From positions 3,323 to 67,322 of IMG/VR virus record IMGVR_UViG_3300027276_000193: a stretch of 64,000 bases of DNA. The stretch is one strand, 5' to 3'. Positions 1 to 64,000 of the stretch are shown piece after piece (position 1 is the first letter of the stretch; every line of letters begins with the position of its first letter). The stretch is from a virus. Taxonomy: Duplodnaviria; Caudoviricetes. A program made the translations under genes and the position numbers. The notes beneath the pieces are model-generated. The model made no database searches and was not told the DNA's origin. It saw only the letters and a list, made by a program, of their open reading frames with translations.

Positions 1-988
1 GCTGGCTGTGCATGTAGCTCTGCCCGCAGAAGGCGCATTTGATTTTTCCCGTCAGGAAGCTGGTGTTCAGTGCCTTGTTGGCCAGCGGGCCAAGCTCCCT
101 GCGCCGCGCCATTTCGGATTGCACATAATCGAAGGTCTCCTTGTCGATGATCGCTTCATGGGTGTTGGGCACAAAGTACTGCGGAAGCTCCCCGCGATTC
201 TTCTTCTTTTTCTTCGAGATGGGATCAGCGGTGAATTCCTTCTGCAGAAGCAGGTTCCCGGTGTAGGTGATGTTGCATAGGACGCTCTTGATGTTCGAAT
301 CCACCCAGCGGCATCCGTCCCGGGTTGTGATGCCCTCGGCAGCAAATTCACGCTCGGTTTCCAGCCGGGATTTTCCGTCGAGGAAATTCTGAAAAATGCG
401 CTTCACGATGACTGCTTCCTCGGGGGTGGGCACCAGCGTATCGCCCTCCCAGTGGTATCCGTACACCCGGAAGTGTCCCGGAGGGATGCCTTGCTCCATG
501 CGCTTCCGCTGGCCCCATTTGACGTTGTCCGAAATGCTCCGGCTTTCCTCCTGGGCAAAAGAGGCCAATAAAGAAAGCATCAGCTCTCCGTCGTCGCTCA
601 GAGAGTTGATGTGCTCTTTTTCAAACTGAACCTCGATGCTCAGCTCCTTCAGGTGACGAACGGTCTCCAGCAGATCCACCGTGTTTCGCGCGAAGCGGGA
701 GATGGATTTGGTCAGGACGATGTCGATGTTGCCCGCCTCGCATTCAGCCAGCATTTTCTGAAACTCCGGCCTGTTGACCTTGGTGCCGGAGATGCCGTCA
801 TCGGCATACACGCCAGCGTACACCCAGCCGGGATGCTTTTGGATGAGCTCGCTGTAATAGCTGACCTGGGCGGAGAGTGAATGGTTCAGGCGTTCTGTTT
901 CCATGGACACCCGCGCATAAGCGGCGACCCGCTTCAGCTTGACCGGCGCTGGCGCAGCCGCATCGATTTTCCTTACAACTTTGGCCAT
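1..988 (-). CDS. Serine recombinase (resolvase/recombinase family), 3' end outside window; probable phage integration module
   Basis: Manual translation from ATG 988 (RBS GGAGG): MAKVVRKIDAAAPAPVKLKRVAAYARVSMETERLNHSLSAQ..., then YADDGISG and LTKSISRFARN motifs; absent from ORF track because it runs off the edge. Confidence 0.9.
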   Translation of the reverse strand, partial: MAKVVRKIDAAAPAPVKLKRVAAYARVSMETERLNHSLSAQVSYYSELIQKHPGWVYAGVYADDGISGTKVNRPEFQKMLAECEAGNIDIVLTKSISRFARNTVDLLETVRHLKELSIEVQFEKEHINSLSDDGELMLSLLASFAQEESRSISDNVKWGQRKRMEQGIPPGHFRVYGYHWEGDTLVPTPEEAVIVKRIFQNFLDGKSRLETEREFAAEGITTRDGCRWVDSNIKSVLCNITYTGNLLLQKEFTADPISKKKKKNRGELPQYFVPNTHEAIIDKETFDYVQSEMARRRELGPLANKALNTSFLTGKIKCAFCGQSYMHSQ

Positions 989-1045
989 TTCACGACCTCC
1001 TTTCGGTCGACATTACTCACTCTAAAAGCCAATAAAGTCAAGCGG

Positions 1046-1219
1046 TTACGAGCTCTTCTTTGATACAACGCGACCGATAGGCGGGTTATATTTTTGCGTC
1101 ATGTGCTGGAGCCATTTTTCGTAATCCTCCTGCCCGATAATCCCTTTCTCCAGCATCTCATCCACCAGTGCCATGGATACCTGAAACTTCAGCTCCCGGT
1201 CGAACTGCTCTTCACTCAT
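1046..1219 (-). CDS. Small SHOCT-like protein typical upstream of prophage recombinases
   Basis: MSEEQFDRELKFQVSMALVDEMLEKGIIGQEDYEKW...KYNPPIG; RBS GGAGG before ATG 1219. Confidence 0.7.
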   Translation of the reverse strand: MSEEQFDRELKFQVSMALVDEMLEKGIIGQEDYEKWLQHMTQKYNPPIGRVVSKKSS

Positions 1220-1637
1220 GCTGGTCACCTCCGTAGCGGGCGGCGATGTAGCACGGGTGGGAGCAGTATTTTCTATGCCGGTTTGCGTAATCCGTGAAGG
1301 GCTTCCCACAATGCTGGCAGATTACCTTTTTGCCTGCACGGCTGGCGGTGGCTTCATGGTGCGTCAGCCAGTATTTATTCCTGCAGGCGTCAGAGCAGAA
1401 GCGACGGGGTCTGAACTTCCCGAAAGCGATCGGCTTCCCGCACTGTGGGCATACTGGCCCTGTGGGTACCGGCTGAGGACTGGTAACGGGATTCCGGTAG
1501 CAATAGGATTTGACGGTGGTTTCCGGCAGGCCGATCGTGCGGGCAATCTCTGAATACTTCATGCCGGACTGACGGTACTGATCAATCAAATGCTTCTGCT
1601 CTTTCGTCATGGGATCGCTCCAATCTGAAGGAGCCAT
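1212..1637 (-). CDS. Sigma-70 region 4-like HTH protein with zinc-finger motifs
   Basis: N-terminal HTH (YSEIARTIGLPETTVKSYCYR) plus CPQC...FCSDACR and CQHC...YCSHPC. Confidence 0.75.
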   Translation of the reverse strand: MAPSDWSDPMTKEQKHLIDQYRQSGMKYSEIARTIGLPETTVKSYCYRNPVTSPQPVPTGPVCPQCGKPIAFGKFRPRRFCSDACRNKYWLTHHEATASRAGKKVICQHCGKPFTDYANRHRKYCSHPCYIAARYGGDQHE

Positions 1638-1658
1638 TATCGTTCCTCTCCTTCAGTA

Positions 1659-1690
1659 CCCACAGGACAAAAAAGCAGGGTTTGGCAACC
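1659..1690 (-). promoter_or_regulatory. 32-bp conserved regulatory motif copy 1 (CCCACAGGACAAAA-N8-TTTGGCAACC on +)
   Basis: Identical arms and spacing recur at 59619-59650 and inverted at 59702-59733, each upstream of a gene start. Confidence 0.7.
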
Positions 1691-1873
1691 ATTGATGTTA
1701 GCAATCGTAAAAACAGAATTACAATGCATTTATAATTGTCTACAGAAACTCCTAAAAAGTATGCGTTTTAAGCTGTTTTTCGGATTGACAATCGCAGACT
1801 GTTAGCTATATAATCTTTAACGTTAACAGGAGCGTACGGCCTGTTAGCAAACGCTGGCCAGCGAATAGTATCT

Positions 1874-2932
1874 TTGGAGGGACCTATGGACACCTTCGGA
1901 CTGTATCTTATGTTTTCTATGCTTGCTACCCAGGTTCTGCCTTCTCCTAACAAACGGGTAGAGTATCCGCTCGGTTTATTACCGTGCCGGATCTTCCAGG
2001 GAGAGACATACCGCAGTTTGTCTCGGATCATCAGAAATATGGTTTTGATGTATCCTGGTGGCGATATTCGGTATGAACAGTCCGGGTTAAGCGATGCGCG
2101 GGATTATATTGAACAGTGCTTTCTGTATGACGAGTTCAGACCCGCTTCACATTTGGGCCTTGCATCCTTTTTCAGGGTCATGGAAACAATCAGTTACCAC
2201 GGACCGCGCAATTTCCTGATTCAAGCTGCTGAAATGATGGATCAAGGGGATGATTTACTTATTCCGGTTTCTGATGTCGTCTCCATGAAAGATTTTCTTT
2301 CTCTCTGTTTTGACTTTTATCTCGTTGATCTGATTAACGGGCATGACGCATTTGCTGCACTGGCTTCAATTCAGGCTGGAGTGAACTCAGATTCAAATAA
2401 TGAAGTTTATGCGCGTTTTGTTGAGGAAACAAAAAACCTCCCAGCTGTAGAGATGAAGCTTGTATTCGACCCAGTGACACGGGCATTTAATCCAATTTAT
2501 CGTGTTACCAGCTTTCAGGCATATATGGCTTTGGAATACATGCAGATGCTTGATCAGAATGTAAAGTTCCGGCGCTGCCAAAATCCTGCCTGTGGTAAGT
2601 TCTTTGTGGCTCAGCGAACAACCGCAAAATACTGTGATTTTCCGTCCCCGCAAAACGAGCTGAAAACCTGTAAAGAACTCTATCCGCAGGTTGCCAGTCG
2701 GGAAAAAACAACCAAGGATGCAGTCCTGAAAAGTATTCGAGGAGCACAGAGCCGTTTGTACAATGTGCGAAGGCGGCATCCGGAACAATCTGAAGCCATA
2801 AATAGATTCCTAGATGAGATTGATGCCCGAAAAGAATCGATGTCGGAAAAAGTCGTTACAGGAGAAATTACTCTTGCTGACTTTAACAAGTGGTTGGAGT
2901 CGCTGACAATTAAGAAAGAGAGGAACACGTGA
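1874..2932 (+). CDS. DUF6076-like protein with C-terminal CGNR-type zinc finger
   Basis: ALEYMQMLDQNVKFRRCQNPACGKFFV...KYCDFPSP...TC motif. Confidence 0.65.
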   Translation: MEGPMDTFGLYLMFSMLATQVLPSPNKRVEYPLGLLPCRIFQGETYRSLSRIIRNMVLMYPGGDIRYEQSGLSDARDYIEQCFLYDEFRPASHLGLASFFRVMETISYHGPRNFLIQAAEMMDQGDDLLIPVSDVVSMKDFLSLCFDFYLVDLINGHDAFAALASIQAGVNSDSNNEVYARFVEETKNLPAVEMKLVFDPVTRAFNPIYRVTSFQAYMALEYMQMLDQNVKFRRCQNPACGKFFVAQRTTAKYCDFPSPQNELKTCKELYPQVASREKTTKDAVLKSIRGAQSRLYNVRRRHPEQSEAINRFLDEIDARKESMSEKVVTGEITLADFNKWLESLTIKKERNT

Positions 2933-3144
2933 TGAATTTTTGGAGTTTTGCCATGGCGCATCCATACATTACAACCTTCGCTTTTGTAGCCACAGTCGGA
3001 TCTGGATTAGGGATTGGCGTTTCCTATGCAAAAAACAAGACGCCGGTTATCGGTACCTTTTCTCCGGCAATCAACTTCAATGTTGGGGCAACTGAAGCAG
3101 GCGGACCGAAGACGGACATATGTACACCGAAGGAGAATATGTAA
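2929..3144 (+). CDS. Small putative membrane protein
   Basis: Overlaps upstream stop (translational coupling); hydrophobic segment YITTFAFVATVGSGLGIGVSY. Confidence 0.5.
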   Translation: MMNFWSFAMAHPYITTFAFVATVGSGLGIGVSYAKNKTPVIGTFSPAINFNVGATEAGGPKTDICTPKENM

Positions 3145-3145
3145 A

Positions 3146-3616
3146 ATGCTTATTGTTGGGATTAATTGGATTCTAAGTTGGGTTCAGATCACAACGGGAA
3201 CCGGAACATATACGTGCCCGATGAAAGAAGAAGCTGATGATTTCTATTTTCGCTTCAAGGGACAATGGCATAGTGTGAGTGAATATGCTCCTGAGCGCTT
3301 AAGGGCAGAAATCCTATCGCACAAGCAGGGAAAGTATGAACAGCGGCAGTCGATCTCTCAGGCTGAATTTGAGGATATCTGCCGTGAAGTCCTTTCGAGT
3401 CATCCAAACATACTTGACTGCTGGTTTGAAGAACCCGGCATCGTGCATGTCGCTTATCCGTCCCATTCCGGTAAAACAAGGAATGGAGCCACCTTGTATT
3501 TCGGTGAAAAAGGATATATCACATACGCCGGGTGGAAACATAACGCCGGAAGTAATGAAGGCATATTTATTGGCGAAGAGATCAGCAGAAAGATTCAGTG
3601 TGCGCTGTATGAATAA
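3146..3616 (+). CDS. Hypothetical protein
   Basis: ORF (track 3014-3616; ATG 3146 after AAGGAG), followed by terminator. Confidence 0.55.
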   Translation: MLIVGINWILSWVQITTGTGTYTCPMKEEADDFYFRFKGQWHSVSEYAPERLRAEILSHKQGKYEQRQSISQAEFEDICREVLSSHPNILDCWFEEPGIVHVAYPSHSGKTRNGATLYFGEKGYITYAGWKHNAGSNEGIFIGEEISRKIQCALYE

Positions 3617-3637
3617 ACCAACATCATAACGGTGTCT

Positions 3638-3668
3638 GGCGGGGCAGGTTCCCCGCCTTTTCTTTTTT
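3638..3668 (+). terminator. Rho-independent terminator
   Basis: GGCGGGG-caggtt-CCCCGCC followed by TTTTCTTTTT. Confidence 0.8.
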
Positions 3669-3765
3669 GCCTGATAAAAGAAACAACCGCCATTCTATTA
3701 CGCTTGACTTTTCACGACTTCTATGGCGTAGTACCACACTGACCTTAAGTCAGGAGGCGGCAAAA

Positions 3766-4035
3766 GTGAACCGTAAAGAAACAACGGAGACGGAGATGCT
3801 CCGAAAGGCCCGGTTGAAGAAGGGTCTTTCACAGCAGCAGGTGGCCACCCTCGCCGGGGTGCACATCCGGCAGTACCAGCGGATCGAGTATGGCGAGCGG
3901 CCCATGGGCAGCATCAACATGCGCTTTGGGCTGGCGGTATGTGCCATTCTGGAGATCAATCCGTTTGATCTGGTCTCCTTTACGGCAGACGGCTGGGAGA
4001 TCATCACACGGGATGACGATCATATCCTGGGTTAA
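3766..4035 (+). CDS. XRE-family HTH transcriptional regulator
   Basis: LRKARLKKGLSQQQVATLAGVHIRQYQRIEYGER; GTG 3766 after CAGGAGG. Confidence 0.85.
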   Translation: MNRKETTETEMLRKARLKKGLSQQQVATLAGVHIRQYQRIEYGERPMGSINMRFGLAVCAILEINPFDLVSFTADGWEIITRDDDHILG

Positions 4036-4137
4036 TTTCCGGATTACGACCGGACAGACGTTGCTGGGCTTTCAAAAGTATGGCTATATACCATGTACCG
4101 CTGACCTGATGAGCCATCAGGCGCGGAATCCATAGGA

Positions 4138-6390
4138 ATGGGAGTGAGCCACACCTTGAAAGACATACGCCCACGGGCTGAGGAGAAGGCCCGGAAAAAA
4201 GCCGATGAGCTGCAGGAGCGGCAGTCCGGTGATACAGTCCGTCCACCCGGAACAGGGTTTGAAACGGAACGCGCCCGCGCCAAGCAGGCCCTGCGCGAAG
4301 AGGTCAATGCCCAGAACGGGCAGAGCGTCCGGAAGATAGCGGCAACGTCAGGCCCGGCGGTCAGTGATGATCGGATCCTGCGCGTCGCCGCTTATTGTCG
4401 TGTTTCCACGGATGACATTGACCAGGTGATCTCCATTGAGCTTCAGAAGAACAATTACCGGGATATGATCAAGGCCAATCCCAAATGGCGGTACGTCGGT
4501 ACCTATGTGGACGACGGCTTCTCCGGCACCAACACGGATCATCGTCCCGCCTTCAAGCTCATGATGAAGGACGCCATGGCCGGAAAGATCGACATGATCA
4601 TCACCAAAAGCGTCAGCCGCTTTGCAAGGAACCTGCTGGACTGTATCGGCTGGGTCAGAAAGCTCAAGGAGCATGATCCGCCGATCCCGGTTTTCTTTGA
4701 GCAGGAGCACCTGAACACCCTGGACTCCACCAGCAACATTATCCTCTTCGTGCTGGCCATGGTCGCTGAGGAAGAAAGCCACATGAAGAGCGAAGCCATG
4801 CTGCTCTCCCTGGAATGGCGCTTCAGCCGTGGGCGGTTCATTACGCCTGCTCTCCTGGGATATGACCGGGTAGAGGTGCCGGACGGTCACGGAAGCCATA
4901 AAAAGGTGCTGCAGATCAACGAGGATGAAGCGCAGACCGTCCGGCTCATGTACTACATGCTCCTAAACGGCAGCAGCATCACGGAGATTGCTTCCACTCT
5001 GACCGAGCTGGAGCGTGAGACAGGCCAGCGGAAGGTTAACGGTAAGCCGAACACCCGCTGGTCGGAGGGCGGAGTCTACAACGTTCTGCGGAATGAACGG
5101 TACTGTGGCGACGTTCTGGCACGTAAGACCTGGACGCCGAATTTCCATGATCATAAGTCCAAGCGGAACAATGGGAAGAAAAACAAGTACTACCAGCCCG
5201 GACATCATGACGCGATTATCACCCGTGCTCAGTGGAATGCCGCCCAGCGTATCCTGAACAGTCATCGCTTCCGGCATACCGGCGGCTACCTTCCCATGGC
5301 GGTGATCGATCACGGCGCGCTGACCGGATTTATTTCCATCAACCGATCCTGGGCGGGCTATGAGGCGGATGAGTATTACCGGATCTGCAGCATCGCCATG
5401 GGCCTTACGGAGGGTGAGCTGGAATCGGATCTGGAGAACGAGCACCTGCCGGATGGCGGAAAAAGGATCGCCGGGCTTACGGACGACAATGGCGTCCAGC
5501 GGATCGCCCGGCAGCTGAGCCAGGTGGAGGAAGCAGTCAAGGCACAGCTGGAGGGCAAGCCTGCCGAGACGCAGGAGGAAAAGAAGCGCATGCCCGTGGA
5601 AGGCTTTCAGGTGGTCAGCGCCGATATGTTCTCCCATGCGTTAGACCCGGTGGTGCGCTTCAGCAAAAACCAGATTGCCTTTAATTCCACCTGCATCAGT
5701 CGGCTGAACCGGATCGCGCAAAGCGGCACCAGCCTTTCCCTGAACCGTACACAGTACGTTGAATTGCTGTTCAACCCGGTGGAGCGCATGCTGGCCGTCC
5801 GCCCCTGCGCGGAGGACAATCCCAACGCCATCTGCTGGGCAACTGAGAACGGGAAAAGCCGCATGGTCAGCGCCAGCGCCTTCTGCCGTATCCTCTTCAG
5901 CATTCTGGACTGGGACAGCGAGTATACCTACCGGGTGCCCTGCATCGTGCGCAGCAGAGATGATGAAACAATTCTTTTCTTTGATCTGGATAATTTCATC
6001 GGCTCCGCGAAGAAAAGCCGGAATGAAAACCTGGAGGAAGAGGTGGCAGCGGCAGAGGAAGCCATCCGGGAGGAGTCCGAGGAGACGAGAGGCATCTTCT
6101 TTTCCGCAGACGACGAGGAAGAGCCGCAGGAGATCGAGGACACGGAGGAAATAGAGCGGAAGCTGCAGGAGCTGGCTGAGATTGAACGGCGCACCTTCGG
6201 CACACCGGTCTTTGAGCATAAGGGCGACGTCCGGCTTCCGTCTATCGACGACGAAGGCGAATGGGACGTCATGGCCATGCCCAAAATCCTCGGCGACGAC
6301 CACCGCATAGACGAGGAGGTGGTGGATGCCCTGCAGGATCAGCTGCTGGAATCCATGGTGATCAATGAAACGGAAGGAGGTACGGAATGA
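4138..6390 (+). CDS. Large serine recombinase with C-terminal beta-domain and acidic tail
   Basis: RVAAYCRVST catalytic motif, YVDDGFSG, ITKSVSRFARN, recombinase domain LRNERYCGD...HHDAIITRAQW. Confidence 0.93.
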   Translation: MGVSHTLKDIRPRAEEKARKKADELQERQSGDTVRPPGTGFETERARAKQALREEVNAQNGQSVRKIAATSGPAVSDDRILRVAAYCRVSTDDIDQVISIELQKNNYRDMIKANPKWRYVGTYVDDGFSGTNTDHRPAFKLMMKDAMAGKIDMIITKSVSRFARNLLDCIGWVRKLKEHDPPIPVFFEQEHLNTLDSTSNIILFVLAMVAEEESHMKSEAMLLSLEWRFSRGRFITPALLGYDRVEVPDGHGSHKKVLQINEDEAQTVRLMYYMLLNGSSITEIASTLTELERETGQRKVNGKPNTRWSEGGVYNVLRNERYCGDVLARKTWTPNFHDHKSKRNNGKKNKYYQPGHHDAIITRAQWNAAQRILNSHRFRHTGGYLPMAVIDHGALTGFISINRSWAGYEADEYYRICSIAMGLTEGELESDLENEHLPDGGKRIAGLTDDNGVQRIARQLSQVEEAVKAQLEGKPAETQEEKKRMPVEGFQVVSADMFSHALDPVVRFSKNQIAFNSTCISRLNRIAQSGTSLSLNRTQYVELLFNPVERMLAVRPCAEDNPNAICWATENGKSRMVSASAFCRILFSILDWDSEYTYRVPCIVRSRDDETILFFDLDNFIGSAKKSRNENLEEEVAAAEEAIREESEETRGIFFSADDEEEPQEIEDTEEIERKLQELAEIERRTFGTPVFEHKGDVRLPSIDDEGEWDVMAMPKILGDDHRIDEEVVDALQDQLLESMVINETEGGTE

Positions 6391-7130
6391 GAAGCGTAAA
6401 GAATCCGGCGCGAAGCAGGCCCCTGTCCCGCAACGTGCGCCGGTTGATGAAGATGGCGCGGGAGTCACCGGCAAACCCGGAGGTGGAAAAGATCGAGCGG
6501 GAGTTCACCGCACGGGATCTGGCCTACTGTGATATGCAGGGAAACATTTTCATGGCGGCGATTGACCGTGGAATCCCTATGGAGGAGTTCGCTCCGGTGT
6601 ACATGAACAGCCAGCTGGCAGGCGTCATTGACTACAGCTTTTCAGTGGCGGGCGGGATGGAAACGGACGATATTTCCGAGTTTCTGCGGATACCCGTTCT
6701 TCTCAAGTCGCCCCAACTGATCGTGGACGTCGTGATGTGGCTGGACAGCATCGTCAGCGGAGTCGACCCTGGGGAAAGTGCCAATATGGCGGTCGTTAAG
6801 GCATGCCTGGATGACGATGGAGCTATGCAGGAAACCAGCCAGGATACCATGCAGAACGGGAACAGCGACAGAAGCTCTGAAACGCTTCCCACGGATGAAA
6901 AGGCGCTGGCAGACCTTTACGAATATGCCTACTGGCTTGGCTATATTTACCGCTGCGAATGCCATATGCACGACGAGTCCAGCCGCATGGTGTATGGCGC
7001 GTTCAACGAAAAGTTCATGCGGGACTTTTACCAGCAGCTTTCCCTGGACGATGATACTGCCCTGATCGATTGCGCTCCGGAGATCTGCCGCAGGCTGGAC
7101 GTGCTCCTGGTCGGCAAGCTGTGGAGGTGA
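6387..7130 (+). CDS. Hypothetical protein (YWLGYIYR motif)
   Basis: 247-aa ORF coupled to recombinase stop (ATGA overlap), RBS GGAGG. Confidence 0.7.
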   Translation: MRSVKNPARSRPLSRNVRRLMKMARESPANPEVEKIEREFTARDLAYCDMQGNIFMAAIDRGIPMEEFAPVYMNSQLAGVIDYSFSVAGGMETDDISEFLRIPVLLKSPQLIVDVVMWLDSIVSGVDPGESANMAVVKACLDDDGAMQETSQDTMQNGNSDRSSETLPTDEKALADLYEYAYWLGYIYRCECHMHDESSRMVYGAFNEKFMRDFYQQLSLDDDTALIDCAPEICRRLDVLLVGKLWR

Positions 7131-7182
7131 TGCAGCATACACCCAAACACCCATATTCCAATGAAAGAATGGAGGAATTGTC

Positions 7183-8022
7183 ATGGATGATCGCAGACCC
7201 GATTACAAGTACGGACAGATGCAACGACCCTATCAACAGCCCCAGCCGATGACCTATGCGCATCCGCAGCCTCTTCCCGGCGCGGTGCCTGCTTCTGTGC
7301 TGGATCAGACGCAGAAGATGACATCCACGGGGTTCAAGCCCCTGAGTAAGGAGGAGCGTGAGGAAGCGGCCCGGATCGCCCTAGAAGCAGGCTTCTCCTT
7401 TGACGGCTACCAGGTGGTGCGAAGGGAATTTTTCTCACACCGCTTCGATCCCACGCTGACCATCAAAGGAAACAGCATCATATTCAACAACGCCTGCATC
7501 TCCCGGCTTGAGCAGGTGATCTACGTGCAGGTGCTGGTGAACCCGACCGCTGAAAAGCTGGTGATCCGCCCCTGCAGCGAAGGAGCGCGGGACGCTATCC
7601 GCTGGTGCGTCACAAGGGATGATAAGCGAAAGAGCCGCCAGATTACCTGCGGCCTGTTTACGGCAAAGCTGTACGACATGATGGGCTGGGAGGCGCTGTA
7701 CCGGTATAAGCTGCAGGGCACCCGCATCAATTATCAGGGAGAGCAGCTGTATGTGTTTGACCTGACCAGCACGGAGGCCTTCCTGCCCCAGGTTAAGGAA
7801 ATGGATGAGAACGGAACAGTGAAGCGGAAGAAGGCTGTGCCGATGTATCCGGCGGACTGGCGGGATTCCTTCGGCATTCCCGTGCAGGAGCACGCCGCCT
7901 CGACACAAATCAACCTTTTGGACGGATACGCCTATATGGAGACAACCGCTGACAACCCAAAGGCAGCGCAGATGCCGATGGAGATCATTGATCAGGAGAC
8001 AGGAGAGGTGACAAAGGTATGA
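7183..8022 (+). CDS. Recombinase-associated protein (paralog of the recombinase C-terminal domain)
   Basis: YQVVRREFFSH...IIFNNACISRL...YVQVLVNPTAEKLVIRPC...DAIRW aligns with recombinase FQVVSADMFSH...IAFNSTCISRL...YVELLFNPVERMLAVRPC...NAICW. Confidence 0.75.
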   Translation: MDDRRPDYKYGQMQRPYQQPQPMTYAHPQPLPGAVPASVLDQTQKMTSTGFKPLSKEEREEAARIALEAGFSFDGYQVVRREFFSHRFDPTLTIKGNSIIFNNACISRLEQVIYVQVLVNPTAEKLVIRPCSEGARDAIRWCVTRDDKRKSRQITCGLFTAKLYDMMGWEALYRYKLQGTRINYQGEQLYVFDLTSTEAFLPQVKEMDENGTVKRKKAVPMYPADWRDSFGIPVQEHAASTQINLLDGYAYMETTADNPKAAQMPMEIIDQETGEVTKV

Positions 8023-8429
8023 GTGAATTTGGAGGATACGCCCCATATGGAACAGAGCCGCTGAAGCTGACCCTATGCCTGGAAGAAGGCAGCATCCTGT
8101 TTAACAAAGCCGTATTGGACACCCTGGATCACCCCAAGCAGGTGCAGATGTTGATCAATGAGGATCGGCAGATGCTGCTGGTGCAGGCCTGTACCGTGGA
8201 CGACCGGGAGGCCATCGTCATCCCGGCTGTCACCAAGTCCGAGTTTGAAATGAGCGGACACAGCCTGCTCAAACGGATACGCAGGCTGACCGGCTGGACA
8301 GACGAACAGCCCAGAACCGTCTTTGGCACCTATATCGCCTCCCACAACGCGATCGTATTTGACCTGATGACCGCGCAGCCTGCCGATCTGCAATTGCCCC
8401 CGGACGGCGGCAGTGGAAGAACTAGCTGA
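8019..8429 (+). CDS. Recombinase-associated small protein, same beta-domain family
   Basis: ILFNKAVLDTL...QVQMLINEDRQMLLVQAC...REAI motif. Confidence 0.7.
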   Translation: MSEFGGYAPYGTEPLKLTLCLEEGSILFNKAVLDTLDHPKQVQMLINEDRQMLLVQACTVDDREAIVIPAVTKSEFEMSGHSLLKRIRRLTGWTDEQPRTVFGTYIASHNAIVFDLMTAQPADLQLPPDGGSGRTS

Positions 8430-8442
8430 GGAGGTGTGACGG

Positions 8443-10770
8443 ATGGCAATGGATAAGGACAGACTGCTTCAGTACTTCCAGCAGCATTACCTTTCCCGGC
8501 AGGAGGTGCTCTTCAAGCTCCCGCTGAATGTTTCCATCGATACCTTCTGGCCGGAGCTGCTGAACCGCAGAAAGGCGGGAGCGATCATTCTTCCGCTGTC
8601 CAACGCAGCCGGGATGCCGTACTGGTATGTGCTGACGGAGAAGATGATCGCAGCCAGCGAACGGCTCTGCGCGGAGGCAATGGAGCAGGAGGAGTGCTTT
8701 GATCCCTACAGAGCGCCGATGACCAGCGCAATGACGGAGGAAATGTTCTTCACCAGCTTTGTGGAGGGAGCACAAATCCCCCTGCAGGAGGCCATGGATT
8801 TCCTTCAGCGCGGGACGGAGCCGGAGAACATCCAGGAGCAGATGATCTGGAACAACCGTCACGCCTGGTCGGGCATGATCGGTTCCCTGTATCGCCCCCT
8901 GGACGAGGGCTTTGTCAAATCCCTTGCTTTCATGCTGACAGAGGAAATGGACAACTGCGCTGAGGATTACCGGCAGACAGACCAGCATCCCATTGCCGCC
9001 ATGAACAGCGAACCGTATGAGGTACCCTCGGCCTACAGCCTACCTGACCGGATGACGGAATACTATGCCTTCCTGCAGGCTGGGAATGTACATCCACTGA
9101 TCAAGGCCGCTGTCGGACAGGCCTATATTCTGGTGGCCCGGCCTTTCCCGGAGGGCAATGAACGATTGTCACGGATGATTTCGTCTGCTGTGCTCCTGCG
9201 AAGCGGCTACGATTTCTTCCGTGACATTTCCATTTCCAGTGTGATCGCAAAGGAGAATTACCGATACTACAAGTGCATGCAGGAAATCCTGCGCTCTGAA
9301 AACGGCGGAGACCTGACGTACTTCATGGAATACTACCTGGATCTGTTGGTCAGGGCGCTGGACAGCAAGAAGGAACGTGAACGTAGGCGTGTGCAGGAGA
9401 GCCTTGCCCGCGAAAGAGAGATGGCCCGCGAGCCGTTACGCGCACCCAGCGCACCTGCGTCCCAGGTGGAGGCAGTCTTCCCGGATGAGGAGGATGAGCC
9501 GCTTCCGGATGACAGCCAACGGACAGCCAAGCCCTGGCCGCTTCAATCGGCGGACAGCTTTATGGAGCAGGTGCGGAAGCTCAAGCATTCACCGAAATCC
9601 GTCCACCGGGAATATCCTGCCAAGGTACAGCGAATGCTGGATCAGGGCCTGATCCGTTTTTCCGTCAGTCAATGGAGCCAGGTACAGGGCATAGCGCGGA
9701 AGGATGCCGATTACGAATGCCGCGTCCTGTATCAGAAGGGACTGACGGATCGCCACACGGATGTGAGCCCCATGGAGTATTCCTTCCGGATCATAGGCGC
9801 ATCCAGTAAGCCTCCGGAGTCTGAAGAAAGTGAGGTGGAAGCCCAACAGAAGGAAGCCAATGAGAGCCCGCCTGCTATGACGGCGGCATTCGAGGAAAAG
9901 CTGAGAGCCTTTGAGCAAAGCAAATCCGACACGAAGCAGCGGACTGCGGTCATTGTTCGGGAGATGATCCGCAAGGGCATCACAACCTTTGCCCGCAGCG
10001 AGTGGGCAGGATACACAGGCCTGAGCCTCGAGCATGCAAAGGACTCCTGCGATGCCATGATTGCCTGCGGCATGATCGTAAACACAACGCCGCATGCTCG
10101 CCCTGCTTTGTATCAGTTCAACATCCATGGAGGCTTGATGCCCGGTCGCCCTACGCAGGCCCTGATCAATCAGCTGAAAGCAATGCGGCAGGATGAAACC
10201 AATCAGCGGGATTACCGGATCGGTACCTTCCTGCTTGAGATGATTGAACAGGGGCAGAACACCTTTACGGCATCAGACTGGGGAACACGATTTGATTTGA
10301 CCAAAACCCAATACGGCAATGACGTCCGGCGGGCTGTTAACCTGGGCCTCGTTACAAAGAAGGTGATATCAGAAGCAGGTAATGGGTCGCACTGCACCTA
10401 CCAGATCTGCAACAGGCCGCAGGAAAGCATCCGCAGCAACGACCTCACCGGGATGCAGAAGGAATACCTCAGCAGGCTCTATGAGGAATTCGCTGAGAAC
10501 GAATTCAGTGTAGAGGATATGGCCCGGTTGATGCAAACCGGCGGTGCGTCCGCCCAGTTCCATCTGAACAATTTTGCAGAGCGTGGAATCCTGAACATCC
10601 ACAGGCGACCGGGAAAAGCGCACCTGTACATCTTCGCGGTGACATCAGAGGATCATCCGGAGTGCTTTGCGCAGATCGCAGGCCCGATAGAGCCCTCTGA
10701 AGTGGAGAAGCAGAAAAGTGAAACGGCGATGGCGGTCGCCAGCACGGCTGACCTTACCGCTACCGCCTGA
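8443..10770 (+). CDS. Fic-domain protein with non-canonical motif and four C-terminal wHTH-like repeats
   Basis: HPLIKAAVGQAYILVARPFPEGNERLSR corresponds to the Fic signature HPFxDGNGRxxR; repeated F-x-x-S-x-W...L-x-x-x-G-L/I units downstream. Confidence 0.8.
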   Translation: MAMDKDRLLQYFQQHYLSRQEVLFKLPLNVSIDTFWPELLNRRKAGAIILPLSNAAGMPYWYVLTEKMIAASERLCAEAMEQEECFDPYRAPMTSAMTEEMFFTSFVEGAQIPLQEAMDFLQRGTEPENIQEQMIWNNRHAWSGMIGSLYRPLDEGFVKSLAFMLTEEMDNCAEDYRQTDQHPIAAMNSEPYEVPSAYSLPDRMTEYYAFLQAGNVHPLIKAAVGQAYILVARPFPEGNERLSRMISSAVLLRSGYDFFRDISISSVIAKENYRYYKCMQEILRSENGGDLTYFMEYYLDLLVRALDSKKERERRRVQESLAREREMAREPLRAPSAPASQVEAVFPDEEDEPLPDDSQRTAKPWPLQSADSFMEQVRKLKHSPKSVHREYPAKVQRMLDQGLIRFSVSQWSQVQGIARKDADYECRVLYQKGLTDRHTDVSPMEYSFRIIGASSKPPESEESEVEAQQKEANESPPAMTAAFEEKLRAFEQSKSDTKQRTAVIVREMIRKGITTFARSEWAGYTGLSLEHAKDSCDAMIACGMIVNTTPHARPALYQFNIHGGLMPGRPTQALINQLKAMRQDETNQRDYRIGTFLLEMIEQGQNTFTASDWGTRFDLTKTQYGNDVRRAVNLGLVTKKVISEAGNGSHCTYQICNRPQESIRSNDLTGMQKEYLSRLYEEFAENEFSVEDMARLMQTGGASAQFHLNNFAERGILNIHRRPGKAHLYIFAVTSEDHPECFAQIAGPIEPSEVEKQKSETAMAVASTADLTATA

Positions 10771-10907
10771 TTGGGCCGTGTTTGGTCGCTGTTGGCCCCA
10801 CGTGCCGCCTTTAGCCGACTGTCCGGAAAACGGTCGGCTGCTTTTTTGTGCGCCACAGCGGGCCGATTCTGTGGCTTTGCGGAAAGACACCCGCAGCAAG
10901 AATTCAC

Positions 10908-10938
10908 TTGCTATTTCAGGCGTTCAGAGTGATATATC
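10908..10938 (+). promoter_or_regulatory. Variant of shared promoter motif (TTGCTATT-N10-AGAGTGATATAT)
   Basis: Same spacing and AGAGTGA core as five TTGACTTT-N10-AGAGTGA copies elsewhere; about 30 bp upstream of the AcrVA2-like gene. Confidence 0.55.
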
Positions 10939-10970
10939 CTCACTGACCTTGGGCCGAAAGGAGGATTACA

Positions 10971-12026
10971 ATGGCCAGGAAGGAATTATCACCCTACGCG
11001 CCTGACGTATGGATCAGGCAGCTTAACAGGACGTATCCCAATCTCTGGACGGATCTGCGGAAGGTGTATGCCGAGCCGGAGAAAATCCTGAACAGCAAGT
11101 CAGGCGGCGTCAGCCTGATCAAGAATGTACCGGACTGGTGCATCATGCCGACGCTCTTTCCTTTTCTGCTGATCACCAACAGATACGGGGAATCCTACTA
11201 CCTCACGCACATGGATGAGATGATGACCATCGGCAGCATGTACGTATGGCGGGCCAGCAAAGGGATATACCGGTTTGCCCCGGAAATCTATGAGGCGCTG
11301 ATCAGTCAGCCCCTCACGGGCAACCTGCCTACGGACTGCCTGTACCATCTCCCGGAATGGGCGGTGTACATTGAAACGCCTGGGCTGTCCTACGAACGTC
11401 ATCCGATGAAGGGCTTCATCGCGCACTTGGATTACAACCTCTTCAGCCGAAACGTGGATCTCCAGTTTGCAATGTTCCTGGAGGGCTGCGATCAGCCGAA
11501 AATGGTCGCGCTGCCCTTTGGCGAAGGATCGTTGCTGGATGCCATGAACCGGGTGGATCAGGTGGACGATCTGTTCATGGGAAAGCGGGACAATCGTTAC
11601 ATTGGCAGTCGGGAGGAATACCGGAAGACCTTTTCCTCCATGCTGCAGCTGCTCCTCTACCTGTGCAGTGAGGAGCCGGATATGCCGCAGATCGAGCATC
11701 CGCAGAAACGGCGGACAATCAGCGGCGGGGTGAGAAGTCCCAAGGAACCTCAGGTGTGGGATGTCGGTGTCCGCGTCTCCAATGCCATCCGGAATTACAA
11801 AAATCATGAGCGCTCTGCTGAGAAGGAAACGGCTTCTGTGCAGGGCGCTCATTCCAGTCCACGGCCTCATGTGCGGGCAGCGCACTGGCATACCTTCTGG
11901 GTTGGCCCCAGGAGCGCAAAGTTTCCAGACAGGAAGCCCATCATCCGGTGGCTTCCACCCATTCCGATTGGGATGGATTGGAGGAGAGAGCTTCCCACCA
12001 ACATCCATATGGTTTTGGAAAGCTGA
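10971..12026 (+). CDS. acrVA2: AcrVA2/FinQ-family protein (anti-CRISPR homolog)
   Basis: Ordered motifs WRASKGIYRF, LPEWAVYIE, LLLYLCSEEPD, VWDVGVRV..AIRNY, RPHVRAAHWHTFWVG, IRWLPP match the AcrVA2 pattern as recalled (WRNTLGIYQL, LPDWCVYVD, LLWLCVAEPD, IYQIGERL, RPHIRRGHWHGYW, VRWQP). Confidence 0.8.
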   Translation: MARKELSPYAPDVWIRQLNRTYPNLWTDLRKVYAEPEKILNSKSGGVSLIKNVPDWCIMPTLFPFLLITNRYGESYYLTHMDEMMTIGSMYVWRASKGIYRFAPEIYEALISQPLTGNLPTDCLYHLPEWAVYIETPGLSYERHPMKGFIAHLDYNLFSRNVDLQFAMFLEGCDQPKMVALPFGEGSLLDAMNRVDQVDDLFMGKRDNRYIGSREEYRKTFSSMLQLLLYLCSEEPDMPQIEHPQKRRTISGGVRSPKEPQVWDVGVRVSNAIRNYKNHERSAEKETASVQGAHSSPRPHVRAAHWHTFWVGPRSAKFPDRKPIIRWLPPIPIGMDWRRELPTNIHMVLES

Positions 12027-12045
12027 TCCCGTAGTTAAAAAAAAA

Positions 12046-12087
12046 CAAGCCCGCAGTCCGGCTCGTAAGAACCAGACTGCGGGCTTG
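12046..12087. terminator. Bidirectional hairpin terminator between convergent acrVA2-like and hsp20 genes
   Basis: CAAGCCCGCAGTC...GACTGCGGGCTTG stem with A-tract on the left. Confidence 0.75.
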
Positions 12088-12097
12088 CAGTGTGTGT

Positions 12098-12550
12098 TTA
12101 TCCTTCAATCAAAATCTGTTTCTTTTCAGGAACCTTCGGGGCTTCCTTCTTAGGAATCATCAGGCTCAGTACACCATTCTCAAACTTGGCTTTTATGTCA
12201 TCTTCAGTAATGCTCTCACCCACATAGAAGCTGCGCTGCATGGTGCCGACGTAACGCTCCTGACGAAGCATCTTACCCTTGTTCTCCTTGTTCAAACTCT
12301 TCTCGGTGGAGATGGTCAGGTAACCGTTGTTCAGATCCAGTTTGATTTCATCCTTGTTGAAGCCAGGCAGATCCACATCCACCTCATAGCCTTCATCTGT
12401 TTCCTTCACATCGGTTTTCATCAGGCGGCTGGCATTCTTGCCGTAGAGCACATGCTCCGGACGCCCAAACCCACGGAAGAAGTCACGGTCAAAGTCATCA
12501 AAGACGTCAAACAGGTTTTCACCAAACACGGTAGGAAGATAAGTACTCAT
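12098..12550 (-). CDS. hsp20: Hsp20/alpha-crystallin small heat-shock protein
   Basis: MKTDVKETDEGYEVDVDLPGFNKDEIKL...RQERYVGTMQRSFYVG...AKFENGVLSLMIPK. Confidence 0.93.
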   Translation of the reverse strand: MSTYLPTVFGENLFDVFDDFDRDFFRGFGRPEHVLYGKNASRLMKTDVKETDEGYEVDVDLPGFNKDEIKLDLNNGYLTISTEKSLNKENKGKMLRQERYVGTMQRSFYVGESITEDDIKAKFENGVLSLMIPKKEAPKVPEKKQILIEG

Positions 12551-12681
12551 AATGCAAACCTCCAATTCATTGGCCTTGTACGCTTGGTTCATTGCCACGC
12601 TTGCAGGGTCGCATTAATTCCATCTTGTTCGGGCTCTCTTTCGATCCCCCTTCCTTGATGGTGTCTATATTATATATCTAA

Positions 12682-12698
12682 GGTCAAAGAAAGTCAAT
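12682..12698. promoter_or_regulatory. CtsR-like box overlapping the -35 of the hsp20 promoter
   Basis: GGTCAAA-GAA-AGTCAAT matches CtsR consensus RGTCAAA-NAN-RGTCAAA with 1 mismatch; TTGACT on minus strand at 12697-12692. Confidence 0.7.
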
Positions 12699-12826
12699 AA
12701 TTTTGAAAATTTTTTTCTACATATTTTTCTCGTTTTCCGTGCATTTCACGTAGTATTGACTCTGTTTTGAATTATTTCTGTGGATTTCATTGAAATACTT
12801 CGTTTTTCTTGCAAAGCACATCAACG

Positions 12827-12861
12827 AAAAAAGGGGAACCCACTAGAAAAGCAGGTTCCCC
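12827..12861 (-). terminator. Terminator after endolysin
   Basis: GGGGAACC...GGTTCCCC stem with T-tract on minus strand. Confidence 0.7.
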
Positions 12862-12867
12862 AAGAAT

Positions 12868-13971
12868 TTACTCACTGGTGATCTCGCTGTACTCCCCGGA
12901 AACCCATCCAACCTGGCTTCCGATCTTCACGGCCTGCCAGCCGTTGAAGGCGCTGGCCACGTACTCCAGCGTTGTGCCCGGCGCGACGGCGGTAATACGG
13001 CTATAGCTGGTGCCATTGCCCGTGCGGATGTTGACCTTCCCTCCGGAGGATTTGATCAGCACCCGGATGGTAGTCTGTCCGGCGACGGGCTGTTCCTGCT
13101 CCGGTTCGGGCTGCGTTTCCGTCATGGCCTGCTGCCCGGCATCGTCCTCCGCCACAGCGGCCATCAGGGCACCATGGGTCTGATCACCGTACTTGCCGTC
13201 CTGCTTGATTCCGGCCTTCTTCTGGAAAGCCCTCACGGCGGCTTCTGTCTTGCTGCCAAACTGACCGTCCACCTCAAGGGCGGCACCCAGCTGGTTCAGC
13301 AGTTCCTGCAGTGCTTTCACGTCCGTGCCGGAAGTGCCATTCTTCAGCAACCTGCTGCCCAGCGTGTACACGGTGACCGCCTCAACAGCGACCTGTGCGC
13401 CGCTGGTATCGCCGTAATCGATAAACGGCAGCTTGTACCAGTGTGTCCAGGGGCGCTTTTTCACCTGCGTCTTCACGCAGCCCCAGCTGAAGCCCTGCCA
13501 CTCCACAGCATATCCGTTGCCGATGTAGTATCCGGCATGACCGTCCTTGTACAGCGCCAGACCAGGGATCTCCGGCAGGGTGTCGATGGTGCCCCAGTCC
13601 ATGCCTTTCTTTTTTGCCCAGGAGAACATGCTGTTCGCGCCTTTGTCCGGACACCCGTTGGAGCCATATTTGCTGGTGATGGTTTTATCCGTCCCGATGG
13701 CTTCCAGTACCCCCTGACCGCCGTTTGTCCAGGCATAGCCCTTGCAGCCGCCAATGCAGTCAGACACGACAGCCTTGTTTGCAATGTCCTGCTTGTAACG
13801 GGACATGCGGCTGGAAGCATAAGAAGACGGATACTGGTTGCTCTTCCGGGACAGCAGACTGTTGGTGGCTTTGTAGACGCAGGTGCCGTACCAATAAGGC
13901 TGGCCGACCATCTTCTGGCACCAGTCGGCAAAGTGCTCATTGGTGAACGGCGTATTGATTCTTTCAGACAT
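12868..13971 (-). CDS. Endolysin: NlpC/P60-like catalytic domain + PG-binding_1 + SH3
   Basis: SDCIG...[10 protein letters not shown] catalytic Cys/His; [17 protein letters not shown]...[13 protein letters not shown]; [11 protein letters not shown]...GWVSGEY; directly after holin. Confidence 0.88.
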
Positions 13972-14004
13972 TTTCGTCACCTCCAAATGGGAAAAGGGCG
14001 GCGG

Positions 14005-14469
14005 TTATTCGCCGTCGCCCTGGTCGTCTTTGCCTTCCTTCTCATCCCGGTTGTGCAGCTGCTCCAGAACGGCCTTCAGCTTGTCCGGGATGGGCAGGCC
14101 GATGTAGGCCGCGTTCTCCAGCAGGCTGAGTCCCTCGTTGGAGAGGTAGAAGGCAATCACCGCACCACGAAGAGCACTGCCGGAGCCGATCACATGCAGA
14201 TCGACGATGTTCGCAATACCTACCATGAACAGGATGAGAACCTTCTTGCAAACACCCTTGAAACCCACGGCGCTGGACAGTTTCTTGTCCACGATGGCGC
14301 ACATGACGCCCGTGATGTAGTCCAGCGTCATAAAAATGAGCAGGGCGATCATCAGGCCGTCGATGCCTCCAAGGAAGTAACCCAGCCATCCGCCGATGGC
14401 CGTGATGGCGATCTGGATCTTTGCCCAGATCAGGTCGATAGAAAAGTTCCGCATTGTCGTTTCCTCCAA
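14005..14469 (-). CDS. Phage holin (holin 4-1 / toxin-secretion type)
   Basis: LDYITGVMCAI...LSSAVGFKGVCKKV...NEGLSLLENAAYIGLPIP. Confidence 0.92.
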   Translation of the reverse strand: MEETTMRNFSIDLIWAKIQIAITAIGGWLGYFLGGIDGLMIALLIFMTLDYITGVMCAIVDKKLSSAVGFKGVCKKVLILFMVGIANIVDLHVIGSGSALRGAVIAFYLSNEGLSLLENAAYIGLPIPDKLKAVLEQLHNRDEKEGKDDQGDGE

Positions 14470-14540
14470 TCATTTTGATATAGAAAAACCCGCCTCCGTG
14501 TTGGAAGCGGGCTGATCCCGGGAATGATATCTGTTCATAG

Positions 14541-16799
14541 TCATACACCGAAAGCAAACCAGTCAACGTTACGGCTTGTGCTGAAGTTGCCGCCGACTAC
14601 GATATAGCATCCGCTGGTCGTTTTGCTGTGCACCTTGATCGCACCGTTGTCGCCCGACCAGTTGCCCGACGTCGTAGAATAGGTCACCAGAACCACGGGA
14701 GTTGAGGTGAAGCCCGCAGACGAGTAATCCACATAGGTAGCGCTGGAACCGTTGATGGACGTGGAGCCATAGGCGTACTTGAACGGCAGTCTCGCCGCCG
14801 GAAGTGTGCCTGTGGTGATATTTGCCGCGTTGTTTGTGCCAAGGTTGCTCCGGGCGTTTGCAGCGGTGGTCGCACCCGTGCCGCCATTGGCCACGGGCAC
14901 ACCGGAAACCATGCCGGAATGGAACACACGGTAGTTGCCCCAGGTGCCCGCGTCACAGACCCGCAGGAGTACAGCCCAGTCTAAGCTGTTCTGATAAGCC
15001 TTCGTGCGGACTTCCAGCATTCGGCGATTGTTGCCCGTGCTGTCCTCCCAGGCAGCGAAGGAAGAAGCTCCTGCGTAGCTGCCCTCAAACACCGTCCGGT
15101 TGGTAGTATCATTGTAGGTCGGAAGCAGAAGCAGCGAGGGATAAAGATAGCCGGAAATGTTCAGGTTGCCTGTCATCGTGTCTCCGGTTTTCTTCACACC
15201 ACCCAGGTTGGCAATGGCGCTCGCCGCCGATGTGGCTCCCGTGCCGCCGTAGGCAACCGCCAACGCGGAACTCAGTTTCAGCGGCCAGCCACAGTCGATG
15301 TACCCTGAGGTCTCTGCCACCTTCCCGATGCCGATCCCGGTGCCGTCCGCCATGAAGTCCAGGATGACTCCCTTAGTGCCGATGCCGACGGCCTGCTCCA
15401 CGTAATAGAAATAGTCGGTCAGCCGCACCTTCAGGTCATAGCTGTACAGCGCGTCAAAGGTCTGGGAAAGGAGCTTGTTGGTGGCACTCAGCGTATAGCT
15501 GGTGATGGCCATCTGCTCTGCCGTCGTCCAGGCTGTGGCGCTCTTCAGCTTGTAATACACCACGCAGGAAAGACCGTTCTTGTTATTCAGAGCGGTGACC
15601 TTTCCTGCAAAGGAATACCGGGCCTTCGTGCCGTCCAGCTGAGCGGCAGACCCATCACTGTTGCAGCGTTCTGCGGAGAAGGCTGTGATGGAAGGCGGCG
15701 AATAGTCCAGCACATTGAAGGTGGTCGTGTATGTTGCTGTCCGGCCACGGCTGTCCGTAACCGTGACCGTCATCGTCATATCTCCAGCTACGGACAGCTT
15801 CTTGGTTGCTGTAAAGGATGCCGCCGTATAGTTCACGCCATCCAGCGATGTACGGTAGGAAGAGATCGTGCTTCCGTACACACCAGCCGCTGTGATGGCG
15901 ACGGATAATGTGCTCAGCCCCTTGACGAAGGCGGCGATCCTGGACACGACCGTTGTATTGGTATCCTCGACTGTGACCGAAGAAATGCTCGGCATAACCG
16001 TACTCGGCACATTCAGCGTCACCGTGCACGTTCGGGTACCTGTCAGCGTCCCGCCGTTATAGCTTTGACAGGTGATCGTACAGATGCCGCTGGTAGCGCT
16101 TGGGATCTGACTGGCCAGTGACAAAGGCGGCGTCCAGCTGACCGACGCGCCGACATTGCTGGCGATGGTGCCGCTAGTGCTGCCGAAACTGTAGAGCAAA
16201 GTGTGCGTTGTCGCGGTGCTCTGCCGGTTGGTGTAGATCGTCACGGCGCTGCCCAGGTTCACGGAGGAGGAAGACACAGTCGGCTGGGACACAGCTTCCT
16301 CATAGGTGATTGTGATGATCACACTTGACCACTGCAGGTAGTTGTAGGAATACCCCTGGGACGACGCGCTGGGATACGGGTTATAAATCGTAAAGCTGTT
16401 GTTGCCTGCAGCAATGTATGCCGCCATGGCATTGAACAGCGACCCGGTGATGTAATAGCTGGTGTAGTTCCCGTAGAAGGAACCGTCGAAGGTGCCAAGC
16501 TCATCTCCGGTGTACTGCCAACCCGCAATGCCGGATGCGATGCCATTCTGGTAGTTGGCTTTCCGCATGAAAACGGTCTTTGTGCTTCCCGCGCCATAGC
16601 CTGCTTTTGAAGCGTCAATATCCAGCCAGATACTGGTGATCACCTTGTTGGCAAGGTTCATGCCGACGAAGCTGATAATACCTACGTTGTTGTAGCTGGA
16701 ATCATAAAACTCCTGACTGGCATATCCGTTCTTGGCATTGGAGGATGAATTGTAGTGCCTCGTGCACAGGGACGCGCTGTAGGATACTGTGGATGCCAT
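14541..16799 (-). CDS. Minor tail/fibre protein (DUF859-like)
   Basis: Ser/Thr-rich Ig-like repeats (SWTPPLSLASQIPSATSG...), VAYGGTGAT/VANGGTGAT fibre motifs; position between Tal and holin. Confidence 0.75.
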   Translation of the reverse strand: MASTVSYSASLCTRHYNSSSNAKNGYASQEFYDSSYNNVGIISFVGMNLANKVITSIWLDIDASKAGYGAGSTKTVFMRKANYQNGIASGIAGWQYTGDELGTFDGSFYGNYTSYYITGSLFNAMAAYIAAGNNSFTIYNPYPSASSQGYSYNYLQWSSVIITITYEEAVSQPTVSSSSVNLGSAVTIYTNRQSTATTHTLLYSFGSTSGTIASNVGASVSWTPPLSLASQIPSATSGICTITCQSYNGGTLTGTRTCTVTLNVPSTVMPSISSVTVEDTNTTVVSRIAAFVKGLSTLSVAITAAGVYGSTISSYRTSLDGVNYTAASFTATKKLSVAGDMTMTVTVTDSRGRTATYTTTFNVLDYSPPSITAFSAERCNSDGSAAQLDGTKARYSFAGKVTALNNKNGLSCVVYYKLKSATAWTTAEQMAITSYTLSATNKLLSQTFDALYSYDLKVRLTDYFYYVEQAVGIGTKGVILDFMADGTGIGIGKVAETSGYIDCGWPLKLSSALAVAYGGTGATSAASAIANLGGVKKTGDTMTGNLNISGYLYPSLLLLPTYNDTTNRTVFEGSYAGASSFAAWEDSTGNNRRMLEVRTKAYQNSLDWAVLLRVCDAGTWGNYRVFHSGMVSGVPVANGGTGATTAANARSNLGTNNAANITTGTLPAARLPFKYAYGSTSINGSSATYVDYSSAGFTSTPVVLVTYSTTSGNWSGDNGAIKVHSKTTSGCYIVVGGNFSTSRNVDWFAFGV

Positions 16800-16811
16800 G
16801 GGATCACCTCA

Positions 16812-19800
16812 TTAACCGTTATAAATCAGGGAGAGATTGCCGTTTGTCTGCGGCTCAAAGGCAAAGTGACCAATGATGAGCTTGGACAGGATCTCAGCCT
16901 GCGTGACGTACAGCTTGTTGTTGCTCAGATACGCCACCTCGGTGTCGTTCATGTAGAAGGCCAGCCTGTCGTTCACGACACGGAAGGTGAACGGGTTTCC
17001 GGTCTTTCCGATGACCAGCCCGTTTTCATCAAAGGACATGTAGGTGCGGAAGATGGCCAGTTCTTCTTCGGTGGCCTCATGGGCGTTGGTCAGGTCTTCC
17101 TGCAGCTGATTGATCCGGGTTACGGCCCAGGTAAAATTGCTCTCGGACTGCTGGGACAGGGTGCCGACCTGCGTCTTCACCTGCGACATGTCGCTGGCCA
17201 GAGCGTAGGTGGCCTGCACCTCCTGCCTGATGCTGTCCGCTTCCGTGCTGATCTGCGCCCGAACGGAGGAGAGCTTCAGTTCGAGGTTGGCCTCGCCATC
17301 CTCCGGCGCAGCAGTCCAGTCCGTTGCCCGGTTGCCTTTCTCCAGCTTGATCCAGTGAATGGTGCTGGTGCCCGGATCGGCGTCCCCAGTCGGCTCCCGG
17401 TAAATGAGGATGTCCGCATTATTGGGATCGTCGTCCGGCGTTTTGCCACTGGCATAAGCGGCGGTGAAGGTTGCTTTCACGGTCTGCATGGTGACATCAT
17501 CCAGCCGGATGGTGGCCAGCACCTGATCGCCATCCGAAGTCCGCACGGTGATTCTGCTCAGATCCTCCATGGAGAGGGACATAGAGATGGTATACTCCTC
17601 GTCTGCCGTCATGGGTTCCGAAAGGGCGTATCTGCCGATGAGGTCAGCTGTGCCAGAGGATTCCGTATCGGAATTCAGCACATAGTTCCTGCCGCCGATT
17701 TCCAGATTATCAACGGCTTCCTTCGCTTCATCCGCTTCCACAAAAGCCTCATAGGCAATCTGGGAGACAGTTTTGAAGCCGCTGCTGTAGTATCGGAACA
17801 TGGGATGCTCCGGAGCCAGTACGGCGCTGGTGGCTGTGCTCATCAAGCCGAGCAGGATGTAAGTGTACCCGTCCTCGGTGGTAGGAACCGTCGTTGTCAG
17901 CACCCCGGCAGCAGGCGTCAGCATGGAGCCGTTGAGTGTCCCCTTGATGTACACCGTCGCTCCCGCCGTGCCGGAAAAGCCGGATACGGTATTGGCCAGC
18001 GAGAAGGCGGTGCCCCAGGAGATATAGTTGTTGGTCTGGGTCAGCTTGCCCTCAGCGTAGGCGGTACCGACATACAGAATGGGCTTGGTGACATCAAATG
18101 CCGTGGTAGACAGCAGCATCAGTTTGCCCGCGCTGTTGAACACACCCAGCCGTCCGGCTGCAATCGCGCCGACCGCCGTAACAGAAGCCTTGTAGTTGAT
18201 CCGGTCGTAATAGTTGGTGGTAGTATCCTGGTTCCGGGTGATCCACCAGCCCGTATAGCTGCCGGAGCCGTTAATTGGTGTATTGACCCGGTAGGTCATC
18301 TGGGTTACATTGCCGACAGCGATCTGCGTCGTGCAGCGAGTGGTACCGTTGATGTAGACGTTCTTCGCCCCGGTAATCGCTCCGCCCTTAAGCGTCAGAT
18401 TCAGCGTAGCCGCCGTAGAAGTTCCCGCGAACGGGAGCCAGTACAGAATGGTCTGTCCATCCTTCAGTTCATCGAAGCTGGCCACACCTGTCCACGCATT
18501 GGTGGCAGCTGTCTGGGTGCCGACAATAACCTCCGCGCCTCCGGCGGCGGCAATAGCGTCATAGATCTGTTCAACCGTCTGATTGATGCCCGTATTGCTG
18601 GACAGGTCGAGGGTCTGTCCAAAGTCCGCCGCCACATGAGATGTGGTTAGCGTCCCGGCCTTGATGTTGCTGCCCTCAATGGTAGCGGCGGCGATCTCGT
18701 TGCCTGTGATCGTTCCGGCCAGGATTTCATTGGCGGTAATCGTGTGCGCGGCCAGTTCATTCGCCGTGATGCTGTGCACCACAATCTTGTCCGCTGTGAT
18801 GGTGCGCTCCGTCAGCACATAGCCGTCAATGGTATCAACCTCGGCAGAGACAAGCTCACCCATGTTGTTGATGGCGTAGATCAGGGACTGGTTATTGCCC
18901 CGGATGATCAGGCGCTCCACGGAAAGTGTGCCCGCGTTGATCTTATTGGCGGTGAGCTCTACGATCTTCGCGTCCGTGATGCTGGCATCTGCGATCTGCG
19001 CGGTGCCCACAGCCCCCTGAGCAATCAGGGCGGCGGTAATCGCACCGAGAGCAATCTGCGCCGTATCCACGGCAGCGTTGGCGATCTGCGCATTGGTGAT
19101 TGCCGCCTGCGCAATCTTGGCGGTCGTGACGGCGAGATCAGCGATCTTTGCTCCAGTTACAGCGAGATCGGCGATCTTCGCGGTGACAATTTCGCCGTCG
19201 AGGATTTTGGCCCGCACAATGGCACCATCCTGAATGTTTGCCGTGCCGATGGCCGCTCCATCAATCTTCGCATTGGTAATGGCGGCATCCGCGATCTTGG
19301 CAGTGTCAATCGCACCATTTTCGATTTTCGCGTTTTTGACAGCACCGTCCACGATCTTTGCCGTGGTAATCGCCGCGTCATGGATGTTGGCAGCTTGGAT
19401 TTCTCCCGCGCCGATCTTCGCAGAAGTGATCACGCCATCCTCAATCTGGGCTGCGCCTATGGCCGCTTCACCGATCTTAGCGCGGGTGATAGAAGCGTCG
19501 TCGATCTGGGCTGACCCGATGGCACCCTGGGCAATCTTCGCCCGGACGATGGCGGCATCCTCGATCTGTGCCGTCCCTACAGCGGCTTCACCGATTTTGG
19601 CTTTGCTGATGGCCGCGTCCTGAATGTGCGCGGTTTCGATTGCCGCCATCTGGATCTGGACGGAGCCGACGGAACCGCTCTGCAGAGCGCCCGTGCCCAC
19701 AGAGTTGATCGCCAGCTTGCTTCCGGTGATGATGCCGCTGGGAAGCTGACGGGCGCTGATCACGTTGCCTTCCACTGTATCCGCCACGGTGCCCAGCGTC

Positions 19801-21149
19801 ATCTGGGTATATTTCTTCGTCAGGCAGTCATAGGTGTACTGCGTCATCCGCATGGACACCCAAACCCCGATGCGGGGAGCGATCACCCGGACGGCATCGC
19901 CCAGGTAGATGTTCTGCAGGAAGCCGTATTCCCGGTACTCCTCGGTGTCTGCACAGTTGATAAAGTCCACGCTCAGCGTGACGGTCGGCGTATCGCATCC
20001 CGCGTCAAACTGTGCCTGAGCCTGGGAGCGCATCTCCACATAGCACTGTTCCTTGGTTTTCTTGTCGTCGCCGTCGGTCTTTTCCTTGGCTTCCGATACA
20101 GCGAGGTGAATCCATTTCGGATGGGTATAACTGCCGATGAGCGGACTGTCCAGAAAGAGCTCCGGCAGGTACAGCACGTTGCCGTCCGCGTCCTCGCCCG
20201 TGGGCATGATGCGGGTAACCACGTCCGTCAGGTCAATGTCATAGCTGATGCCCAGCAGGTTCTTTGCTTGCCGGATCTGCACGTTGCTGTCCTGACCGAC
20301 GCGCTTCACCACATACACGTCCCACCAGTCGCGGGTCAGCTCTCCGGTGTACTTCTCGACCACACCGCCTTCGCCCAGCAGGGCATCCACGGGATTGCAG
20401 TTCTCGAACTCCACATCCTCGGCCTGGCTGTCCAGGTCGGAATAGAAGGTGAAGTCGTGCTCCGACAGGCAGGAGGAAGAGATCGTCTGCACAACAGAAG
20501 CCCCCACCGCAGAGGATGAGGGCTTGTAGGATTTGATCATGTTGTCGAGCAAGTCGTAGAACACATGCCGGGCGTAGACCGTGATCTTGTCGAGCTCCGG
20601 CACCACCCGGTAAATGCGGAAGGGCTGATCCCGAAGCTGCCGGGATTCCACCACGGAGGAGGTTTCCTCGGACGCGGAGCCTTCCGTGTGATCCAGAACC
20701 AGGTAGGTAGTGGACATGTACCCGTGCTTTCCATCCGGCGCGGTCACCTCATACCAGCTGCTGTTGGTCTTTGCGATGACCTGCACGAAGGAGCCGTTCT
20801 TATAGGTCGCCAGCACCTTGTACTTGGTGCCCGGCCCGGAGCGCAAGCGCAGGGTGCCTTTCCGGGTTTCCGCGCCGGAAAAGTCCGTGTTCACCCGCCA
20901 GACCTCCGTCCGGTTGTCGTCCCCCGGTGCGGTGAAGTTCACGCGGGGTGTCATGGCGGCGGGCACCGGAGCGCGGAGGATGCATCCCTCCACCAGCCGC
21001 TGCCATTTCCCGGCTTCATCGATGGGATGCACCAGCGTCAGTTCGTATTCGCCGTTCAGCGTTTCCGTAACCTCCGCCGACAACGGTGCCAGGGTGCCGT
21101 TGCCGTTGGTGGAGAAGTCGGTGCAGTCGGCGGGATAGACGCAGATCAT
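16812..21149 (-). CDS. Tail spike / Tal (prophage tail endopeptidase family) with SH3 insertion and TAKIADAAI-type repeats
   Basis: MICVY...GNGTL...ETLNGEYELTLVHPID N-terminus; VVTRIMPTG; C-terminal VAYLSNNKLYVTQAEI. Confidence 0.85.
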   Translation of the reverse strand: MICVYPADCTDFSTNGNGTLAPLSAEVTETLNGEYELTLVHPIDEAGKWQRLVEGCILRAPVPAAMTPRVNFTAPGDDNRTEVWRVNTDFSGAETRKGTLRLRSGPGTKYKVLATYKNGSFVQVIAKTNSSWYEVTAPDGKHGYMSTTYLVLDHTEGSASEETSSVVESRQLRDQPFRIYRVVPELDKITVYARHVFYDLLDNMIKSYKPSSSAVGASVVQTISSSCLSEHDFTFYSDLDSQAEDVEFENCNPVDALLGEGGVVEKYTGELTRDWWDVYVVKRVGQDSNVQIRQAKNLLGISYDIDLTDVVTRIMPTGEDADGNVLYLPELFLDSPLIGSYTHPKWIHLAVSEAKEKTDGDDKKTKEQCYVEMRSQAQAQFDAGCDTPTVTLSVDFINCADTEEYREYGFLQNIYLGDAVRVIAPRIGVWVSMRMTQYTYDCLTKKYTQMTLGTVADTVEGNVISARQLPSGIITGSKLAINSVGTGALQSGSVGSVQIQMAAIETAHIQDAAISKAKIGEAAVGTAQIEDAAIVRAKIAQGAIGSAQIDDASITRAKIGEAAIGAAQIEDGVITSAKIGAGEIQAANIHDAAITTAKIVDGAVKNAKIENGAIDTAKIADAAITNAKIDGAAIGTANIQDGAIVRAKILDGEIVTAKIADLAVTGAKIADLAVTTAKIAQAAITNAQIANAAVDTAQIALGAITAALIAQGAVGTAQIADASITDAKIVELTANKINAGTLSVERLIIRGNNQSLIYAINNMGELVSAEVDTIDGYVLTERTITADKIVVHSITANELAAHTITANEILAGTITGNEIAAATIEGSNIKAGTLTTSHVAADFGQTLDLSSNTGINQTVEQIYDAIAAAGGAEVIVGTQTAATNAWTGVASFDELKDGQTILYWLPFAGTSTAATLNLTLKGGAITGAKNVYINGTTRCTTQIAVGNVTQMTYRVNTPINGSGSYTGWWITRNQDTTTNYYDRINYKASVTAVGAIAAGRLGVFNSAGKLMLLSTTAFDVTKPILYVGTAYAEGKLTQTNNYISWGTAFSLANTVSGFSGTAGATVYIKGTLNGSMLTPAAGVLTTTVPTTEDGYTYILLGLMSTATSAVLAPEHPMFRYYSSGFKTVSQIAYEAFVEADEAKEAVDNLEIGGRNYVLNSDTESSGTADLIGRYALSEPMTADEEYTISMSLSMEDLSRITVRTSDGDQVLATIRLDDVTMQTVKATFTAAYASGKTPDDDPNNADILIYREPTGDADPGTSTIHWIKLEKGNRATDWTAAPEDGEANLELKLSSVRAQISTEADSIRQEVQATYALASDMSQVKTQVGTLSQQSESNFTWAVTRINQLQEDLTNAHEATEEELAIFRTYMSFDENGLVIGKTGNPFTFRVVNDRLAFYMNDTEVAYLSNNKLYVTQAEILSKLIIGHFAFEPQTNGNLSLIYNG

Positions 21150-21171
21150 GGGGTATCACCTCCAGAAAGGT

Positions 21172-21200
21172 AAAAAGAAAGCGCCTCCGAAGAGACGCGC
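21172..21200 (-). terminator. Terminator closing the ars cluster, immediately upstream of the Tal gene
   Basis: Minus strand GCGTCTC-TTCG-GAGGCGC-TTTCTTTTT. Confidence 0.75.
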
Positions 21201-21219
21201 ATGGGAAATTGTCAAAGTA

Positions 21220-21459
21220 TTACTTGATCAGCTTTTCAATATCCGCAGGCTTCAGAACCCTTCCCGCAGATACGACTTTCTCATTGACTACAAGCGCGGG
21301 TGTGGACATGACACCATATCCGGCAATCACACTAAAGTCCGTGATGTACTCGACTTCCGCGTCAATGCCTGCGGCTTTCACCGCTTCCTTTGTGTTGTGC
21401 AGAAGCGTTTCACACTTGCTGCATCCGCCGCCCATGACCTTGATGTTCATCTTGCTCAT
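21220..21459 (-). CDS. Small redox-active disulfide protein (thioredoxin family, ars-associated)
   Basis: IKVMGGGCSKC...GVMSTPALVVNEKVV. Confidence 0.9.
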   Translation of the reverse strand: MSKMNIKVMGGGCSKCETLLHNTKEAVKAAGIDAEVEYITDFSVIAGYGVMSTPALVVNEKVVSAGRVLKPADIEKLIK

Positions 21460-21477
21460 TGTTTTGCCGCCTTTCTT

Positions 21478-22488
21478 TTACAGAAGAATTGTCTGAAACA
21501 GGTTAAACCCGTATCCAACCAGAATGATGCCCAGAGTGCAGATCAGGATGAAGATGCCCAGCAGTTTCGGCTTGATGGCCTTCTTCAGCATGATCATGGA
21601 GGGCAGGCTCAGGGTCGTGACACCCATCATGAAGGCCAGCACCGTACCCAGAAGAGCACCCTTTGCCAGTAAGGCTTCCGCGATGGGGATCGTGCCGAAG
21701 ATGTCCGCATACATGGGAATGCCGACGATAGTCGCCAAGATCACGCCGAAGGGATTGTTCCCGCCGAGCACCGTTTCGATCCAGCTTTCGGGGATCCAGT
21801 TGTGGATCACGGCCCCGATGCCGACGCCCGCCAGGATGTAGAGAAAGACCTTCTTCAGCGTTCCCACGACCTGTTCCTTTGCGTAGTTCAGGCGCTCGGA
21901 CTGCCGCATGCCCTGCTCGTCCTGCACGTTCATGTGGGCGTTCCGGATGAAATCTTCCACCTGATCCTCCAGGTGCATCTGCTCGATGATGCTCCCTCCG
22001 ATCACCGCGACGATCAACCCGGCGATGACATAGACGATGGCGACCTTCGCGCCGAAGATGCTCATCAGCAGTACCAGGGAGCCCAGGTCAACCATGGGCG
22101 ACGAGATCAGGAAGGAGAACGTGACGCCGAGCGGAAGCCCCGCGCTGGTAAAGCCCATGAACAGCGGGATGGAAGAGCAGGAGCAGAAGGGCGTGACCGT
22201 TCCCAGCAGGGCGGCGATCAGGTTGGCCCAGAAGCCGTGAAAGCGCCCCATGATCCTGCGGCTGCGCTCCGGAGGAAAATAACTCTGGATGTAGCTCACG
22301 ATGAAAATCAGGATACACAGAAGGACCGTGATCTTGATCACATCGTACAGGAAAAACTGGATACTGGCTCCGATCCTGCTCTCCATATTCAGCCCGGTCA
22401 GGGACAGCAGGGAGCCTATGGCCCGGTTGAGCCACTTCATCCCCAGCACTTCATTCTGAATGAAATCCCAGATCACGAGCAGCAGCAC
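21478..22488 (-). CDS. arsP: ArsP/DUF318-type permease
   Basis: VTPFCSCSSIPLF and IPMYADIFGTIPIAEALL motifs, multiple TM helices. Confidence 0.85.
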   Translation of the reverse strand: MLLLVIWDFIQNEVLGMKWLNRAIGSLLSLTGLNMESRIGASIQFFLYDVIKITVLLCILIFIVSYIQSYFPPERSRRIMGRFHGFWANLIAALLGTVTPFCSCSSIPLFMGFTSAGLPLGVTFSFLISSPMVDLGSLVLLMSIFGAKVAIVYVIAGLIVAVIGGSIIEQMHLEDQVEDFIRNAHMNVQDEQGMRQSERLNYAKEQVVGTLKKVFLYILAGVGIGAVIHNWIPESWIETVLGGNNPFGVILATIVGIPMYADIFGTIPIAEALLAKGALLGTVLAFMMGVTTLSLPSMIMLKKAIKPKLLGIFILICTLGIILVGYGFNLFQTILL

Positions 22489-22787
22489 CCGCCTTCCGTT
22501 TTACCGTCGCACGTACAGGTGCAGCGGATCGCGTCGATGAAATCCCGGAAGGCTGTCCACTGATCGCAGTTCAGGGAGTAGTAGCTCCATTTCGCCGCTT
22601 TCCTTGCCGTCACCAGTCCGCAGTCGCAGAGGATCTTCATATGATGCGACAGGGTCGGCTGGCCAATCTGCAGCTTTTCCAGCAGATCGCAGCCGCACTT
22701 TTCGCCTTCCGTCAGGAGCTGCACGACTTGCAACCGGTTGGGATCGCCCAGGGCTTTACAGATCGTTGTTGCCCGCATCAATTCCAT
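22473..22787 (-). CDS. arsR: ArsR/SmtB-family repressor
   Basis: CKALGDPNRLQVVQLLTEGEKCGCDL...QPTLSHHMKILCDCGLV; Cys-rich tail. Confidence 0.92.
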   Translation of the reverse strand: MELMRATTICKALGDPNRLQVVQLLTEGEKCGCDLLEKLQIGQPTLSHHMKILCDCGLVTARKAAKWSYYSLNCDQWTAFRDFIDAIRCTCTCDGKTEGGCCCS

Positions 22788-22808
22788 ACTCAACACCTCA
22801 CATTGATT

Positions 22809-22849
22809 GATGTCGATATGATAATACACCTCACATCGACATCTGTCAA
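22809..22849 (-). promoter_or_regulatory. ars promoter with operator palindrome
   Basis: TTGACA(22849-22844)-17 bp-TATTAT(22826-22821); perfect inverted repeat GATGTCGAT(22809-22817)/ATCGACATC(22835-22843). Confidence 0.8.
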
Positions 22850-22876
22850 TATGAAAAACTGCGATTGATGAAATCT

Positions 22877-23575
22877 TTACAAGAATCGCCAGTTCGGCCT
22901 GACGACCACCTTTGTTACCGTTCCCGTCCACGATATGGCATTCGCGCCGGGCTTCAGCCTCGGGAACTCGCCGTTCATGTGATCGTTCATCAGGGTGGTG
23001 CCCTGATAGGCTTCCTGCAGCACGGAGTCAATGACGATGCTCCTGGAAATGTTCTCCAGTTCCACAATGGTCGTGCCGACCATGAGGGTAATATTCCCGG
23101 AGCCTGTGACCGTCAGGATCGGCTCAGAATACACGCTTCCCGGATTCGTGATGATTGTCCCGGATGTAGTGACCGTGATGTCAGCGGCGGCATCGGCATA
23201 GAAAAACGGATAGCAGCGGAAATTGACCGCGAAAGTACAGTGCGGATTCCCCCGGAGCACCTTTTCAAAAGGGATCTGGTTGGCGATCCGCGCTTTGTAG
23301 TAGCCGCCCGTCCGGTTGGCAAAGGTCACCGTGCCGCTGCCCTTCAGCCAGGCGGCGATGGCCGGGATCTGCGCCGGATCAGAGATAAAGCAGGTGGCTG
23401 TCAGGATCATATCGTCGTAGACGTCTTCGCCTTCCAGCTGCGTCAGGCTTCCCGGTCTGCCGGGCACATTGGTCTGGGTGCTGCGCTCAGCGGGAATGGT
23501 GACGGGCGGTTGCTCCGTCACGTGGATGCCGTAGGTGCGGCAGTCCACACCGTTCCAGAGAAAATAGTCCTGCAT
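22877..23575 (-). CDS. Distal tail (Dit)/phage tail family protein
   Basis: YFLWNGVDCRTYG...VPGRPGSLT...NPGSVYSEP...FPRLKPGANAISWTG; follows tape measure. Confidence 0.85.
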   Translation of the reverse strand: MQDYFLWNGVDCRTYGIHVTEQPPVTIPAERSTQTNVPGRPGSLTQLEGEDVYDDMILTATCFISDPAQIPAIAAWLKGSGTVTFANRTGGYYKARIANQIPFEKVLRGNPHCTFAVNFRCYPFFYADAAADITVTTSGTIITNPGSVYSEPILTVTGSGNITLMVGTTIVELENISRSIVIDSVLQEAYQGTTLMNDHMNGEFPRLKPGANAISWTGTVTKVVVRPNWRFL

Positions 23576-23594
23576 GGTATTCCTCCAAAGACGT

Positions 23595-23627
23595 CAAAAG
23601 GCCACCTTTTGACGGGTGGCCCTTTGG
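23595..23627 (-). terminator. Hairpin terminator after DUF4314 gene
   Basis: GCCACC/GGTGGC stem flanked by A/T tracts. Confidence 0.55.
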
Positions 23628-23640
23628 CGGTTGATTGTGA

Positions 23641-23877
23641 TCAGTCGATTCTGCGGATGATGTCGATGCCGTGGATCGCCGCGAGGGTTGAGCCGTTCGA
23701 CCAGGCGACATGAATGCCGCCCGCGTCGTCCACGAACATGACCTCTCCGGTCAGTCCGGGAACCATGTCCTTGCGCGGTTCCTCAAACATCTGGACAAGC
23801 TCCACACGGCATCCGGTCGGATAATCCTCCCGGAGCTTTTTCAGCACTTCCGGCCTGATCTGCATCATGAATCCCAT
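23641..23877 (-). CDS. DUF4314-family protein
   Basis: LREDYPTGCRVELVQM...GLTGEVMFVDDAGGIHVAWSNGSTLAAIHGID. Confidence 0.85.
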   Translation of the reverse strand: MGFMMQIRPEVLKKLREDYPTGCRVELVQMFEEPRKDMVPGLTGEVMFVDDAGGIHVAWSNGSTLAAIHGIDIIRRID

Positions 23878-23906
23878 GGCGTTTCCTCCTTCCGTTGGGG
23901 TAGCAG

Positions 23907-23937
23907 TATTACTCACTCTGCCTGCCCAGAAAGTCAA
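23907..23937 (-). promoter_or_regulatory. Shared promoter motif TTGACTTT-N10-AGAGTGAGTAAT
   Basis: Identical architecture at 1011-1041, 42642-42672, 45296-45326, 47739-47769. Confidence 0.75.
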
Positions 23938-23943
23938 GTTAAA

Positions 23944-26900
23944 TCAGGCCATTCGGAGTCCTTTGCCTCGCTGCTGGCGTTTCGTCAGGGTGGCGATCTC
24001 AATGGCAAGGGAGCGGATATCCTGCTCATCCCGCACATAGAAATTGTTGCCGGACAGGTTGACGGAGCTCGTCTGGTTGTAGGTCTTCCGGTTGTCGTTG
24101 TTTCCGAAGGCAATCGCGCCTTCATTGGCTTCACCCGTCAGGAAGCGGGCGGCATTGCGGATTGTCCGCGCCTGCACACGGCTTTCCTGCAGGACGCCTT
24201 CTCCAAAGCCCTTCATGGTCATGGAGCCGATCTCATCCCGGAATACACGCGAAGGAGAAGCAATCTTCAGTTCTTTCTTGGCGGCGTTCACGGCAGCGCG
24301 GGCTGCGGACTGCATGGCACTGACCACACCGGAGCGCCCGGCGGTAATGCCTGCTTTCAGGCCCGCCATGGCATTGGTGCCGATGGATTTCAGGCTGGTG
24401 GCGGTCAGGCTGCGAGAAACGGCGTTCTTTACATTGGCAGATACCGTTGTGCCAGCGCCGCTCATGTCATAGGCCGTCAGAGCGCCAGCCAGCCCGGCCA
24501 TGGCTCCTGTCCCGGACGGGGTAAGAGATTCAGCGGTCAAAGCGGCGGTGATGGCAGTCTCCAGATTGGTCGCGAGGGTCGCTGCATCCGTAGAAAAGTC
24601 GTAGCCGCCCATGCCTGCGCCGACACCTGCCGCGACATATTCGCCAGCGGGCTTCATGCGCTCAGACGGGCTGTTAATGATCAGCGCGGAGTTAATGGCT
24701 GTCTCCAGGTTGGTGGCCAACGTTTCTGCGCTGGTATCCCATCCGGCGGCGGTCATGCCTTCCGCGATGCCTTCGGTCACATTCTGGCCAACGCCCACGG
24801 AATCCAAGTCCTGCACGAACTGCAGGATCTTCTTCAGGTTGTCAATATCCTCCTGGCCGACCTCCTGACCGCTTTGGATGGCGGTGACAACCTCGGAAAC
24901 GTAGGTAGCCAGCTGGGCCACATTCTCTGGATCGAAGTCGCTGATCATGGACTGGTTCAGCGTCCGCATGATGCCTTCGTTGCCGCCGTAGATGAAGTTG
25001 TACCACTGATCCAGGTCGCCCTTGGCATTCTTGATCCGCTGTTCGGCAGCGTCAATATAATCCATCAGGGATTTGGGCATGATGCCCGTCAGGGCGGTGC
25101 CGATTGCGGTCATGCCCAGCTGATCCACTTCAGCGACCTGTTCCCGCATTTCTGCAATAGCTTCCGGTGCGCCGGTGATCTCCGTGGTCAGCAGGATGTG
25201 CATGGTGCCGTCCTTGTCCAGGATGGCCACATCCTCGGGCCGGAGCATATCAGAGGTGACAGCGGTCACGGGGATTTCTTCGCCGTCCTTCCAGTATTTC
25301 ACCCCGGACTCGCCCAGCACACCGCTGGGATCTTCATACACTTCGGACAGCCGGACGACGCCTTCCACCTCGACCTTGTTGTTCCGCAGCCAGCGGCGGT
25401 AGGCCAGAAGATCATAGCCGGACAGGCCCACCTGCATGTTCAGGGTGGGCTTTTTCACGCCTGCTGCTTCCTTGTATTCCGTGATGTAGGCAGTGAACTC
25501 CCGGAGAAGCTCGGACTTGTCACAGCCCGTCGCCTCGGCGAACTTGGTCACGATGCCTTCCACCTGGGCGGAGGTCAGCGCCGACACATCCACGTTTTCG
25601 GCTTCAGCGTATTTGGTGATCAGGCCAACGACATCAGAGGGCTTCAGAGCAGCGGTGGAAGCGCCGCCTGTAACCTCCTCATAGGCCATGACGAAGGCCG
25701 TCACCGCTTCCGGCGTCAGCCCGGTGGTATCAACCTTGTTGTCCTCCAGGTATTTGAACACATAGGCCGTGATCTCGCTGGGCTTCAGCTGGGTGACGTC
25801 AGTGCCGGATGCCAGTTCCTTATAGGCGCTGACCATGGCGGTCACATTGGTGGGATTCAGCCCGGACACATCGGTGCCCGTGGTGGCTTCGGCATAGGTC
25901 TGCACATAGGCCACCAGCCCGGCAGGCGTAAGCGAAGACTTGTCCGCGCCTTCTGGCTGCTCGGTGTACTTCGCCACAAAGGCATCCACCAGCGGCTGCT
26001 GTTTGGTCGCGTTCTCCGCTTCCGTATATCCCTGAATGACCGCATCCGTGGTGATCGCACCGGGATTGCTGGCCCATTCATTCCAGCGGGCCTGCGCTCC
26101 GGTCATGTCCAGATCGGTGGTGATCTTCAGGACTTCCTCACCGACAGCCTCGCCGAACATCTCGTTCAGGCTGGTCAGGTTGGTGTCCCATTTGTTCTGG
26201 TTCAGGTAGGTCTGGATCGCGGCCAGCTGCTCCAGCGCGGAGGAGAAGTCGATATCCGGGAACATGGCCTGTACCTCGGTTTCCGACATTCCGCTGTCCA
26301 GCAGGGACTGGATCTGGGTCAGCAGCGCGACATATTCCGTCAGAGCACCTTCATCCATGCTGGAGGTCAGCTGGTTCAGCTGCGGCAGGAAGGATTTCTT
26401 CTCAGCGTCAGTAGAAGCCGCGCTGTACTGCCGGAGCAGCTGCATCAGGTCGCCGACCTGTGTTTTTGCGGTCTGGATATCACTCTGCTGCCACACAGGC
26501 ATCACGACGTCGGCCATCAGCTGGGCGTATTCCATGGCAGCAGCCCGGCGGTCACTGTTGTACTTGGCGTTCAGAGCATCCAGTGCCTGCTGACGCTCCG
26601 TGCTGTTCTCAATCAGCTGGATCAGGGCATATTCCTTGTCGTACTGCTCGTCCAGAGAGGAGTTGACGGCGGACATGCCCTCGGCGGCAGCGACCATGGC
26701 GTTTTCATATACTGTTGCGCTGACTTCCTGTCCACGGGCTTCTGCACGGGCCACTTCGGCTTCCACCTTGTTCCGGATGGTGTCGAAGCCGTCTGTGTCG
26801 GCTGCGGACAGGTGGTATTTGACCTCAATGGCCTCGCGGGTGTCGATGAGCTCCTGCAGGCGGACTTTATCGCGTTCCGACAGCTTCCTGTTCTGCTTCT

Positions 26901-29307
26901 TTTTCAGCAGCCGGGCGATCTCCTTATCCATGGAGTCAAGGGTGTCGATGTCGGCCTGCAGCTGTGCGGAAACGGAAGAATAGCCCGCCTGATCGGCGGT
27001 TTCCTTCAGGCTGGTGAGCTCCTCACGGGTGCTGGCGGTCAGGCTCTTGAAGGAATCCGTCCATTCCGAAACGATCTCGTTGGTTTCCTTCTTGCCGTCC
27101 GACCAGACGTCCAGCAGGCCGTTCAGCCATTCGCGGCTGTTCCCGGTGGCCCGCTTGAAGTCATCCTTGCTCATGCCGAAGAAGGACAAGCCCTGGCTGC
27201 TGCCGTAGAAGGTTTCGGCAGCGGTTTCCTTCCAGGACTTGGCGGTCTTTGCCATGCCTTCCAGCGCTTCTCGGGCGGCTTTCGCGCCGGACGCGACATC
27301 TACCAGCTTTACCGCGCCGTACACCAGCGCAGCGGCAAGAGCAACCATAGCTACCTTGGAGGAAGCCAGTACCTTCACCAGCCCGCCGATCCCGCCGCCC
27401 GCCATGGAGACGGAAGCGGAGAACTTGCCGATGGCTGTGAAGGCCTTTCCCAGAGCTCCGGTGACGGTACCGACCGCGCCCACGACCTTGCCCAAAACCA
27501 GCACGACGGGGCCGACAGCGGCGGCAAACGCGGCCCATTTCACGATGGACTCCCGCTGGGTCTTGTCCAGTGAAAGGAACTTCTGCAGCAGGGCATTGGC
27601 CTTGTCGATGATCTGCTGGATTGTCGGATTCAGGTCATCGCCGATCTGCCGGGCGAACATAAGCGCCGTGTTCTTCAGGTTTGTCAGCCGGGATTTCGTG
27701 GTAGCATACCGCTTGTTGGCTTCATTGGTCAGGGCGGCATTCTCTCTCCATGCCCTGTTGGCGGTCTCCTGTGCTCGGGAGAAAAGCTCCGTCGCATTGG
27801 TGGAGCGCAGCAGGGTATCACGCAGGCGGACTTCCTTGATGCCGATTTCTTCCAAAGTGGCGATTGCGCTTTCGCCTTCCTCATCCATTTTGGAAAGACC
27901 GACGATGAAGGACTGGAAGGCCGCTGCGGGATCGCTGTCCCACAAAGCCTTGAACTGCTTGGCTGTCATGCCGGAGACCTTCGCAAAGTCCTCCAGGGCA
28001 TCGCCTCCAGTCGCAGACGCAACTTCCATTTTCACCAGCGCTTTGGAGAAAGCGGAACCGCCCATCTGGGCTTCAATGCCGACAGAGGAAAGCGCCGTAG
28101 CAAAGCCCAGAATCTGCGCTTCCGACAAACCGACCTGCTTGCCCGCGCCAGCAAGACGCATGGACATGGCCAGGATTTCGGATTCTGTGGTAGCGTAATT
28201 ATTGCCCAGATCCACCAGCGCGGAGCCGAGATTCTGGAACTGCCCTTGGCTCATGCCCATGATGTTGGCAAACCGGGCCGCTTCACTGGCGGCATCCGCT
28301 GCAACCATGTTCGTGCTGTTGCCCAGGTCGATCATGGTGCGGGTGAACTCGGCCAGGTGCTCGTTCTCAATACCCAGCTGTCCAGCAATGGACATGACTT
28401 CCGCGATATCCTCAGCGGAGGCGGCGACCTCTGTGCTCATCTGCTTCACGGAATCGGACAGGCGGTCATATTCCTCTTCGGTGGCATCCACAGTCTTACG
28501 GACGTTGGCGAAGGCATATTCATAATCAACAGACGCCTTGATGGCGGCGGTGCCCAGCGCCGTGATGGGAGCCGTGACGTGGGTCGTGAGGGATTTCCCG
28601 GCCTTGGTCATGGCCTTGGAGATCGTCTCACATTTCTTGGAGATAGCAGTCAGGGATTCTCCGGCCTGCGTCCATGCGGACTGCATCCGGTACAGCTGTT
28701 CCGTCAGCCTGCGGATCTCCGCTTCCGTGTCCTTCACAGCAGCCTTGGCGTTGTTCAGGTCAGTGGTGGCCTTGCTGACAGCATCCGCGCTGTTCTGCAT
28801 GGTCTTCTGCAGAGCCTTGACCTGACCCTCCAGCTTGGTGACCTCGGCGGTGGCATCTGCGTATTCTTCCTGGTACCGCTCCAGATTCTGCTTGGCGGCG
28901 ATGGTGGCGGAGTCTGTTTCGCCCAGGGAATCACGGTAATTCTCATAGGCATAGGTGGCCGCTTCCACCTCGAAGCGCAGGTCTTCCTGACGGGCCTTTG
29001 CCTGCTCCAGCCGCTGGGTGTAATCCTGATGGCGGTCGTAGTTTTCCTTCAGCTTATCGTTCGCCGCCACCAGCGCCCGGCTGTACTGCTCCACAGCCCG
29101 CTGCTGCTGGGTGAGCTTCTGTCCCAACATGGACAGCTTGGCTTCCGTGCCCGCGATGGTCTTTTCATAGTTCTGTACGCCAGCCCCGGCCAGTCGGAAG
29201 GTGGACTCTGCTTCCTTGATCTGCTGGTTGATGGTGCGCATATTGCGCGAGAAATTGCTGGAGTCCAGCGACAGCGCGACCACCAGTTCGCGCAGGGTTT
29301 CAGCCAT
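23944..29307 (-). CDS. Tail tape measure protein (TP901 family)
   Basis: 1787 aa, Ala-rich coiled coil, AFANVRKTVD...MSTEVAASAEDIAEV...LGNNYATTESEI core. Confidence 0.95.
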   Translation of the reverse strand: MAETLRELVVALSLDSSNFSRNMRTINQQIKEAESTFRLAGAGVQNYEKTIAGTEAKLSMLGQKLTQQQRAVEQYSRALVAANDKLKENYDRHQDYTQRLEQAKARQEDLRFEVEAATYAYENYRDSLGETDSATIAAKQNLERYQEEYADATAEVTKLEGQVKALQKTMQNSADAVSKATTDLNNAKAAVKDTEAEIRRLTEQLYRMQSAWTQAGESLTAISKKCETISKAMTKAGKSLTTHVTAPITALGTAAIKASVDYEYAFANVRKTVDATEEEYDRLSDSVKQMSTEVAASAEDIAEVMSIAGQLGIENEHLAEFTRTMIDLGNSTNMVAADAASEAARFANIMGMSQGQFQNLGSALVDLGNNYATTESEILAMSMRLAGAGKQVGLSEAQILGFATALSSVGIEAQMGGSAFSKALVKMEVASATGGDALEDFAKVSGMTAKQFKALWDSDPAAAFQSFIVGLSKMDEEGESAIATLEEIGIKEVRLRDTLLRSTNATELFSRAQETANRAWRENAALTNEANKRYATTKSRLTNLKNTALMFARQIGDDLNPTIQQIIDKANALLQKFLSLDKTQRESIVKWAAFAAAVGPVVLVLGKVVGAVGTVTGALGKAFTAIGKFSASVSMAGGGIGGLVKVLASSKVAMVALAAALVYGAVKLVDVASGAKAAREALEGMAKTAKSWKETAAETFYGSSQGLSFFGMSKDDFKRATGNSREWLNGLLDVWSDGKKETNEIVSEWTDSFKSLTASTREELTSLKETADQAGYSSVSAQLQADIDTLDSMDKEIARLLKKKQNRKLSERDKVRLQELIDTREAIEVKYHLSAADTDGFDTIRNKVEAEVARAEARGQEVSATVYENAMVAAAEGMSAVNSSLDEQYDKEYALIQLIENSTERQQALDALNAKYNSDRRAAAMEYAQLMADVVMPVWQQSDIQTAKTQVGDLMQLLRQYSAASTDAEKKSFLPQLNQLTSSMDEGALTEYVALLTQIQSLLDSGMSETEVQAMFPDIDFSSALEQLAAIQTYLNQNKWDTNLTSLNEMFGEAVGEEVLKITTDLDMTGAQARWNEWASNPGAITTDAVIQGYTEAENATKQQPLVDAFVAKYTEQPEGADKSSLTPAGLVAYVQTYAEATTGTDVSGLNPTNVTAMVSAYKELASGTDVTQLKPSEITAYVFKYLEDNKVDTTGLTPEAVTAFVMAYEEVTGGASTAALKPSDVVGLITKYAEAENVDVSALTSAQVEGIVTKFAEATGCDKSELLREFTAYITEYKEAAGVKKPTLNMQVGLSGYDLLAYRRWLRNNKVEVEGVVRLSEVYEDPSGVLGESGVKYWKDGEEIPVTAVTSDMLRPEDVAILDKDGTMHILLTTEITGAPEAIAEMREQVAEVDQLGMTAIGTALTGIMPKSLMDYIDAAEQRIKNAKGDLDQWYNFIYGGNEGIMRTLNQSMISDFDPENVAQLATYVSEVVTAIQSGQEVGQEDIDNLKKILQFVQDLDSVGVGQNVTEGIAEGMTAAGWDTSAETLATNLETAINSALIINSPSERMKPAGEYVAAGVGAGMGGYDFSTDAATLATNLETAITAALTAESLTPSGTGAMAGLAGALTAYDMSGAGTTVSANVKNAVSRSLTATSLKSIGTNAMAGLKAGITAGRSGVVSAMQSAARAAVNAAKKELKIASPSRVFRDEIGSMTMKGFGEGVLQESRVQARTIRNAARFLTGEANEGAIAFGNNDNRKTYNQTSSVNLSGNNFYVRDEQDIRSLAIEIATLTKRQQRGKGLRMA

Positions 29308-29398
29308 AATTGTTCACCTTCTTTTCCATTGTGGTTTTGGGGTTGCAGGCATATAATGAAAGTGCCCAGAGGGGCAAGTCGCATTTACGGAGGCAAGT

Positions 29399-30013
29399 AT
29401 GCTGAATAACAAAGGTTTCGATTTGTGGGCTGATGGATATGACAAAACTGTCGGAGTATCAGATGAAGAGAACAGCTATCCTTTCGCGGGCTACAAGGAA
29501 GTATTGGGCCGCATTTTCAAGACCATCATGGAAAAGCCTAAAGCTGTTGTCCTTGATATTGGGTTTGGAACCGGAACATTAACAACTAAGCTCTATGAAA
29601 ACGGATGTACTGTGTACGGCCAGGATTTCTCTGCCAGAATGATTGAATTAGCTTCTGTAAAAATGCCTGATGCACATCTTTATCAAGCAGACTTTTCCGA
29701 AGGTTTAGCAGAACCATTGCAACAACAAAACTATGATTTCATCGTTGCAACGTACTCTTTGCATCATCTGACAGATGATCAGAAAGTAGCCTTCCTGAAG
29801 TCTTTGCGTAAGCGCTTGAATCCAAGTGGAATGATTCTGATTGGTGATGTGGCCTTTGAAACCCGTGCTCAGTTGGAAAAGTGTCAGCAAGAAGTCGGTA
29901 ATGAATGGGATGATGAGGAAATCTATTTTGTCGCAGAAGAACTGCGTAATGCATTTCCCGATCTGCTGTTTACTCCTGTTTCTTACTGTGCGGGAATTCT
30001 GACAATTACTTAA
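29399..30013 (+). CDS. Class I SAM-dependent methyltransferase (moron, antisense to tail operon)
   Basis: VLDIGFGTG motif I, DFIVATYSLHHL; AT-richer than flanks. Confidence 0.9.
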   Translation: MLNNKGFDLWADGYDKTVGVSDEENSYPFAGYKEVLGRIFKTIMEKPKAVVLDIGFGTGTLTTKLYENGCTVYGQDFSARMIELASVKMPDAHLYQADFSEGLAEPLQQQNYDFIVATYSLHHLTDDQKVAFLKSLRKRLNPSGMILIGDVAFETRAQLEKCQQEVGNEWDDEEIYFVAEELRNAFPDLLFTPVSYCAGILTIT

Positions 30014-30019
30014 TAACAG

Positions 30020-30298
30020 TTATCCCGGCTTCATCCCCGGCCAGACTTCGTCAATGAAGCGCTGCCGGGGCTTTTTCTTTTCCTGCTCTCTGGTCGCATC
30101 CCATGCCCGCAGGCGCAGGAAGCCCAGCATGTCCATTTCGTCGATTTCCTTCATCCGCCAACCATTCTTCATCAGTTCATTGTAGGTGGCGTAAATGTAT
30201 TCCGGCAGGGTCAGGCTTCCTGCGGGATCGTCACTTCCGGATTCTCCGCCTCCGCCAGAATCTGCTCCGCTTCCTGCACCGCCGGAATCGTAGGGAAA
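30020..30298 (-). CDS. Tail assembly chaperone C-terminal extension reached by -1 frameshift
   Basis: Slippery T-TTC-CCT at 30298-30292; -1 frame stays open (...GSLTLPEYIYATYNELMKNGWRMKEIDEMDMLGFLRLRAW...) to TAA 30022-30020. Confidence 0.7.
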   Translation of the reverse strand, partial: FPYDSGGAGSGADSGGGGESGSDDPAGSLTLPEYIYATYNELMKNGWRMKEIDEMDMLGFLRLRAWDATREQEKKKPRQRFIDEVWPGMKPG

Positions 30299-30627
30299 GT
30301 GTCCAGCACCTCCGTGGTCTGGGTCTGGGTGGCCATCAGCGCCAACGCGATGTCGTGCATCAGGCGGTCGGCGGGATAGTTGTCGTAGACCTCATCCGGG
30401 GTGAACTGGTTGTTGAACAGGATGCAGAACCACTTCACCATCGTGTCCAGGGCATCGGTCACGGTCAGCTGCTCCTGGGAGACATCCTTGCCCTCAGTCG
30501 CGTCCTGGGACAGGCGCACCAGCCTGCCGTACATTTTGGAAGCGGGCTCCATTTCGCGCAGGGCCCTGCCGGAAACGAAGTCCACAGTGTATTTCTTTTC
30601 ACCAAGCGTACAGGTGATCATATTCAT
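30211..30627 (-). CDS. Tail assembly chaperone (G-like)
   Basis: Position between major tail and tape measure genes; ILFNNQFTPDEVYD motif. Confidence 0.8.
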   Translation of the reverse strand: MNMITCTLGEKKYTVDFVSGRALREMEPASKMYGRLVRLSQDATEGKDVSQEQLTVTDALDTMVKWFCILFNNQFTPDEVYDNYPADRLMHDIALALMATQTQTTEVLDTFPTIPAVQEAEQILAEAENPEVTIPQEA

Positions 30628-30690
30628 ACCTCCAAAACTTCAAAAGTAGCTGCCGCACAGCGTCATGGCCATGCGGCAGCGGGGTGATGA

Positions 30691-31305
30691 TTACGGGGTG
30701 GGCGTGATCACAGGCGTGTACACGGACTGCAGGAAGGTTTCACCCTTCTCAGCCGTGAAGCCGTTCTCGCCCTCGTCGGCGACCGCCTGGTAGCGCCCGT
30801 CGTTGGTGCGCTTGATAGCAGTCCATTCCACGTCGCCCGTCTGGCGGGTGATGGTGGTACCTTCCTTGGTGGCGTAGTTCTCAGTCAGGGGCTTGGCCCG
30901 CACCTTGTATAGCCACACATAGCGGAACTTGTGGTTGGACTTCTCGCTCTTGAAGCCCACGGCGAAGTACGGGGGCTTGTCCGTGGAAGAGCGGATCAGG
31001 ACACCGTTGTCGTCGATCTGATTGCCGAAAATCTTCTCCTGGATGGCCAGCGGAATGTCCGCCATCTTCGTGGTGAAGGTGAGCTCAGGATCGGGATACA
31101 GCACATCGAATTCGATATCGTCGGCGTACTGGATGTCCGGATCGGCGTTCTCAGGGGTGATGCTGGCTTCAATCGCGCCAGCAACCAGCTGCAGATCGCC
31201 ATAGGTCAGGGTTTCCTCGGTGTCGACCTCCAGAGGGGCGATCACCATGTTCTTCAGACCAACCGTGGAAGATACGGTCGGAGAAGCGGCAGGAGTATTA
31301 GCCAT
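30691..31305 (-). CDS. Major tail protein (phi13 family)
   Basis: VGLKNMVIAPL...YADD...PPYFAVGFKSEKSNHKFRYVWLYK. Confidence 0.9.
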   Translation of the reverse strand: MANTPAASPTVSSTVGLKNMVIAPLEVDTEETLTYGDLQLVAGAIEASITPENADPDIQYADDIEFDVLYPDPELTFTTKMADIPLAIQEKIFGNQIDDNGVLIRSSTDKPPYFAVGFKSEKSNHKFRYVWLYKVRAKPLTENYATKEGTTITRQTGDVEWTAIKRTNDGRYQAVADEGENGFTAEKGETFLQSVYTPVITPTP

Positions 31306-31322
31306 AATGTTTTACCTCCAAT

Positions 31323-31733
31323 TCATCGGTTCTTGAGCTCGTCCCGCAGGACGCGCTTGATTTCGGAAAAGGCCTCATCGGCCCGGGTGTCGAAGGCAGG
31401 CCGCACAAAAGGATGCGCGGGGGCCGGAGCAGGCCCGCCGTGTCCAAACTCCACAGGGTTGGCGTAGTACGCGCCGTTCTCTGAGTGGTGGACACCGATG
31501 GTGATCTGCTTGCCGCCTCCGCGCTTTTGCTTGACCTTGCCCGTATGGATGGATGAGTGCAGGGCATCCGTGATGATCTTCGGGTCGGTGCTGGCATTGT
31601 GGAGCATTTGTTCCTCAATGGGCACAGCGCCCGCCTTCAGGGCACGGTTCACGCCCGGCCCCTGATCCAGCGCATAGGCCATGTTGACCATGTCGTTCTG
31701 GAGATCATCAAAGCCCCTCAGTTCAATTGCCAT
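31323..31733 (-). CDS. HK97 gp10-like tail component
   Basis: ALKAGAVPI...YYANPVEFGH...AHPFVRPAFD. Confidence 0.88.
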   Translation of the reverse strand: MAIELRGFDDLQNDMVNMAYALDQGPGVNRALKAGAVPIEEQMLHNASTDPKIITDALHSSIHTGKVKQKRGGGKQITIGVHHSENGAYYANPVEFGHGGPAPAPAHPFVRPAFDTRADEAFSEIKRVLRDELKNR

Positions 31734-32088
31734 AGTCCACATCCTCCCTCCAGCACCATGTCCACTGCACCGTGTACTGCCGGGTGGCCGTGTCGTAGGC
31801 GGGTTGGTTATAGCCCTTGTCGGATTCCTCCACCATGGTGAAGCCATAGGCGTACATGGCCTGCCGGATCGTATCCGCCATGTCGGTCGGATCGATGTCG
31901 CTCCACAGGTTCAGGTACACATAGGTGCGCAGGCTGGTCACATGATCGTCATGATGGCTGGCTTCCGTGGTGGTCGTGGAATAGACGCAATACTGCACAG
32001 GCGGATTCTGGTTGGGCGAAGTGGCCCGCCAGACACCTGCATAAACCGGAATGCCGATATCCTTGAGTGCCGCGTTGACCTGCTTCAT
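31723..32088 (-). CDS. Putative tail terminator/completion protein
   Basis: Position in head-tail block; YVYLNLWSD...MYAYGF. Confidence 0.6.
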   Translation of the reverse strand: MKQVNAALKDIGIPVYAGVWRATSPNQNPPVQYCVYSTTTTEASHHDDHVTSLRTYVYLNLWSDIDPTDMADTIRQAMYAYGFTMVEESDKGYNQPAYDTATRQYTVQWTWCWREDVDYGN

Positions 32089-32444
32089 CCACTCACCCCC
32101 TTGGCAATGGAAGCCTTCAGGCCAAGATAGGTGCGTTTGAAGCTGTACTCGCCCAGAGTGGAGATGTTCCATTTATCTCCCTGAAAGCGCACCCACATGC
32201 CAGGCTTGATGTCCTCCCGATACCGGATGGTGAAGTTGATGACGGCCTCGGTGTTCATGACGTCGGCGCTGCGGTAGTGCTGGTTTCCGGCGTCCGTCAC
32301 AGCGGCCCATACGCGGCATACCACCACATCCGTAGGTTCCGGATAGCCATTTTCATTGATCTGGTTCTCGGTGTATCCGATCTCGATCATGTGACGCAGG
32401 TCTCCGGGATGCGGATCGCTGTCGAAGTTTTTGTATCCGCGCAC
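32085..32444 (-). CDS. Head closure / head-tail adaptor (SPP1 gp16-like)
   Basis: PGDLRHMIEI...VWAAV...INFTIRYREDIKPGMWVRFQG. Confidence 0.85.
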   Translation of the reverse strand: MRGYKNFDSDPHPGDLRHMIEIGYTENQINENGYPEPTDVVVCRVWAAVTDAGNQHYRSADVMNTEAVINFTIRYREDIKPGMWVRFQGDKWNISTLGEYSFKRTYLGLKASIAKGVSG

Positions 32445-32458
32445 AGGTCATCGCCTCC

Positions 32459-32767
32459 TCAGAACATCTTCTCCGGATCGCGGTACGGATACAGCAGACT
32501 GTCGAAGGCCATCCGGGTAGCCTTGTAGGTGGTCATGTCCGGGATGTCCCGGTTTTCATAGTAGAAGCTGGTCATGAGGATGACCGCCAGACGGACGGGT
32601 TCCGGTGCTTCCGGCACATTTCCATCCTCGTCAGGTTCCTCAAAGGAAACCCGGCAGTAATCCTCGGCGGCGGTCTGCGCCTGTTTGATCAGGCTTTCGA
32701 TGTAGTCGTTCTCCTCATCGTGCTGGATGCGCAGATGGGTTTTGACCTCATCGACGGTGACGATCAT
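32459..32767 (-). CDS. Head-tail connector (gp6-like)
   Basis: VTVDEVKTHLRIQHDEENDYIESLI...VRLAVILMTSFYYENR. Confidence 0.9.
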   Translation of the reverse strand: MIVTVDEVKTHLRIQHDEENDYIESLIKQAQTAAEDYCRVSFEEPDEDGNVPEAPEPVRLAVILMTSFYYENRDIPDMTTYKATRMAFDSLLYPYRDPEKMF

Positions 32768-33024
32768 CAGGGATCACCTGCCTCCTGGGCCATCAGTCCG
32801 GCGGTGCGCAGCGCGGCAAGCAGACGGTTGTAGTCCTCCCGCAGGCCAGCTACGGTGGTCGCCTCGCTGTCAGCCAGAAAAGGCAGAGCCGTGACCGGGC
32901 TTCCGGCAGGCAGATCGAACAGCCCTTCACCGCCTTCCACGGTCGCGCCGGGCAGAAAGGTCAGCTTCCCGCCGATCACCAGTTCATTGCCGCCGTGGGC
33001 AAAGTAGTTTTTGGTATTGCTCAT
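32767..33024 (-). CDS. Head fibre/decoration protein
   Basis: NTKNYFAHGGNELVIGGKL...SEATTVAGLREDYNRLLAALRTAGLM. Confidence 0.7.
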   Translation of the reverse strand: MSNTKNYFAHGGNELVIGGKLTFLPGATVEGGEGLFDLPAGSPVTALPFLADSEATTVAGLREDYNRLLAALRTAGLMAQEAGDP

Positions 33025-33088
33025 CTGTTTTCACTTCCTTCTGGAAAGGGAGCCACCCGCGAAGGATGGCTCCCATAGTCGGTTAGGA

Positions 33089-34285
33089 TCAGGCACCCTT
33101 CACAGCCAGGCACTTCATGGCTTCGGGCAGCACCAGGCGACCGTCAACACGCTGGGTGGCGCGGAAACCGACCTGTCCGGTGACGGCGAAGAGCTCATTC
33201 AGGCGCTGGAAGGAACGACCCTGGCGATCAGCGATCCAGTAGGACTTGAAGTCTCCGAACAGGATCACTTTGTTGCCCGCAGCCACTTCAGGCATATAGG
33301 GAGAGGTCACGATCCTGTAGTTCAGGAGCGTATCAGGCTGGCCTTCCTTGAGGCCGGGCTGCCAGAGATACTGGCCCTCGATGCTCTTGAGCTTGCGGAT
33401 CGCCTTGATGGTGCTGTCGTTCATCAGGAAGACCGCCTTCTTGCGGTAAACGCTCTTGATGGAATGCACCAGGTCGATGACCTCATCAGCAGTGACCGCG
33501 TTACCGGCGGTAGTCACGCCAGTGCCAGCGCCAAGGGTGGCATGAAGCAGGCCAGTGGGCTTGCCGGAGCCATCACCGGTGATGAAGGCTTCCTCCTCAG
33601 CAGCGCCAATGCGACGGGCGAACTCAGCGGAGATATAGTTTTCGATGTCAAAAACGCTGTCCTGCAGGAGCTCATCGGACACCTTGATCATGGTGGCCAC
33701 CTTGTGAGCACCGATGGAAATCTGACCGAAGACATCGTCGCTCTCAGGGATAGCGCCTTCCTCATCCACCCAGGAAGCGGTACCATGGGAAGCCACAATC
33801 GGGATCTTCCGGTCACCGGAACTGGTCTGGATGACAGTGCACAGGGAGCGCAGGACGTTTTCCTCCTCAAGGCCTTGCACCAGGGTGCGCTCGTACTCAT
33901 CCGGCACGAGGTAGCCACCCTCGGAATCGGTGCCGATCTGCAGGGCGTTCATGACGGCAGGGCTGGCAGAGCGGTTCCGGATCATGCCCCAGAAGGCATT
34001 CCGGTATTCATCGGAGGCGCGGCCCTGCTTCTGAGCAGTGGCAGTGGTGGGACGGGAAACCAGAGGCGCGGCGGTGGGCTGATCCATCTCACGGTCGATC
34101 GCGGCCTGACGCTCCAGACGCTCGATTTCTTTGCCGAGGGCAACCACATCGGCCTCCATCTTTTCATAGGTGGCGTTGTCTTCAGCGGAGACCATGCCGT
34201 CTTCACCGCGATGGCTGTCCAGGAAGGCCTTGGTCTGGTTCCACAGGTTAGCGCGCTTTTCACGCAGAGCAAGAATCTGATTCAT
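33089..34285 (-). CDS. Major capsid protein (HK97 family)
   Basis: EGGYLVPDEYE...EEEAFITGDGSGKPTGL...GQVGFRATQRVDG. Confidence 0.95.
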   Translation of the reverse strand: MNQILALREKRANLWNQTKAFLDSHRGEDGMVSAEDNATYEKMEADVVALGKEIERLERQAAIDREMDQPTAAPLVSRPTTATAQKQGRASDEYRNAFWGMIRNRSASPAVMNALQIGTDSEGGYLVPDEYERTLVQGLEEENVLRSLCTVIQTSSGDRKIPIVASHGTASWVDEEGAIPESDDVFGQISIGAHKVATMIKVSDELLQDSVFDIENYISAEFARRIGAAEEEAFITGDGSGKPTGLLHATLGAGTGVTTAGNAVTADEVIDLVHSIKSVYRKKAVFLMNDSTIKAIRKLKSIEGQYLWQPGLKEGQPDTLLNYRIVTSPYMPEVAAGNKVILFGDFKSYWIADRQGRSFQRLNELFAVTGQVGFRATQRVDGRLVLPEAMKCLAVKGA

Positions 34286-34304
34286 AGTGTTTTCCTCCAT
34301 TTCT

Positions 34305-35048
34305 TCATTTCAAAAGCGACAGCCGTTTCATCAGGTCTGCCGCTTTCACTCGGTTGTCAGGGGTAACGGGTTCAGGGGTAGGTTCCGGATCAGGCGGGTG
34401 CGCCGGTTCCGGCTTGGGCAGGGTGGCAATCACCCGGTTCATGAGACAGGCGGCTGCAGCCCGGCGACCAAAAGAAAAACCCGACACGTTGTCGGGCAGA
34501 TCCAGGGCTCCGGTATAGAGCACCTCATCACAGAAGCCGAGCTCCTTGGCCTTCAGAGCGTTCATCCAGGTCTCGCCGTCCATGAGCTTTGAGAGCTCAT
34601 CCCGACTGAGGCCCGTCTTGATCTGGTACGCATTGATGATGCTTTCCTTCACCTCGTCCAGCAGCTGGATGGCCTTCCGCATTTCCTCGGTGTCACCCAT
34701 GGCCATGGTGAAGGGATTATGGATCATCATCATACTGGTCGGGCTCATGCACACCCTGGTGCCAGCCATGGCAATGACGCTGGCTGCAGATGCTGCCATA
34801 CCGTCAATCTGCACGGTGACGTCACCGGGATAGTCCATGAGCATGGTATAGATCTGACTGGCCGCGATGCAGTCGCCGCCGGGGCTGTTGATGTGCAGGG
34901 TAATGGGGCCGTTTCCGGAGAAAAGCTCCTCCTTGAACATCGCGGGTGTGATATCATCGGAGAACCAGGATTCCTCAGCAATCACACCTTCCAGATACAG
35001 GGTACGGGTCTCATCGTCGTTTTTGACCCAGTTCCAGAAATGTCGCAT
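34305..35048 (-). CDS. Head maturation protease (ClpP-like)
   Basis: LHINSPGGD...IDGMAASAASVIAMAG...MMIHNP...ETWMNA. Confidence 0.93.
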   Translation of the reverse strand: MRHFWNWVKNDDETRTLYLEGVIAEESWFSDDITPAMFKEELFSGNGPITLHINSPGGDCIAASQIYTMLMDYPGDVTVQIDGMAASAASVIAMAGTRVCMSPTSMMMIHNPFTMAMGDTEEMRKAIQLLDEVKESIINAYQIKTGLSRDELSKLMDGETWMNALKAKELGFCDEVLYTGALDLPDNVSGFSFGRRAAAACLMNRVIATLPKPEPAHPPDPEPTPEPVTPDNRVKAADLMKRLSLLK

Positions 35049-35061
35049 AGCGAATTCCTCC

Positions 35062-35151
35062 TTAATGTCGATGCGTCCAGCCGATGGCAATCATCAGTAG
35101 GATGCTGAGTAAAATGAGCGCGGCAATGACGATCAGGCTGGGAACAATCAA
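35062..35151 (-). CDS. Putative 29-aa single-TM peptide between portal and protease
   Basis: TTG start overlapping portal stop; LIVPSLIVIAALILLSILLMIAIGWTHRH; below ORF-track cutoff. Confidence 0.35.
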   Translation of the reverse strand: MIVPSLIVIAALILLSILLMIAIGWTHRH

Positions 35152-36404
35152 GGCTGCATCCGCTCCCTTCTTTCAGGCTGAGTCTGCCTGTTGGCATCGT
35201 CGGTCTGCTGCTTCATGGCAGTGGTAATGGGGATCATGTTGCCGTTGACGAGATAGGCGTCGCCGCCCTGATCCGCCGGGATGGGATTCTGGTTTTCCAG
35301 CGCCCGGATATCGTTAGCGGACATCCAACCGTTCTGGCGGGCAATAGCATAGCCTTCCATCCGGCTCTTGTAGTCGCCGCGCATCAGGCCGTCGATGTTG
35401 AACTGCACATAAAAGCGCCCCTTCTCCTGATCGGTGAAAAGGGCGCGGTTCATGGCCTGTTCGATGCGGACGAGCCAGGGGCGGATGGTGTGGACGGCGA
35501 AGTCGATGCTCATGTGCTCGATATTCGAGAATGTGGCATGCTCCAGATCGCCGACCAGGTGGGGCGGTACCCGGAAGATCCGGCAGATTTCATCCACCTG
35601 GAACTTTCGGGTTTCCAGGAACTGCGCTTCATTGTTGGGCACGGCCATGGGCTCAAACTTCATGCCTTCTTCCAGAATGGCCACCCGATTCGCGTTGGAT
35701 GATCCGCCGTAGGCTGCGTTCCAGCTTTCTCGCAATGCCTTTGGGTTTTTCACGGTGTTCGGGTGCGTCAGAATGCCAGAAGGGCGAGCGCCGTTGGAGA
35801 AAAACTTGCTGCCGTATTCTTCGGAAGCGATGCCCAGGCCGATAGCATTCTTCTCCAGCGCGATGGGGCTGTAGCCCATAACACCATCAAAGCCGAGTCC
35901 GGGGATATGAAGCACATCCTCAGGAGACAGCACCACCGTCTGGCCGGTATTGGTCATATAGGTGTAGGTCAGGATGCCGTTCTTATCCCGGTCTACAGTC
36001 ATCTTGTCCGGTAGCAGAGGGTATAGACCTGTGATTTTATTCCGGCCTGTGCGGATGATCTGGCAGTAGCTGTTGCCCCACAGGAGCAGGTGCGCCAGCA
36101 TGACCTCTCGCAGCACAAAGGACGTCATTTCGCTGTTCGGCTCGTCATGGATCAAGCGATACAGCGGATGCTCCGTCGCCTTGCGGTTGCCGTCTTCCTT
36201 GGCTTCATATACACCAAGCGGCAGGCTGGCGACCGTTTCAGATATTACCCGGACGCAGGCGTACACCGTGGAAAGCTGGATTGCTGTCTGGGCATTAACT
36301 GCCTTGCCGGAACCGCTGGTGCCGAAGTAGAAGGTAGGAGCAGCGCTGACGCTATCCTGGGGCTTGTCCCGCGCACGGAATAGAGCGGTGAAGGGGTTTT
36401 TCAT
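35148..36404 (-). CDS. Portal protein (HK97 family)
   Basis: VYACVRVISETVASLPL...LLLWGNSY...VLHIPGLGFDGVMGYSPI...FRVPPHLVG. Confidence 0.95.
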   Translation of the reverse strand: MKNPFTALFRARDKPQDSVSAAPTFYFGTSGSGKAVNAQTAIQLSTVYACVRVISETVASLPLGVYEAKEDGNRKATEHPLYRLIHDEPNSEMTSFVLREVMLAHLLLWGNSYCQIIRTGRNKITGLYPLLPDKMTVDRDKNGILTYTYMTNTGQTVVLSPEDVLHIPGLGFDGVMGYSPIALEKNAIGLGIASEEYGSKFFSNGARPSGILTHPNTVKNPKALRESWNAAYGGSSNANRVAILEEGMKFEPMAVPNNEAQFLETRKFQVDEICRIFRVPPHLVGDLEHATFSNIEHMSIDFAVHTIRPWLVRIEQAMNRALFTDQEKGRFYVQFNIDGLMRGDYKSRMEGYAIARQNGWMSANDIRALENQNPIPADQGGDAYLVNGNMIPITTAMKQQTDDANRQTQPERRERMQP

Positions 36405-36431
36405 GCAGATCTCACTCCTTGTTAATTTTCA

Positions 36432-36460
36432 TTGACAGAAAAGCTCCTATATGGTAGAAT
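36432..36460 (+). promoter_or_regulatory. Sigma-A promoter of radical SAM moron
   Basis: TTGACA-17 bp-TAGAAT with TG extension. Confidence 0.75.
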
Positions 36461-36488
36461 CTAAGAGTACTACTATGTAGGAGTTGTT

Positions 36489-36929
36489 GTGATGGTTACG
36501 AACGGTGGTTTCCTGGTCACGAAGATCAAGCAGCTTGGCGACCGCATCTTTGAAAAGGTGCTGGCCGAGAAAGGCATTGACGCCTTCAACGGCGCGCAGG
36601 GACGGATCCTGTATGTCCTCTGGCAGCAGGACGGTGTGCCGATCAAAACGATCTCTGACAAGTGCGGTCTTGCCATTACCTCCCTGACCACCATGCTGGA
36701 GCGCATGGAGAGGCAGGGGCTGATCCGCAGGGAATCGGACAGCCGGGACAAGCGCAAGACACTGCTCTTTTTGACCGACAAAGCGAAGGCGCTGCGAGCC
36801 GATTATGACGCCGTTTCCGATCAGATGGGTGCGCTGTACTACAAGGGTTTCACGGATAATGAGATCAGGCAGTTCGAGGAATCCCTGCAGCGGATACAGA
36901 AGAATCTGGAGGAGAAGCTGAAGTCATGA
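36489..36929 (+). CDS. MarR-family regulator of radical SAM mobile pair
   Basis: AQGRILYVLW...ITSLTTMLERMERQGLIRR...DKRKTLLFLT. Confidence 0.9.
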   Translation: MMVTNGGFLVTKIKQLGDRIFEKVLAEKGIDAFNGAQGRILYVLWQQDGVPIKTISDKCGLAITSLTTMLERMERQGLIRRESDSRDKRKTLLFLTDKAKALRADYDAVSDQMGALYYKGFTDNEIRQFEESLQRIQKNLEEKLKS

Positions 36930-37627
36930 GCGTATGCATCAAGGATCTGATCCAGAACATGAACCTGGTAATCGGCTGTACCGTGGGCTGCTCATACTGC
37001 TACGCCCGGAACAATGTGAAGCGGTATCACATGATCGACGACTTTTCTCAACCGGAGTTCTTTCCTGGAAAGCTGCGGATGATGGACAAGCCCCGTCCCC
37101 AGAACTTCCTGCTGACGGGCATGAGCGACCTGGCGGGTTGGAAACCGGAGTGGCGGGATGAGGTATTCGCAAAGATCCGGGAGAATCCGCAGCATCAGTT
37201 CCTTTTCCTCAGCAAGCGGCCTGATCTGCTGCACATCCGCACCGACCTGGACAACGCCTGGTTCGGTGTGACGGTGACCAGAAAAGCGGAGCTCTGGCGC
37301 ATCGATGCGCTGCGAGAAAACGTGAAAGCAAAGCATTATCACGTAACCTTCGAGCCGCTGTTTGATGACCCCGGCGTTGCCGATCTGTCCTGCATCGGAT
37401 GGGTTGTCGTCGGCACCATGACCGGAGCGCAGAGCAGGAAGGTTCATACTGAGCCCGCGTGGGCATATTCCCTGACAGAACAGGCGCACAGGATAAACAT
37501 CCCCGTCTTCTGGAAAGAAGATCTCCTTCCCATCATGGGAGAGGAACAGATGATCCAGGAACTGCCGGAAGCATTCAATCATGTACTGGAGGAGCAGAGA
37601 GCATGGAACAGCCGGAAATCAAAGTAG
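36926..37627 (+). CDS. Radical SAM mobile pair protein A (DUF5131/gp37-gp68-like)
   Basis: NLVIGCTVGCSYCYA CxxxCxxC; FLFLSKRP; FEPL; WVVVG. Confidence 0.85.
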   Translation: MSVCIKDLIQNMNLVIGCTVGCSYCYARNNVKRYHMIDDFSQPEFFPGKLRMMDKPRPQNFLLTGMSDLAGWKPEWRDEVFAKIRENPQHQFLFLSKRPDLLHIRTDLDNAWFGVTVTRKAELWRIDALRENVKAKHYHVTFEPLFDDPGVADLSCIGWVVVGTMTGAQSRKVHTEPAWAYSLTEQAHRINIPVFWKEDLLPIMGEEQMIQELPEAFNHVLEEQRAWNSRKSK

Positions 37628-38517
37628 GATTTGTACAGACGAAGAGCATCATGACCAAGTCGAACGCTCCGCTGGGTGGGTATTCCGTCAACCCCTATGT
37701 GGGCTGTCCGCACGCCTGCCGGTATTGCTACGCCAGCTTTATGAAACGGTTTACCGGGCATACCGAAGACTGGGGCACCTTTATGGATGTAAAGGAATGG
37801 CCGGCCATTACCAATCCCCGGAAATATGCCGGGCAGAAGGTGATCGTCGGGACGGTTACGGACGGCTACAATCCGCTGGAAGAGAAATTCGGGAAGACCC
37901 GGCTTTTGCTGGAGCAGCTGAAAGACAGCGGCTCGGATATCCTGATCTGCACCAAGTCCGATCTCGTCCTGCGGGATCTGGAACTGCTGCGGGAAATCAA
38001 CAAGCGGAACCGGCTGACCGTTTCCTGGTCGGTAAACACGCTGGATGAGGCCTTTAAGGATGATATGGATTCAGCGGTCAGCATCGAGAGAAGACTTGCT
38101 GCCATGAAGCAGGTGTATGACGCGGGGATCCGCACTGTCTGCTTTATTTCTCCTGTATTCCCCGGGATCACGGATATCGAAGCCATCTTTGAACGGGCTA
38201 AGGATCAGTGCGACCTGATCTGGCTGGAAAACTTGAATCTGCGCGGCGGGTTCAAGGCTGGTATCATGAGTTATATCGCCGAAAAGTATCCTGAGCTTCT
38301 CCCGCTGTACGAGGAAATCTATAACAGGAAAAACCGCAGCTATTTCGAGGCCCTTGAAAAGAAGGCTGAAGAGATGGCTAAAAAGCATAACTGCCGCTTC
38401 GTCGATAATGAAACGCCCTATGAACGTGTGCCTCAGGGGCATCCGACCATCGTGGATTACTTCTATCATGAAGAGGTTCGCGGAACCAGCAACAGCGGAA
38501 TACGAAACAAGGGATAA
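37603..38517 (+). CDS. Radical SAM mobile pair protein B (SPL-like)
   Basis: NPYVGCPHACRYCYA CxxxCxxC; TVTDGY; TKSDLVLRD. Confidence 0.85.
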   Translation: MEQPEIKVGFVQTKSIMTKSNAPLGGYSVNPYVGCPHACRYCYASFMKRFTGHTEDWGTFMDVKEWPAITNPRKYAGQKVIVGTVTDGYNPLEEKFGKTRLLLEQLKDSGSDILICTKSDLVLRDLELLREINKRNRLTVSWSVNTLDEAFKDDMDSAVSIERRLAAMKQVYDAGIRTVCFISPVFPGITDIEAIFERAKDQCDLIWLENLNLRGGFKAGIMSYIAEKYPELLPLYEEIYNRKNRSYFEALEKKAEEMAKKHNCRFVDNETPYERVPQGHPTIVDYFYHEEVRGTSNSGIRNKG

Positions 38518-38519
38518 AC

Positions 38520-38861
38520 TTACAGTCCGCTTCCAGTCTTCTTATCATGGCATCCCTTGCAGAGAGGCTCCCAGTTCATCTGATCCCAGAACAGTCGCTG
38601 ATCGCCCCGGTGTGGGATGATGTGATCCACCACTGTTGCGGGCACGACCTTGCCCTCTGCCTGGCAGAATGCACACAGCGGATGCTTCTTCAGGAAGAGA
38701 GCGCGGGCCTTACGCCAGCGGCTGTCGTACCCACGGGCATCGGCACCGCCGCGCAGCCTGTCGCTGCTCCATTCCATATGATCTTTACAGAACACCTGAC
38801 CCTGCTCGCAAAAGCCCGGACATCCGGGATAGCGGCAGGGTCTTCTTGGTTTTTGGGGCAT
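38520..38861 (-). CDS. HNH endonuclease (terminase-associated type)
   Basis: RGYDSRWRKARALFLKKHPLC...ATVVDHIIPHRGD...LCKGCHDKKT. Confidence 0.92.
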   Translation of the reverse strand: MPQKPRRPCRYPGCPGFCEQGQVFCKDHMEWSSDRLRGGADARGYDSRWRKARALFLKKHPLCAFCQAEGKVVPATVVDHIIPHRGDQRLFWDQMNWEPLCKGCHDKKTGSGL

Positions 38862-38873
38862 GCTGCACCTCCG

Positions 38874-40424
38874 TCAGATAATCAAAAGCCCACGAGTGTC
38901 GTAGACGGATTCGCCGCCCTGGTTCTTCATGGCTCTGTCCAGCGCCATGACCAGCGCGACCGCGCCGTCCACCTTCTCCGTGGATTTTTCCTTGTCGATT
39001 TTCAGGTTCCCGGCGGGATCAGTGCGCACGAAGGCATTGTCCATGTTCCACCGGAGCACCGGGTGCCCACCGTGATTCAGCTTCCGCTCCAGCACGATGC
39101 GCATCAGTTCTTTGGTCGGCGGCGACATATCCCGGAAGCCCTGTCCGAAGGGCACCATGTTGAAACCGTCGTCTTCCAGGGTCTGCACCATCATGGTGGC
39201 ATTCCATCGGTCATAGGCGATTTCCCGGATGTTGAACCGTTCGCCCAGCTTCGTGATGAACTGCTCTATAAAGCCGTAATGCACCACGTTGCCCTCGGTC
39301 GTATGAATGAAGCCCTGCCGCTCCCATTTGTCGTACATCACATGATCGCGCCGGACGCGCAGCTGCATGGTGTCCTCGGGGAGCCAGAAGTACGGCAGTA
39401 CGATGTACTGCTCTTCATCATCCCTTGGCGGGAACACCAGCACCATGGCGGTCAAGTCGGAAGTGGAAGAAAGGTCGAGCCCGGCATAGCAGGCGCGGCC
39501 TTCCAGTTCATACTCATTGACAGCGCCGCCGCATTCATCCCATTTGTCCATGGGCATCCAGCGGATACTCTGCTTGACCCACTGGTTCAGGCGCAGCTGA
39601 CGGAACATGTTCTCATCAGCGGGCGTCTCCTGGGCCTTGCGGAATGCGTCCCGTACCTTGTCGATGGAGATCGTCTGATCCAGGGATGGATTGGCCTTGT
39701 ACCAGTTTCGCTCATCCGTCCAGTCGGCGTCATCCGGCAGGCCGTAGAGCACAGGGTAGAAGCGAGGATCATCCTTCCTGCCTTCGATGATATCCAGGGC
39801 TTTTTGATGAACCTCCCAGCAGATGCTGTTCCGGTCGGTGCCAGCCGTTGTCAGCAGGAACCAAAGCGGCTGCTTCCGGGCGTCGCCGCTGCCCTGGGTC
39901 ATGACATCATACAGAGCGCGGGTGGGCTGGGTGTGAAGCTCGTCGAAGATGCAGGCGCTGACGTTCAGGCCGTGCTTGGTGGCCACTTCACTGGACAGAA
40001 CCTGATAGATACTTCCGGTCGGCTGGTAGACCATTCTTTTTGTAGAAGGAATGATCTTGATCCGCTTGCTGAGCGCCGGTGACTGCTTCACCATATCGAC
40101 GGCCACATCGAAAACGATAGCCGCCTGCTGACGGTCGCTGGCGCAGGAGTAAACCTCCGCCCGCCACTCATCATCATTGCAGAGCATGTTCAGGGCAATG
40201 GCAGCGCCGAGCTCACTCTTTCCGTTCTTCTTCGGGATCTCAATGTAGGCCGTATTGTACTGCCGCATGGATGGATCATCGTCCCGGACAGTGCCGAACA
40301 CATCCCGGATGATCTTTTCCTGCCAGGGAAGCAGCTTGAACGGCTCTCCGTGGAATTCTCCCTTGGTATGCTTCAGGCACTCAATGAACTGCGTCACCCG
40401 GCGTGCTTTCGCTTCACTGAACAT
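38874..40424 (-). CDS. terL: Terminase large subunit
   Basis: EIPKKNGKS Walker A, CIFDELH Walker B, AGLDLSSTSDLTA nuclease, KVDGAVA. Confidence 0.96.
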   Translation of the reverse strand: MFSEAKARRVTQFIECLKHTKGEFHGEPFKLLPWQEKIIRDVFGTVRDDDPSMRQYNTAYIEIPKKNGKSELGAAIALNMLCNDDEWRAEVYSCASDRQQAAIVFDVAVDMVKQSPALSKRIKIIPSTKRMVYQPTGSIYQVLSSEVATKHGLNVSACIFDELHTQPTRALYDVMTQGSGDARKQPLWFLLTTAGTDRNSICWEVHQKALDIIEGRKDDPRFYPVLYGLPDDADWTDERNWYKANPSLDQTISIDKVRDAFRKAQETPADENMFRQLRLNQWVKQSIRWMPMDKWDECGGAVNEYELEGRACYAGLDLSSTSDLTAMVLVFPPRDDEEQYIVLPYFWLPEDTMQLRVRRDHVMYDKWERQGFIHTTEGNVVHYGFIEQFITKLGERFNIREIAYDRWNATMMVQTLEDDGFNMVPFGQGFRDMSPPTKELMRIVLERKLNHGGHPVLRWNMDNAFVRTDPAGNLKIDKEKSTEKVDGAVALVMALDRAMKNQGGESVYDTRGLLII

Positions 40425-40908
40425 CCTGCCAGCCTCCCTTCAGGACGGATTCCATCGGATCGTCGCTGGCTGCGCTGTCGCCGCTGTTGGCATAGAGCCG
40501 TGCCCGGCTGGCAGGCGTCAGGCCGAACTCCGAACAGAAGGACTGCATGATTTTCAGGTTCTGCATGGCGATGCTGACCTGCGGCACCTGCTGTACATAG
40601 CCGCTGGGCGTTTTGAAAATGGTGCCGTGCTGAGACAGGAATTCTTCAGCTTCACGCCACCGGGCGTAGGCCTGGCAGTATCCGGCGAAGGCTTCCATGT
40701 CATGTTCGGTGAGAACACCCATGGCAATCAGGGATGGAGCCAGACGCTTCCATTCCTTCTTTGCTTCCGGCATCAGCCAGGCAGGACACTTCACGTTGTC
40801 CTGGGGCGGCGTCGGCTCATCCTTGTTCAGCGGTCGTCTGCCCTTGCCACGGTCACCCTCCAGTTCTTTCAGGGCCGTGGGCAGGGGCTTTCTTCCTCTG
40901 GTGGCCAT
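40414..40908 (-). CDS. terS: Terminase small subunit (P27 family)
   Basis: GRKPLPTALKELEG...EAKKEWKRL...FCSEFGLTPASR. Confidence 0.93.
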   Translation of the reverse strand: MATRGRKPLPTALKELEGDRGKGRRPLNKDEPTPPQDNVKCPAWLMPEAKKEWKRLAPSLIAMGVLTEHDMEAFAGYCQAYARWREAEEFLSQHGTIFKTPSGYVQQVPQVSIAMQNLKIMQSFCSEFGLTPASRARLYANSGDSAASDDPMESVLKGGWQDVQ

Positions 40909-40955
40909 CTGGTTTCACCTCCGTTTCTCTTGAAAAGTGTGTTTCTATGGGCATG

Positions 40956-42200
40956 TTATGTGGGCTGTGTGACATCACTGTAGGAAATAGTGTGCCCGTC
41001 CCGCAGCACCATGATCTCCTGATCCGGGTATTCCAGGTGGAAACGCTCCACTATTACTGTCGCGTATTTCGGATCAAGCTCCATCGTCCGACATATCCGG
41101 TCGGTCTGTTCGCAGGCGATGAGGGTGGAGCCGCTGCCGCCGAACAGATCCATAACCACGGCGTTCGGTGCGCTGCTGTTCTTAATCGGATACGCCAGCA
41201 GCGGAATCGGCTTCATGGTCGGATGGTCAGCGCTCTTCTTGGGCTTGTCGAAATTCCAGATGGTGGACTGCTTCCGGTCGGCGAACCACTTGTGCTTCCC
41301 GTTGGGGAGCCAGCCGTAGAGCACGGGCTCGTGTTGCCACTGGTATGGACTGCGGCCCAGCACCAGGCTGTTCTTCACCCAGATGCATACCCCGGAAATA
41401 TGAAAGCCGGACTCTTTGAAAGCCCGGCGAAAGTTCAGTCCTTCGGTATCCGCATGGAAGATGTAGGCGCTGCCGCCCTCGGCCATATGCGCCGCCATGT
41501 TCTGGAAAGCGGCCAGCAGGAAGGCGAAGAACTGCTCGTCTGCCATGCTGTCGTTCTGGATCTTCTTTCCGTCAGCGGACTCATACGCCACGTTATAGGG
41601 TGGATCGGTCACGACCAGGTTGGCCCTGATGCCGTCCATGAGCGCGTCCACTGCATCCGGCGATGTGCTGTCCCCGCACATCATGCGGTGCCTGCCCAGC
41701 GTCCAGATGTCACCGGGCTGTACATATACGTTGACTGTTTCCGGATCAATCTCACAGTCATCGTCATGCACATCCTTGTCATGCACCTTGGAGAAAAGAT
41801 CATCCACCTCGGCAGCGTCAAAGCCTGTCGCGCCGAGATCATATCCGGCGTTCTGCAGATCCTGCAGCAGGTCAGCCAGGGCCGTGGGCTCCCAGTCGCC
41901 AGTGGCTTTGTTGAGCGCGATGTTCAGCGCCTTTTCATCCGAAGGGTTCTCGATGTGCACCACAACGCAGTCCACCTCGGTCGCGCCTTCAGCCTTCAGC
42001 ACCTTGAAACGCTGGTGACCGCCTACGATGTTGCCCGTCACCTCATTCCAGACGATGGGATCGACATACCCGAAGTCGTGCAGGCTGCGCTTGATCTTCT
42101 CATACGCGGGATCGCCCGGCTTCAGGTCTTTCCTGGGGTTGTATTTCGCAGGCTTCAGCCGGTCAATGGGCATGGTCTGCATGTTCAGATTCGTATTCAC
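40956..42200 (-). CDS. ParB-like domain + N6/N4 DNA methyltransferase
   Basis: GTG 42200 after AGGAGG; LKPAKYNPR ParB motif, TDPPYN, HPTMKP, DLFGGSGST. Confidence 0.9.
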   Translation of the reverse strand: MNTNLNMQTMPIDRLKPAKYNPRKDLKPGDPAYEKIKRSLHDFGYVDPIVWNEVTGNIVGGHQRFKVLKAEGATEVDCVVVHIENPSDEKALNIALNKATGDWEPTALADLLQDLQNAGYDLGATGFDAAEVDDLFSKVHDKDVHDDDCEIDPETVNVYVQPGDIWTLGRHRMMCGDSTSPDAVDALMDGIRANLVVTDPPYNVAYESADGKKIQNDSMADEQFFAFLLAAFQNMAAHMAEGGSAYIFHADTEGLNFRRAFKESGFHISGVCIWVKNSLVLGRSPYQWQHEPVLYGWLPNGKHKWFADRKQSTIWNFDKPKKSADHPTMKPIPLLAYPIKNSSAPNAVVMDLFGGSGSTLIACEQTDRICRTMELDPKYATVIVERFHLEYPDQEIMVLRDGHTISYSDVTQPT

Positions 42201-42257
42201 GGTTCCTCCTTCTGCCGTCCTTCGGGGCGGCTTTTTTGATGTCCGGGCGGGCCGATA

Positions 42258-42347
42258 CCCCCACCCCCGAATTTGTCGGAAATTCACGCGTGAGGGGGGC
42301 GCGGTCTCCGCCAGGCACACCCAGGGATCTGACCGCCCCCTCCCGGG
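42258..42347 (-). other. Candidate cos/packaging initiation site
   Basis: Minus strand GGGAGGGGGCGGTCAGATCCCT...GAGACCGCGCCCCCCTCACGCGTGAATTT resembles, from memory, the G-rich element usually found after the HNH gene in HK97-type Firmicutes phages; directly upstream of the MTase-terS-terL operon. Confidence 0.5.
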
Positions 42348-42390
42348 CACACCTCGGCCCGGCGGCTGGGCACACCGACCTGCCCGGCGA

Positions 42391-42499
42391 CTTCGCCAGA
42401 GCAAAGTGGAGAAGTGTGCCGCCCGCCGGACTTCTTCACGGCAAAGCGAAGAAGCGCCGCCCGCCCGGACTTCACCAGAGCAAAGTCGGAAAGTGTGCC
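42391..42499 (+). repeat. Three imperfect direct repeats, ~40-bp period
   Basis: CTTCGCCAGAGCAAAGTGGAGAAGTGTGCC (42391), CTTCTTCACGGCAAAGCGAAGAAGCGCCGC (42431), CTTCACCAGAGCAAAGTCGGAAAGTGTGCC (42470). Confidence 0.7.
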
Positions 42500-42641
42500 C
42501 GGCGGCGGTTCCGGGCGGCGGGTCGGTGTGCCCGCCCGGGCGGCGAAAAACCGCCCGCCCGGCGAAAAAAAACCGGGTTTTTTTCCGGCCCCTACGCGCA
42601 TGTATAAGGAAGCGCGGCCTCCTTTTTCGCAAAAAAAACCG

Positions 42642-42672
42642 TTGACTTTTCGGCCCGGCAGAGTGATGGATG
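42642..42672 (+). promoter_or_regulatory. Shared promoter motif upstream of amidoligase
   Basis: TTGACTTT-tcggcccggc-AGAGTGATGGATG. Confidence 0.7.
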
Positions 42673-42752
42673 TACGCGCCGGGCGGGAAACCGCCCAGAA
42701 GGCACAGCCGGGCCGGGCGGGAGAAGCCGCCGCCGGGAGAAAGGAGACCCCC

Positions 42753-43646
42753 ATGAAAACCCAGACCTTCGGCATCGAGATCGAAATGAACCACATCACC
42801 CGCCAGCTGGCCGCGCAGGTGGTCGCGGAAACCCTCGGCGAAGGAGCGACCTTCCGGCACACGGGCGGTTCCTACGACGCTTGGGAGGTCACCGCGCTGG
42901 ACGGGCGGCGGTGGAAGCTGGTCAGCGACGCGAGCATCGCCGGGCCGCGCGACCAAGGCACAGAGTTCGTCAGCCCGATTTGCCGCTGGGAAGACATCGA
43001 AACGGTGCAGGCCTGCGTCCGGGCCCTCCGGGCGGCTGGGGCACACGCCGACCCCTCCTGCGGCATCCACGTACACGTCGGCCTTGGGGAGCACACCCCC
43101 AAAACCCTGCGGAACTTGGTCAACTTGGTCAACGCCAAGGAAGACCTCCTGACCCAAGCCCTCCAAATCAGCCCGGAGCGCCGGAGCCGCTGGTGCCAGC
43201 CCGTCGACCCACACTTCCTCGCGACCCTGAACCGCCGGAAGCCCGCGACCTCCGAGGATTTCGCCCGGATTTGGTACGACGACATGTGCTGGGAGTACCA
43301 CGCACACCAGCACTACGACCCCTCCCGGTACCACCTGCTGAACCTGCACAGCGTTTTCCAGAAGGGCACCATCGAGTTCCGGGCCTTCAACAGCACACTT
43401 CACGCCGGAGAGGTCAAGGCCTACATCCAGCTTTGCCTCGCGATTTCCCACCAAGCCCTGACGGTGGCTTCCGCAAGCCCGGCCCGCCCGGTCACCGACA
43501 ACCCGGCGTACACCTTCCGGTGCTGGCTCCTCCGGCTGGGCATGAACGGCGAGGAGTTTAAGACCGCCCGCACACACCTCCTGAAGCACATGCCCGGCAA
43601 CGCGGCTTGGAGGAACGGTGCTGAGACCACCCGCCGGGCCTCCTGA
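42753..43646 (+). CDS. Putative amidoligase (Amidoligase_2, COOH-NH2 ligase type)
   Basis: TFGIEIEM, WKLVSDASI, TEFVSP, SCGIHVHV, RYHLLNL, TIEFRAFN; ATG 42753 after AAGGAG. Confidence 0.9.
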   Translation: MKTQTFGIEIEMNHITRQLAAQVVAETLGEGATFRHTGGSYDAWEVTALDGRRWKLVSDASIAGPRDQGTEFVSPICRWEDIETVQACVRALRAAGAHADPSCGIHVHVGLGEHTPKTLRNLVNLVNAKEDLLTQALQISPERRSRWCQPVDPHFLATLNRRKPATSEDFARIWYDDMCWEYHAHQHYDPSRYHLLNLHSVFQKGTIEFRAFNSTLHAGEVKAYIQLCLAISHQALTVASASPARPVTDNPAYTFRCWLLRLGMNGEEFKTARTHLLKHMPGNAAWRNGAETTRRAS

Positions 43647-43807
43647 ACCCGGCGGCGCACACCCGGGAGGATACAGCTTTGAAACCGACCCGCCTGATGA
43701 TGGCCCGGCGGCACCGGGCCGAAACCGGGCACAGGAACCGCCCGGTCGCGGGAAGCCACACCAGCTTCCAAATCAAGCAGGGCACACAGCCCAAGGAGGT
43801 ACACCCC

Positions 43808-44008
43808 ATGATGAACCGGAATCAGGCCATCGCCTACGGCAAGCACATCGGCGTCCGCTGGCACATCTACAACAGCAACGGCTGTCTGGTCGGCGGCACC
43901 AAGACCCTCGAGCAGGCACAGGCCATGAAGCGCCGCTTCGAAATCGAGGAGCGGAGCAACCCTTGGACACACGGCACCACCCGCTTCGAAATCCGCGAGG
44001 CCAAGTAA
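43808..44008 (+). CDS. Small hypothetical protein (66 aa)
   Basis: ATG after AAGGAGG and motif leader. Confidence 0.7.
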   Translation: MMNRNQAIAYGKHIGVRWHIYNSNGCLVGGTKTLEQAQAMKRRFEIEERSNPWTHGTTRFEIREAK

Positions 44009-44067
44009 GCCCGCGCCAGCCACAGCTTTCAAATCGACAGGGCCGAGAGCCCGGAAAGGAACACACC

Positions 44068-44295
44068 ATGTACGAGAACGATTACGAGAACGAGGAACAG
44101 GTCACAGAAGACACCATGCAGGACGGACTCATGGAGCTCATTTCGGAAGCTGCCGAGGACAGCTTTGGAATCGGCTGGGAGGAAGCCGAGGTACGCACAT
44201 TCGAACAGGCCGGAATCATGACCTACAACAAAGGGCTGGTGATCAGCCTGCCGGACGGCACAGAGTTCCAGCTGACCATCGTCCAGAGCCGCTGA
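44068..44295 (+). CDS. Small acidic hypothetical protein (75 aa)
   Basis: ATG after GAAAGGA and motif leader; TFEQAGIMTYNKGLVISLPDGTEFQLTIV. Confidence 0.75.
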   Translation: MYENDYENEEQVTEDTMQDGLMELISEAAEDSFGIGWEEAEVRTFEQAGIMTYNKGLVISLPDGTEFQLTIVQSR

Positions 44296-44310
44296 AGCAC
44301 AGCGGCCCCG

Positions 44311-44812
44311 GCTGAGGGCTCTTGAATCGGGAGCCTTCACCCGGAGCCACAGGCTTCCAAATCAAAAGGAGGTACATCCCATGAAAAGCACACCCGAAAC
44401 CCGGAAGGCAATCAGCGCCATCGTCGACACTGCCCGCATCAAGGACACCGGCTACCAAATCTACATCAACGAGTACGACGACGATTTCTACATCAGCATT
44501 CGACAGCCCAGAGACACCGACAAGGTGGCCTACCCGGAAATCTTCTGCAAGGATAACTGGTTCGGTGAGAAGGCTCTCGGCTTTGAAATCGCCACCACCG
44601 GATACGGTGACCATAGCATCGCACAGGCACAGAGAGCGGTTGCAGGCTTGCAAATCGCCATCGACTTGGTGGAGGCGCTCCTCACCACCGCAGAGCTTTA
44701 CGGGCTGAAGATTCGCCGCTGACACACAGCACCGCCGGGCAGGCGGTTCCGGTTGAGGGCTCCTGAATCAAGGAGCCTTCACCTGGAGCCACATGCTCTG
44801 AAATCGAAAGGA
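44311..44812 (+). repeat. Two ~60-bp direct repeats (hairpin + motif + RBS) flanking the 113-aa ORF
   Basis: GAGGGCTCTTGAATCGGGAGCCTTCACCCGGAGCCACAGGCTTCCAAATC (~44314) vs GAGGGCTCCTGAATCAAGGAGCCTTCACCTGGAGCCACATGCTCTGAAATC (~44755). Confidence 0.8.
44381..44722 (+). CDS. Hypothetical protein (113 aa)
   Basis: ATG after AAAAGGAGG and motif leader. Confidence 0.75.
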   Translation: MKSTPETRKAISAIVDTARIKDTGYQIYINEYDDDFYISIRQPRDTDKVAYPEIFCKDNWFGEKALGFEIATTGYGDHSIAQAQRAVAGLQIAIDLVEALLTTAELYGLKIRR

Positions 44813-44822
44813 GGCACACCCA

Positions 44823-45050
44823 ATGACCCATGCGGAGATGATTCGGGAATACACCCGGAGCTACAAGAACATGCTGAGTACCAGCGCTGAAAAGCGTCTG
44901 GCGCAGCTGGAGGCTGAGGCGGCAAAGGAAGGCCTGCGCTTTCAAATGATCAACGAACGCCAGTGGATGCTCCCACACTTCATAGGCGACCCGCATTTCG
45001 AACTGATCGCTTTGGAATCGGAAGGAGGCACAGAGAATGCGATTCATTGA
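44823..45050 (+). CDS. Hypothetical protein (75 aa)
   Basis: ATG after AAAGGAGG and motif leader. Confidence 0.7.
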   Translation: MTHAEMIREYTRSYKNMLSTSAEKRLAQLEAEAAKEGLRFQMINERQWMLPHFIGDPHFELIALESEGGTENAIH

Positions 45051-45270
45051 CCTGAATGATGATAAGGTTTACACCCTGCAAGACCTGCACCACGATTGGG
45101 CACAGTTCCGGCAGGAAAACCCGGAGAACCACGCGGAGAGCTTCCGAATTGAGTTCTTCGAAATCCTGATGGCGACCATCAACGGACGGAACGATCTGGA
45201 AATCCTCGGCATGACACACCGGGAAATCAGCAGCTTGACCCTTCGCCTGCGGGCACAGCTTTTGAATTAA
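45037..45270 (+). CDS. Hypothetical protein (77 aa)
   Basis: ATG after GGAGG, overlaps upstream ORF. Confidence 0.7.
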   Translation: MRFIDLNDDKVYTLQDLHHDWAQFRQENPENHAESFRIEFFEILMATINGRNDLEILGMTHREISSLTLRLRAQLLN

Positions 45271-45295
45271 GCTGGGCTGTAGGCACACAAACCCG

Positions 45296-45326
45296 TTGAC
45301 TTTCCCACCGGACAGAGTGAGTAATG
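45296..45326 (+). promoter_or_regulatory. Shared promoter motif
   Basis: TTGACTTT-cccaccggac-AGAGTGAGTAATG. Confidence 0.75.
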
Positions 45327-45370
45327 GACCGCCCGGCAGGGCTTTCAAATCAAGAAGGAGGCATTGCATC

Positions 45371-45556
45371 ATGACCACTTATCAGGTATTCTGCAAAGGA
45401 ACAGCCCGCAGGTGGCTTCCGTACAGCGGAGAGTTCTGGACACTTCAGGAGGCACAGAAGTGCATGGAGTACGTGATTGGCCTTGGAAACTACAGCATCA
45501 CCGGCGCGCCGATCAGCTACAAGATTGTCAAGCACACCCGGCAGGATGTCGCCTGA
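45371..45556 (+). CDS. Small hypothetical protein (61 aa)
   Basis: ATG after AAGGAGG and motif leader. Confidence 0.65.
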   Translation: MTTYQVFCKGTARRWLPYSGEFWTLQEAQKCMEYVIGLGNYSITGAPISYKIVKHTRQDVA

Positions 45557-45590
45557 CACAGCTTTCAAATCGACAAGGAGGATAACCGCA

Positions 45591-46034
45591 ATGAAATACA
45601 TCGCTTACGGAAGCAACATGGTTCAGGAACAGATGGCAGTCCGCTGCCCGGATGCCAGGCTCATCGGCACCGGGTACATCGCCGGAGCCCGGCTGGAGTT
45701 TTACCTCCACGCCACCGTCAAAAAGACAGGCGACCAGCGCAACCGGGTGCCCGTAGCCGTCTGGGAAATCAACGACCGCGATGAACGGAGCCTTGACCGC
45801 TACGAAGGATACCCCAGCTACTACATCAAGGAGCGCTGGCCCGTGCACATGTCGGACGGCTCTCAAATCGAAGGCATGATTTACATCATGAAGATGATTC
45901 GACAGTCGCCGCCCCATAGCGCCTACTACAAGGGCATCGAAGATGCCTACCGGAAGCTCGGCCTGCGCTCTCAAATCAACACCATCCTGAAGCCCGCGCT
46001 GGAGAGGAGCCTGCAGCGGGGCACGCACTGGTAA
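45591..46034 (+). CDS. Gamma-glutamylcyclotransferase (GGCT/AIG2-like) family protein
   Basis: MKYIAYGSNM...QMAVRCPDA...VPVAVWEI...LDRYEGYPSYY. Confidence 0.9.
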   Translation: MKYIAYGSNMVQEQMAVRCPDARLIGTGYIAGARLEFYLHATVKKTGDQRNRVPVAVWEINDRDERSLDRYEGYPSYYIKERWPVHMSDGSQIEGMIYIMKMIRQSPPHSAYYKGIEDAYRKLGLRSQINTILKPALERSLQRGTHW

Positions 46035-46287
46035 GACAACACCTGGAAAATACCTGCCGCAGGGACACACGAATACAGCCGCTTTCCAATTCGGAAGGCA
46101 GCTTTCATCGTCTCTGGACGGCTTCCAAATCCGCGCCGTGTTTGGCCCACGTTCGCGCCGTTTCGCACGGTCGGGTTCTTCCTCGGCCCTCGCCCCAAAA
46201 CCCGCGACAGGGGCAAACGTAGCGGCTACGCGGGCAAAAGGAAAAGCGGCCAGCGCTTGGCTGAACCGCTTTCAAATCTGCAGGGGT

Positions 46288-46809
46288 TTACTTCGCTTTG
46301 GTCAGGTGGTCTGCGGCAACCTCCACCGCGTCATTGTTCTCCCGGAACCGGATCACGATCTCACCGTCGGCCACCGTGTACAGCGCCTGGAAAGGTTCCT
46401 CCCAGATCTGTGTCAGGCCGGGACATTCCTTCATCGCCGTGATCCGCAGGGCTTTGAAATCTGTGCCCGCCTTCCACTGCTGGAAGATCCGGATCAGGCG
46501 CGGCACATGCTCGGCCTTGATGGTCTTCAGCGCTTCTTCGCCGGGCACCGCTTTGAAATCCGCTGTGGCTTCACCCTCTCTGAACTGTGCCCAACACTCC
46601 AGCGGGAGCGGGTTCCGCATGAAGTCCAGCATCGCTTCCGCTGTGCCGCAGTCGTCGCACACGTAGATGCCGTCGGCATGTCGGCTCAGCGCGTTGGTGT
46701 ACAGATCAGGCTTCATAGTGTCCCGTCCGCAACGCGGGCAGGGCATCTTTTCTCCGGCTTCCTGCCGGGCTTTCAAATCCAGCAGGGCTTCCTGAATGTT
46801 CTTACTCAT
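46288..46809 (-). CDS. Zinc-finger hypothetical protein (as often found N-terminal to DUF4314)
   Basis: CPRCGRDTMKPDLYTNALSRHADGIYVCDDCGTAEA. Confidence 0.7.
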   Translation of the reverse strand: MSKNIQEALLDLKARQEAGEKMPCPRCGRDTMKPDLYTNALSRHADGIYVCDDCGTAEAMLDFMRNPLPLECWAQFREGEATADFKAVPGEEALKTIKAEHVPRLIRIFQQWKAGTDFKALRITAMKECPGLTQIWEEPFQALYTVADGEIVIRFRENNDAVEVAADHLTKAK

Positions 46810-47707
46810 TGTCCGTCGCCTCCTCAACCATGACCTCCAGCACCGCCGCTTCCTGCTCGGCCAGCCTGCGCTCCCGCCGGATGGCGGTGTACTTTTCCTT
46901 GTGGGCCTGCATCTTGTCGCCGCTTCCGAAGGCACAGTAGCCTTTCAGGTGGCCCAGCAGGATTTTCCGCTCGGCTTTGAAATCCGCGCCGTGGTATCCC
47001 AGCCGCTGGAGCCAGACGTGCGCGAGGTACTTCTCGTTCTGGTCGTCCGGTTCCACCCGGTCCGGGAATACCCGTATGGCCTTCATCGCCGCGTCGTAAA
47101 TCCGATTCAGCAGGTTGGCGTAGGTTGTCCAGCGCTCCGGCTGTGTCTCGTCAAAGGGAAACGTCATGCTGACCTTTCCGTCCCGGAAATCAAATCCGGT
47201 CAGTTCGGCCACCGCTCTGGAATCGTCCAGCAGGCTGGTGAGATCCTCCAGGGTTTCCGGTGTGCTTTCCTGCAGCCTGTCGATCAGGATGTCAGGAATG
47301 TTCAGGCAGTCGCTGTCGGTCATGCGGTTGATCAGGGTCTGGCGGCTGTGCAGCATGAAGATCAGGTTCTTCAGCTGTGCCACCGCAGCGTTCCGCGCCG
47401 GAATCGAAATGTCCATCTGGGTGATGGGCTCCGCTTTTGAATCGGCATGCACTTCCTCGTCCGGCTGTGCTTCGGTGACGGCTTCCTGATCGGCGGCGGG
47501 TTCGTCGTTGACGTATCCGTTCCTCCGCAGGAAATCCTGCAGGGCGGTAAAATCCTCGCCGATGATGTTTCCGTCCCGGTCGACGGTGAAGTCGCCGATC
47601 TGGTAGCCGTAGGTCGGTGCCCGCAGGTAGGTAGACGTTGTGCCGAGCTCCTCGGCGATGGCTTTGACCAGTGCTTTCCGGTCGGTCGTGTTGGTGGTAA
47701 TGGTCAT
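46802..47707 (-). CDS. Phage 'virulence-related' family protein of unknown function
   Basis: RKALVKAIAEELG...YLRAPTYGYQIGDFTVDRDG N-terminus; NEKYLAHVWLQRLGYHGADFKAERKILL C-terminus. Confidence 0.75.
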   Translation of the reverse strand: MTITTNTTDRKALVKAIAEELGTTSTYLRAPTYGYQIGDFTVDRDGNIIGEDFTALQDFLRRNGYVNDEPAADQEAVTEAQPDEEVHADSKAEPITQMDISIPARNAAVAQLKNLIFMLHSRQTLINRMTDSDCLNIPDILIDRLQESTPETLEDLTSLLDDSRAVAELTGFDFRDGKVSMTFPFDETQPERWTTYANLLNRIYDAAMKAIRVFPDRVEPDDQNEKYLAHVWLQRLGYHGADFKAERKILLGHLKGYCAFGSGDKMQAHKEKYTAIRRERRLAEQEAAVLEVMVEEATDNE

Positions 47708-47738
47708 GGTGGAAAACCTCCTTTGTTTTTTTGCATGC

Positions 47739-47769
47739 CATTACTCACTCTGAACGGCCATAAAGTCAA
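47739..47769 (-). promoter_or_regulatory. Shared promoter motif
   Basis: Minus strand TTGACTTT-atggccgttc-AGAGTGAGTAATG. Confidence 0.75.
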
Positions 47770-48035
47770 CGGCCTGTGGGCACACAATGCAAATAAAGTT
47801 TTCACGCGGGGATTTTCCTCCCGGCGGCGCTCCTGAATCTGTCGTAGTCCCGCAGTTCACGGCGGTGGATGGGATCAACTGTTTACAAATCATGCTTGAC
47901 CTGCTGAATTGTCTGAATAATGTGCTCCCGTTGATTCATGTTTTTTAGCCTCTTACATGTTACAATCTTCATCTGGATTAACGAAAGATCGTGTGCTATA
48001 CTTGCGTTGCCGGAAACGGCGAGGAGGTAGTAGGC

Positions 48036-48926
48036 ATGAAGGATAAACATGTATTGGCTTTCATGAGGGTTTTCTCGATTCTTGTTCTATTTGCTGTTTT
48101 TTTCAGCAGTTCATTAGCCGAAAGCAACGGTACTCAGATCGTCCATGTTCCCTTTGTTGATGTACCTATTCTTGAAACGCACAGAACGAGCTTCCCTAAA
48201 GATAAAAGATATGCAGTTTACTCTGGCCCTAGTGAAGACTATGTGCGTGCCGCAAATGGAAAAGCTGCCGTTTCAACGAATGATGCTATCCAGGCTTTTG
48301 CCAGTGAAAATGGATGGATCATGATTCAATATGCGATTGATCATGATCATCATCGTATTGGTTGGATTAAAGAAAATGCCAATCGATTCGCACCTTCAAT
48401 CAGCGAACTTCCTCCTTGTTCCCAATCTGCAACGCTGAAAGCAGGCTCAGTCATTACTGATGATCCGCTTTTTTCCCAAAGTCCACTCATGTCCTTTGAT
48501 ATGGAATTGAACGTGTATGTGCTTGGCCAAATAAACGATTGGATTTATATCGAAAGCGATTCTGGGGATTTGGTTCGTGGCTTTGTTCACAAAGATCAGT
48601 TGACTCCCGGTAACGTGTTCTACTTCTCTGATTGGTTACACGACTCATCCGCTTGGAATGGATATTTAGTCCTTGATCAGGACAACATCGCTTTTGAATC
48701 TGAACAGCTAATCGAATTGAATGGAATATCAGTGCCTCTTGCATCAATAGACATTTATGACAATTTATCAAATCAATTGTTATTAACTGTTTCCGAGAAA
48801 AATGAATTACTGCATTTTGAAGGTTCCGGTTATTTGCCGCCAGAAACCTCATCACTACGTATCGTACTATTTGATACAAATATGAATGAGGTTAAACTTG
48901 ATGAGGATTTCGTAATCGAGTGGTAA
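48036..48926 (+). CDS. Secreted protein with signal peptide and tandem SH3-like domains
   Basis: MKDKHVLAFMRVFSILVLFAVFFSSSLA signal; VYSGPSEDY...NGWIMIQY...RIGWIK and VLGQINDWIYIE...RGFVHK. Confidence 0.7.
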   Translation: MKDKHVLAFMRVFSILVLFAVFFSSSLAESNGTQIVHVPFVDVPILETHRTSFPKDKRYAVYSGPSEDYVRAANGKAAVSTNDAIQAFASENGWIMIQYAIDHDHHRIGWIKENANRFAPSISELPPCSQSATLKAGSVITDDPLFSQSPLMSFDMELNVYVLGQINDWIYIESDSGDLVRGFVHKDQLTPGNVFYFSDWLHDSSAWNGYLVLDQDNIAFESEQLIELNGISVPLASIDIYDNLSNQLLLTVSEKNELLHFEGSGYLPPETSSLRIVLFDTNMNEVKLDEDFVIEW

Positions 48927-48936
48927 ATTTTGATGG

Positions 48937-48966
48937 AGAGGAGGGTGGTTTGTTCCACCCTCCTCT
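48937..48966. terminator. Bidirectional terminator between convergent SH3 and hydrolase genes
   Basis: AGAGGAGGGTGG/CCACCCTCCTCT 12-bp stem. Confidence 0.8.
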
Positions 48967-48973
48967 TTTCTCA

Positions 48974-49690
48974 TTAGTGATTAATGTACTTCGACCAGCC
49001 CCAGTACTTCCACTTGTTATTCATTCCCGTGAGATTGGGGCCAGAATCCTCGGAATCACCATTGTTATACATAGCATCGATCGTATTATGCGAGCTGCAG
49101 GATTGATAGACAGCATGTTGATACTTCCCGTTGATCGTCTGCATGCCAGCATAAACGCCCATATGACCCTTTTTAGTAGAATCCTTTGTATCCTGTTGGA
49201 AAATCTCCATGCCTACCTGAAGAGCGTTATACCCGCCAAGAGATGCAATCGTACCCTTTTCGGACAAGTAGCTATTGTATTCCGTTGTGCATCCTTTACC
49301 ACCCTGCTTATTGCGTGCAAGATAAGGATAGTTCGCACAATCAACGATTTTCTTGGTTTCATTATAGCCACTGCTACAATACTTCCATCCATCGTTACAA
49401 TAGCTTTTGAGGTTGCTGATATACTGATCCACGGTCAGATTTCCGCTGGAAGTACCGGGATTAGTGTTGCCACCAGTACTGCCTCCGCTGGGCTGTGTGG
49501 CATCAAGATACTTGGACATGATGTAGCCAGTATAGCCATTATAGGTTGCGTTATGCCAACCAGTCGTAGAGGAAGGGGATGCTTCTACTGCCTTACCATA
49601 CGGCACACGCACTAAAACGGTGCCACCAGGCTTTTTACGCAGATTAACAGTTTCGTTCGTTGGAATGTTGCAAACATACATAGTCGCCAT
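48974..49690 (-). CDS. SH3 + NlpC/P60-like peptidoglycan hydrolase, no signal peptide
   Basis: VNLRKKPGG...GWHNATYNGYTGYIMSKYL; linker; VDCANYPY...GHMGVYAG catalytic Cys/His. Confidence 0.75.
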   Translation of the reverse strand: MATMYVCNIPTNETVNLRKKPGGTVLVRVPYGKAVEASPSSTTGWHNATYNGYTGYIMSKYLDATQPSGGSTGGNTNPGTSSGNLTVDQYISNLKSYCNDGWKYCSSGYNETKKIVDCANYPYLARNKQGGKGCTTEYNSYLSEKGTIASLGGYNALQVGMEIFQQDTKDSTKKGHMGVYAGMQTINGKYQHAVYQSCSSHNTIDAMYNNGDSEDSGPNLTGMNNKWKYWGWSKYINH

Positions 49691-49754
49691 TATTTTTCTC
49701 TCCTTTGAATGAAGTTTTTGATTGATGGAGGCTTTTCCATCGCTTTGTAGGTTC

Positions 49755-49936
49755 TGTGCTTTATCGCTGGCCAGCTTTTGCACGTGATAGACAGAAAGGA
49801 TAGAGAAGCGCCCCACAGATTCATCACCCGTGAGGCGTTCTCTATCCTTTCCTGTCGAGTGTATCATATCATAAAGGGCCTACTGGAATCTACTGGAATT
49901 CACTGGAATCAACTGGAATCAACTACCCAATTTCGG
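49755..49936 (-). repeat. 182-bp direct repeat copy A (putative late promoter: 4x10-bp repeats, TATGAT, long hairpin)
   Basis: About 12 mismatches versus 53685-53866 by manual alignment. Confidence 0.9.
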
Positions 49937-50069
49937 AACAACAATTCTCCAGTTCACGCTCCATCCTGTGGATATGCTTCTGCAGGTCACAGCGGAGTAT
50001 AACTCCCGCAGTCTTCAGGTCGGCCTTGACCTGCCGGATTTTCTGTACAAGCACGTCCCGATTGGCCAT
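49923..50069 (-). CDS. Small hypothetical protein (48 aa)
   Basis: MANRDVLVQKIRQVKADLKTAGVILRCDLQKHIHRMERELENCCSEIG after AGGAAG; below ORF-track cutoff. Confidence 0.5.
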   Translation of the reverse strand: MANRDVLVQKIRQVKADLKTAGVILRCDLQKHIHRMERELENCCSEIG

Positions 50070-50110
50070 ATTAACACTTCCTAAATGTTTCATTCTTCAT
50101 ATAGATTAAC

Positions 50111-51941
50111 TAATACTTCCCCAATTCCCTGTACTATAGGATCGGCCTAAAACTCCCCGTTTTCGAACATTTCTGGCCACAATCCAATAAAATCGCTCCG
50201 GATCTTTCTGGATTTGCTTTCAAACGGGTCCTCTCCAGCCAGGAAGGGAGCCGTTTTCATTGCAAAAAAGTTCTAAAAATCCCTTGCATATAGTACTGTT
50301 ATGTGATATACTGTACTATATATTGAGGGGGGGTGTTTTAGGTGGCAGTACCAGAATCCATCCGGAAGGTTCCTCGTCCTGTCAACACCATCGTCCAGGA
50401 TAATGGAAAGGACGGTCCCAACCGCTATCCTGTCCGTGAGCGCATCAGCGTCACGTATGTTTCCGGTGGCAATTCACAGCCCAAGAACGGAAAAGTCATC
50501 GGCCATATTGTGGATGGCATGTACGTTCCGCTCGGCGTTGCCGCCGTCAAAGCAGAGCCAGATATGTTGTCCTACGGGGCCAGTGCATTTGTCAGATCCG
50601 TTTCCAGAGATCTGTTTACGGAACTGCTTGGCGTTTATACACCCAAGGATGCCTATACCATCATGGCCATTGCCTCCCTTCGGGTCATCAAGCCGGAAGT
50701 ATCTGCAAAGCGTCTTGCGACACAATACCAGCAAACGTTCGTCAGCAAGTTCTATCCGGGAATCGGCCTCTCCGAGAACACAGTCAGCGCTTTCCTTCAG
50801 GGAATCGGCCGTGACGGAAACCGCCGGTTGGCGTTTTACCATAAGCGAGCGGCGTCTGTCGCTGCGGACCACCATGTGGCAATTGACGGAATGCTCAAGC
50901 AGGATAACAGCATTGTCAACGATCTGTCAGCTTTCTCCTACAAGGCAAGAACCAAGGGATGCCGGGAGGTATCAATTCTCTATGCATATGACATTGAGGA
51001 GATGGAACCGATCTGTGCGGAGGTATTCCCTGGGAACAGCATTGATGCGACATCCTACAAATCCTTTATTCGGGATAATGATATCCGGAAAGGAATCATT
51101 GTTGCAGACAAGGGTTTTCCGCCATCTCAGATCAGCGACGAACTTGCGGAACGTCCCGAGTTGCATTTCCTTACCCCTATCAAGAGAAACGACTCCCGAA
51201 TCACGAATAACAACATGCTGGCCTTCGAAGGCGTTCTGTCCGGTATTGGAGACCATGTCCTGTGCAAGAAGAAAGAGATCAAGGGCGGTCGATTCCTCTA
51301 TGCATACCGATCTGCGCATAAGTCAGCAATGGAAGAAGCATCTTTTCTTGCCCGGCGCGAGGACAAGAACGACTACAATCCGGCAATCTACGAGAAGAAA
51401 CGAGAAGTATTCGGCGTCATCGTCTTCGAGTCGGATCAGGACCTCGATCCCAGGACCGCTTACCTCTGTTATGACGATCGGTGGCTGCTGGAACTGGTCT
51501 TCAATCGGTACAAGAACGATGAATGCCTGGACAGAACCAATGTGCAGGGTGACTTTTCCGTCATTGGAAGTGAGTTCATTAACTTCATTTCCACGGTCAT
51601 TACCTGCCGCCTAATCCGGAAGGCCCGGGAAGCCGAGCTGCTCAAACTCATGTCTTACGGGGATCTCATGGATGATCTGAATTCTGCATGGCGGAAGGTG
51701 GATGCGCCGGAAGAACCGGCGACCAATGACAACGGCTGGGTCCACACTAACGTTGGTGTTTTCGAAGAACTGGAAGCACTGGGACTCTCCAAACCGATTC
51801 CGAAACCCGAACCGAAAAAGCGTGGTCGGAAAAAGAAGGAATCTGTAGTCAACAAACCGAAAAGACCCAGAGGAAGGCCAAGAAAGAACCCTGTAAACGC
51901 TATCGACAAGCTGCTATAGTACAGCGATTTGGGATTTCGTT
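50111..51941 (+). mobile_element. Insertion sequence (IS1634/IS4-like)
   Basis: Inverted repeats CCCAATTCCCTGTACTATAG (50120-50139) and CTATAGTACAGCGATTTGGG (51914-51933), 18/20 match; candidate target duplication ATTAAC at 50105-50110 and 51942-51947. Confidence 0.75.
50342..51919 (+). CDS. DDE transposase
   Basis: VAIDG, VADKGF, YDDRWLLELVFNRYKN; AT-hook-like KRPRGRPRK tail. Confidence 0.88.
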   Translation: MAVPESIRKVPRPVNTIVQDNGKDGPNRYPVRERISVTYVSGGNSQPKNGKVIGHIVDGMYVPLGVAAVKAEPDMLSYGASAFVRSVSRDLFTELLGVYTPKDAYTIMAIASLRVIKPEVSAKRLATQYQQTFVSKFYPGIGLSENTVSAFLQGIGRDGNRRLAFYHKRAASVAADHHVAIDGMLKQDNSIVNDLSAFSYKARTKGCREVSILYAYDIEEMEPICAEVFPGNSIDATSYKSFIRDNDIRKGIIVADKGFPPSQISDELAERPELHFLTPIKRNDSRITNNNMLAFEGVLSGIGDHVLCKKKEIKGGRFLYAYRSAHKSAMEEASFLARREDKNDYNPAIYEKKREVFGVIVFESDQDLDPRTAYLCYDDRWLLELVFNRYKNDECLDRTNVQGDFSVIGSEFINFISTVITCRLIRKAREAELLKLMSYGDLMDDLNSAWRKVDAPEEPATNDNGWVHTNVGVFEELEALGLSKPIPKPEPKKRGRKKKESVVNKPKRPRGRPRKNPVNAIDKLL

Positions 51942-52022
51942 AATTAACTGAGAACCTTATGGTATACTTGCTTTGGCAGGCTAAACATTATGATAGAATG
52001 CCTGTGTAGGAGGAACATTTAG

Positions 52023-52562
52023 ATGGCAATCAAACCTATCCCGTTAATCATTTTATTGGTCGTGTGTTGTCTTGCTGTTTCAGCTTTGGCAACAACGAAT
52101 AAAAATCTGGATTCTTCTGGATACCATGGTGATCAAATTGGGAATAATATTATTCAAGCTTCATCTGAAGATAGCGTTTATATAATTTGCGATAAGCTGT
52201 ATTTACACCAAGAACCTGTTGAGAAATCCGCTTGTTTAAGGCTGTTGACTTACGGTGAGGAGGCTCAACTGATTTCTGCCTCTGATGGTTGGCTTCAAGT
52301 AAACTATGTGTTCATGAACGATAATGAAGTTCAATCCGTTTCCGGGTGGCTTGATTCAGATTACTGTGTATGTGCAGCTGCCTATTATATTGCAATGCAT
52401 CCCACACAGATCCGGATAGCGCCTAAAGCAGATGCATCTCTCATTTGCTATATTGATACATATGATAGCTTAAGAGTTTTATACGAAATAAACGATTATT
52501 ATTGTGTAAGCATCAATGGTGCTGTCGGTTTCGTTGAAAAAGAGAGCGGGCAGGAAGATTAA
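52023..52562 (+). CDS. Secreted protein with signal peptide and two SH3b-like domains
   Basis: MAIKPIPLIILLVVCCLAVSALA signal; LYLHQEP...DGWLQVNY...SGWLDSDY and IRIAPKAD...NDYYCVSINGAVGFVEK. Confidence 0.75.
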   Translation: MAIKPIPLIILLVVCCLAVSALATTNKNLDSSGYHGDQIGNNIIQASSEDSVYIICDKLYLHQEPVEKSACLRLLTYGEEAQLISASDGWLQVNYVFMNDNEVQSVSGWLDSDYCVCAAAYYIAMHPTQIRIAPKADASLICYIDTYDSLRVLYEINDYYCVSINGAVGFVEKESGQED

Positions 52563-52580
52563 CTTCCTGCCCACATCATC

Positions 52581-53651
52581 TTACTTTAGCACAGACTTTG
52601 CCTTGTTGTAATATCCAAGCCGCACAGTATAGCCGGAAGAACTGCCCTTGACTGTAGTTGTTACTTTTTTTACTGTAGCATCAGCTGACTTGTTATTATA
52701 ACTATCGATAATTTGGTTCAGGCCCTTACTCTTGCACCAAAACCACGCCGCACTAATGAATGGGTAGTTATCGGCAACGTATTTTGTTGCGTGTGCTGCG
52801 GGAGAGTAGATTTGAGAATCATTGATGAAATTCTTGAAGCTACTATAGTTATAATCGTGCGTTAGTTGCATAAACCCACCGCCACAATAAGGCGCATAGC
52901 TCGGACTGCCATTATACTGAGATTTGCTCCATCCTGCATGATAGGTATACTCAGTAAAGGTCTTTCCGAGATCCGTTTCTTTGCAACCCTGCGCAAGAAA
53001 ATGCCGAATGTGTATTTTTTCAGTAAAATCGAATCGGCTATCATTGATTGCAGCATTTAGAAGGGCAATATTTGCAGGACGAAGAATAAGTTTACCAGTA
53101 AAGCCAATGCGTGCGAGCTTACCAGCAGTCAAACAACAAGTTCCTTTGCCTGAGAACCACCCTGTATCGGACACATTGTCTTCCAACAGCGCAAATGTAA
53201 TCTGTCCAGCAAGCCCGTCAGCTGTAATTCCGTTGTTGGATTGATAAGTTTTGACTACGGACTTCAGAGAATCATCATAAGCGCCACTTGTTGCACAAGT
53301 ATATCCCTTATTGTTTAACAAGGATCTTAACGTAGTGACAGCAGTTCCCGTATCGCCAACTTTCAGATAGCCATCGCCATTTCTAATCGTTGACAAACTT
53401 GGAGCTGTAGTTGTGCCTGTACCACCAGAGGAACCACTCCCCCAATTCTCATTCGTTATGAATTCGCTCATTACATAGCCAACATTATTGACATTTCCAT
53501 CCCAGTATGTTTCATACCAGGTCGTATTATAAGCTTTGATCGGAATAGTAGCGTTGTTGTCAAAACGACCCCAATATTCATATCCTGCAATAGGCTGCTT
53601 GCGGCAAAACAACTTTCCGCCTGTAACTTGACCAGTTCCCCATTCGCTCAT
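52581..53651 (-). CDS. SH3-like + PG-binding_1 + GH19 lysozyme/chitinase-like hydrolase, no signal peptide
   Basis: LKVGDTGTAVTTLRSLL...VKTYQSNNGITADGLAG; HFLAQGCKET, GGGFMQLTHDYNY, SAAWFW, VTTTVKGSSSGYTVRLGYYNKAK. Confidence 0.85.
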   Translation of the reverse strand: MSEWGTGQVTGGKLFCRKQPIAGYEYWGRFDNNATIPIKAYNTTWYETYWDGNVNNVGYVMSEFITNENWGSGSSGGTGTTTAPSLSTIRNGDGYLKVGDTGTAVTTLRSLLNNKGYTCATSGAYDDSLKSVVKTYQSNNGITADGLAGQITFALLEDNVSDTGWFSGKGTCCLTAGKLARIGFTGKLILRPANIALLNAAINDSRFDFTEKIHIRHFLAQGCKETDLGKTFTEYTYHAGWSKSQYNGSPSYAPYCGGGFMQLTHDYNYSSFKNFINDSQIYSPAAHATKYVADNYPFISAAWFWCKSKGLNQIIDSYNNKSADATVKKVTTTVKGSSSGYTVRLGYYNKAKSVLK

Positions 53652-53684
53652 AATTGAAATCCTCCTGATTAAAATATTGATGTT

Positions 53685-53866
53685 TGTGCTTTATCGCTGG
53701 CCAGCTTCTGCACTTGATAGACAGAAAGGATAGAGAAACGCCTCGCAGGTTCATCGCCCGCGAGGCGTTCTCTATCCTTTCTTGTCGAGTGTATCATATC
53801 ATAAAGGGCCTACTGGAATCCACTGGAATTCACTGGAATCTACTGGAATCAGCTACCCAATTTCGG
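53685..53866 (-). promoter_or_regulatory. 182-bp repeat copy B: putative late promoter directly downstream of the RinA/ArpU-like gene
   Basis: Four 10-bp repeats (core ATTCCAGT on minus), TATGAT -10-like box, ~30-bp hairpin; overlaps the stop of the 53849-54265 gene. Confidence 0.7.
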
Positions 53867-54265
53867 GACGGCCACACAGCGGAGAGCCTTAGAGTGCACC
53901 TTGAACACATTGCTGACGGTACAGTGCATCTTGTCAGCGATCTCCTCCCAGCTGCGAAAGCAAATGTATCTGAGCTCCAGCAGTGTCTGGTATTCCGGAT
54001 TTTCCACCGCGTAGATCGTGTGCATGATCTCCTGCTTCTTGTCTATCAGCTGATCGATGTCCGCATTGATCTCCGTCTGCATATCCACCATCTTGGCGAT
54101 GGCATCCTCCATCGAATGAACGTTCCTTGTGTGGCTGACCACATCATCCTGCATGATGCTGGTGGTTTTGGTGGACATTTCCTTCAGCGTTGCCATCATA
54201 TCCAGTTTGGAATTAATCCGCTGGTCAAGATGAAACGCCTGATTCAGATATTCCTTTGCGGTCAT
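53849..54265 (-). CDS. DUF1492 / RinA-ArpU-like late transcriptional activator
   Basis: MTAKEYLNQAFHLDQRINSKL...YQTLLELRYICFRSWEEIADKMHCTVSNVFKVHSKAL. Confidence 0.85.
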   Translation of the reverse strand: MTAKEYLNQAFHLDQRINSKLDMMATLKEMSTKTTSIMQDDVVSHTRNVHSMEDAIAKMVDMQTEINADIDQLIDKKQEIMHTIYAVENPEYQTLLELRYICFRSWEEIADKMHCTVSNVFKVHSKALRCVAVPKLGS

Positions 54266-54480
54266 TTCACCGTCTCCTTTCTCAGTCTGTCTATCAAATA
54301 ATCCGGATCTACCTGTGTCAGTACCCCATACCAGGAAGAATGGAAGAATTCTTCCAACTCCATAGCCTCTTTCATGGCGGCTTTGTCATCCGGGTGCTTC
54401 TTCAGCCTGCGAAGTGCGTCCCGGTAATCCTTTACTGCCTGCTCAATGATGCCATTGGCCAGTGCCTGGTATCCGTTCAA
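54262..54480 (-). CDS. Conserved phage hypothetical protein
   Basis: YQALANGIIEQAVKDYR...EEFFHSSWYGVLT; coupled to neighbours. Confidence 0.75.
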   Translation of the reverse strand: MNGYQALANGIIEQAVKDYRDALRRLKKHPDDKAAMKEAMELEEFFHSSWYGVLTQVDPDYLIDRLRKETVK

Positions 54481-54701
54481 GGCATCACCGCCTTCGTTTT
54501 CTCTTCAAGGTAACCGTAAATGGCGATCAGGATGGTTGTAGCCAGCGGGTGATTACCCCATTTGGCGGCTATCGCGCCAATGTCCGCCGCAGCATCCATC
54601 CACCAATCCACAGCTGCATCAGTGCCGTTCGGTGGCGGCTGGCTGTGTGCTCCCAGATAGGTAGCGGCATCCAGCATGATTTTCAGTTCCGTATTTGTCA
54701 T
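54477..54701 (-). CDS. Hypothetical protein
   Basis: ATGA overlaps on both sides, RBS GGAGG. Confidence 0.65.
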   Translation of the reverse strand: MTNTELKIMLDAATYLGAHSQPPPNGTDAAVDWWMDAAADIGAIAAKWGNHPLATTILIAIYGYLEEKTKAVMP

Positions 54702-56056
54702 CGTGCGCCTCCCAGCTGTGCCTTTACCGCGTCGATGAGTGCAGACTGTGTTTTATCCTTCCGCTCCAGGGCCTGCATGATCTGTACGTCGATGGTGCCC
54801 TTTGTCATGATGTGGTGGATCACCACGGTGGAGGAAGTCTGCCCCTGCCGCCACAGCCGGGCATTGGTCTGCTGATACAGTTCCAGGCTCCATGTCAGGC
54901 CGAACCACACCAGAGTAGAGCCGCCTGCCTGCAGGTTCAGGCCGTGTCCGGCGGAGGCAGGATGGATGACCGCCAAGGGGATCCTTCCATTATTCCAGTC
55001 AGTGATGTCCTTGCTGGTGCAGATTTCTCTTGCCGCCGGGAACCGCTCCTGAATACGCTTCAGGTCATGCTTGAACCAGTAGGCCACCAGCAGCGGTTTG
55101 CCGTTCGCGCCTTCGATTAGATCCTCCAAGGCGTCCAGCTTCCGATCGTGAATCTGCACGGTATCCTTTTCCTCGGTGTACACAGCACCGTTGGCCATCT
55201 GACACAGCTTTCCGGACAGGGCAGCGGCGTTCACCGCATCGATTTCCTTACCCTTGACCTGAACGATCAGCTGTTCCTTCATCTGGTCATACACCTGCTG
55301 CTCATCATCACTCATGCCTACCAGCACGCGGTTCATAATGCACTCCGGCATCTTCAGGTGATCCGTCGCCCGCATGGAAATGGTGATGTCTCCGATCTTT
55401 CGGTAGATTTCATCTTCCGCGCCAAGCCGGGGCTTATATGAGAAGATCTGCTGCATGCTGCGCTTGTCGGGAACAAAGTAGGCTTCGCGGTACCGGGTGA
55501 TAAAACGTCCGAGCCGCTGGCCCATGTCCAGGAGCCGGAACTCTGCCCACAGATCCATCAGACCGTTGCTGCTGGGTGTACCCGTCAGGCCTACGATACG
55601 CTTCACGGATGGCCGCACCTTCAGGAGGCTCTTGAACCGTTTTGCCTGCCAGCTTTTAAAGGAAGACAGCTCGTCGATCACAATCATGTCATACCGGAAG
55701 GGCAAGCCGCTGTCTTCCACCAGCCACTGCACGTTTTCCCGGTTGATGATGTGCAGGAAGGCAGGCCGCATCAGCGCTGCCAGACGTTCCTTTTCGGTGC
55801 CGACCGCCACACTGTAGCTCAGATCCCGCAGGTGATCCCACTTTTGAATTTCCGCAGGCCATGTGTCCCTGGCCACCCGTAGCGGGGCGATCACCAGCAC
55901 CCGGCTGATCTCAAAAGCATCCAGGCACAGCTCCTGAATAGCAGTCAGCGTGATCACGCTCTTGCCAAGGCCCATATCCAGCAGGACGGCTGCTTCCGAG
56001 TGCGTCAGGATGAAATCCGTCGCATAAGCCTGATAATCATGGGGCACATATTTCAT
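54698..56056 (-). CDS. SNF2-family DEAD/DEAH helicase
   Basis: LDMGLGKS, VIDELS, LTGTP, HPASAGHGLNLQ, QQTNARLWRQGQ. Confidence 0.93.
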   Translation of the reverse strand: MKYVPHDYQAYATDFILTHSEAAVLLDMGLGKSVITLTAIQELCLDAFEISRVLVIAPLRVARDTWPAEIQKWDHLRDLSYSVAVGTEKERLAALMRPAFLHIINRENVQWLVEDSGLPFRYDMIVIDELSSFKSWQAKRFKSLLKVRPSVKRIVGLTGTPSSNGLMDLWAEFRLLDMGQRLGRFITRYREAYFVPDKRSMQQIFSYKPRLGAEDEIYRKIGDITISMRATDHLKMPECIMNRVLVGMSDDEQQVYDQMKEQLIVQVKGKEIDAVNAAALSGKLCQMANGAVYTEEKDTVQIHDRKLDALEDLIEGANGKPLLVAYWFKHDLKRIQERFPAAREICTSKDITDWNNGRIPLAVIHPASAGHGLNLQAGGSTLVWFGLTWSLELYQQTNARLWRQGQTSSTVVIHHIMTKGTIDVQIMQALERKDKTQSALIDAVKAQLGGAR

Positions 56057-56318
56057 CCAGCACACCTCCGATCTGCTCAGGATGGTCTATGCAGTACACC
56101 GGAAACCCAAGCGACTCCAGCTGCCTTTTCCGCTTTACCTGCAGTGGGCGTGGGTGTTTTCCTGGAGCTTTCAGTTCCACAAACGCGACGCAGCGATTGG
56201 GCATCAGTACAATTCGGTCGGGAACACCGGCGAGGCCGGGACTGACAAACTTCAGTGCCAGACCGCCTCGATCCCGGACTGCCTTTCGCAGCGCCTGCTC
56301 CACTTGTTTTTCAATCAT
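56037..56318 (-). CDS. VRR-NUC domain protein
   Basis: LKFVSPGLAGVPDRIV...FVELKAPG. Confidence 0.92.
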   Translation of the reverse strand: MIEKQVEQALRKAVRDRGGLALKFVSPGLAGVPDRIVLMPNRCVAFVELKAPGKHPRPLQVKRKRQLESLGFPVYCIDHPEQIGGVLDEICAP

Positions 56319-56477
56319 GGACTCGAACTCCTTTGCATCAGTGAGTATCGCCTAATGTGTGACGGTCGTTGACGGTCGTTCCCAAAACTTCTCTATAGGC
56401 CAATTTCCCTTGATTTTTTACCTATACAACAGTTTTGGAATTGACCATCAACGAGTGTCACACTTCCTATTAATATG

Positions 56478-58778
56478 TCATTCCAAAAAGTCGTCGGTCA
56501 CATCGGCCTTCGTGCCCAGCGCCAGCCCGGTTACGAAGGACCCGTTCCGCAATTTCTGACGCGTGAAGCCCTCGTTCTCCAGGGCATTGTAGAAATCCGT
56601 CGTGGAGCGGGTGTACTCGCCTGTGTCCGCGCAGAAGGTGCGGTAGGCGGAGTAGAGCTCGCCGGATTTGACCTGCAGGCTGTTGCCGATCTCGCAGCGC
56701 TCATTCAGGAAATGACCCAGCCAGTCATTGTCCTCACGGTATTGCTTGATGGCCCGTTGGACACATTCTGGCAGAGGAATCTTGAAGTCATGCTTAATGA
56801 CATCCGCTGCGCCCTCAATTACCCAGGAGAGGATCGCGCCGCCAGCATTTCTGAACAGGTAATCGCTGTAGTTTTTGATGTCGCTCTTGCCTTCGATCTT
56901 CGCATCAAAGGGAATCACGATCAGCCGTCGCCAGATTCCGGCATCCTTGGCACCGACCTTGGGCAGATGGTTGGTATAGAGCACGACGGTATGGCTGGGC
57001 GTATAGGCAAAGGGATCCTTATACTTTTTCTCCGCCGACACATCGTCCGTGGAGCACAGCTGCTTTACGATGGAGGTGTTCAAGCGGGTACCCTCCTCAA
57101 GCTCGGAGGCAATCAGCATGCGCTTACCCTTGGCCTCCGCCAGCTCCGGACGCACGTTCCGCTTGCAGCCAACGGTCAGAGCATCGGCGGAAATATTGCC
57201 GCTGTAGGTGCCGAGCACATGAGCCAGGGTATTCCAGAAAGTGGATTTACCGTTGCGGCCATCGCCATAGGCAATAATGAGCGCTTCCACAAACACTTTT
57301 CCCACGGCAATCATTCCGGCAACCTGCTGCACGTAGTGAATCAGCTCCTTGTCGCCGCAGAAGAACAGGTTTAGGGCATCCTGCCACAGGGCTTTCCCTT
57401 CTTCGCCCGGCTGCACGGCGGTCATCTTCGTGACAAAGTGATCCGCGCTGTGCGGCATCGCGCCAGCCAGGCCGAGCCGCAGGTCATACGCGCATTCCGG
57501 TGTATTCAGCAGGAAGGGATCAGCGTCCAGATCCTGGGGCCGGATCAGCACCATTGGCTGCACCTCCGCCAGAACAGCCTTGATGTTTTTGGACTGGCGG
57601 TAATTCATGGCCGTGGACTGGTACCCGATGGCCCGCATATAGGTCAGGTACGCCTGCAGCTGATCGTCGTTCATGTCGCTCTGGGCCTTCTTCTTGCTTT
57701 CCCTGTTCATCAGGTCGGCAGCGCCGTTCTGCTCCAGAATCTTGTAGGCCTCCGTCGCGGCAGTGGACGCTTCCTCCAGCTGCATATCGGAGAGATCATG
57801 CATGATGGCATGGGCGCGGGGCTTTGATTCCTCCCAGATATCGCCGTTGTACACGATGAAATCCGTTGCCGGTGAATAGCGCATCTGACCGGAGAAAACC
57901 TCTGCCAGCACACGCGCCTCCGCCACATCGGAATTGTCGCTGGGCCTGTACAGGAAATCGCCGTGTCGGGCAGCGTATTCCTCGGGAGACACATAGTCCT
58001 CACTCTGGGAGATCTTCCGGTAAAACCGTACAGCGCTGTGCCAGATCGTATCCAGCTCGCGCTGCTCTAGAGGCGGCACACAGGACGCGGCCTTCTCCAG
58101 AAACTTCTGCCGGGCCTCTTCCGTTTCACCCAGACGCTTGAGCAGCTTCCCGGCAAAGTGGGACATGGTCGCGTTTCTGCTTCCTTCGGGAATGATGCCG
58201 CTGGCATCCGGCAGAGGCAGGTTGGCGAAGGCCTCCTCGTTATCCGGGTAATACAGATCCAGGCATTCGTTCAGGGTGATGGTGCCTTCATGGAACTGTA
58301 CCTGCGGATCCTTGGTGCCATAAAAGAAGCGGGCCGCATCCAGCGCCTTCGTGTCGAAATACGGGAAGATGCTGTTGATTTGCTTTTTCAGATTCTTATA
58401 GGTTTCCGGATCGGTCATCTCATCAATCAGGAAAAAGCAATGGAACCTGGGCCGGGCGCTCTTGCCCTCCTTGGGCAGGTTGTGGTGACGGCTGAAGTGG
58501 AAGCCGACCGTGACGTCCGGGAACAGGCTGAGAATCTTCTCCGGGGAAACCCACTCCTCAGGGTTCTCGCTGTGCCCGTTATCACAATCCAGCGCCAGGC
58601 AGTTGGTGCGAATGAAGTTCTCGTTGGAACGATAGCCATTGGCGTATTCAACCGCCACATAATCCTGGCACACGGCCTGCCGGAGAGATTCCTCGTCTCC
58701 GGCACAGACCTTGTGCGGATAAAGGCAGTTCCACTCATTGCCAATACAGTTGGCTCGATAAAGATTGAAAGCTGCCAT
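56478..58778 (-). CDS. Primase/helicase (PriCT + D5_N + P4-family SF3 helicase)
   Basis: EGSRNATM PriCT; LDADPFLLNTP; YGDGRNGKST Walker A; WRRLIVIPF. Confidence 0.93.
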   Translation of the reverse strand: MAAFNLYRANCIGNEWNCLYPHKVCAGDEESLRQAVCQDYVAVEYANGYRSNENFIRTNCLALDCDNGHSENPEEWVSPEKILSLFPDVTVGFHFSRHHNLPKEGKSARPRFHCFFLIDEMTDPETYKNLKKQINSIFPYFDTKALDAARFFYGTKDPQVQFHEGTITLNECLDLYYPDNEEAFANLPLPDASGIIPEGSRNATMSHFAGKLLKRLGETEEARQKFLEKAASCVPPLEQRELDTIWHSAVRFYRKISQSEDYVSPEEYAARHGDFLYRPSDNSDVAEARVLAEVFSGQMRYSPATDFIVYNGDIWEESKPRAHAIMHDLSDMQLEEASTAATEAYKILEQNGAADLMNRESKKKAQSDMNDDQLQAYLTYMRAIGYQSTAMNYRQSKNIKAVLAEVQPMVLIRPQDLDADPFLLNTPECAYDLRLGLAGAMPHSADHFVTKMTAVQPGEEGKALWQDALNLFFCGDKELIHYVQQVAGMIAVGKVFVEALIIAYGDGRNGKSTFWNTLAHVLGTYSGNISADALTVGCKRNVRPELAEAKGKRMLIASELEEGTRLNTSIVKQLCSTDDVSAEKKYKDPFAYTPSHTVVLYTNHLPKVGAKDAGIWRRLIVIPFDAKIEGKSDIKNYSDYLFRNAGGAILSWVIEGAADVIKHDFKIPLPECVQRAIKQYREDNDWLGHFLNERCEIGNSLQVKSGELYSAYRTFCADTGEYTRSTTDFYNALENEGFTRQKLRNGSFVTGLALGTKADVTDDFLE

Positions 58779-58783
58779 TCGGA

Positions 58784-59134
58784 TCAGGCCTCCATTTCAG
58801 ACTGGGTCTCCAGCACGGACAGCATCCAGCGCAGTGCTTCCTTCATGGTTTCAAGCTCCGCGTCGCCGCCCAGGAAGATTTCGATGGAATCGCATCCAAA
58901 CTGATCCGCTTCCACATTGCAGCGGATATCGGTACTGCCCAGATCCTTCAGGCGCAGATAGGTGCGGGAGCCGTGACCGGAATCGCCGCCCTGATAGCCG
59001 TTGGTACCGGCTTCTACTTCGAGGATATTGCAGTTGACGATCTCCCGGCTCCATGTGGTGACCTTGGAGCGGTCGATGGCGCGGATACGCTTCTTGGCGG
59101 GATAAGAATTACCGTCGGACTCGGTGTAATACAT
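58784..59134 (-). CDS. Conserved phage hypothetical protein
   Basis: LEVEAGTNGYQGGDSGHGSRTYLRL motif. Confidence 0.7.
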   Translation of the reverse strand: MYYTESDGNSYPAKKRIRAIDRSKVTTWSREIVNCNILEVEAGTNGYQGGDSGHGSRTYLRLKDLGSTDIRCNVEADQFGCDSIEIFLGGDAELETMKEALRWMLSVLETQSEMEA

Positions 59135-59135
59135 A

Positions 59136-59558
59136 TCAGTTGACCTCCTTGCAATCGTCGGTAAAGAAACGGACTGTCTGGCCCTTGCGGCGTGCTCTGG
59201 CAATCTCAATGGACATTCCCTTGGAAATGCGGTCGCCGAAAGCCCAGAGCTCCGCGCATTTCGTCAGGAGGATGATGTTCATTCGCATGGCCAGATTCCG
59301 CTCGGCTTCGTTGCTGTCGTCCATAAACTGTGGGAACAGCAGGTGCGGCGTAATCGGAAGGTATCCCTGATCCACCGCAAACCGGCTGTATCTGCGGGCA
59401 TTTTCCAGATTGGTTTCGGTGTCTCCGGAAAAGGGACTGCAGATGTAGACAATGGGACGGAACCGGGAATCATGAAGCTCCTGTTCCACCCGCGTCAGCG
59501 CCTCATAGGCTGTGGGATCGGGATACCCGGACGCGTTGAATCGGTTGATGTGGCTCAT
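59136..59558 (-). CDS. DUF4406-like (nucleoside deoxyribosyltransferase-fold) protein
   Basis: NASGYPDPTAYEAL...VYICSPFSGD...PITPHLLFPQF...CAELWAFG..SKGMSIEI. Confidence 0.8.
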   Translation of the reverse strand: MSHINRFNASGYPDPTAYEALTRVEQELHDSRFRPIVYICSPFSGDTETNLENARRYSRFAVDQGYLPITPHLLFPQFMDDSNEAERNLAMRMNIILLTKCAELWAFGDRISKGMSIEIARARRKGQTVRFFTDDCKEVN

Positions 59559-59618
59559 GTGACCGTGGCATAGCTTTTCATGCGATGCGCCTCCTTCATA
59601 AAGATTGGGCTTCCGATA

Positions 59619-59733
59619 CCCACAGGACAAAATGGCTCGGTTTGGCAACCGGGCCGTGATTTTTTATGGAAAGAATTTTCTTCGAGATTTTTTCGGCGTC
59701 TGGTTGCCAAAGAACCGGTTTTTGTCCTGTGGG
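59619..59733. promoter_or_regulatory. Back-to-back inverted pair of the 32-bp motif at the divergence point of the replication arms
   Basis: CCCACAGGACAAAA-N8-TTTGGCAACC (59619-59650) and its reverse complement (59702-59733). Confidence 0.75.
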
Positions 59734-59782
59734 TTGCGAAGGGACACGAAACACCCCCTTCGGAAAGTGAGGTGCAGGATAA

Positions 59783-59989
59783 ATGCAGGAACACTATGAC
59801 AACCCTGGAACCGGTGCCACCGTCGAGAGCACACTGGACGAGCTCTTCGGAACGCTGTGGGCGATCTCCGTGATCACCCGACGCATGGCTGGCCAGATCA
59901 ACGCAATGAGGCAAAAGAAAGGAGAACCGAAGCATGAGCAAAATGTCGGAACTGTCCACCGCCGTCGCAGAGCTGCACAAATGTGGTGA
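59783..59989 (+). CDS. Small hypothetical protein
   Basis: LDELFGTLWAISVITRRMAGQI; RBS GAGG. Confidence 0.5.
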   Translation: MQEHYDNPGTGATVESTLDELFGTLWAISVITRRMAGQINAMRQKKGEPKHEQNVGTVHRRRRAAQMW

Positions 59990-60254
59990 GGCCCTGATCG
60001 AGATCAGCCAGACCCTGCGGGAAATCTTCAGCGGCGACGAACCCGTGAACGAGAAGCCCGCTGCGCAGCCTCAGCAGGAACCCGCCCAGCCGACCGTTAC
60101 ATTGGAAGAAGTCCGGGCGGTGCTGGCTGAAAAGTCCGTCGCCGGGCATCGCGCTGAGGTGCAGGCGCTGATCCGGAAATGCGGCGTGGACAAGCTGAGC
60201 GCCGTTGATCCTAGCCGGTACGCTGACCTGAAGGCAAAGGCGGAGGTGTTGTAA
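59934..60254 (+). CDS. Conserved phage protein preceding DUF2800
   Basis: TLEEVRAVLAEKS...VQALIRKCGVDKLSAVDPSRYADL; RBS AAAGGAG. Confidence 0.8.
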   Translation: MSKMSELSTAVAELHKCGEALIEISQTLREIFSGDEPVNEKPAAQPQQEPAQPTVTLEEVRAVLAEKSVAGHRAEVQALIRKCGVDKLSAVDPSRYADLKAKAEVL

Positions 60255-61390
60255 TGGCACCGCGAACACACGCAATCCTGTCCGCTTCGTCGGCGCACCG
60301 TTGGCTGAACTGCAGCCCCAGTGCCCGGTTGGAGCAGGACTTTGCGGATCGGGAAACGGAAGCCGCAGCCGAAGGCACAGCCGCCCATGCACTGGCTGAG
60401 CATAAGCTGCGGAAGGCGCTGAAGCTCCAGACAAAAAAGCCCATCTCCACTTATGACAGTGATGAGATGGACGGGCATACGGACGGATACGTCCAGTATG
60501 TGCTGGAAACCTTGGTGGAGGCGAAGAAGCGCTGCCCGGACGCGATCCTGCTGATCGAGCAGCGATTGGATTTCTCCTGCTGGGTGCCCGATGGCTTTGG
60601 CACCGGGGATGCCCTGATTGTGGCCGATGACGAGCTCTATATCATCGATCTGAAATATGGTCAGGGCATCGTTGTTGAGGCGGAGCACAATCCGCAGATG
60701 ATGCTGTATGCCCTGGGTGCACTAACCATCTTTGATGGGCTCTACGACATCCGCACGGTCAGTATGACGATCTACCAGCCTCGTCGGGAGAACATTTCCA
60801 CCTGGTCGATCTCCGTGGCGAACCTGAAGGATTGGGCAGAAAACACACTGAAGCCCCTGGCGGCCCTGGCCTTTCAGGGCAAGGGTAACTACCATCCCGG
60901 CACATGGTGTGTCTTCTGCAAGGCGGCGGTGCGCTGCCGGGCCAGAGCAGAAGCGAATCTGGAACTGGCAAAGCTGGACTTCGCCCTGCCACCGCTGCTT
61001 ACCGATGCGGAAATCGGCGAGGTGCTGGGCAAGCTGGATGACCTGATCAAATGGGCAGACGAGCTCAAGACCTATGCGCTGGACGGAGCGCTGCATCAAG
61101 GTAAGCAGTGGCCCGGCTGGAAGCTGGTCGAGGGCCGCAGCGTCCGCAAGTACACCGATGAGGATGCCGTGATAGCTGCTGCCAACGCGGCGGGCTATAA
61201 GGACATCTTCAGAAAAACACTCCTGCCCATCGGAGAGATGGAAAAGCTCATGGGCAAGCAGACCTTTGCCGAGGTGCTAGGCTCCTGTGTCCATAAGCCT
61301 GCAGGAAAGCCAACACTGGTCCCTGAGTCGGACAAGCGCCCGGCTCTGAATAACGTCAAAACCGATTTCAATGAATTTCAGGAGGGTTGA
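60254..61390 (+). CDS. DUF2800 family PD-(D/E)xK nuclease (Cas4-like fold)
   Basis: HAILSASSAHRWLNC...EQRLDFS..VPDGFGTGD...IDLKYG...WCVFCKA. Confidence 0.9.
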   Translation: MAPRTHAILSASSAHRWLNCSPSARLEQDFADRETEAAAEGTAAHALAEHKLRKALKLQTKKPISTYDSDEMDGHTDGYVQYVLETLVEAKKRCPDAILLIEQRLDFSCWVPDGFGTGDALIVADDELYIIDLKYGQGIVVEAEHNPQMMLYALGALTIFDGLYDIRTVSMTIYQPRRENISTWSISVANLKDWAENTLKPLAALAFQGKGNYHPGTWCVFCKAAVRCRARAEANLELAKLDFALPPLLTDAEIGEVLGKLDDLIKWADELKTYALDGALHQGKQWPGWKLVEGRSVRKYTDEDAVIAAANAAGYKDIFRKTLLPIGEMEKLMGKQTFAEVLGSCVHKPAGKPTLVPESDKRPALNNVKTDFNEFQEG

Positions 61391-61395
61391 AAAAT

Positions 61396-61950
61396 ATGGC
61401 TAAGCAGAATAACACCAAAGTCGTCACCGGTATCGTCCGTCTGTCCTACGCGAACATCTGGGACCCGAAGGCTCCCGTCAGCGGCGGTGATCCCCGCTAC
61501 AGCTGCTCCTTGATCATCCCCAAGAGCGACACCGAAACCGTGGATGCCATCAACCGCGCCATCGACTGCGCGATCCAGGAGGGCATCGGCAAGTTCGGCG
61601 GGAAGATCCCGAATAAGGCCGCGCTGAAGCTGCCCCTGCGGGACGGCGACCTGGAGCGCGAGGATGACGCCTACAAGGGCTGCTGGTTCATCAACGCCAA
61701 CAGCAAGACCGCGCCTCAGGTGGTTGACCGCCATGTGCAGCCGATCATCGACCGCAGCGAGATCTACAGCGGTGTATACGCCAGGGTCTCCATCAGCCTG
61801 TACGCCTTCTCTGTGAACGGGAACAAGGGCGTAGCTTGTGGCCTTGGCAACATCCAGAAGATCCGCGACGGCGAGCCCCTCGGCGGGCACACCAACGCCA
61901 GCAACGACTTTGATGCCGTAGACGATGGCGACGAGGATTTCCTGAACTAA
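61396..61950 (+). CDS. DUF2815 family ssDNA-binding protein
   Basis: RLSYANIW...YSCSLIIPK...LPLRDGD...YSGVYARVS...NKGVACGLGNIQKIRDGEPLGG; acidic tail. Confidence 0.92.
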   Translation: MAKQNNTKVVTGIVRLSYANIWDPKAPVSGGDPRYSCSLIIPKSDTETVDAINRAIDCAIQEGIGKFGGKIPNKAALKLPLRDGDLEREDDAYKGCWFINANSKTAPQVVDRHVQPIIDRSEIYSGVYARVSISLYAFSVNGNKGVACGLGNIQKIRDGEPLGGHTNASNDFDAVDDGDEDFLN

Positions 61951-61962
61951 TCCGGAAAAGTC

Positions 61963-61992
61963 AGGGTGGCGGAGCAGTCTGCCACCCTTTTC
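61963..61992 (+). terminator. Hairpin/terminator between SSB and DNA polymerase
   Basis: AGGGTGGC...GCCACCCT-TTT. Confidence 0.65.
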
Positions 61993-62011
61993 TCTCTATG
62001 GGGGTGTATAT

Positions 62012-64000
62012 GTGAAAAACATCAGTATCGATATCGAAACCTTCAGCAGCGTGGATCTGACGAGGTGCGGTGTATATAAGTACGCGGAATCACCGGACTT
62101 TCAGATCCTGCTGTTTGGCTATTCTGTGGACGGCGGTGAGGTTCAGGTGATTGACCTGGCTTCTGGGGAAAGCATTCCGGAGGATGTGCTGGCTGCACTG
62201 ACAGATGATGATGTGACAAAATGGGCATTCAACGCGAATTTTGAGCGGGTGTGCCTGTCCCGGCATCTGGCTGATCTAGGCCTTTCTCTTGATCCTTTTC
62301 ATGACAAACATCCATTATCGACGGCCTGCGCCAGCTTCCTGAATCCTGCCGGATGGCGCTGCACCATGGTGTGGTCGGCATATCTTGGCCTGCCGCTATC
62401 CCTGGCCGGAGCAGGCGCAGTGTTGGGCTTGGACAAGCAGAAAATGGCAGAGGGCAAAGACCTGATCCGATATTTCTGCCAGCCCTGTGCCCCGAGCAAA
62501 ACCAATGGAGGCCGCACCCGTAACCTGCCATCGCATGACAGGCAAAAATGGGAAACCTTCAAGGCGTACAACATCCGTGACGTGGAAACCGAAATGGCAA
62601 TCCAACACAGACTGCGGAACTATCCCGTCCCTGAGCAGGTGTGGGATCAGTACCATCAGGATCAGGAGATCAACGACAGAGGCATCGCGCTGGACATGGA
62701 ACTGGTGGAAAATGCGATCCAAATGGATACGCAATCCCGGAATGAACTGACCGCAGCCATTCAGCGTTTAACCGCCCTGGAGAATCCCAACAGCGTCCAG
62801 CAGATGAAGGCCTGGTTGGCAGACAACGGACTGGAAACAGAGACCCTTGGTAAGAAGGCCGTTGCGGAATTGCTGCAGGATTGCCCGCCGGAGCTACGGG
62901 AGGTGTTGCTTCTCCGCCAGCAGCTGGCGAAAAGCAGCGTGAAAAAGTACATTGCCATGAAGAATGCAGTGTGCGCCGATGGCCGCGCCCGAGGCATGTT
63001 TATGTTCTACGGCGCGAATCGGACAGGCAGATTCAGTGGCAGGCTGATCCAGCTGCAGAATTTGCCGCAGAACAAAATGCCGGATCTTGGAGTGGCAAGG
63101 GAGCTGGTGCGCAGCGGAGATTACGAGCAGGTAAAGCTTCTGTATGACGATGTGCCGGATACCCTGAGTCAGTTGATCCGCACAGCATTTATTCCGGCAC
63201 CGGGATACAAATTCGTCGTCAGCGATTTTGCGGCCATCGAGGCTCGCGTGATCGCCTGGCTTGCCGGAGAAGCCTGGCGGCAGAAGGTGTTCCTGGAGGG
63301 CGGTGACATTTATTGTGCGAGCGCGTCGGCCATGTTTCATGTGCCGGTTGTGAAGCACGGTATAAACGGACATCTTCGCCAGCGCGGCAAGGTCGCGGAA
63401 TTGGCTCTCGGCTACGGCGGCAGCGTCGGCGCTCTGAAAGCCATGGGCGCTCTGGAAATGGGCGTACCGGAGGAGGAATTGAAGCCGCTGGTGGACGCGT
63501 GGCGGGAATCCAATCCAAATATCGTCCACCTCTGGTGGGACGTGGACAAGGCGGTCATGGAGGCTGTCATTGACAAAAGCGAAACGGAAACCCATGGAAT
63601 CAGGTTCACCTGCAGCAGCGGGATGCTGTTCATCACGCTCCCATCCGGGCGTAGGCTCAGCTACGTCAAGCCACAGATCGGCACCAACCAGTTCGGTGGC
63701 GATGCCATCACCTATATGGGCATCGGAAGTACGAAAAAATGGGAACGGTTGGAATCTTACGGCCCCAAATTCTGCGAAAACATCGTGCAAGCAATCAGTC
63801 GGGATATCTTGTGCTACGCTATGCAGACACTTCGCACCAGCCGGATCGTGGCGCATGTACATGATGAGCTGATTATCGAATGCCCGCCGGAGGTCTCCCT
63901 GCAGGCGGTTTCGGATCAGATGGGCCGGACACCGCCGTGGGCTCCGGGCTTGGTGCTGCGGGCAGATGGCGATGAGATGGCGTATTATCAGAAGGCATAA
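62012..64000 (+). CDS. Phage DNA polymerase (family A)
   Basis: IDIETFS exonuclease I, SDFAAIEAR motif A, RQRGKVAELALGYGG motif B, HVHDEL motif C; ends TAA at 64000. Confidence 0.95.
   Translation: MKNISIDIETFSSVDLTRCGVYKYAESPDFQILLFGYSVDGGEVQVIDLASGESIPEDVLAALTDDDVTKWAFNANFERVCLSRHLADLGLSLDPFHDKHPLSTACASFLNPAGWRCTMVWSAYLGLPLSLAGAGAVLGLDKQKMAEGKDLIRYFCQPCAPSKTNGGRTRNLPSHDRQKWETFKAYNIRDVETEMAIQHRLRNYPVPEQVWDQYHQDQEINDRGIALDMELVENAIQMDTQSRNELTAAIQRLTALENPNSVQQMKAWLADNGLETETLGKKAVAELLQDCPPELREVLLLRQQLAKSSVKKYIAMKNAVCADGRARGMFMFYGANRTGRFSGRLIQLQNLPQNKMPDLGVARELVRSGDYEQVKLLYDDVPDTLSQLIRTAFIPAPGYKFVVSDFAAIEARVIAWLAGEAWRQKVFLEGGDIYCASASAMFHVPVVKHGINGHLRQRGKVAELALGYGGSVGALKAMGALEMGVPEEELKPLVDAWRESNPNIVHLWWDVDKAVMEAVIDKSETETHGIRFTCSSGMLFITLPSGRRLSYVKPQIGTNQFGGDAITYMGIGSTKKWERLESYGPKFCENIVQAISRDILCYAMQTLRTSRIVAHVHDELIIECPPEVSLQAVSDQMGRTPPWAPGLVLRADGDEMAYYQKA

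Follow-up and report, generated by a model that had tools for sequence, protein, structure and literature searches.

An AcrVA2/FinQ-family gene carried as a self-contained cassette in a Clostridia prophage

A 64,000-nucleotide stretch of viral DNA (the window) carries an open reading frame that resembles the Moraxella anti-CRISPR gene acrVA2, and the question that it raises is whether such a gene, in a prophage of gut Clostridia, would act on Cas12a or silence something else. What AcrVA2 reads is an N-terminal, LSKT-containing peptide of Cas12a that is still being made, and loss of the cas12a mRNA follows (10.1101/2022.11.29.518452). We examined the setting of the gene, the family to which its protein belongs, its recurrence in related genomes and the candidate targets.

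The gene in its prophage

The window belongs to a 67.3-kb IMG/VR provirus that has a complete set of siphovirus-type genes. Minus-strand genes for a primase/helicase, an SNF2-type helicase, a ParB-methyltransferase, the large terminase and the portal were found from about 58.8 kb onwards, and the same run continued down to 12.9 kb with the major capsid, tape measure, tail proteins, tail fibre, holin and endolysin. The acr-like gene was located just past the lysis cassette, adjoining a serine recombinase region. With lysis genes on one side and recombinases on the other, it occupies the classical lysis-to-integrase accessory region. The best explanation is that the phage is temperate and siphovirus-like and that its host is a Christensenellales bacterium. 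The prophage setting and the Clostridia host proposed in the first-pass annotation, which was made from the letters alone, agreed with this gene set and with the Clostridia metagenome-assembled genomes (MAGs) that carry the gene. The features at and around it were as follows.

10812-10840, plus strand: terminator-like hairpin of the upstream operon, with an 11-pair stem containing 6 GC pairs, followed by the T-run CTTTTTTGTG
10908-10938, plus strand: promoter-like block, with TTGCTA (10908-10913, -35-like), a spacer of about 17 nt and TGATATAT (10930-10937)
10958-10964, plus strand: ribosome-binding site AAGGAGG, 6 nt 5' of the ATG and kept in homologous loci
10971-12026, plus strand: acr-like gene of the AcrVA2/FinQ family, 351 aa, ATG start
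11247-11249, plus strand: codon of W93, equivalent to AcrVA2 W79 and invariant in the family
11862-11891, plus strand: RPHVRAAHWH motif, in which H300, R302 and H305 are equivalent to AcrVA2 H286, R288 and H291
12045-12088, no strand assigned: GC-rich hairpin in the gap between the convergent acr-like and hsp20 genes, with a 20-bp stem containing 12 GC pairs
12098-12598, minus strand: hsp20, convergent with the acr-like gene and left of the lysis cassette

The operon upstream of the acr-like gene encodes an HTH regulator, a large serine recombinase (4138-6390), three small ORFs and a 775-aa Fic-domain protein. Since this operon ends in its own plus-strand terminator at 10812-10840, the acr-like gene is transcriptionally insulated from it. 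The motif TTGCTA-N(16-17)-TGATATAT was kept in five loci (the window, L002, L004, L006 and L009), and the upstream flanks were unrelated in four of the five loci that share the block; in L005 the block was degenerate. A strict sigma-70 consensus scan called no promoter at 10908-10938. The block is therefore best described as a conserved, consensus-like sequence that is plausible as a putative promoter, and the first-pass claim that the gene has its own promoter held for the conservation of the block in five loci and failed in the consensus scan. The terminator assigned to the gene in the same annotation turned out not to be private: the T-run of the 12045-12088 hairpin is on the minus strand, so the hairpin is bidirectional and common to the acr-like gene and hsp20.

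Contigs from four RNA-library runs, belonging to four studies, contained the acr-like gene and covered the tail and lysis genes too; DNA carry-over into such libraries is possible, and these contigs are uninformative on lysogen expression, strand and transcript ends. Their summed depth peaked over hsp20 and the endolysin end, figures that cannot rank expression. For hsp20 itself, a promoter close to the consensus, TTGACT-17-TATAAT, lies at 12697-12669, and the terminator is strong.

Several other genes of the record deserve mention. At its left end, the minus strand bears two further large serine recombinase genes in an overlapping tandem arrangement (G000:C1:1-4310; L034, window 2-988); together with the one at 4138-6390, the provirus record thus holds three. 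The Fic protein (window 8443-10770, 775 aa) has the signature RPFPEGNERLSR and four winged-helix-like repeats after the Fic domain. Its catalytic His is replaced by Arg, so that it is probably non-catalytic. Beside the terminase, an 877-aa ORF (window 40956-43589) joins a ParB-like N-terminal nuclease/partition domain to a DNA methyltransferase and matches PHROG 498 with an E value of 6e-172.

No acr-aca operon was recognised, as the cassette contains no small HTH gene and its neighbours are the Fic/winged-helix-repeat gene behind the terminator and the convergent hsp20. Neither an acrVA1-like neighbour nor an Aca regulator was found by the acr-like gene, and the window held no paralogue of it beyond the single copy.

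Family membership, fold and functional residues

A phmmer search of all PDB sequences gave AcrVA2 (7CI1/7CI2) as the sole match of the query protein, with an E value of 2e-13 over query residues 92-331. A family profile made from 76 diverse homologues matched AcrVA2 alone (E 2.9e-41) and spanned chain residues 10-318 of 323, indicating that the homology is full-length and extends beyond the C-terminal part. The AlphaFold2 model built on that alignment reached a pLDDT of 91 and a pTM of 0.88. When the PDB was searched with this model by Foldseek, only 7CI2/7CI1 were recovered (E 1.6e-15, probability 1.0, TM 0.58-0.68), and the next match after AcrVA2, at an E value of 0.07, was noise.

The query was also matched by PHROG 6160, a family of unknown function (E 3.2e-48, profile positions 36-318 of 322), and precomputed matches to Pfam PF26125 were present on homologues up to 99% identical to it. 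Pfam and NCBIfam scans of the query itself returned no match; the copy of Pfam that was scanned did not contain PF26125, and the empty Pfam scan is therefore not evidence against membership. By tblastn, 741 plasmid records were matched, many of them annotated as finQ on IncI/F plasmids of E. coli, and annotated finQ aligned with query residues 78-345 at an E value of 1e-20. The same search against phages yielded 59 records, including AcrVA2 orthologues of Moraxella catarrhalis phages (E 6.7e-127 to 7CI1) and a gene of Shewanella phage Y11 that has already been published as 'AcrVA2' (PMC10846135). Membership in the AcrVA2/FinQ superfamily (PHROG 6160; Pfam PF26125) is secure. The first-pass annotation had made this assignment from six ordered motifs and had named profile and structure searches against AcrVA2 and FinQ as the check; profile search, fold search and finQ matches all bore it out, with significant matches to both proteins.

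The C-terminal motifs RPHxRxxHWH-x2-W and RW-x-P, on which that assignment had leaned, are indeed present, as RPHVRAAHWHTFW (residues 298-310, nt 11862-11900) and IRWLPP. In AcrVA2, H286, R288 and H291 are needed for cas12a mRNA loss and dispensable for Cas12a binding; W79 and D89 make a moderate contribution, the D89A change causing a moderate loss of function (10.1101/2022.11.29.518452). Both pairwise and profile alignments placed W93, H300, R302 and H305 of the query opposite W79, H286, R288 and H291, and these four residues were invariant in 76 of the 76 aligned family members. Within the Clostridia clade to which the query belongs, H300, R302 and H305 were conserved at 99-100%, and strongly conserved blocks covered residues 91-135, 226-240 and 301-315. 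These blocks, together with the three C-terminal residues, indicate purifying selection on an AcrVA2-like functional core.

The position of D89 is occupied by Ala103 in the query, so that the conserved Asp is absent. Ala was found at this position in 82% of the clade, whereas Asp was found in 86% of the wider family. With Ala103 in place of the conserved Asp, the activity of the query could be altered; D89 is a residue of moderate effect and does not define the family. AcrVA2 E98, D129 and D195 touch the Cas12a peptide in the crystal structure 7CI2. By sequence alignment only, E98 and D129 correspond to P114 and E142 of the query, and D195 falls in a hypervariable, poorly aligned loop (about residues 196-210), where the confidence of the AlphaFold2 model drops as well. 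Homology, fold, conserved functional residues and genomic setting are thus demonstrated for this gene.

Three groups of known proteins come closest. AcrVA2, an anti-CRISPR of Moraxella bovoculi prophages, shares with the query the same fold over its full length, a similar size (322 aa, and 351 aa in the query), the essential W and HxRxxH residues and the position of a prophage accessory gene. It is about 19-29% identical to the query and belongs to a separate clade; the query differs further in the Ala at the D89 position, the peptide-contact residues that are not conserved, and the missing acrVA1-like neighbour and Aca regulator. FinQ, the fertility inhibitor of IncI/F-like plasmids of E. coli, is like the query a single accessory gene on a mobile element, and has a very similar C-terminal tail, HIRRxHWH...WLPPxP. 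It shows about 25% identity to the query on a long separate branch, and is found on plasmids of Enterobacteria beside tra/trb genes, whereas the query is carried by a Clostridia prophage. The phage members of PHROG 6160/PF26125 (AcrVA2-like), from Lactobacillus JCL1032, Leptospira LE1, Pasteurella, Erwinia jumbo phages and Shewanella Y11, are, like the query, uncharacterised accessory genes, mostly annotated as hypothetical, and the closest of them is less than 30% identical to it.

Distribution, recurrence and erosion of the cassette

Searched with HMMER, 1.84 billion cluster representatives yielded 3838 clusters of the family at E <= 1e-3, of which 2324 also passed E <= 1e-10. A published tree already covers about 1,800 orthologues (10.1101/2022.11.29.518452), and the gene described here is one more member of a large family that is already in Pfam, in PHROGs and in the original survey. 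A quick maximum-likelihood tree (IQ-TREE) placed the query in a clade of Clostridia only, with an SH-aLRT value of 99; FinQ and the AcrVA2 orthologue each came out on a very long branch apart from it, that of the AcrVA2 orthologue having a length of 3.35. Members of the Clostridia clade were 43-99% identical, formed at least 120 clusters at 90% identity and have so far come only from metagenomes of gut, rumen and digesters; a single 90% cluster contained 473 member sequences.

The carriers were MAGs of Clostridia, Oscillospiraceae and Christensenellales from ruminant guts and one human (Hadza) gut sample, and the sequencing runs that contained the stretch were ruminant gut, stomach and anaerobic-digester metagenomes. 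The ORF of the query was intact and 99-100% identical across several MAGs, and in five of the five hosts checked the gene was present in a single copy per genome.

DNA similarity between the window and L004, L005, L006, L007 and L009 began at 10906-10953 and ended at about 11993-12020. The surroundings varied from locus to locus. A Christensenellales MAG has, in a contig of 1.6 Mb, a prophage 94-100% identical to that of the window (L002). In L004 the recombinase-Fic block was likewise upstream, and the 10 kb downstream contained no phage structural genes; in L005 the block was inverted relative to the acr-like gene, and partly so in L006, where a DUF6076 gene lay directly downstream; in L007 a host LytTR two-component system lay directly upstream. 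The acr-like cassette was thereby found in at least four different flanks. It has terminators on both sides and a putative promoter at its edge, it lies outside the core modules and its context is variable, the characters by which a moron is recognised. The stand-alone architecture claimed in the first-pass annotation was accordingly upheld by the flanking terminators and by the recurrence in different flanks; the anti-defence role that the annotation attached to it is a candidate role.

In most full-length loci the acr-like gene was accompanied by a block made up of the HTH gene, the serine recombinase gene, ORFs of 247, 279 and 136 aa and the Fic gene, possibly a separate element that carries its own recombinase and has come to lie inside the prophage. 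Its positions were the following.

3667-10770 of the window: HTH-recombinase-Fic block
L004:1669-9795: HTH-recombinase-Fic block
L005:3044-9862: HTH-recombinase-Fic block
L006:6525-8856: HTH-recombinase-Fic block

Two differences in gene content between related prophages were also seen. The L002 prophage, otherwise 94-96% identical, lacks the 2-kb segment at window positions 1691-3702, in which a DUF6076 gene, an ORF of 200 aa and the beginning of the HTH gene region lie. In the related prophage of L005, a 9-kb island (L005:11063-18045) separates the acr-like gene from the holin, with genes for SAP-domain, ion-channel, WYL-domain, double-zinc-ribbon and metallo-beta-lactamase-fold proteins; it is possibly a defence or accessory island.

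Not all copies were complete. Remnants of the 3' part, truncated at the 5' side, were present in seven of the 27 related genome loci (L008, L012, L013, L015, L021, L026 and L027). They corresponded to window positions 11390-12090 and were cut at residues 138, 211, 212, 254, 284, 293 and 299. One further locus of the 27, L009, carried a frameshifted copy. The remnants in L013, L015, L021 and L027 bordered ordinary host genes, and that of L015 was a 350-bp scar with host-like ABC transporter operons on both sides. The seven remnants and the frameshift indicate that the acr-like gene is often dispensable, and the remnants that border host genes indicate that it tends to sit at the extreme edge of the element and is frequently eroded there, in the manner of other accessory genes at the ends of prophages. 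Swapping of N-terminal domains was considered as the origin of the 3' fragments and was rejected, as the frames upstream of the break were closed or unrelated and abutted host genes.

Likely activity and candidate targets

Because the whole fold and the C-terminal core are kept in the query, polypeptide-specific co-translational silencing is most likely its activity. In an editorial on Marino et al. 2026, the C-terminal part of AcrVA2 is described as binding ribosomes/polysomes and the cutting as done by a cellular enzyme (PMC13728456, PMC13131331). By analogy, the query protein would bind a short peptide of one specific protein as it emerges from the ribosome, its conserved C-terminal HxRxxH module would associate it with the ribosome, and a host RNase would then destroy the mRNA of the bound nascent protein. 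The outcome would be that a single gene is silenced throughout the residence of the prophage. The silencing mechanism, the expression in the lysogen and the class of the target are what we infer from this comparison.

Whether Cas12a could be that target was addressed in the carrier genomes and their relatives. Some Clostridia of the gut and rumen, Lachnospiraceae among them, are known to have Cas12a. The profile TIGR04330 (Cas12a) gave no match over the cut-off in the provirus record, 10 carrier genomes, 301 order-level genomes and 399 class-level genomes, in a search in which 0 of 14 controls were matched. The ten carrier genomes, which carry the acr-like gene or a close relative, are MAGs whose completeness is not known. 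With a search that lacked a positive control and hosts that are MAGs, absence of Cas12a is not proven. Cas1 was not found in G001, the near-identical Christensenellales lysogen, or in G003 and G004; the Cas1 control worked, with matches in seven of 14 genomes. Most members of the AcrVA2 family are reported to occur in genomes without Cas12a (10.1101/2022.11.29.518452). The separate clade, the lack of a Cas12a match, weak as that is, the lack of Cas1 in G001 and the published survey together suggest that the target is probably not Cas12a.

Four readings of the gene were weighed against each other. We consider it probable that the gene is a Clostridia-clade member of the AcrVA2/FinQ family, carried as a self-contained prophage cassette, that silences one gene, and that the target of this silencing is not Cas12a. 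A working type V-A anti-CRISPR, which would read the LSKT peptide of Cas12a, clear the cas12a mRNA and protect the phage, would account for the full-length homology, the AcrVA2 fold and the retention of all three essential C-terminal residues; it would also fit the occurrence of Cas12a in some gut and rumen Clostridia, and the negative Cas12a searches, run without a positive control, weigh little against it. It is nevertheless highly improbable, since orthology is lacking (the query belongs to a separate, well-supported clade and AcrVA2 sits on a very long branch), identity to AcrVA2 in the structural alignment is 19%, the residues that contact the peptide in 7CI2 are mostly not conserved, and most family members occur without Cas12a (10.1101/2022.11.29.518452). 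The likely host, moreover, differs from that of AcrVA2 in that neither Cas12a, in 10 carrier genomes searched without a positive control, nor Cas1, in G001 with a working control, was found. Cas12a as the target, one of the two proposals of the first-pass annotation, was accordingly not sustained. We also gave a very slim chance to a decaying or functionally shifted passenger that has kept the fold and either lost silencing or taken on an activity unrelated to co-translational mRNA decay. The change of the family-conserved Asp (AcrVA2 D89) to Ala in the clade, the 3' remnants that are all that is left in seven of 27 loci and the single frameshift would agree with such a passenger. The intact ORF, its 99-100% identity in several MAGs, the 473-member cluster and the clade conservation in blocks 91-135, 226-240 and 301-315, with H300, R302 and H305 at 99-100%, argue against it.

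A tentative possibility, given more weight than these two, is a FinQ-like weapon between mobile elements. Expressed from the resident prophage or the nested recombinase element, it would reduce a key transcript of a rival phage, ICE or plasmid, and not that of a host defence gene, with superinfection or transfer exclusion as the effect. Biogenesis inhibitors have been argued to suit a resident element facing an incoming one (10.1101/2022.11.29.518452), as protein made beforehand is beyond their reach, and biogenesis inhibition would fit an element in that situation here. The direct similarity to annotated FinQ (E 1e-20, query residues 78-345), the query tail WLPPIPI...LP, which is closer to WLPPVPVN...LP of FinQ than to the tail of AcrVA2, and the recombinase-rich region, in which several elements seem to be nested, point in the same direction. 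FinQ and AcrVA2 are, on the other hand, equally distant from the query in the tree. The target of FinQ is F transfer-gene mRNA, to which nothing near the query corresponds, and no candidate target element was found. A FinQ-like role is a sub-case of the favoured reading, silencing of one gene other than cas12a, and does not contradict it.

Under that favoured reading, the target would more likely be a protein of host defence or one of a rival mobile element than Cas12a, and these two candidates stand on an equal footing. A nascent host or mobile-element protein other than Cas12a was the second proposal of the first-pass annotation; it is reasonable, and adds nothing beyond what has already been proposed for the whole family (10.1101/2022.11.29.518452). 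A more specific and rather doubtful version is that the Clostridia clade, with Ala at the conserved Asp, reads the nascent peptide of neither Cas12a nor a plasmid transfer protein; the candidates would then be proteins of defence or of rival elements that are particular to gut/rumen Firmicutes. The acr-like protein may also work together with the probably non-catalytic Fic/winged-helix-repeat protein, its companion in most full-length loci.

To our knowledge, AcrVA2 is so far the sole bacterial protein that reads a nascent polypeptide and has the corresponding mRNA destroyed. If the more specific version just given is true, the gene described here would represent a second, independent case of polypeptide-specific co-translational silencing, differing in specificity from the first and operating in a Gram-positive host. 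The abundant and well-conserved Clostridia clade, whose hosts gave no Cas12a match, is a reasonable place to seek a second target and to test the mechanism in Gram-positive bacteria.

Follow-up and report, generated by a model that had tools for sequence, protein, structure and literature searches.

A strand-polar array of about 25 copies of an 11-bp word lies on one DNA strand of a phage of gut bacteria, spanning a backwards-facing accessory operon and the two genes convergent on it. The array is under selection at the level of nucleotides, is conserved with turnover of its sites in related phages, has no counterpart in the host chromosome, and is strictly associated with the arrangement in which this operon runs opposite to nearly all the other genes of the phage. 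No published description of such an array was found in the papers searched.

A one-stranded array across an inverted operon

In the window, by which we mean the whole 64-kb stretch of phage DNA that was analysed, the word GCTYBSAAATC has 18 exact matches, 18 of 18 on the + strand and all inside positions 43764-46984 (Table 1). The expected count is 0.74 per window, both strands taken together, and 18 copies were reached in 0 of 100 shuffles. The initial annotation had listed these 18 copies and had reported no cluster of them elsewhere; every coordinate and strand was reproduced, and exact copies occur nowhere else in the window. The looser copies that it had named at 44318, 44758 (more precisely 44759), 44938, and 47433 are also real, and further looser copies start at 43676, 44162, 44451, 45009, 45155, and 47214. 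Relaxed copies follow (R)GCTYYSAAATC or GCTYYNRAATC, and the latter word is found 26 times on the + strand and 0 times on the - strand of the 64 kb, with 23 of the 26 inside 43.6-47.6 kb. The word is a pseudo-dyad, GCTTT-S-AAATC, whose centre tolerates C or G and only rarely A or T. Spacing between copies (median approximately 165 bp, with few gaps below 40 bp) is more even than random.

Table 1. Copies of the word and neighbouring features (positions in the window).
Feature	Position	Strand	Remark
TerL gene	38874-40424	-	follows TerS
TerS gene	40414-40908	-	follows ParB-methylase gene
ParB_N + N6/N4 DNA methyltransferase (ParB-methylase) gene	40956-42197	-	divergent from operon
GC-rich divergent region	42210-42640		three 40-bp direct repeats at 42389-42508
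Promoter P1	42639-42672	+	GTTGACTTT...AGAGTGA type; in front of amidoligase gene
Amidoligase gene (Amidoligase_2)	42753-43646	+	first gene of backwards-facing operon
Whole array	43676-47554	+	18 exact, ~8 relaxed, a few degenerate copies
First copy, GCTTTGAAACC	43676-43686	+	1 mismatch; 30 nt past amidoligase stop codon
Leader copy	43764-43774	+	33 nt before ATG 43808; then GGGC/GCCC hairpin and RBS
Six small ORFan genes (66, 75, 113, 75, 77, 61 aa)	43808-45556	+	stereotyped leaders
Coding copy, 66-aa gene	43935-43945	+	RFEI
Coding copy, 66-aa gene	43983-43993	+	RFEI
Leader copy	44025-44035	+	32 nt before ATG 44068; then hairpin and RBS
Relaxed coding copy, 75-aa gene	44162-44172	+	GCTTTGGAATC
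Variant copy	44318-44328	+	GCTCTTGAATC; 5' arm and loop of intergenic hairpin
Leader copy	44353-44363	+	17 nt before ATG 44381
Coding copy, 113-aa gene	44451-44461	+	GCTACCAAATC; GYQI
Coding copy, 113-aa gene	44580-44590	+	GFEI
Coding copy, 113-aa gene	44646-44656	+	GLQI
Variant copy	44759-44769	+	GCTCCTGAATC; within second copy of intergenic hairpin
Leader copy	44795-44805	+	17 nt before ATG 44823
Relaxed leader copy	45009-45019	+	GCTTTGGAATC; 17 nt before ATG 45037
Promoter P2	45293-45327	+	P1-like architecture (TTGACT, 17 nt, TGAGTAAT)
Leader copy	45341-45351	+	19 nt before ATG 45371
Leader copy	45561-45571	+	19 nt before ATG 45591 of GGCT gene
Gamma-glutamyl cyclotransferase (GGACT/AIG2-like) gene, GGCT	45591-46034	+	last operon gene
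Coding copy, GGCT	45859-45869	+	GSQI; canonical in 11/14 relatives
Coding copy, GGCT	45967-45977	+	RSQI; canonical in 11/14 relatives
Copy in convergent intergenic region	46121-46131	+	
Copy immediately 3' of 173-aa gene stop codon	46268-46278	+	canonical in 13/14 relatives
173-aa zinc-ribbon protein gene	46288-46809	-	convergent on operon
Copy antisense to 173-aa gene	46451-46461	+	DFKA
Copy antisense to 173-aa gene	46550-46560	+	DFKA
Copy antisense to 173-aa gene	46769-46779	+	DLKA, residues 11-14; canonical in 13/14 relatives
301-aa gene	46802-47707	-	divergent paralogue of amidoligase
Copy antisense to 301-aa gene	46974-46984	+	DFKA
Relaxed copy antisense to 301-aa gene	47214-47224	+	GCTCTGGAATC
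Relaxed copy antisense to 301-aa gene	47433-47443	+	GCTTTTGAATC
Degenerate copy	47544-47554	+	GCGGTAAAATC; GCT...AAATC in 11/14 relatives
Promoter P3	47738-47772	-	P1/P2 architecture; serves 301-aa and 173-aa genes

The amidoligase gene contains no copy, and for each of the 7 genes downstream of it a copy sits in the gap from the preceding stop codon to the RBS, 17-33 nt ahead of the ATG. One of these copies (45341-45351) probably lies just downstream of a transcription start, since it begins 15 nt after the end of P2. The degenerate copy that forms the right-hand edge of the array falls within the 301-aa gene, approximately 150 nt from its 5' end; the product of this gene and the amidoligase match the same part of phrog_2443. 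At its other end the array adjoins the stretch, rich in GC and in repeats, that separates the ParB-methylase gene from the amidoligase gene. This stretch is plausibly a cos/terminase-binding region, and many related contigs break within its homologue.

Selection, conservation, and the host genome

The copies inside genes are read as RFEI, GFEI, GLQI, and SQI on the + strand and as DLKA (once) and DFKA (three times) on the - strand, as had been correctly noted. In a codon-matched null, which the initial annotation had proposed as a check and in which proteins were fixed and synonymous codons were shuffled within each gene, coding copies averaged 2.07 with a maximum of 6, and the 10 observed were reached in 0 of 2000 shuffles. 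The two - strand genes within the array, 474 aa in all, contain the tetrapeptide D[FL][KERG]A four times; the 21 other - strand ORFs taken as genes contain it once. All four of the array peptides write Lys as the rare codon AAA (27% usage), and both Gln codons in these peptides are CAA (10% usage). Note that at the 46974 site, relatives with DSKA in place of DFKA still hold the relaxed word GCTTTGGAATC. Thus the word is kept by selection even against codon preference, which argues that something reads this stretch in one direction. The codon shuffle and the use of rare codons bear out the earlier claim that selection acts on nucleotides rather than on protein; the accompanying claim that it acts on DNA rather than on mRNA was not established. 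All copies would be on one RNA if rightward transcripts pass the weak convergent terminators, and in the complete relative G002 the array stops at the operon's intrinsic terminator.

Conservation in homologous regions, another check proposed, was found: the array recurs on the same relative strand (roughly 300:3 when pooled over all relatives) in over 30 relatives, which are Heliusvirales-like phages and prophages from Christensenellales and other Clostridia. Individual sites turn over, lost copies being replaced nearby with orientation always unchanged, and the word is near-constant across phages with unrelated lysogeny and replication modules. Moreover, the array goes with gene arrangement, and with neither the replication genes nor the zinc-ribbon gene nor the terminase. 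Where the amidoligase operon runs opposite to the packaging genes, 6 of 6 relatives have the array, with 11-21 copies on the strand of the operon and 0 on its complement; where the amidoligase module is co-linear, 0 of 60 relatives have it, and each shows 0-2 copies. G002 has a different replication module and no homologues of the 173-aa, 301-aa, or GGCT genes. Approximately 18 of its 21 copies are in the co-oriented operon stretch with only 2-3 beyond, and one copy is inside the operon's terminal hairpin and T-run, where the array ends. This distribution argues that the reach of the array follows that of the rightward transcription unit. (Common to all array-bearing phages are only packaging and structural proteins, with the amidoligase in most; no reader was found.)

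Of the 45 copies of the word in a 2.7 Mb Christensenellales genome that carries this prophage, the prophage accounts for 18 and a second, related one for 8; the other 19 are scattered over both strands, 16 of them inside long open frames. The 8-mer core is only about 2 times its composition expectation. The initial annotation had suggested a directional protein-loading or protection signal, either Chi-, KOPS-, or parS-like or a phage nucleoprotein coat. Chi (RecBCD/AddAB) and KOPS/SRS (FtsK/SpoIIIE) are words abundant and skewed across the whole host chromosome, read by a machine that moves along DNA, and the word here resembles them in being short, asymmetric, orientation-dependent, and independent of gene direction. 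Unlike them, it is at chance level in the host outside the two prophages, and since a signal of this type has to be both frequent and skewed on the chromosome of its host, the 19 scattered copies on both strands led us to reject the Chi/KOPS identity. Nor is the word a parS-like palindrome.

What might read the array

The explanation that we tentatively favour, and regard as possible rather than probable, is that the copies are orientation-dependent protein sites that act on rightward transcription in the manner of stoperators. The array would then consist of the cis-acting recognition sites of one transcription domain, namely the backwards-facing amidoligase accessory operon together with the stretch that rightward RNA polymerases would run into. 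The word would be read on double-stranded DNA by a putative asymmetrically binding protein, and the bound protein would act on rightward-moving RNA polymerase as a polar roadblock or gate. Transcription of the site-free amidoligase gene from P1 would be unhindered, whereas gating of the small cassette genes and GGCT would occur at the site before every RBS and at a site just past P2. RNA polymerases that read through rightward, antisense to the 173-aa and 301-aa genes, would be blocked, and leftward transcription of these genes would meet the sites in the non-blocking orientation.

This proposal draws on the strict polarity and nucleotide-level selection, the copy before every downstream ATG and the copy just past P2, the tracking of operon arrangement (6/6 versus 0/60) and the extent of the G002 array, the even spacing and same-orientation replacement of lost sites, the pseudo-dyad centre that takes C or G but A or T only rarely, a degeneracy that is usual in duplex recognition and that rules out pairing to a fixed RNA, and the stoperator precedent (PMC9283540). 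Stoperators of Cluster A mycobacteriophages (L5 gp71; TipsytheTRex repressor) are asymmetric 13-mers, more than 20 in number, in short intergenic spaces, and their orientation follows transcription and is required for function (PMC9283540). The array here is similar in its short asymmetric word (11 bp) and more than 20 copies, mostly in short stop-start gaps and also in genes, in an orientation tied to operon direction, and in a word kept in related phages. It differs in that stoperators are genome-wide and follow local transcription in both arms, whereas the array occupies one 3.9 kb domain and continues antisense into two convergent genes; in that its cognate repressor was not found and its word does not diversify with immunity or lysogeny modules; and in its hosts, which are Clostridia rather than Actinobacteria.

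Several observations weigh against stoperator-like sites. No reader was found, and the proteins shared by the array-bearing phages also occur in relatives that lack the array. The word is near-constant, whereas immunity repressor sites normally diversify, and the sites are limited to approximately 3.9 kb. About one third of the copies are antisense to conserved genes, so that the read-through argument is required, and some 25 roadblocks for a 3 kb operon look excessive. Finally, copies in hairpin loops or 5' arms would suit reading as RNA.

A signal at the level of RNA, which we consider somewhat unlikely, would have GCUYYSAAAUC read on the rightward operon transcript and where that transcript reads through antisense to the 173-aa and 301-aa genes. 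Transcripts might be processed at the word, upstream of 5' hairpins and the RBS, or the word might be bound by an RNA-binding or antitermination factor from the host or the phage; in both cases each cassette would have its stability, translation, or read-through set in this way. Consistent with this are the copies before every operon ATG, the leaders of two relatives (L154 and L155) in which most copies stand in the order word, GC hairpin, RBS, ATG, the two copies between RBS and ATG in L041, and the several copies placed in the loop or 5' arm of a hairpin, among them copies in terminator loops of L034 and G002. The G002 array stops at the operon terminator, the rightward terminator in this window is weak, and a universal host factor would account for a constant word across phages. 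However, 112 of 131 copies are without a hairpin, and the alternation of C and G at the centre is odd for single-strand recognition. Cleavage at the coding copies, of which there are at least 10, would do harm. Host 16S rRNA shows no convincing complementarity to the word, the boxA-like words of host rrn operons (CCTTGAAAAC and CCTTGACAAC) differ at invariant motif positions, and Rfam gave nothing at the host copies of the word.

The suggestion that the word is read by something that moves along or binds incoming linear DNA retains the idea of the initial annotation shorn of its Chi/KOPS identity, and we judge it improbable. The operon would stand beside the presumed cos, pointing inwards, on the last-packaged and first-injected arm, and the word could form a polar block to a host end-processing helicase-nuclease or be read by a phage protein that is injected or made early, or by a factor that pulls DNA. 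The array is always 1-6 kb inside the GC-rich repeat region between the ParB-methylase and amidoligase genes, pointing away from it, the complete G002 contig has the ParB-methylase gene at its start and the amidoligase gene and array at its end, the copies keep their orientation whichever way the local gene runs, and spacing is even. Against this, cos is only presumed, and contig breaks there may come from repeats; the amidoligase gene, nearest the end, is site-free; the G002 array ends at a transcription terminator; and host-wide signal classes are excluded. Moreover, array-less relatives have homologous packaging genes, though their end architecture differs too. The reported adjacency to a cos-like site holds as adjacency to a GC-rich repeat region in which a cos site is plausible. 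A link to cos or terminase is not supported, given the 60 of 60 co-linear relatives that have homologous ParB-methylase, TerS, and TerL genes and no array.

Very improbable, in our estimation, is a chemistry confined to one strand, either nicking by an HNH or ParB-like nuclease domain encoded beside the terminase genes or one-strand methylation by the ParB-methylase. Such chemistry would produce a genome arm that is locally nicked or marked, as in T5-like or tf/LUZ24-like phages. The ParB-methylase and HNH genes are always adjacent, and the strict strand specificity and asymmetric 11-bp word fit known phage nick-site consensus sequences. However, the array is missing from relatives whose methylase and HNH genes are homologous, and the association with leaders and a transcription unit is left unexplained.

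Least credible are replication origin iterons or terminase (cosB/pac-type) binding sites, which would suit direct repeats in a single orientation in a phage with a D5-type primase-helicase gene and TerS nearby, and which co-occurrence largely refutes: the copies extend over 3.9 kb at approximately 165-bp spacing rather than in a cluster, G002 has the same word with an unrelated replication module, the 60 array-less co-linear relatives have TerS and TerL that are 57-69% identical, and in L103 the word has drifted despite a TerS that is 90% identical. Like lambda cosB/cosQ and pac-type sites, the array is near packaging genes and the presumed cos in a fixed relative orientation, but it extends over kilobases and is separated from terS by cos.

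Cassettes of small genes

The PeSL (promoter-early stem-loop) cassettes of T4-type phages comprise a sigma-70 promoter and a terminator hairpin (PMC2839356). As with PeSLs, a stereotyped regulatory unit recurs here where one small ORFan gene borders the next, within a hyperplastic region. Unlike PeSLs, only two of the leaders here have a promoter, and the conserved part is the 11-bp word beside the RBS, which is also found inside genes of both coding strands. The set of small ORFan genes is mosaic between relatives, and in variants from public runs the junctions fall exactly at the small-gene leaders, a further likeness to PeSLs.

Nucleotide-level selection on a strand-locked word

The initial annotation had placed 18 copies of an 11-bp motif on the + strand, and all 18 were reproduced as exact matches to GCTYBSAAATC, every one of them within 43764-46984. 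This number compares with 0.74 expected in the 64 kb window and was reached by no shuffle. One-mismatch and relaxed searches added copies at 43676, 44162, 44318, 44451, 44759, 44938, 45009, 45155, 47214 and 47433. In its relaxed form, GCTYYNRAATC, the word occurs 26 times on the + strand (23 times inside 43.6-47.6 kb) and 0 times on the - strand; the consensus is (R)GCTYYSAAATC, in which G1, C2, T3 and A7-C11 are invariant.

Selection on the DNA had also been proposed, and it is borne out at nucleotide level by a codon-matched null in which proteins were held fixed and synonymous codons were shuffled per gene: ten coding copies are observed against a mean of 2.07 and a maximum of 6, and ten was reached in 0 of 2000 shuffles. 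Moreover, the two - strand genes lying within the array, which together encode 474 residues, contain the tetrapeptide D[FL][KERG]A four times, against a single instance across the other 21 ORFs taken as genes on the - strand. The Lys codon in all four tetrapeptides is AAA, which makes up 27% of Lys codons, and both Gln residues in the tested word peptides are encoded by CAA (10% usage). Thus selection acts on the word at nucleotide level, and the word shapes the encoded proteins.

The window comes from a 67 kb virus record that is closest, within GenBank, to a Christensenellales phage assigned to Ca. Heliusvirales. On the + strand P1, the amidoligase gene, six small ORFan genes, P2 and the gene for gamma-glutamyl cyclotransferase (GGCT) follow one another, and the 173-aa zinc-ribbon gene and the 301-aa gene, transcribed from P3, converge on this operon from the right. 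The three promoters share one architecture (GTTGACTTT, spacer, AGAGTGAGTAATGG, extended -10), and the units that they drive all lie in or beside the array.

Features of the array locus and the neighbouring packaging genes
Feature	Position	Strand	Remarks
Portal	35148-36404	-	
TerL	38874-40424	-	
TerS	40414-40908	-	
ParB_N + N6/N4 methylase gene	40956-42197	-	
GC-rich divergent region	repeats 42389-42508		three 40-bp direct repeats; between ParB-methylase and amidoligase genes
P1	42639-42672	+	drives amidoligase unit
Amidoligase gene	42753-43646	+	no word copies
P2	45293-45327	+	drives small-ORF/GGCT unit
GGCT gene	45591-46034	+	
173-aa zinc-ribbon gene	46288-46809	-	
301-aa gene	46802-47707	-	phrog_2443 ('amidoligase enzyme') profile match 159-433
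P3	47738-47772	-	drives 301-aa/173-aa unit

A word copy lies 17-33 nt ahead of the ATG in all 7 + strand genes after the amidoligase gene, and one copy starts 15 nt past the end of P2. Ten copies fall in + strand coding sequence (about half of all copies are coding), two or three in the convergent spacer, and 7-9 antisense to the 173-aa and 301-aa genes, the outermost some 150 nt short of the point where the latter starts. Across the 3.9 kb, copies are a median of 165 bp apart with few gaps below 40 bp, and no convincing helical phase or nucleosome-like period was found among the array copies.

Because the amidoligase matches positions 151-422 of phrog_2443, the same part as is matched by the 301-aa protein, the latter is probably a divergent, possibly inactive, amidoligase paralogue; Pfam Amidoligase_2 was not hit in it. 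An IS element with a DDE transposase and low-GC cargo (SH3 and peptidoglycan-binding lytic-enzyme genes) occupies 50342-51919, separating the 301-aa gene from the replication genes, and the 301-aa gene therefore has its own promoter here; in the related locus L001 it follows upstream genes. The GC-rich divergent region is plausibly cos. Dozens of related IMG/VR contigs end 60-650 bp from the ParB-methylase start, and the equivalent region of the complete relative G002 contains long tandem 12-mers (CCCTGGTTCCTT) and repeats containing GCTGGTGG. The region is a candidate cos/terminase-binding region or assembly breakpoint.

Association of the array with the inverted operon

Conservation was found in all relatives that have sufficient flank, with the array on the same relative strand. 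Its carriers include the GenBank phage, seven IMG/VR contigs, prophages in MAGs (labelled Christensenellales, Clostridia, Clostridiales and Bacillota) and further contigs from a two-gap pattern scan. Copy numbers per carrier range from 12 to 23 within 2.5-3.9 kb, and the totals are about 300 on the array strand versus 3 on the opposite strand. In the block of the GGCT, 173-aa and 301-aa genes, many sites are at kept positions in 11-13 of 14 sequences. Sites do turn over, as with one in L001 that has moved 9 nt and with lineage-specific gains, always in the same orientation, and where DFKA has changed to DSKA the DNA still matches the relaxed word. The word has drifted to GCTNNNRAATC in L103, nCTYYNRAATC in L110 and GNTYYSAAATCAAG in L154 and L155; the core that is invariant across lineages is RAATC after a pyrimidine-rich half. 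One carrier, L034, appears without an amidoligase. The plasmid collection gave no match, and a search for a counterpart motif in L009 and L022, which have distant 301-aa homologues, gave coding-bias words only.

(The host MAG holds a second, more divergent prophage, L023 at G001:C1:1245000-1264999, with an array at 10329-15087 and a 173-aa protein 46-48% identical; word, layout and polarity are as in the window. This prophage also has a separate 10-mer, GGGGTCCGCC, in 7 copies on one strand.)

An amidoligase search returned 80 loci (L146-L225), which we sorted by module arrangement. In 60 of these, module and packaging genes run in one direction; ParB-methylase typically comes first, followed by the 301-aa-like gene, amidoligase and GGCT, and after them by TerS and/or TerL. 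Amidoligase and GGCT are 15-987 nt apart in these co-linear loci, and all 60 have 0-2 word copies. In six loci the module is divergent from ParB-methylase/TerS/TerL, 0.8-1.9 kb of small genes separate amidoligase and GGCT, and each locus has 11-21 copies on the operon strand and 0 on the opposite strand. (L154 and L155, with their variant word, were placed in neither class.) Thus the array, present in 6/6 divergent and absent from 60/60 co-linear loci, goes with the operon in its inverted, cassette-bearing form, not with cos, terminase or methylase as such. The distribution suggests that the amidoligase module ancestrally formed part of the operon of packaging genes and that its inversion took place in this clade. 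In the co-linear relative L164 (2000-17000), TGACGGTAATAT occurs in 7 one-strand copies; it looks like an extended -10 promoter word, not an array counterpart.

The relative G002 (61.7 kb, 21 word copies) has only the following in common with the window: genes for structure and packaging, the amidoligase (37-40% identical), the ParB-methylase, one small gene, and a SNF2-type helicase, the sole replication gene shared, which matches weakly (27% identical). No homologues of the window's primase-helicase, PolA, GGCT, 173-aa protein or 301-aa protein were found in G002. Of its 21 copies, about 18 belong to the co-oriented operon stretch, one of them within the hairpin and T-run at the operon's end, and only 2-3 lie beyond, so the array's extent goes with that of the rightward transcription unit. 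The window's own rightward terminator is weak, and the array there runs on into the convergent genes.

Candidate readings of the word

We tentatively favour a reading in which the copies would be asymmetric duplex-DNA sites for a putative protein that would act on rightward RNA polymerase according to their orientation. This suggestion draws on the placement of copies between stop and start codons, on the site just downstream of P2, on the match between array and transcription unit, and on a pseudo-dyad with C or G at its centre together with the tolerance of coding positions. Cluster A mycobacteriophages offer the nearest precedent in their stoperators, more than 20 asymmetric 13-mers that lie in short intergenic spaces, in an orientation that follows transcription and is needed for function (PMC9283540). 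Like these, the word is short, asymmetric and present in many copies (18 exact, 26 relaxed), some of them between stop and start codons, although about half are coding. Stoperator orientation tracks local transcription, as does that of the word in the operon and in G002, but not in the 7-9 antisense copies; stoperators span the whole phage genome, whereas the array is confined to 43.7-47.6 kb; and stoperators have a cognate phage repressor that blocks elongation in one orientation, whereas here no protein co-occurs with the array. Against duplex sites stand the missing reader, a word that stays constant where lysogeny modules are unrelated, the restriction of the array to one domain, and the third of copies that is antisense. 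Among the carriers' small proteins, including a 66-aa protein, no universal partner was found. The 173-aa zinc-ribbon protein was rejected as reader since it is missing from the complete, array-bearing G002; its model (pLDDT 85) had no Foldseek match and only generic VIA matches (Z <=6.1).

The main rival, which we consider rather unlikely, is an RNA-level leader or processing signal. It is supported by leaders in L154 that run word-hairpin-RBS and by copies displayed in hairpin loops; a general RNA/ssDNA hairpin context was not found, the slight stem excess being due to homologous leaders. No convincing complementarity of the word to host 16S rRNA was found, and Rfam gave nothing at the host copies. 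We also considered boxA/nut sites, but the CCTTGAAAAC and CCTTGACAAC of the host rrn leader and spacer are mismatched at the word's invariant positions, and boxA occurs once or twice per operon on nascent RNA, in contrast to at least 20 word copies per operon. (The 16S-23S spacer of the host rrn operons, L144/L145 at 3180-3212, has GCTTCTCAAATC and GCTTTCAAGGTC, partial look-alikes near the 16S processing-stem region; the resemblance is probably coincidence.)

Just as doubtful is the idea that the word is part of a direction-sensing system keeping the island working with its operon inverted relative to other phage genes. The reader of this polar track would be either a conserved host machine or a putative phage factor, and rightward island transcription would be kept apart from leftward early-to-late transcription, replication or packaging on the same DNA. 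Such a system would have no counterpart among known operator, Chi/KOPS and terminase sites.

A role in DNA entry or end protection, put forward in the initial annotation, seems improbable. In its favour, the operon in every case faces inward relative to the presumed cos; the copy-free amidoligase gene and the terminator-bounded array of G002 do not fit it. The comparison with Chi or KOPS that accompanied this idea runs against the host counts. The 2.7 Mb host genome with a 95%-identical prophage has 45 copies, 18 of them in that prophage, 8 in the second, more divergent one and 19 scattered (6 forward, 13 reverse; 16/19 inside long open frames), and the word's 8-mer core, TYSAAATC, is found 460 times there, only about double what composition predicts. 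Chi sites, at which host RecBCD/AddAB arriving from one side has its degradation attenuated, are heavily over-represented host-wide, and KOPS/SRS show a chromosome-wide strand skew toward dif/terminus, whereas the word is sparse outside the prophages, lies on both strands there and clusters only within them. Thus neither a Chi/KOPS/SRS-type signal nor a host regulon site is supported; as for a host transcription-factor site, 3/19 host copies are intergenic, which is chance level. Nor does the suggested likeness to parS hold, as the word is asymmetric (invariant C at position 2, T at position 10). parS needs a palindrome and a ParB with a helix-turn-helix, whereas the neighbouring ParB-like protein has ParB_N and methylase domains only, and relatives with 40-57% identical ParB-methylase lack the array, so that site and ParB do not co-occur.

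One-strand nicking or methylation at the word is a minor and quite improbable alternative, and origin or terminase sites are less probable still. The supposed link to cos and terminase fails in 60 relatives that have homologous TerS/TerL and no array; cosB/pac sites co-occur with the TerS family and sit on the terS side, no more than a few hundred bp away from the cut, whereas the array starts about 1 kb past the GC-rich region on the side opposite terS. Iterons are clustered and co-occur with their initiator, unlike copies at 165-bp median spacing over 3.9 kb, and the fact that G002 keeps the word without the window's replication genes, the weak SNF2-type match apart, argues against iterons for a replication initiator.

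Significance and cassette leaders

Chi, KOPS and stoperators, once understood, each exposed a directional DNA-reading machine, and arrays of strand-locked words that prevail over codon choice are, to our knowledge, rare. No description of the array was found in the searched literature, the Heliusvirales paper mentions neither amidoligase nor motif, and nothing relevant was found on amidoligase, GGCT and phage together. We class the array with polar operator-like arrays, and there is a substantial chance that its reader and purpose are new. Because the array is in every inverted and no co-linear arrangement, the question is directly testable as a natural experiment. The carriers form a widespread gut and rumen phage lineage of Clostridia, Heliusvirales-like as judged by the closest GenBank relative, in which the array marks a fast-evolving small ORFan block beside the amidoligase/GGCT pair; this block is likely an early, host-directed or counter-defence module. 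A reader, if found, would yield a new control element for Clostridia, one that depends on orientation, and would explain how phages tolerate a wrong-way operon.

Small-gene cassette content is mosaic between relatives. In four public metatranscriptome runs, contigs join cassettes exactly at leaders (one such joint links 44365 to 45043), and these joints point to cassette shuffling. (Note that this material consists of assembled contigs that cover structural genes too, and serves as a basis for cassette joints, not for transcript starts or ends.) In PeSL-type cassettes, a repeated promoter and a terminator hairpin at ORFan borders mediate shuffling (PMC2839356). Here, similarly, leaders repeat at ORFan borders and joints fall at leaders; unlike in PeSL, the only promoters are P1 and P2, and hairpins are in some leaders only. 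By this analogy the stereotyped leaders would behave as PeSL-type shuffling junctions. A 55-nt intergenic module is duplicated with 84% identity at 44330-44384 and 44772-44826, ahead of two different small genes, and just upstream of each copy is a hairpin with a variant word in its loop.

Follow-up and report, generated by a model that had tools for sequence, protein, structure and literature searches.

Hydrolase and secreted-partner cassettes behind the late activator of a clostridial prophage, a possible lysin-immunity module

Setting of the two units

Why does a prophage with a complete lysis cassette of its own carry two further wall hydrolase genes, each facing a gene for a secreted protein? 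The question is raised by a 64,000-nucleotide stretch of viral DNA (the window) from a prophage of rumen or gut Clostridia, which holds two copies of a swappable module of hydrolase and secreted partner. Each unit pairs a minus-strand gene for an SH3b-headed hydrolase with a plus-strand gene that runs toward it and encodes a signal-peptide protein carrying two SH3b domains. We propose, with confidence evenly poised between acceptance and doubt, that these are two mobile two-gene cassettes placed between the late activator and the late genes, in which the secreted partner would provide cognate immunity against a hydrolase released at lysis.

The first-pass annotation of this DNA had claimed that the same unit occurs twice, and a repeat, a minus-strand hydrolase gene, and a convergent plus-strand partner gene are indeed present at both sites. 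The region is also AT-richer than the phage core, as had been noted (43% versus 55-60% GC), and the hydrolases are additional to the canonical lysis cassette (12868..14469, minus strand), which consists of a holin (14005-14469; Phage_holin_4_1, E 4e-42) and an endolysin (12868-13986). Between units A and B, just upstream of the partner B promoter, lies an IS1634-family insertion sequence (50112..51942, plus strand; transposase 50342-51919; target duplication ATTAAC(T)) that was missing from the first-pass annotation. This element is absent from L006 and L008, loci that are otherwise 99.9% identical, and it is a recent insertion.

A repeat with the anatomy of a late promoter

Each hydrolase gene is preceded by one copy of a direct repeat on the minus strand (49755-49939 before hydrolase A and 53685-53869 before hydrolase B). 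The repeat had been given as 182 bp; it is 185 nt long, with 93% identity between the copies. Each copy contains, on the minus strand, four phased 10-bp Ltr-type boxes with a GATTCCAGT core (49882-49921 and 53812-53851), a -10-like region in a TATGATATGATACACT stretch (49858-49873, with TACACT, and 53788-53803), a 26-bp leader hairpin (49794-49851 and 53724-53781; -42/-44 kcal/mol), and a GGCC-loop leader motif forming a small stem-loop (49756-49783 and 53686-53713). A scan of the whole window returned six box matches against 0.05 expected, all confined to the two repeat copies, and no copy precedes the packaging genes within the window. The boxes of copy 2 start at the stop codon of a gene for a DUF1492/sigma-70 region 4 protein, an LtrB-type late transcriptional activator (53849..54265, minus strand; phrog_36, E 2.6e-25). 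Just as the end of this gene opens copy 2, the last codons of a small open reading frame (49923..50093, minus strand; 56 aa, no family), which is 100% conserved across all close loci, open copy 1.

The Ltr late activators include RinA, ArpU, LtrB (the DUF1492 family), and LtrC; they bind three to four direct repeats that lie upstream of terS, immediately distal to the stop codon of the activator's own gene and followed by a promoter, and thereby turn the late promoter on (PMC3753634). The 185-nt repeat has this anatomy, with boxes directly distal to the DUF1492 stop and ahead of the promoter, in agreement with the late-promoter reading of the first-pass annotation, and would function as an Ltr-dependent late promoter. 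It differs from the known systems in that the repeats precede hydrolase cassettes whereas known ones precede terS, and in that the entire promoter-leader module is duplicated, and triplicated in L008.

Hydrolases and partners

Hydrolase A (48974..49690, minus strand; 238 aa) combines an N-terminal SH3b domain (Pfam E 2.5e-4; PDB 2kq8, E 1e-3) with an NlpC/P60 endopeptidase-like domain. Its AF2 model (pLDDT 90.7) has the NlpC/P60 fold, with Foldseek matches to CwlO, LytE, and Acd24020 (probability 1.0, TMt 0.66-0.72), and the LytE-IseA complex 8i2e is among its fold matches; C118, H176, and H192 are candidate catalytic residues. Both the NlpC/P60-like assignment and the start at 49690 proposed earlier hold, the latter because relatives also start with MATMYV. 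Hydrolase B (52581..53651, minus strand; 356 aa) consists of SH3b, PG_binding_1, and a GH19-like lysozyme/chitinase-type domain, and it matches PHROG endolysin families down to E 4e-13. From the earlier assignment as GH19 plus PGBD, the peptidoglycan-binding part is confirmed (E 9e-10) and GH19 is weakly supported (Pfam E 0.005, under the cut-off; PDB GH19-like 3w3e, E 0.0035). A terminator-like hairpin of 12 pairs followed by a T-run (52546..52574, minus strand) comes directly after the hydrolase B stop codon. As had been described, both enzymes lack a signal peptide and begin directly with the SH3b domain.

Partner A (48036..48926, plus strand; 296 aa) is a predicted secreted protein in which a signal peptide (N-terminal helix 2-26) and a disordered linker precede two SH3b-like domains, with a beta-sandwich at the C-terminus (model pLDDT 88.4; Z 7.5 against SH3_3 of the phiSM101 endolysin). 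Partner B (52023..52562, plus strand; 179 aa) has a hydrophobic N-terminus and two SH3_3 stretches (E 1.3e-10). Both genes have their own TGnTATACT extended -10 element (TGCTATACT at 47994..48002 for partner A and TGGTATACT at 51960..51968 for partner B, plus strand), a strong RBS, and a hairpin terminator. For partner A, the RBS GAGGAGG (48021-48027) and the terminator between the convergent genes (48940..48963, plus strand; 9-bp GC-rich stem, then a T-run) were read from the sequence. The upstream regions share a 33-nt stretch (47977-48009 and 51943-51975) that contains the partner A -10. In promoter, RBS, terminator, and AT-richness, the partner genes resemble morons expressed in the lysogen, and they may be expressed in this way; the window stretch is present in RNA libraries as contigs, which carry neither strand nor level.

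Two observations are counterpoints to a reading of the partners as immunity proteins. The canonical endolysin, which is likewise set free at lysis, is not faced by any gene for a secreted partner. Further, partner B contains nothing besides its two SH3b domains, and fold searches with partner A returned no known inhibitor fold.

A polymorphic family of cassettes

In related loci, between one and three such units follow DUF1492. L008 has three cassettes, L067 has two different ones, and the order in L032 is DUF1492, a CHAP hydrolase with a 361-aa partner, a SpoIID hydrolase with a 147-aa partner, and a third unit. The unit is, by this comparison, a true, reusable module, and the cassettes make up a polymorphic family spread over prophages and other mobile elements of Clostridia from gut and rumen. 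The N-terminal SH3b of the family (about 66 aa) is mostly 65-83% identical between hydrolases and is fused to NlpC/P60, CHAP, Amidase_6, lysozyme (Phage_lysozyme2), SleB-like (Hydrolase_2), or unknown (450-aa) domains. In some 15 distinct cassette types, a convergent open reading frame with a signal-peptide-like N-terminus comes within 45-185 nt after the hydrolase; the same heuristic flagged 26 of 190 pseudo-genes of the cassette loci, mostly the partners themselves.

The co-variation that the first-pass annotation had asked for in related loci is present, as partner families follow the catalytic domain of the hydrolase and not its N-terminal domain. In the window, L036, L039, and L067, the NlpC/P60 type is paired with partners of the A family (hydrolase and partner identities of 73% and 40%, 54% and 39%, and 93% and 76% in the last three, respectively), with the N-terminus swapped to PG_binding_1 in L036. 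The CHAP type occurs with a 385-aa partner family in L015, L049, and L032 (70% and 46% in L049, 48% and 22% in L032), where N-termini again differ. Some loci deviate from this pattern. L040 combines an intact hydrolase with no more than a 114-aa partner fragment, the L042 hydrolase (68% identical to its L056 relative) is accompanied by an unrelated, same-strand secreted protein, and the partners of two Amidase_6 cassettes are unrelated to each other. The two-SH3 partner architecture described earlier applies to both pairs in the window and does not extend to the family at large, in which other partners seem to have beta-propeller-like, PepSY-like (a weak lead, score 0.84, in a third partner of 170 aa), or unknown folds.

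Since the hydrolase gene adjoins the partner gene with its 3' half, which encodes the catalytic domain, blocks exchanged by recombination at the conserved promoter and SH3b end would carry both along without any functional tie, and physical linkage alone could cause the co-variation. The partners might then be linked but functionally independent morons involved in lysogenic conversion (surface change, phage-receptor masking, or adhesion) and located at a hotspot of recombination that follows the late activator. On this view, the hydrolases would simply be extra endolysins, and the pairing would reflect block-wise exchange from the promoter/SH3b end to the next repeat. We consider this possible but rather doubtful. 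The AT-rich region with its own promoters and terminators is typical of morons, the partner folds are heterogeneous, the canonical endolysin is unpartnered, and partner A has relatives away from hydrolases, one of them a moron standing alone between the portal and terminase genes and others in chromosomes; these distant hydrolase-free relatives form a broad family of secreted tandem-SH3b proteins. However, signal-peptide convergent neighbours accompany the roughly 15 hydrolase types far above the background of the same loci, and the association holds down to partner identities of 22-46% and across swaps of the hydrolase N-terminus.

Loss of hydrolases and persistence of partners

The pattern of gene loss among loci at least 99% identical also argues against independent morons. 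Among these loci, L005, L007, and L010 carry a deletion of hydrolase A and L006 one of hydrolase B; elsewhere hydrolase B is truncated (L005, L007, and L046) or interrupted by a stop (L045), and the third hydrolase is cut down in L007. Hydrolases were thus deleted or truncated at least four times, whereas all partners are 100% intact and none was lost. A chromosomal island carries three orphan partners. Partners therefore do occur without hydrolases, which the first-pass annotation had named as evidence against its reading; formally this counts against it, but the close cases still carry remnants of a hydrolase and are thus orphaned partners. Estimates of dN/dS are 0.25 for partner A (against a 76%-identical relative) and 0.43 for partner B, with 0.10 and 0.16 for the enzymes, indicating that the partners are under purifying selection yet evolve faster than the enzymes.

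Persistence without the hydrolase, including the island of three orphans, is difficult to reconcile with a factor that serves only alongside its enzyme, and speaks against the idea that the partner is a positive accessory, bound to the wall beforehand, that recruits, activates, or orients the cognate hydrolase and so aids lysis. Free cell-wall-binding modules assemble with some clostridial endolysins, with YpeB and SleB as a similar case. The tandem SH3b architecture of partner A is that of clostridial endolysin wall-binding modules, and the tracking of catalytic domains and the PepSY-like lead would also fit. Convergent orientation and separate sigma-A-like promoters uncouple partner expression from the late promoter, and we regard such a role as unlikely.

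The orphans in chromosomes could alternatively serve as defence genes, if the partners inhibit wall enzymes of incoming related phages or elements with the same catalytic domains. This logic matches that of T4 Spackle, which is secreted and inhibits a phage wall hydrolase (gp5 lysozyme). The cassette hydrolases, however, lie behind the late activator and a long way from the tail region (~14.5-29 kb), Pfam found no virion-association domain in them, and superinfection exclusion alone does not require a cognate enzyme in the same cassette. We therefore find this explanation very improbable.

A proposed model for lysin release and immunity

The comparison with related elements points to, without proving, a role of the secreted protein in protecting carrier cells from the cassette enzyme. 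The effector-immunity interpretation of the first-pass annotation is thus supported in part, through the reusable module, the late-promoter anatomy, the partners' own promoters, the co-variation, and the loss of hydrolases with persistence of partners. Under such a mechanism, DUF1492/LtrB would bind the four phased boxes and switch on the late promoter in each repeat, so that the signal-less hydrolases would be made only after induction, from mRNAs with a structured leader at the front and a terminator just behind the gene. They would reach the wall only once the holin opens the membrane, supply bond specificities beyond that of the canonical endolysin, and be released outside at lysis, where their SH3b heads would allow them to bind and cut the walls of neighbours of the same clade. 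The partner, expressed in the lysogen from its own promoter like a moron, would be exported via its signal peptide and kept in the wall through its SH3b domains. There, as the comparative data suggest, it may neutralise the cognate hydrolase externally, through a block of the catalytic domain or a shield over the substrate. If so, lysogens and cells with only the partner would survive lysins from lysing siblings, and cells without the partner would not.

Comparison with known systems

No published description of a system of lysin and secreted-partner cassettes was found, and the closest parallels share only part of the layout. The T6SS Tae-Tai and Tge-Tgi pairs (e.g., Tse1-Tsi1) are peptidoglycan-hydrolase effectors and secreted immunity proteins of contact-dependent antagonism. 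As in the cassettes, a wall hydrolase (NlpC/P60, amidase, or lysozyme type) is encoded next to a signal-peptide protein sited at the enzyme's place of action, the families of enzyme and partner are matched and polymorphic, and orphan immunity genes outlast effectors. Unlike these pairs, the cassettes have no secretion apparatus or trafficking domain. Their enzymes carry no signal peptide, depend on a phage late activator, and would be set free by holin-dependent lysis; the genes are convergent and do not form an operon, and neutralisation is putative. The host is Gram-positive, which requires the partner to remain in the wall, and SH3b domains occur in several partners.

IseA (YoeB) of Bacillus subtilis, which is secreted and inhibits the D,L-endopeptidases LytE and CwlO, is a precedent in a Firmicute for NlpC/P60 wall endopeptidases being inhibited from outside the membrane by a secreted protein. 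Its role is to regulate housekeeping autolysins, and it does not belong to a mobile polymorphic pair. Partner A differs in being all-beta (SH3b and sandwich domains), and fold searches gave no IseA match for it, an absence that is not proof.

Bac41 of Enterococcus faecalis (bacL1, bacL2, bacA, and bacI) is a Gram-positive system on a mobile element, with wall-hydrolase effectors, one of which has wall-targeting SH3 repeats, a dedicated positive transcription regulator (BacL2), and a self-protecting immunity protein (BacI) (bioRxiv 10.1101/2020.11.20.391417). By this description it shares with the cassettes a mobile Gram-positive setting, SH3-bearing hydrolases, a positive regulator, and an immunity-type partner, putative in our case. 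In contrast to Bac41, the cassette enzymes have SH3b at the N-terminus and come singly, each with a partner of its own, and the cassettes are arrayed and swappable within a prophage late region that includes a holin.

Phage setting and layout of the cassette region

The record is an IMG/VR provirus with the gene content of a siphovirus-like temperate phage. Its minus strand has replication genes, including those for a primase-like protein (56478-58778) and an SNF2 helicase (54698-56065), and after them the DUF1492 gene (53849-54265), the cassette region, the ParB-methylase and large terminase genes (terL, 38874-40424), the structural genes, and the canonical holin (14005-14469) and endolysin (12868-13986). 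All elements that the first-pass annotation had listed for the cassette region, namely the repeats, the hydrolases, and the convergent plus-strand genes, were found in the window. Hydrolase A (48974-49690, minus strand, 238 aa) converges on partner A (48036-48926, plus strand, 296 aa), and hydrolase B (52581-53651, minus strand, 356 aa) on partner B (52023-52562, plus strand, 179 aa). The region is also AT-richer than the phage core, as had been claimed, with 43% GC in the cassette block vs 55-60% in the phage. An IS1634-family insertion sequence (50112-51942), encoding a 525-aa DDE transposase and bearing an ATTAAC(T) target duplication, sits between the two units, bordering the partner B promoter on its upstream side. 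Since this element is absent from two loci (L006 and L008) that are otherwise 99.9% identical, the ancestral state is two directly adjoining cassettes.

The related loci that we compared come from Eubacteriales/Clostridiales genomes and gut metagenomes, and the sequencing runs containing the stretch are from bovine gut, sheep gut, and anaerobic digesters. A search of phage GenBank with the whole region gave a single 176-nt match, in the regulator gene.

A putative late-promoter module precedes each hydrolase

Each hydrolase is preceded by one copy of a direct repeat (49755-49939 and 53685-53869, minus strand), as first noted, the length being 185 nt rather than 182 bp and the copies 93% identical. 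Read in the hydrolase direction, copy 2 begins within the final codons of DUF1492 and copy 1 within those of a 56-aa ORF. Each copy comprises four 10-bp boxes (core GATTCCAGT), a TATGATATGATACACT stretch, a 26-bp hairpin, and a short GGCC-loop stem-loop, after which follow a ribosome-binding site and the hydrolase start codon. The DUF1492 protein matches PF07374 (E 2.1e-9, above the cut-off), Sigma70_r4_2 (E 1.5e-5), and the phrog_36 transcriptional regulator (E 2.6e-25), and its gene comes after the SNF2 helicase and primase genes, as expected of a late transcriptional regulator (Ltr). Proteins of this type, the DUF1492 family (LtrB) among them, activate the late promoter by binding to direct repeats that lie just beyond the end of their own coding sequence (Quiles-Puchalt et al., PMC3753634). 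Because the four boxes begin at the DUF1492 stop codon (53812-53851), in the exact position shown for Ltr repeats, there is good ground, by analogy, for taking the repeat to be a late-promoter module. The module differs from the Ltr model (PMC3753634) in that it precedes hydrolase genes, not terS. Within the window, boxes occur in the two repeat copies only, with none near terL (38874-40424) or elsewhere, so that they are not seen at a promoter for terS and the late morphogenesis/lysis operon; behind both copies lie hydrolase genes that end at terminator-like hairpins. IMG/VR scans with the four cassette proteins and the box pattern recovered no relatives, the sole box-pattern match (L028) having nothing else in common with the window.

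One hairpin lies directly after hydrolase B (52546-52574), and another, with a T-run, separates partner A from hydrolase A (48940-48963). A 33-nt element containing TGnTATACT, an extended -10 sequence, is common to the regions upstream of both partner genes, and all four genes have strong Shine-Dalgarno sequences. With its own promoters and hairpins on each side, the cassette can be described as two opposed, self-contained transcription units. The hydrolase unit is predicted to depend on the late activator, and the partner unit has a putative housekeeping-type promoter, as would suit a gene that the prophage expresses. Between 80% and 93% of the stretch is present in metatranscriptome runs (sheep, bovine, other gut, and digesters) as assembled contigs, which are uninformative on expression because depth is given per contig, strand and ends are invisible, contigs break at repeats, and DNA carry-over is possible. 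Depth in these assemblies is lower over DUF1492 than over the cassettes, which may equally reflect a phage-less island form.

Two structured elements are found within the repeat. The 26-bp hairpin (49794-49851 and 53724-53781, minus strand; -42 and -44 kcal/mol) lies right after the putative late transcription start, and its two window copies differ by compensatory changes (A-U to G-C); it is possibly an attenuator, a stability element, or an antitermination site. Just 5' of the hydrolase ribosome-binding site is the GGCC-loop leader motif (49756-49783 and 53686-53713, minus strand), which also occurs in other loci (L029:3431-3479, L036:1326-1375, L039:1469-1519, L054:4929-4977, and L056:4926-4974, among others). 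This leader combines an outer stem (4-6 pairs) and an A-rich bulge with an invariant GGCC loop closed by a 3-bp stem, and it shows compensatory changes (e.g. GCU/AGC, GAU/AUC, and GGU/GCC). A covariance model built from nine class-2 leaders and run on 310 kb of loci gave 24 matches (E up to 1), the majority immediately 5' of wall-hydrolase genes. In the corresponding alignment, which was fitted to the model, 90% of cells are paired and five pairs changed on both sides. The model missed the window's two copies, which have a shorter 5' bulge and were recognised by eye. An Rfam search found no family for the repeat or the leader, and a match to ctRNA_pGA1 (22.6 bits vs a 45-bit threshold) was dismissed as chance. 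In non-DUF1492 relatives, genes for an ECF-type sigma factor and a membrane anti-sigma-like protein are located directly upstream of the hydrolase leader (L034:1588-3087 and L054:3061-4544), so the same cassettes may be wired to a different dedicated regulator. This arrangement in some non-phage relatives is reminiscent of the sigma-controlled toxin and bacteriocin loci of clostridia.

Domains of the hydrolases and their secreted partners

Signal peptides are absent from both hydrolases, and both start with an SH3b or SH3b-like domain. Hydrolase A continues with an NlpC/P60 fold; its AlphaFold2 model (pLDDT 90.7) has the predicted papain-like alpha+beta fold of this superfamily and matches CwlO (8wt3, TMt 0.66), Acd24020 (7cfl, 0.69), and LytE (8i2d, 0.69) with Foldseek probability 1.0. 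The Pfam NLPC_P60 model gave no match to this protein. A candidate triad of C118 (D-C-A-N-Y), H176 (G-H-M-G-V-Y), and H192 is in the expected order by sequence, and the H176 motif is nearly invariant in the alignment of homologues. In hydrolase B, PG_binding_1 is followed by a domain with weak to moderate matches to GH19 and phage endolysin profiles: residues 209-356 match PHROG endolysin and chitinase families (E 4e-13 to 2e-4), and there are matches to PDB 3w3e (E 0.0035), which we take to be a GH19-like protein, and to PF00182 (GH19; E 0.005). The last of these, at 17 bits, is below the 25.5-bit cut-off. The earlier description of two signal-less SH3 hydrolases thus stands, as do the NlpC/P60 fold of A and the PG_binding_1 domain of B, the GH19 assignment of B being sub-threshold.

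Both partners have a hydrophobic, signal-like N-terminal segment and two SH3b domains. Partner B matches PF08239 (SH3_3) in two stretches (E 1.3e-10). Partner A has no Pfam match, and its AlphaFold2 model (helix at residues 2-26, then a disordered linker) resembles the SH3_3 domain of the phiSM101 endolysin (Z 7.5, rmsd 2.0, 63 residues) and the tandem SH3b of NlpC1 (Foldseek probability 1.0), with an additional predicted beta-sandwich at the C-terminus. Fold searches with partner A recognised no known inhibitor fold. The dN/dS values of the partners (0.25 and 0.43) indicate purifying selection, and hence that they are real genes.

A polymorphic family of cassettes

Homologues of hydrolase A share the first 66 residues (MATMYV...; mostly 65-83% identical) despite different C-termini, which include CHAP, Amidase_6, Phage_lysozyme2, Hydrolase_2, and an unassigned large domain; the NlpC/P60 domain is found in turn behind a PG_binding_1 head. 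Genomes and metagenomes were searched with an alignment of the SH3b head only, since a whole-hydrolase alignment was too diverse for locus search. Nearly all intact enzymes have a convergent ORF with a signal-peptide-like N-terminus 45-185 nt downstream, and contexts in protein databases agree. About 15 distinct enzyme/partner combinations were recognised, and export is predicted for their partners from a hydrophobicity heuristic and inspection by eye; in these loci, 26 of 190 pseudo-genes score positive with this heuristic, most of them being the partners themselves.

The partners are diverse. SH3b domains are present in the A family, in B, and in those of L029, L050, and L055; the CHAP-associated family has a beta-propeller-like appearance, and a 170-aa partner gives a weak PepSY-like lead. 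The shared architecture of a signal-like N-terminus and two SH3 domains, noted at first for the two pairs, is thus true within the window but does not hold for the family as a whole. The identical partner A protein is present on hundreds of contigs, and its contexts include three cassettes (L008), two cassettes with or without the insertion sequence, and forms in which one or both hydrolases are missing. The third cassette of L008 has the 170-aa secreted protein facing a 305-aa SH3b/PG_binding_1 protein, and in L015 a partner B relative neighbours a cassette that encodes a 385-aa secreted protein and a PG_binding_1-SH3b-CHAP enzyme. A 221-aa plus-strand gene that seemed to replace hydrolase A in three loci (L006, L012, and L014) is a gene-caller artefact, and hydrolase A is intact there.

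One 600-aa family member (L056:5001-6809 and L042:4992-6788) has two SH3b heads and a C-terminal part of ~450 aa with no Pfam match; His/Cys motifs seen by eye in this part (SSHGD and FAACRQ) could suit a caspase-like protease. In locus L032 (1-3298), a DUF1492 gene and three hydrolase/partner cassettes come just after genes for a ZorA-like defence protein and a Phage_holin_4_1 holin. With no structural phage genes in view, this locus may be a domesticated release module.

Co-variation and one-sided loss

Partner families track the catalytic domain rather than the head, in two families at three divergence levels each and through swaps of the N-terminal domain. The partner A family accompanies A-type NlpC/P60 enzymes in L067 (93% enzyme and 76% partner identity), L036 (73% and 40%), and L039 (54% and 39%), and is kept in L036 where the head has been swapped to PG_binding_1. 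The 385-aa family accompanies one CHAP lineage behind different heads in L015, L049 (70% and 46%), and L032 (48% and 22%). The co-variation that the first-pass annotation had suggested looking for is therefore present in related loci, in a pattern that adjacency alone would favour. The main alternative to a functional pair is the linkage of unrelated morons in a recombination hotspot: the catalytic half of the enzyme adjoins the partner gene, and block exchange bounded by the conserved promoter/SH3b end would yield co-variation without function. Matching is broken in L040, where an intact enzyme has only a 114-aa fragment of an A-family partner, in L042, where the enzyme is 68% identical to that of L056 but the secreted protein is unrelated and co-directional, and in two Amidase_6 cassettes with mutually unrelated partners. 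L052, a further exception, has been rearranged by insertion sequences. Moron linkage is favoured by the canonical endolysin, for which no partner gene was found; the next gene downstream (12098-12598, minus strand) encodes an Hsp20-like small heat-shock protein, as recognised by eye from its translation, and a 188-aa plus-strand ORF convergent on the endolysin is antisense to it and was rejected as noise.

The losses seen among loci at least 99% identical are one-sided. L005, L007, and L010 have lost hydrolase A by deletion; hydrolase B is truncated in L005, L007, and L046, deleted in L006, and interrupted by a stop in L045; and the third hydrolase of L007 is a 77-aa stump. One hydrolase each is missing from L006, L010, L045, and L046. 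Every partner in these loci is 100% intact, and in L005 and L007 partners A and B and the 170-aa partner all persist beside hydrolase stumps. Full and hydrolase A-deleted forms of unit A (joint 49067/49843, 775 nt skipped) were found in one sheep gut RNA-library assembly, showing that both coexist in one community. Co-variation and one-sided decay together suggest, from comparative sequence data, that yes, the partner belongs to the enzyme.

In L007 (1-12891; complete chromosome CP069419.1), as also in L005, the partners of 170, 296, and 179 aa and the hydrolase stumps lie among non-phage genes (a TetR regulator, an oleate hydratase (MCRA), and a glutaminase), and this island contains no phage genes, no activator, and no intact enzyme. 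The three-partner island resembles orphan immunity islands. Two more secreted proteins encoded there (373 and 139 aa) were left out of the orphan-partner count because no similarity to known partners was found. An MCRA gene is also found near the Amidase_6 cassette of L029. Independent occurrence of the partners, which the first-pass annotation had held to count against the pairing, is observed in part: farther relatives within the partner A family are ordinary genes of chromosomes or phage morons and have no hydrolase close by, as moron linkage would have it, and the close orphans sit beside hydrolase stumps (L005 and L007).

Proposed mechanism and implications

The initial observation is confirmed and extended, and its effector-immunity reading is plausible, supported by comparative genomics, and unproven. 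A lysin with cognate secreted protection is the best single explanation, with about equal chances of being right or wrong. After induction, DUF1492 would switch on the hydrolases, the holin would open their access to the wall, and lysis would set them free, whereupon the SH3b head would attach to cell walls within the host clade. In lysogens, the partner would be exported and kept in the wall, where it would block the catalytic domain or its substrate bond. Since partners track the catalytic domain rather than the SH3b head, they more probably recognise that domain or the scissile bond than simply compete for the wall ligand of the head. Gram-positive walls are generally sensitive to external lysins; from this sensitivity, the lack of signal peptides, and the presence of holins in the same elements, we infer release at lysis and killing from outside. 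Lesser alternatives to cognate protection are that the partner is a helper of the hydrolase, or that it excludes incoming phages in the manner of Spackle.

In its full form the proposal is more tentative, and we lean slightly against it: a polymorphic lysin/anti-lysin system may be carried by prophages and further mobile elements in Clostridia of the gut and rumen, as arrays of swappable cassettes that each pair a late-activated, lysis-released wall hydrolase with a matching immunity protein that is secreted and kept in the wall. When phage induction lyses a few cells, the effect would be like that of colicin release: neighbours without the matching partner would be killed and kin spared, and orphan partners would accumulate in bacteria as defence islands. 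Should the partners prove to be immunity proteins, temperate phages in anaerobic gut bacteria would possess a built-in means of waging kin-selective warfare through their own lysis, and carrier cells could survive lysins from without. This would bear on prophage maintenance in dense communities and on the frequent multiplication of endolysin-like genes in Clostridia prophages, and it would matter for endolysin-based antimicrobials, to which resistance could readily arise from naturally occurring protein inhibitors of lysins. Even without immunity, the comparison delineates a large and modular group of hydrolases headed by SH3b, a number of families of unstudied secreted partners, an Ltr-type promoter module that is duplicated and drives non-terS genes, and a conserved structured hydrolase leader.

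Comparison with known systems

A literature search for a described phage lysin/immunity or anti-lysin system, with most subscription journals outside its reach, found no match. IseA is a secreted protein that inhibits NlpC/P60 enzymes in Firmicutes, and the LytE-IseA complex is among the fold neighbours of hydrolase A. Functionally closest are two kinds of system. Wall-hydrolase effector/immunity pairs of T6SS share secreted immunity, polymorphism, and orphan immunity with the cassettes, and among Gram-positive bacteriolysin loci Bac41, for example, brings together hydrolases with SH3 repeats, a dedicated activator, and an immunity gene (bioRxiv 10.1101/2020.11.20.391417). What distinguishes the present arrangement from T6SS pairs, Bac41, and IseA alike is a phage late-activator promoter module repeated for each cassette, together with signal-less, holin-dependent enzymes, convergent partners with their own promoters, and swappable arrays.
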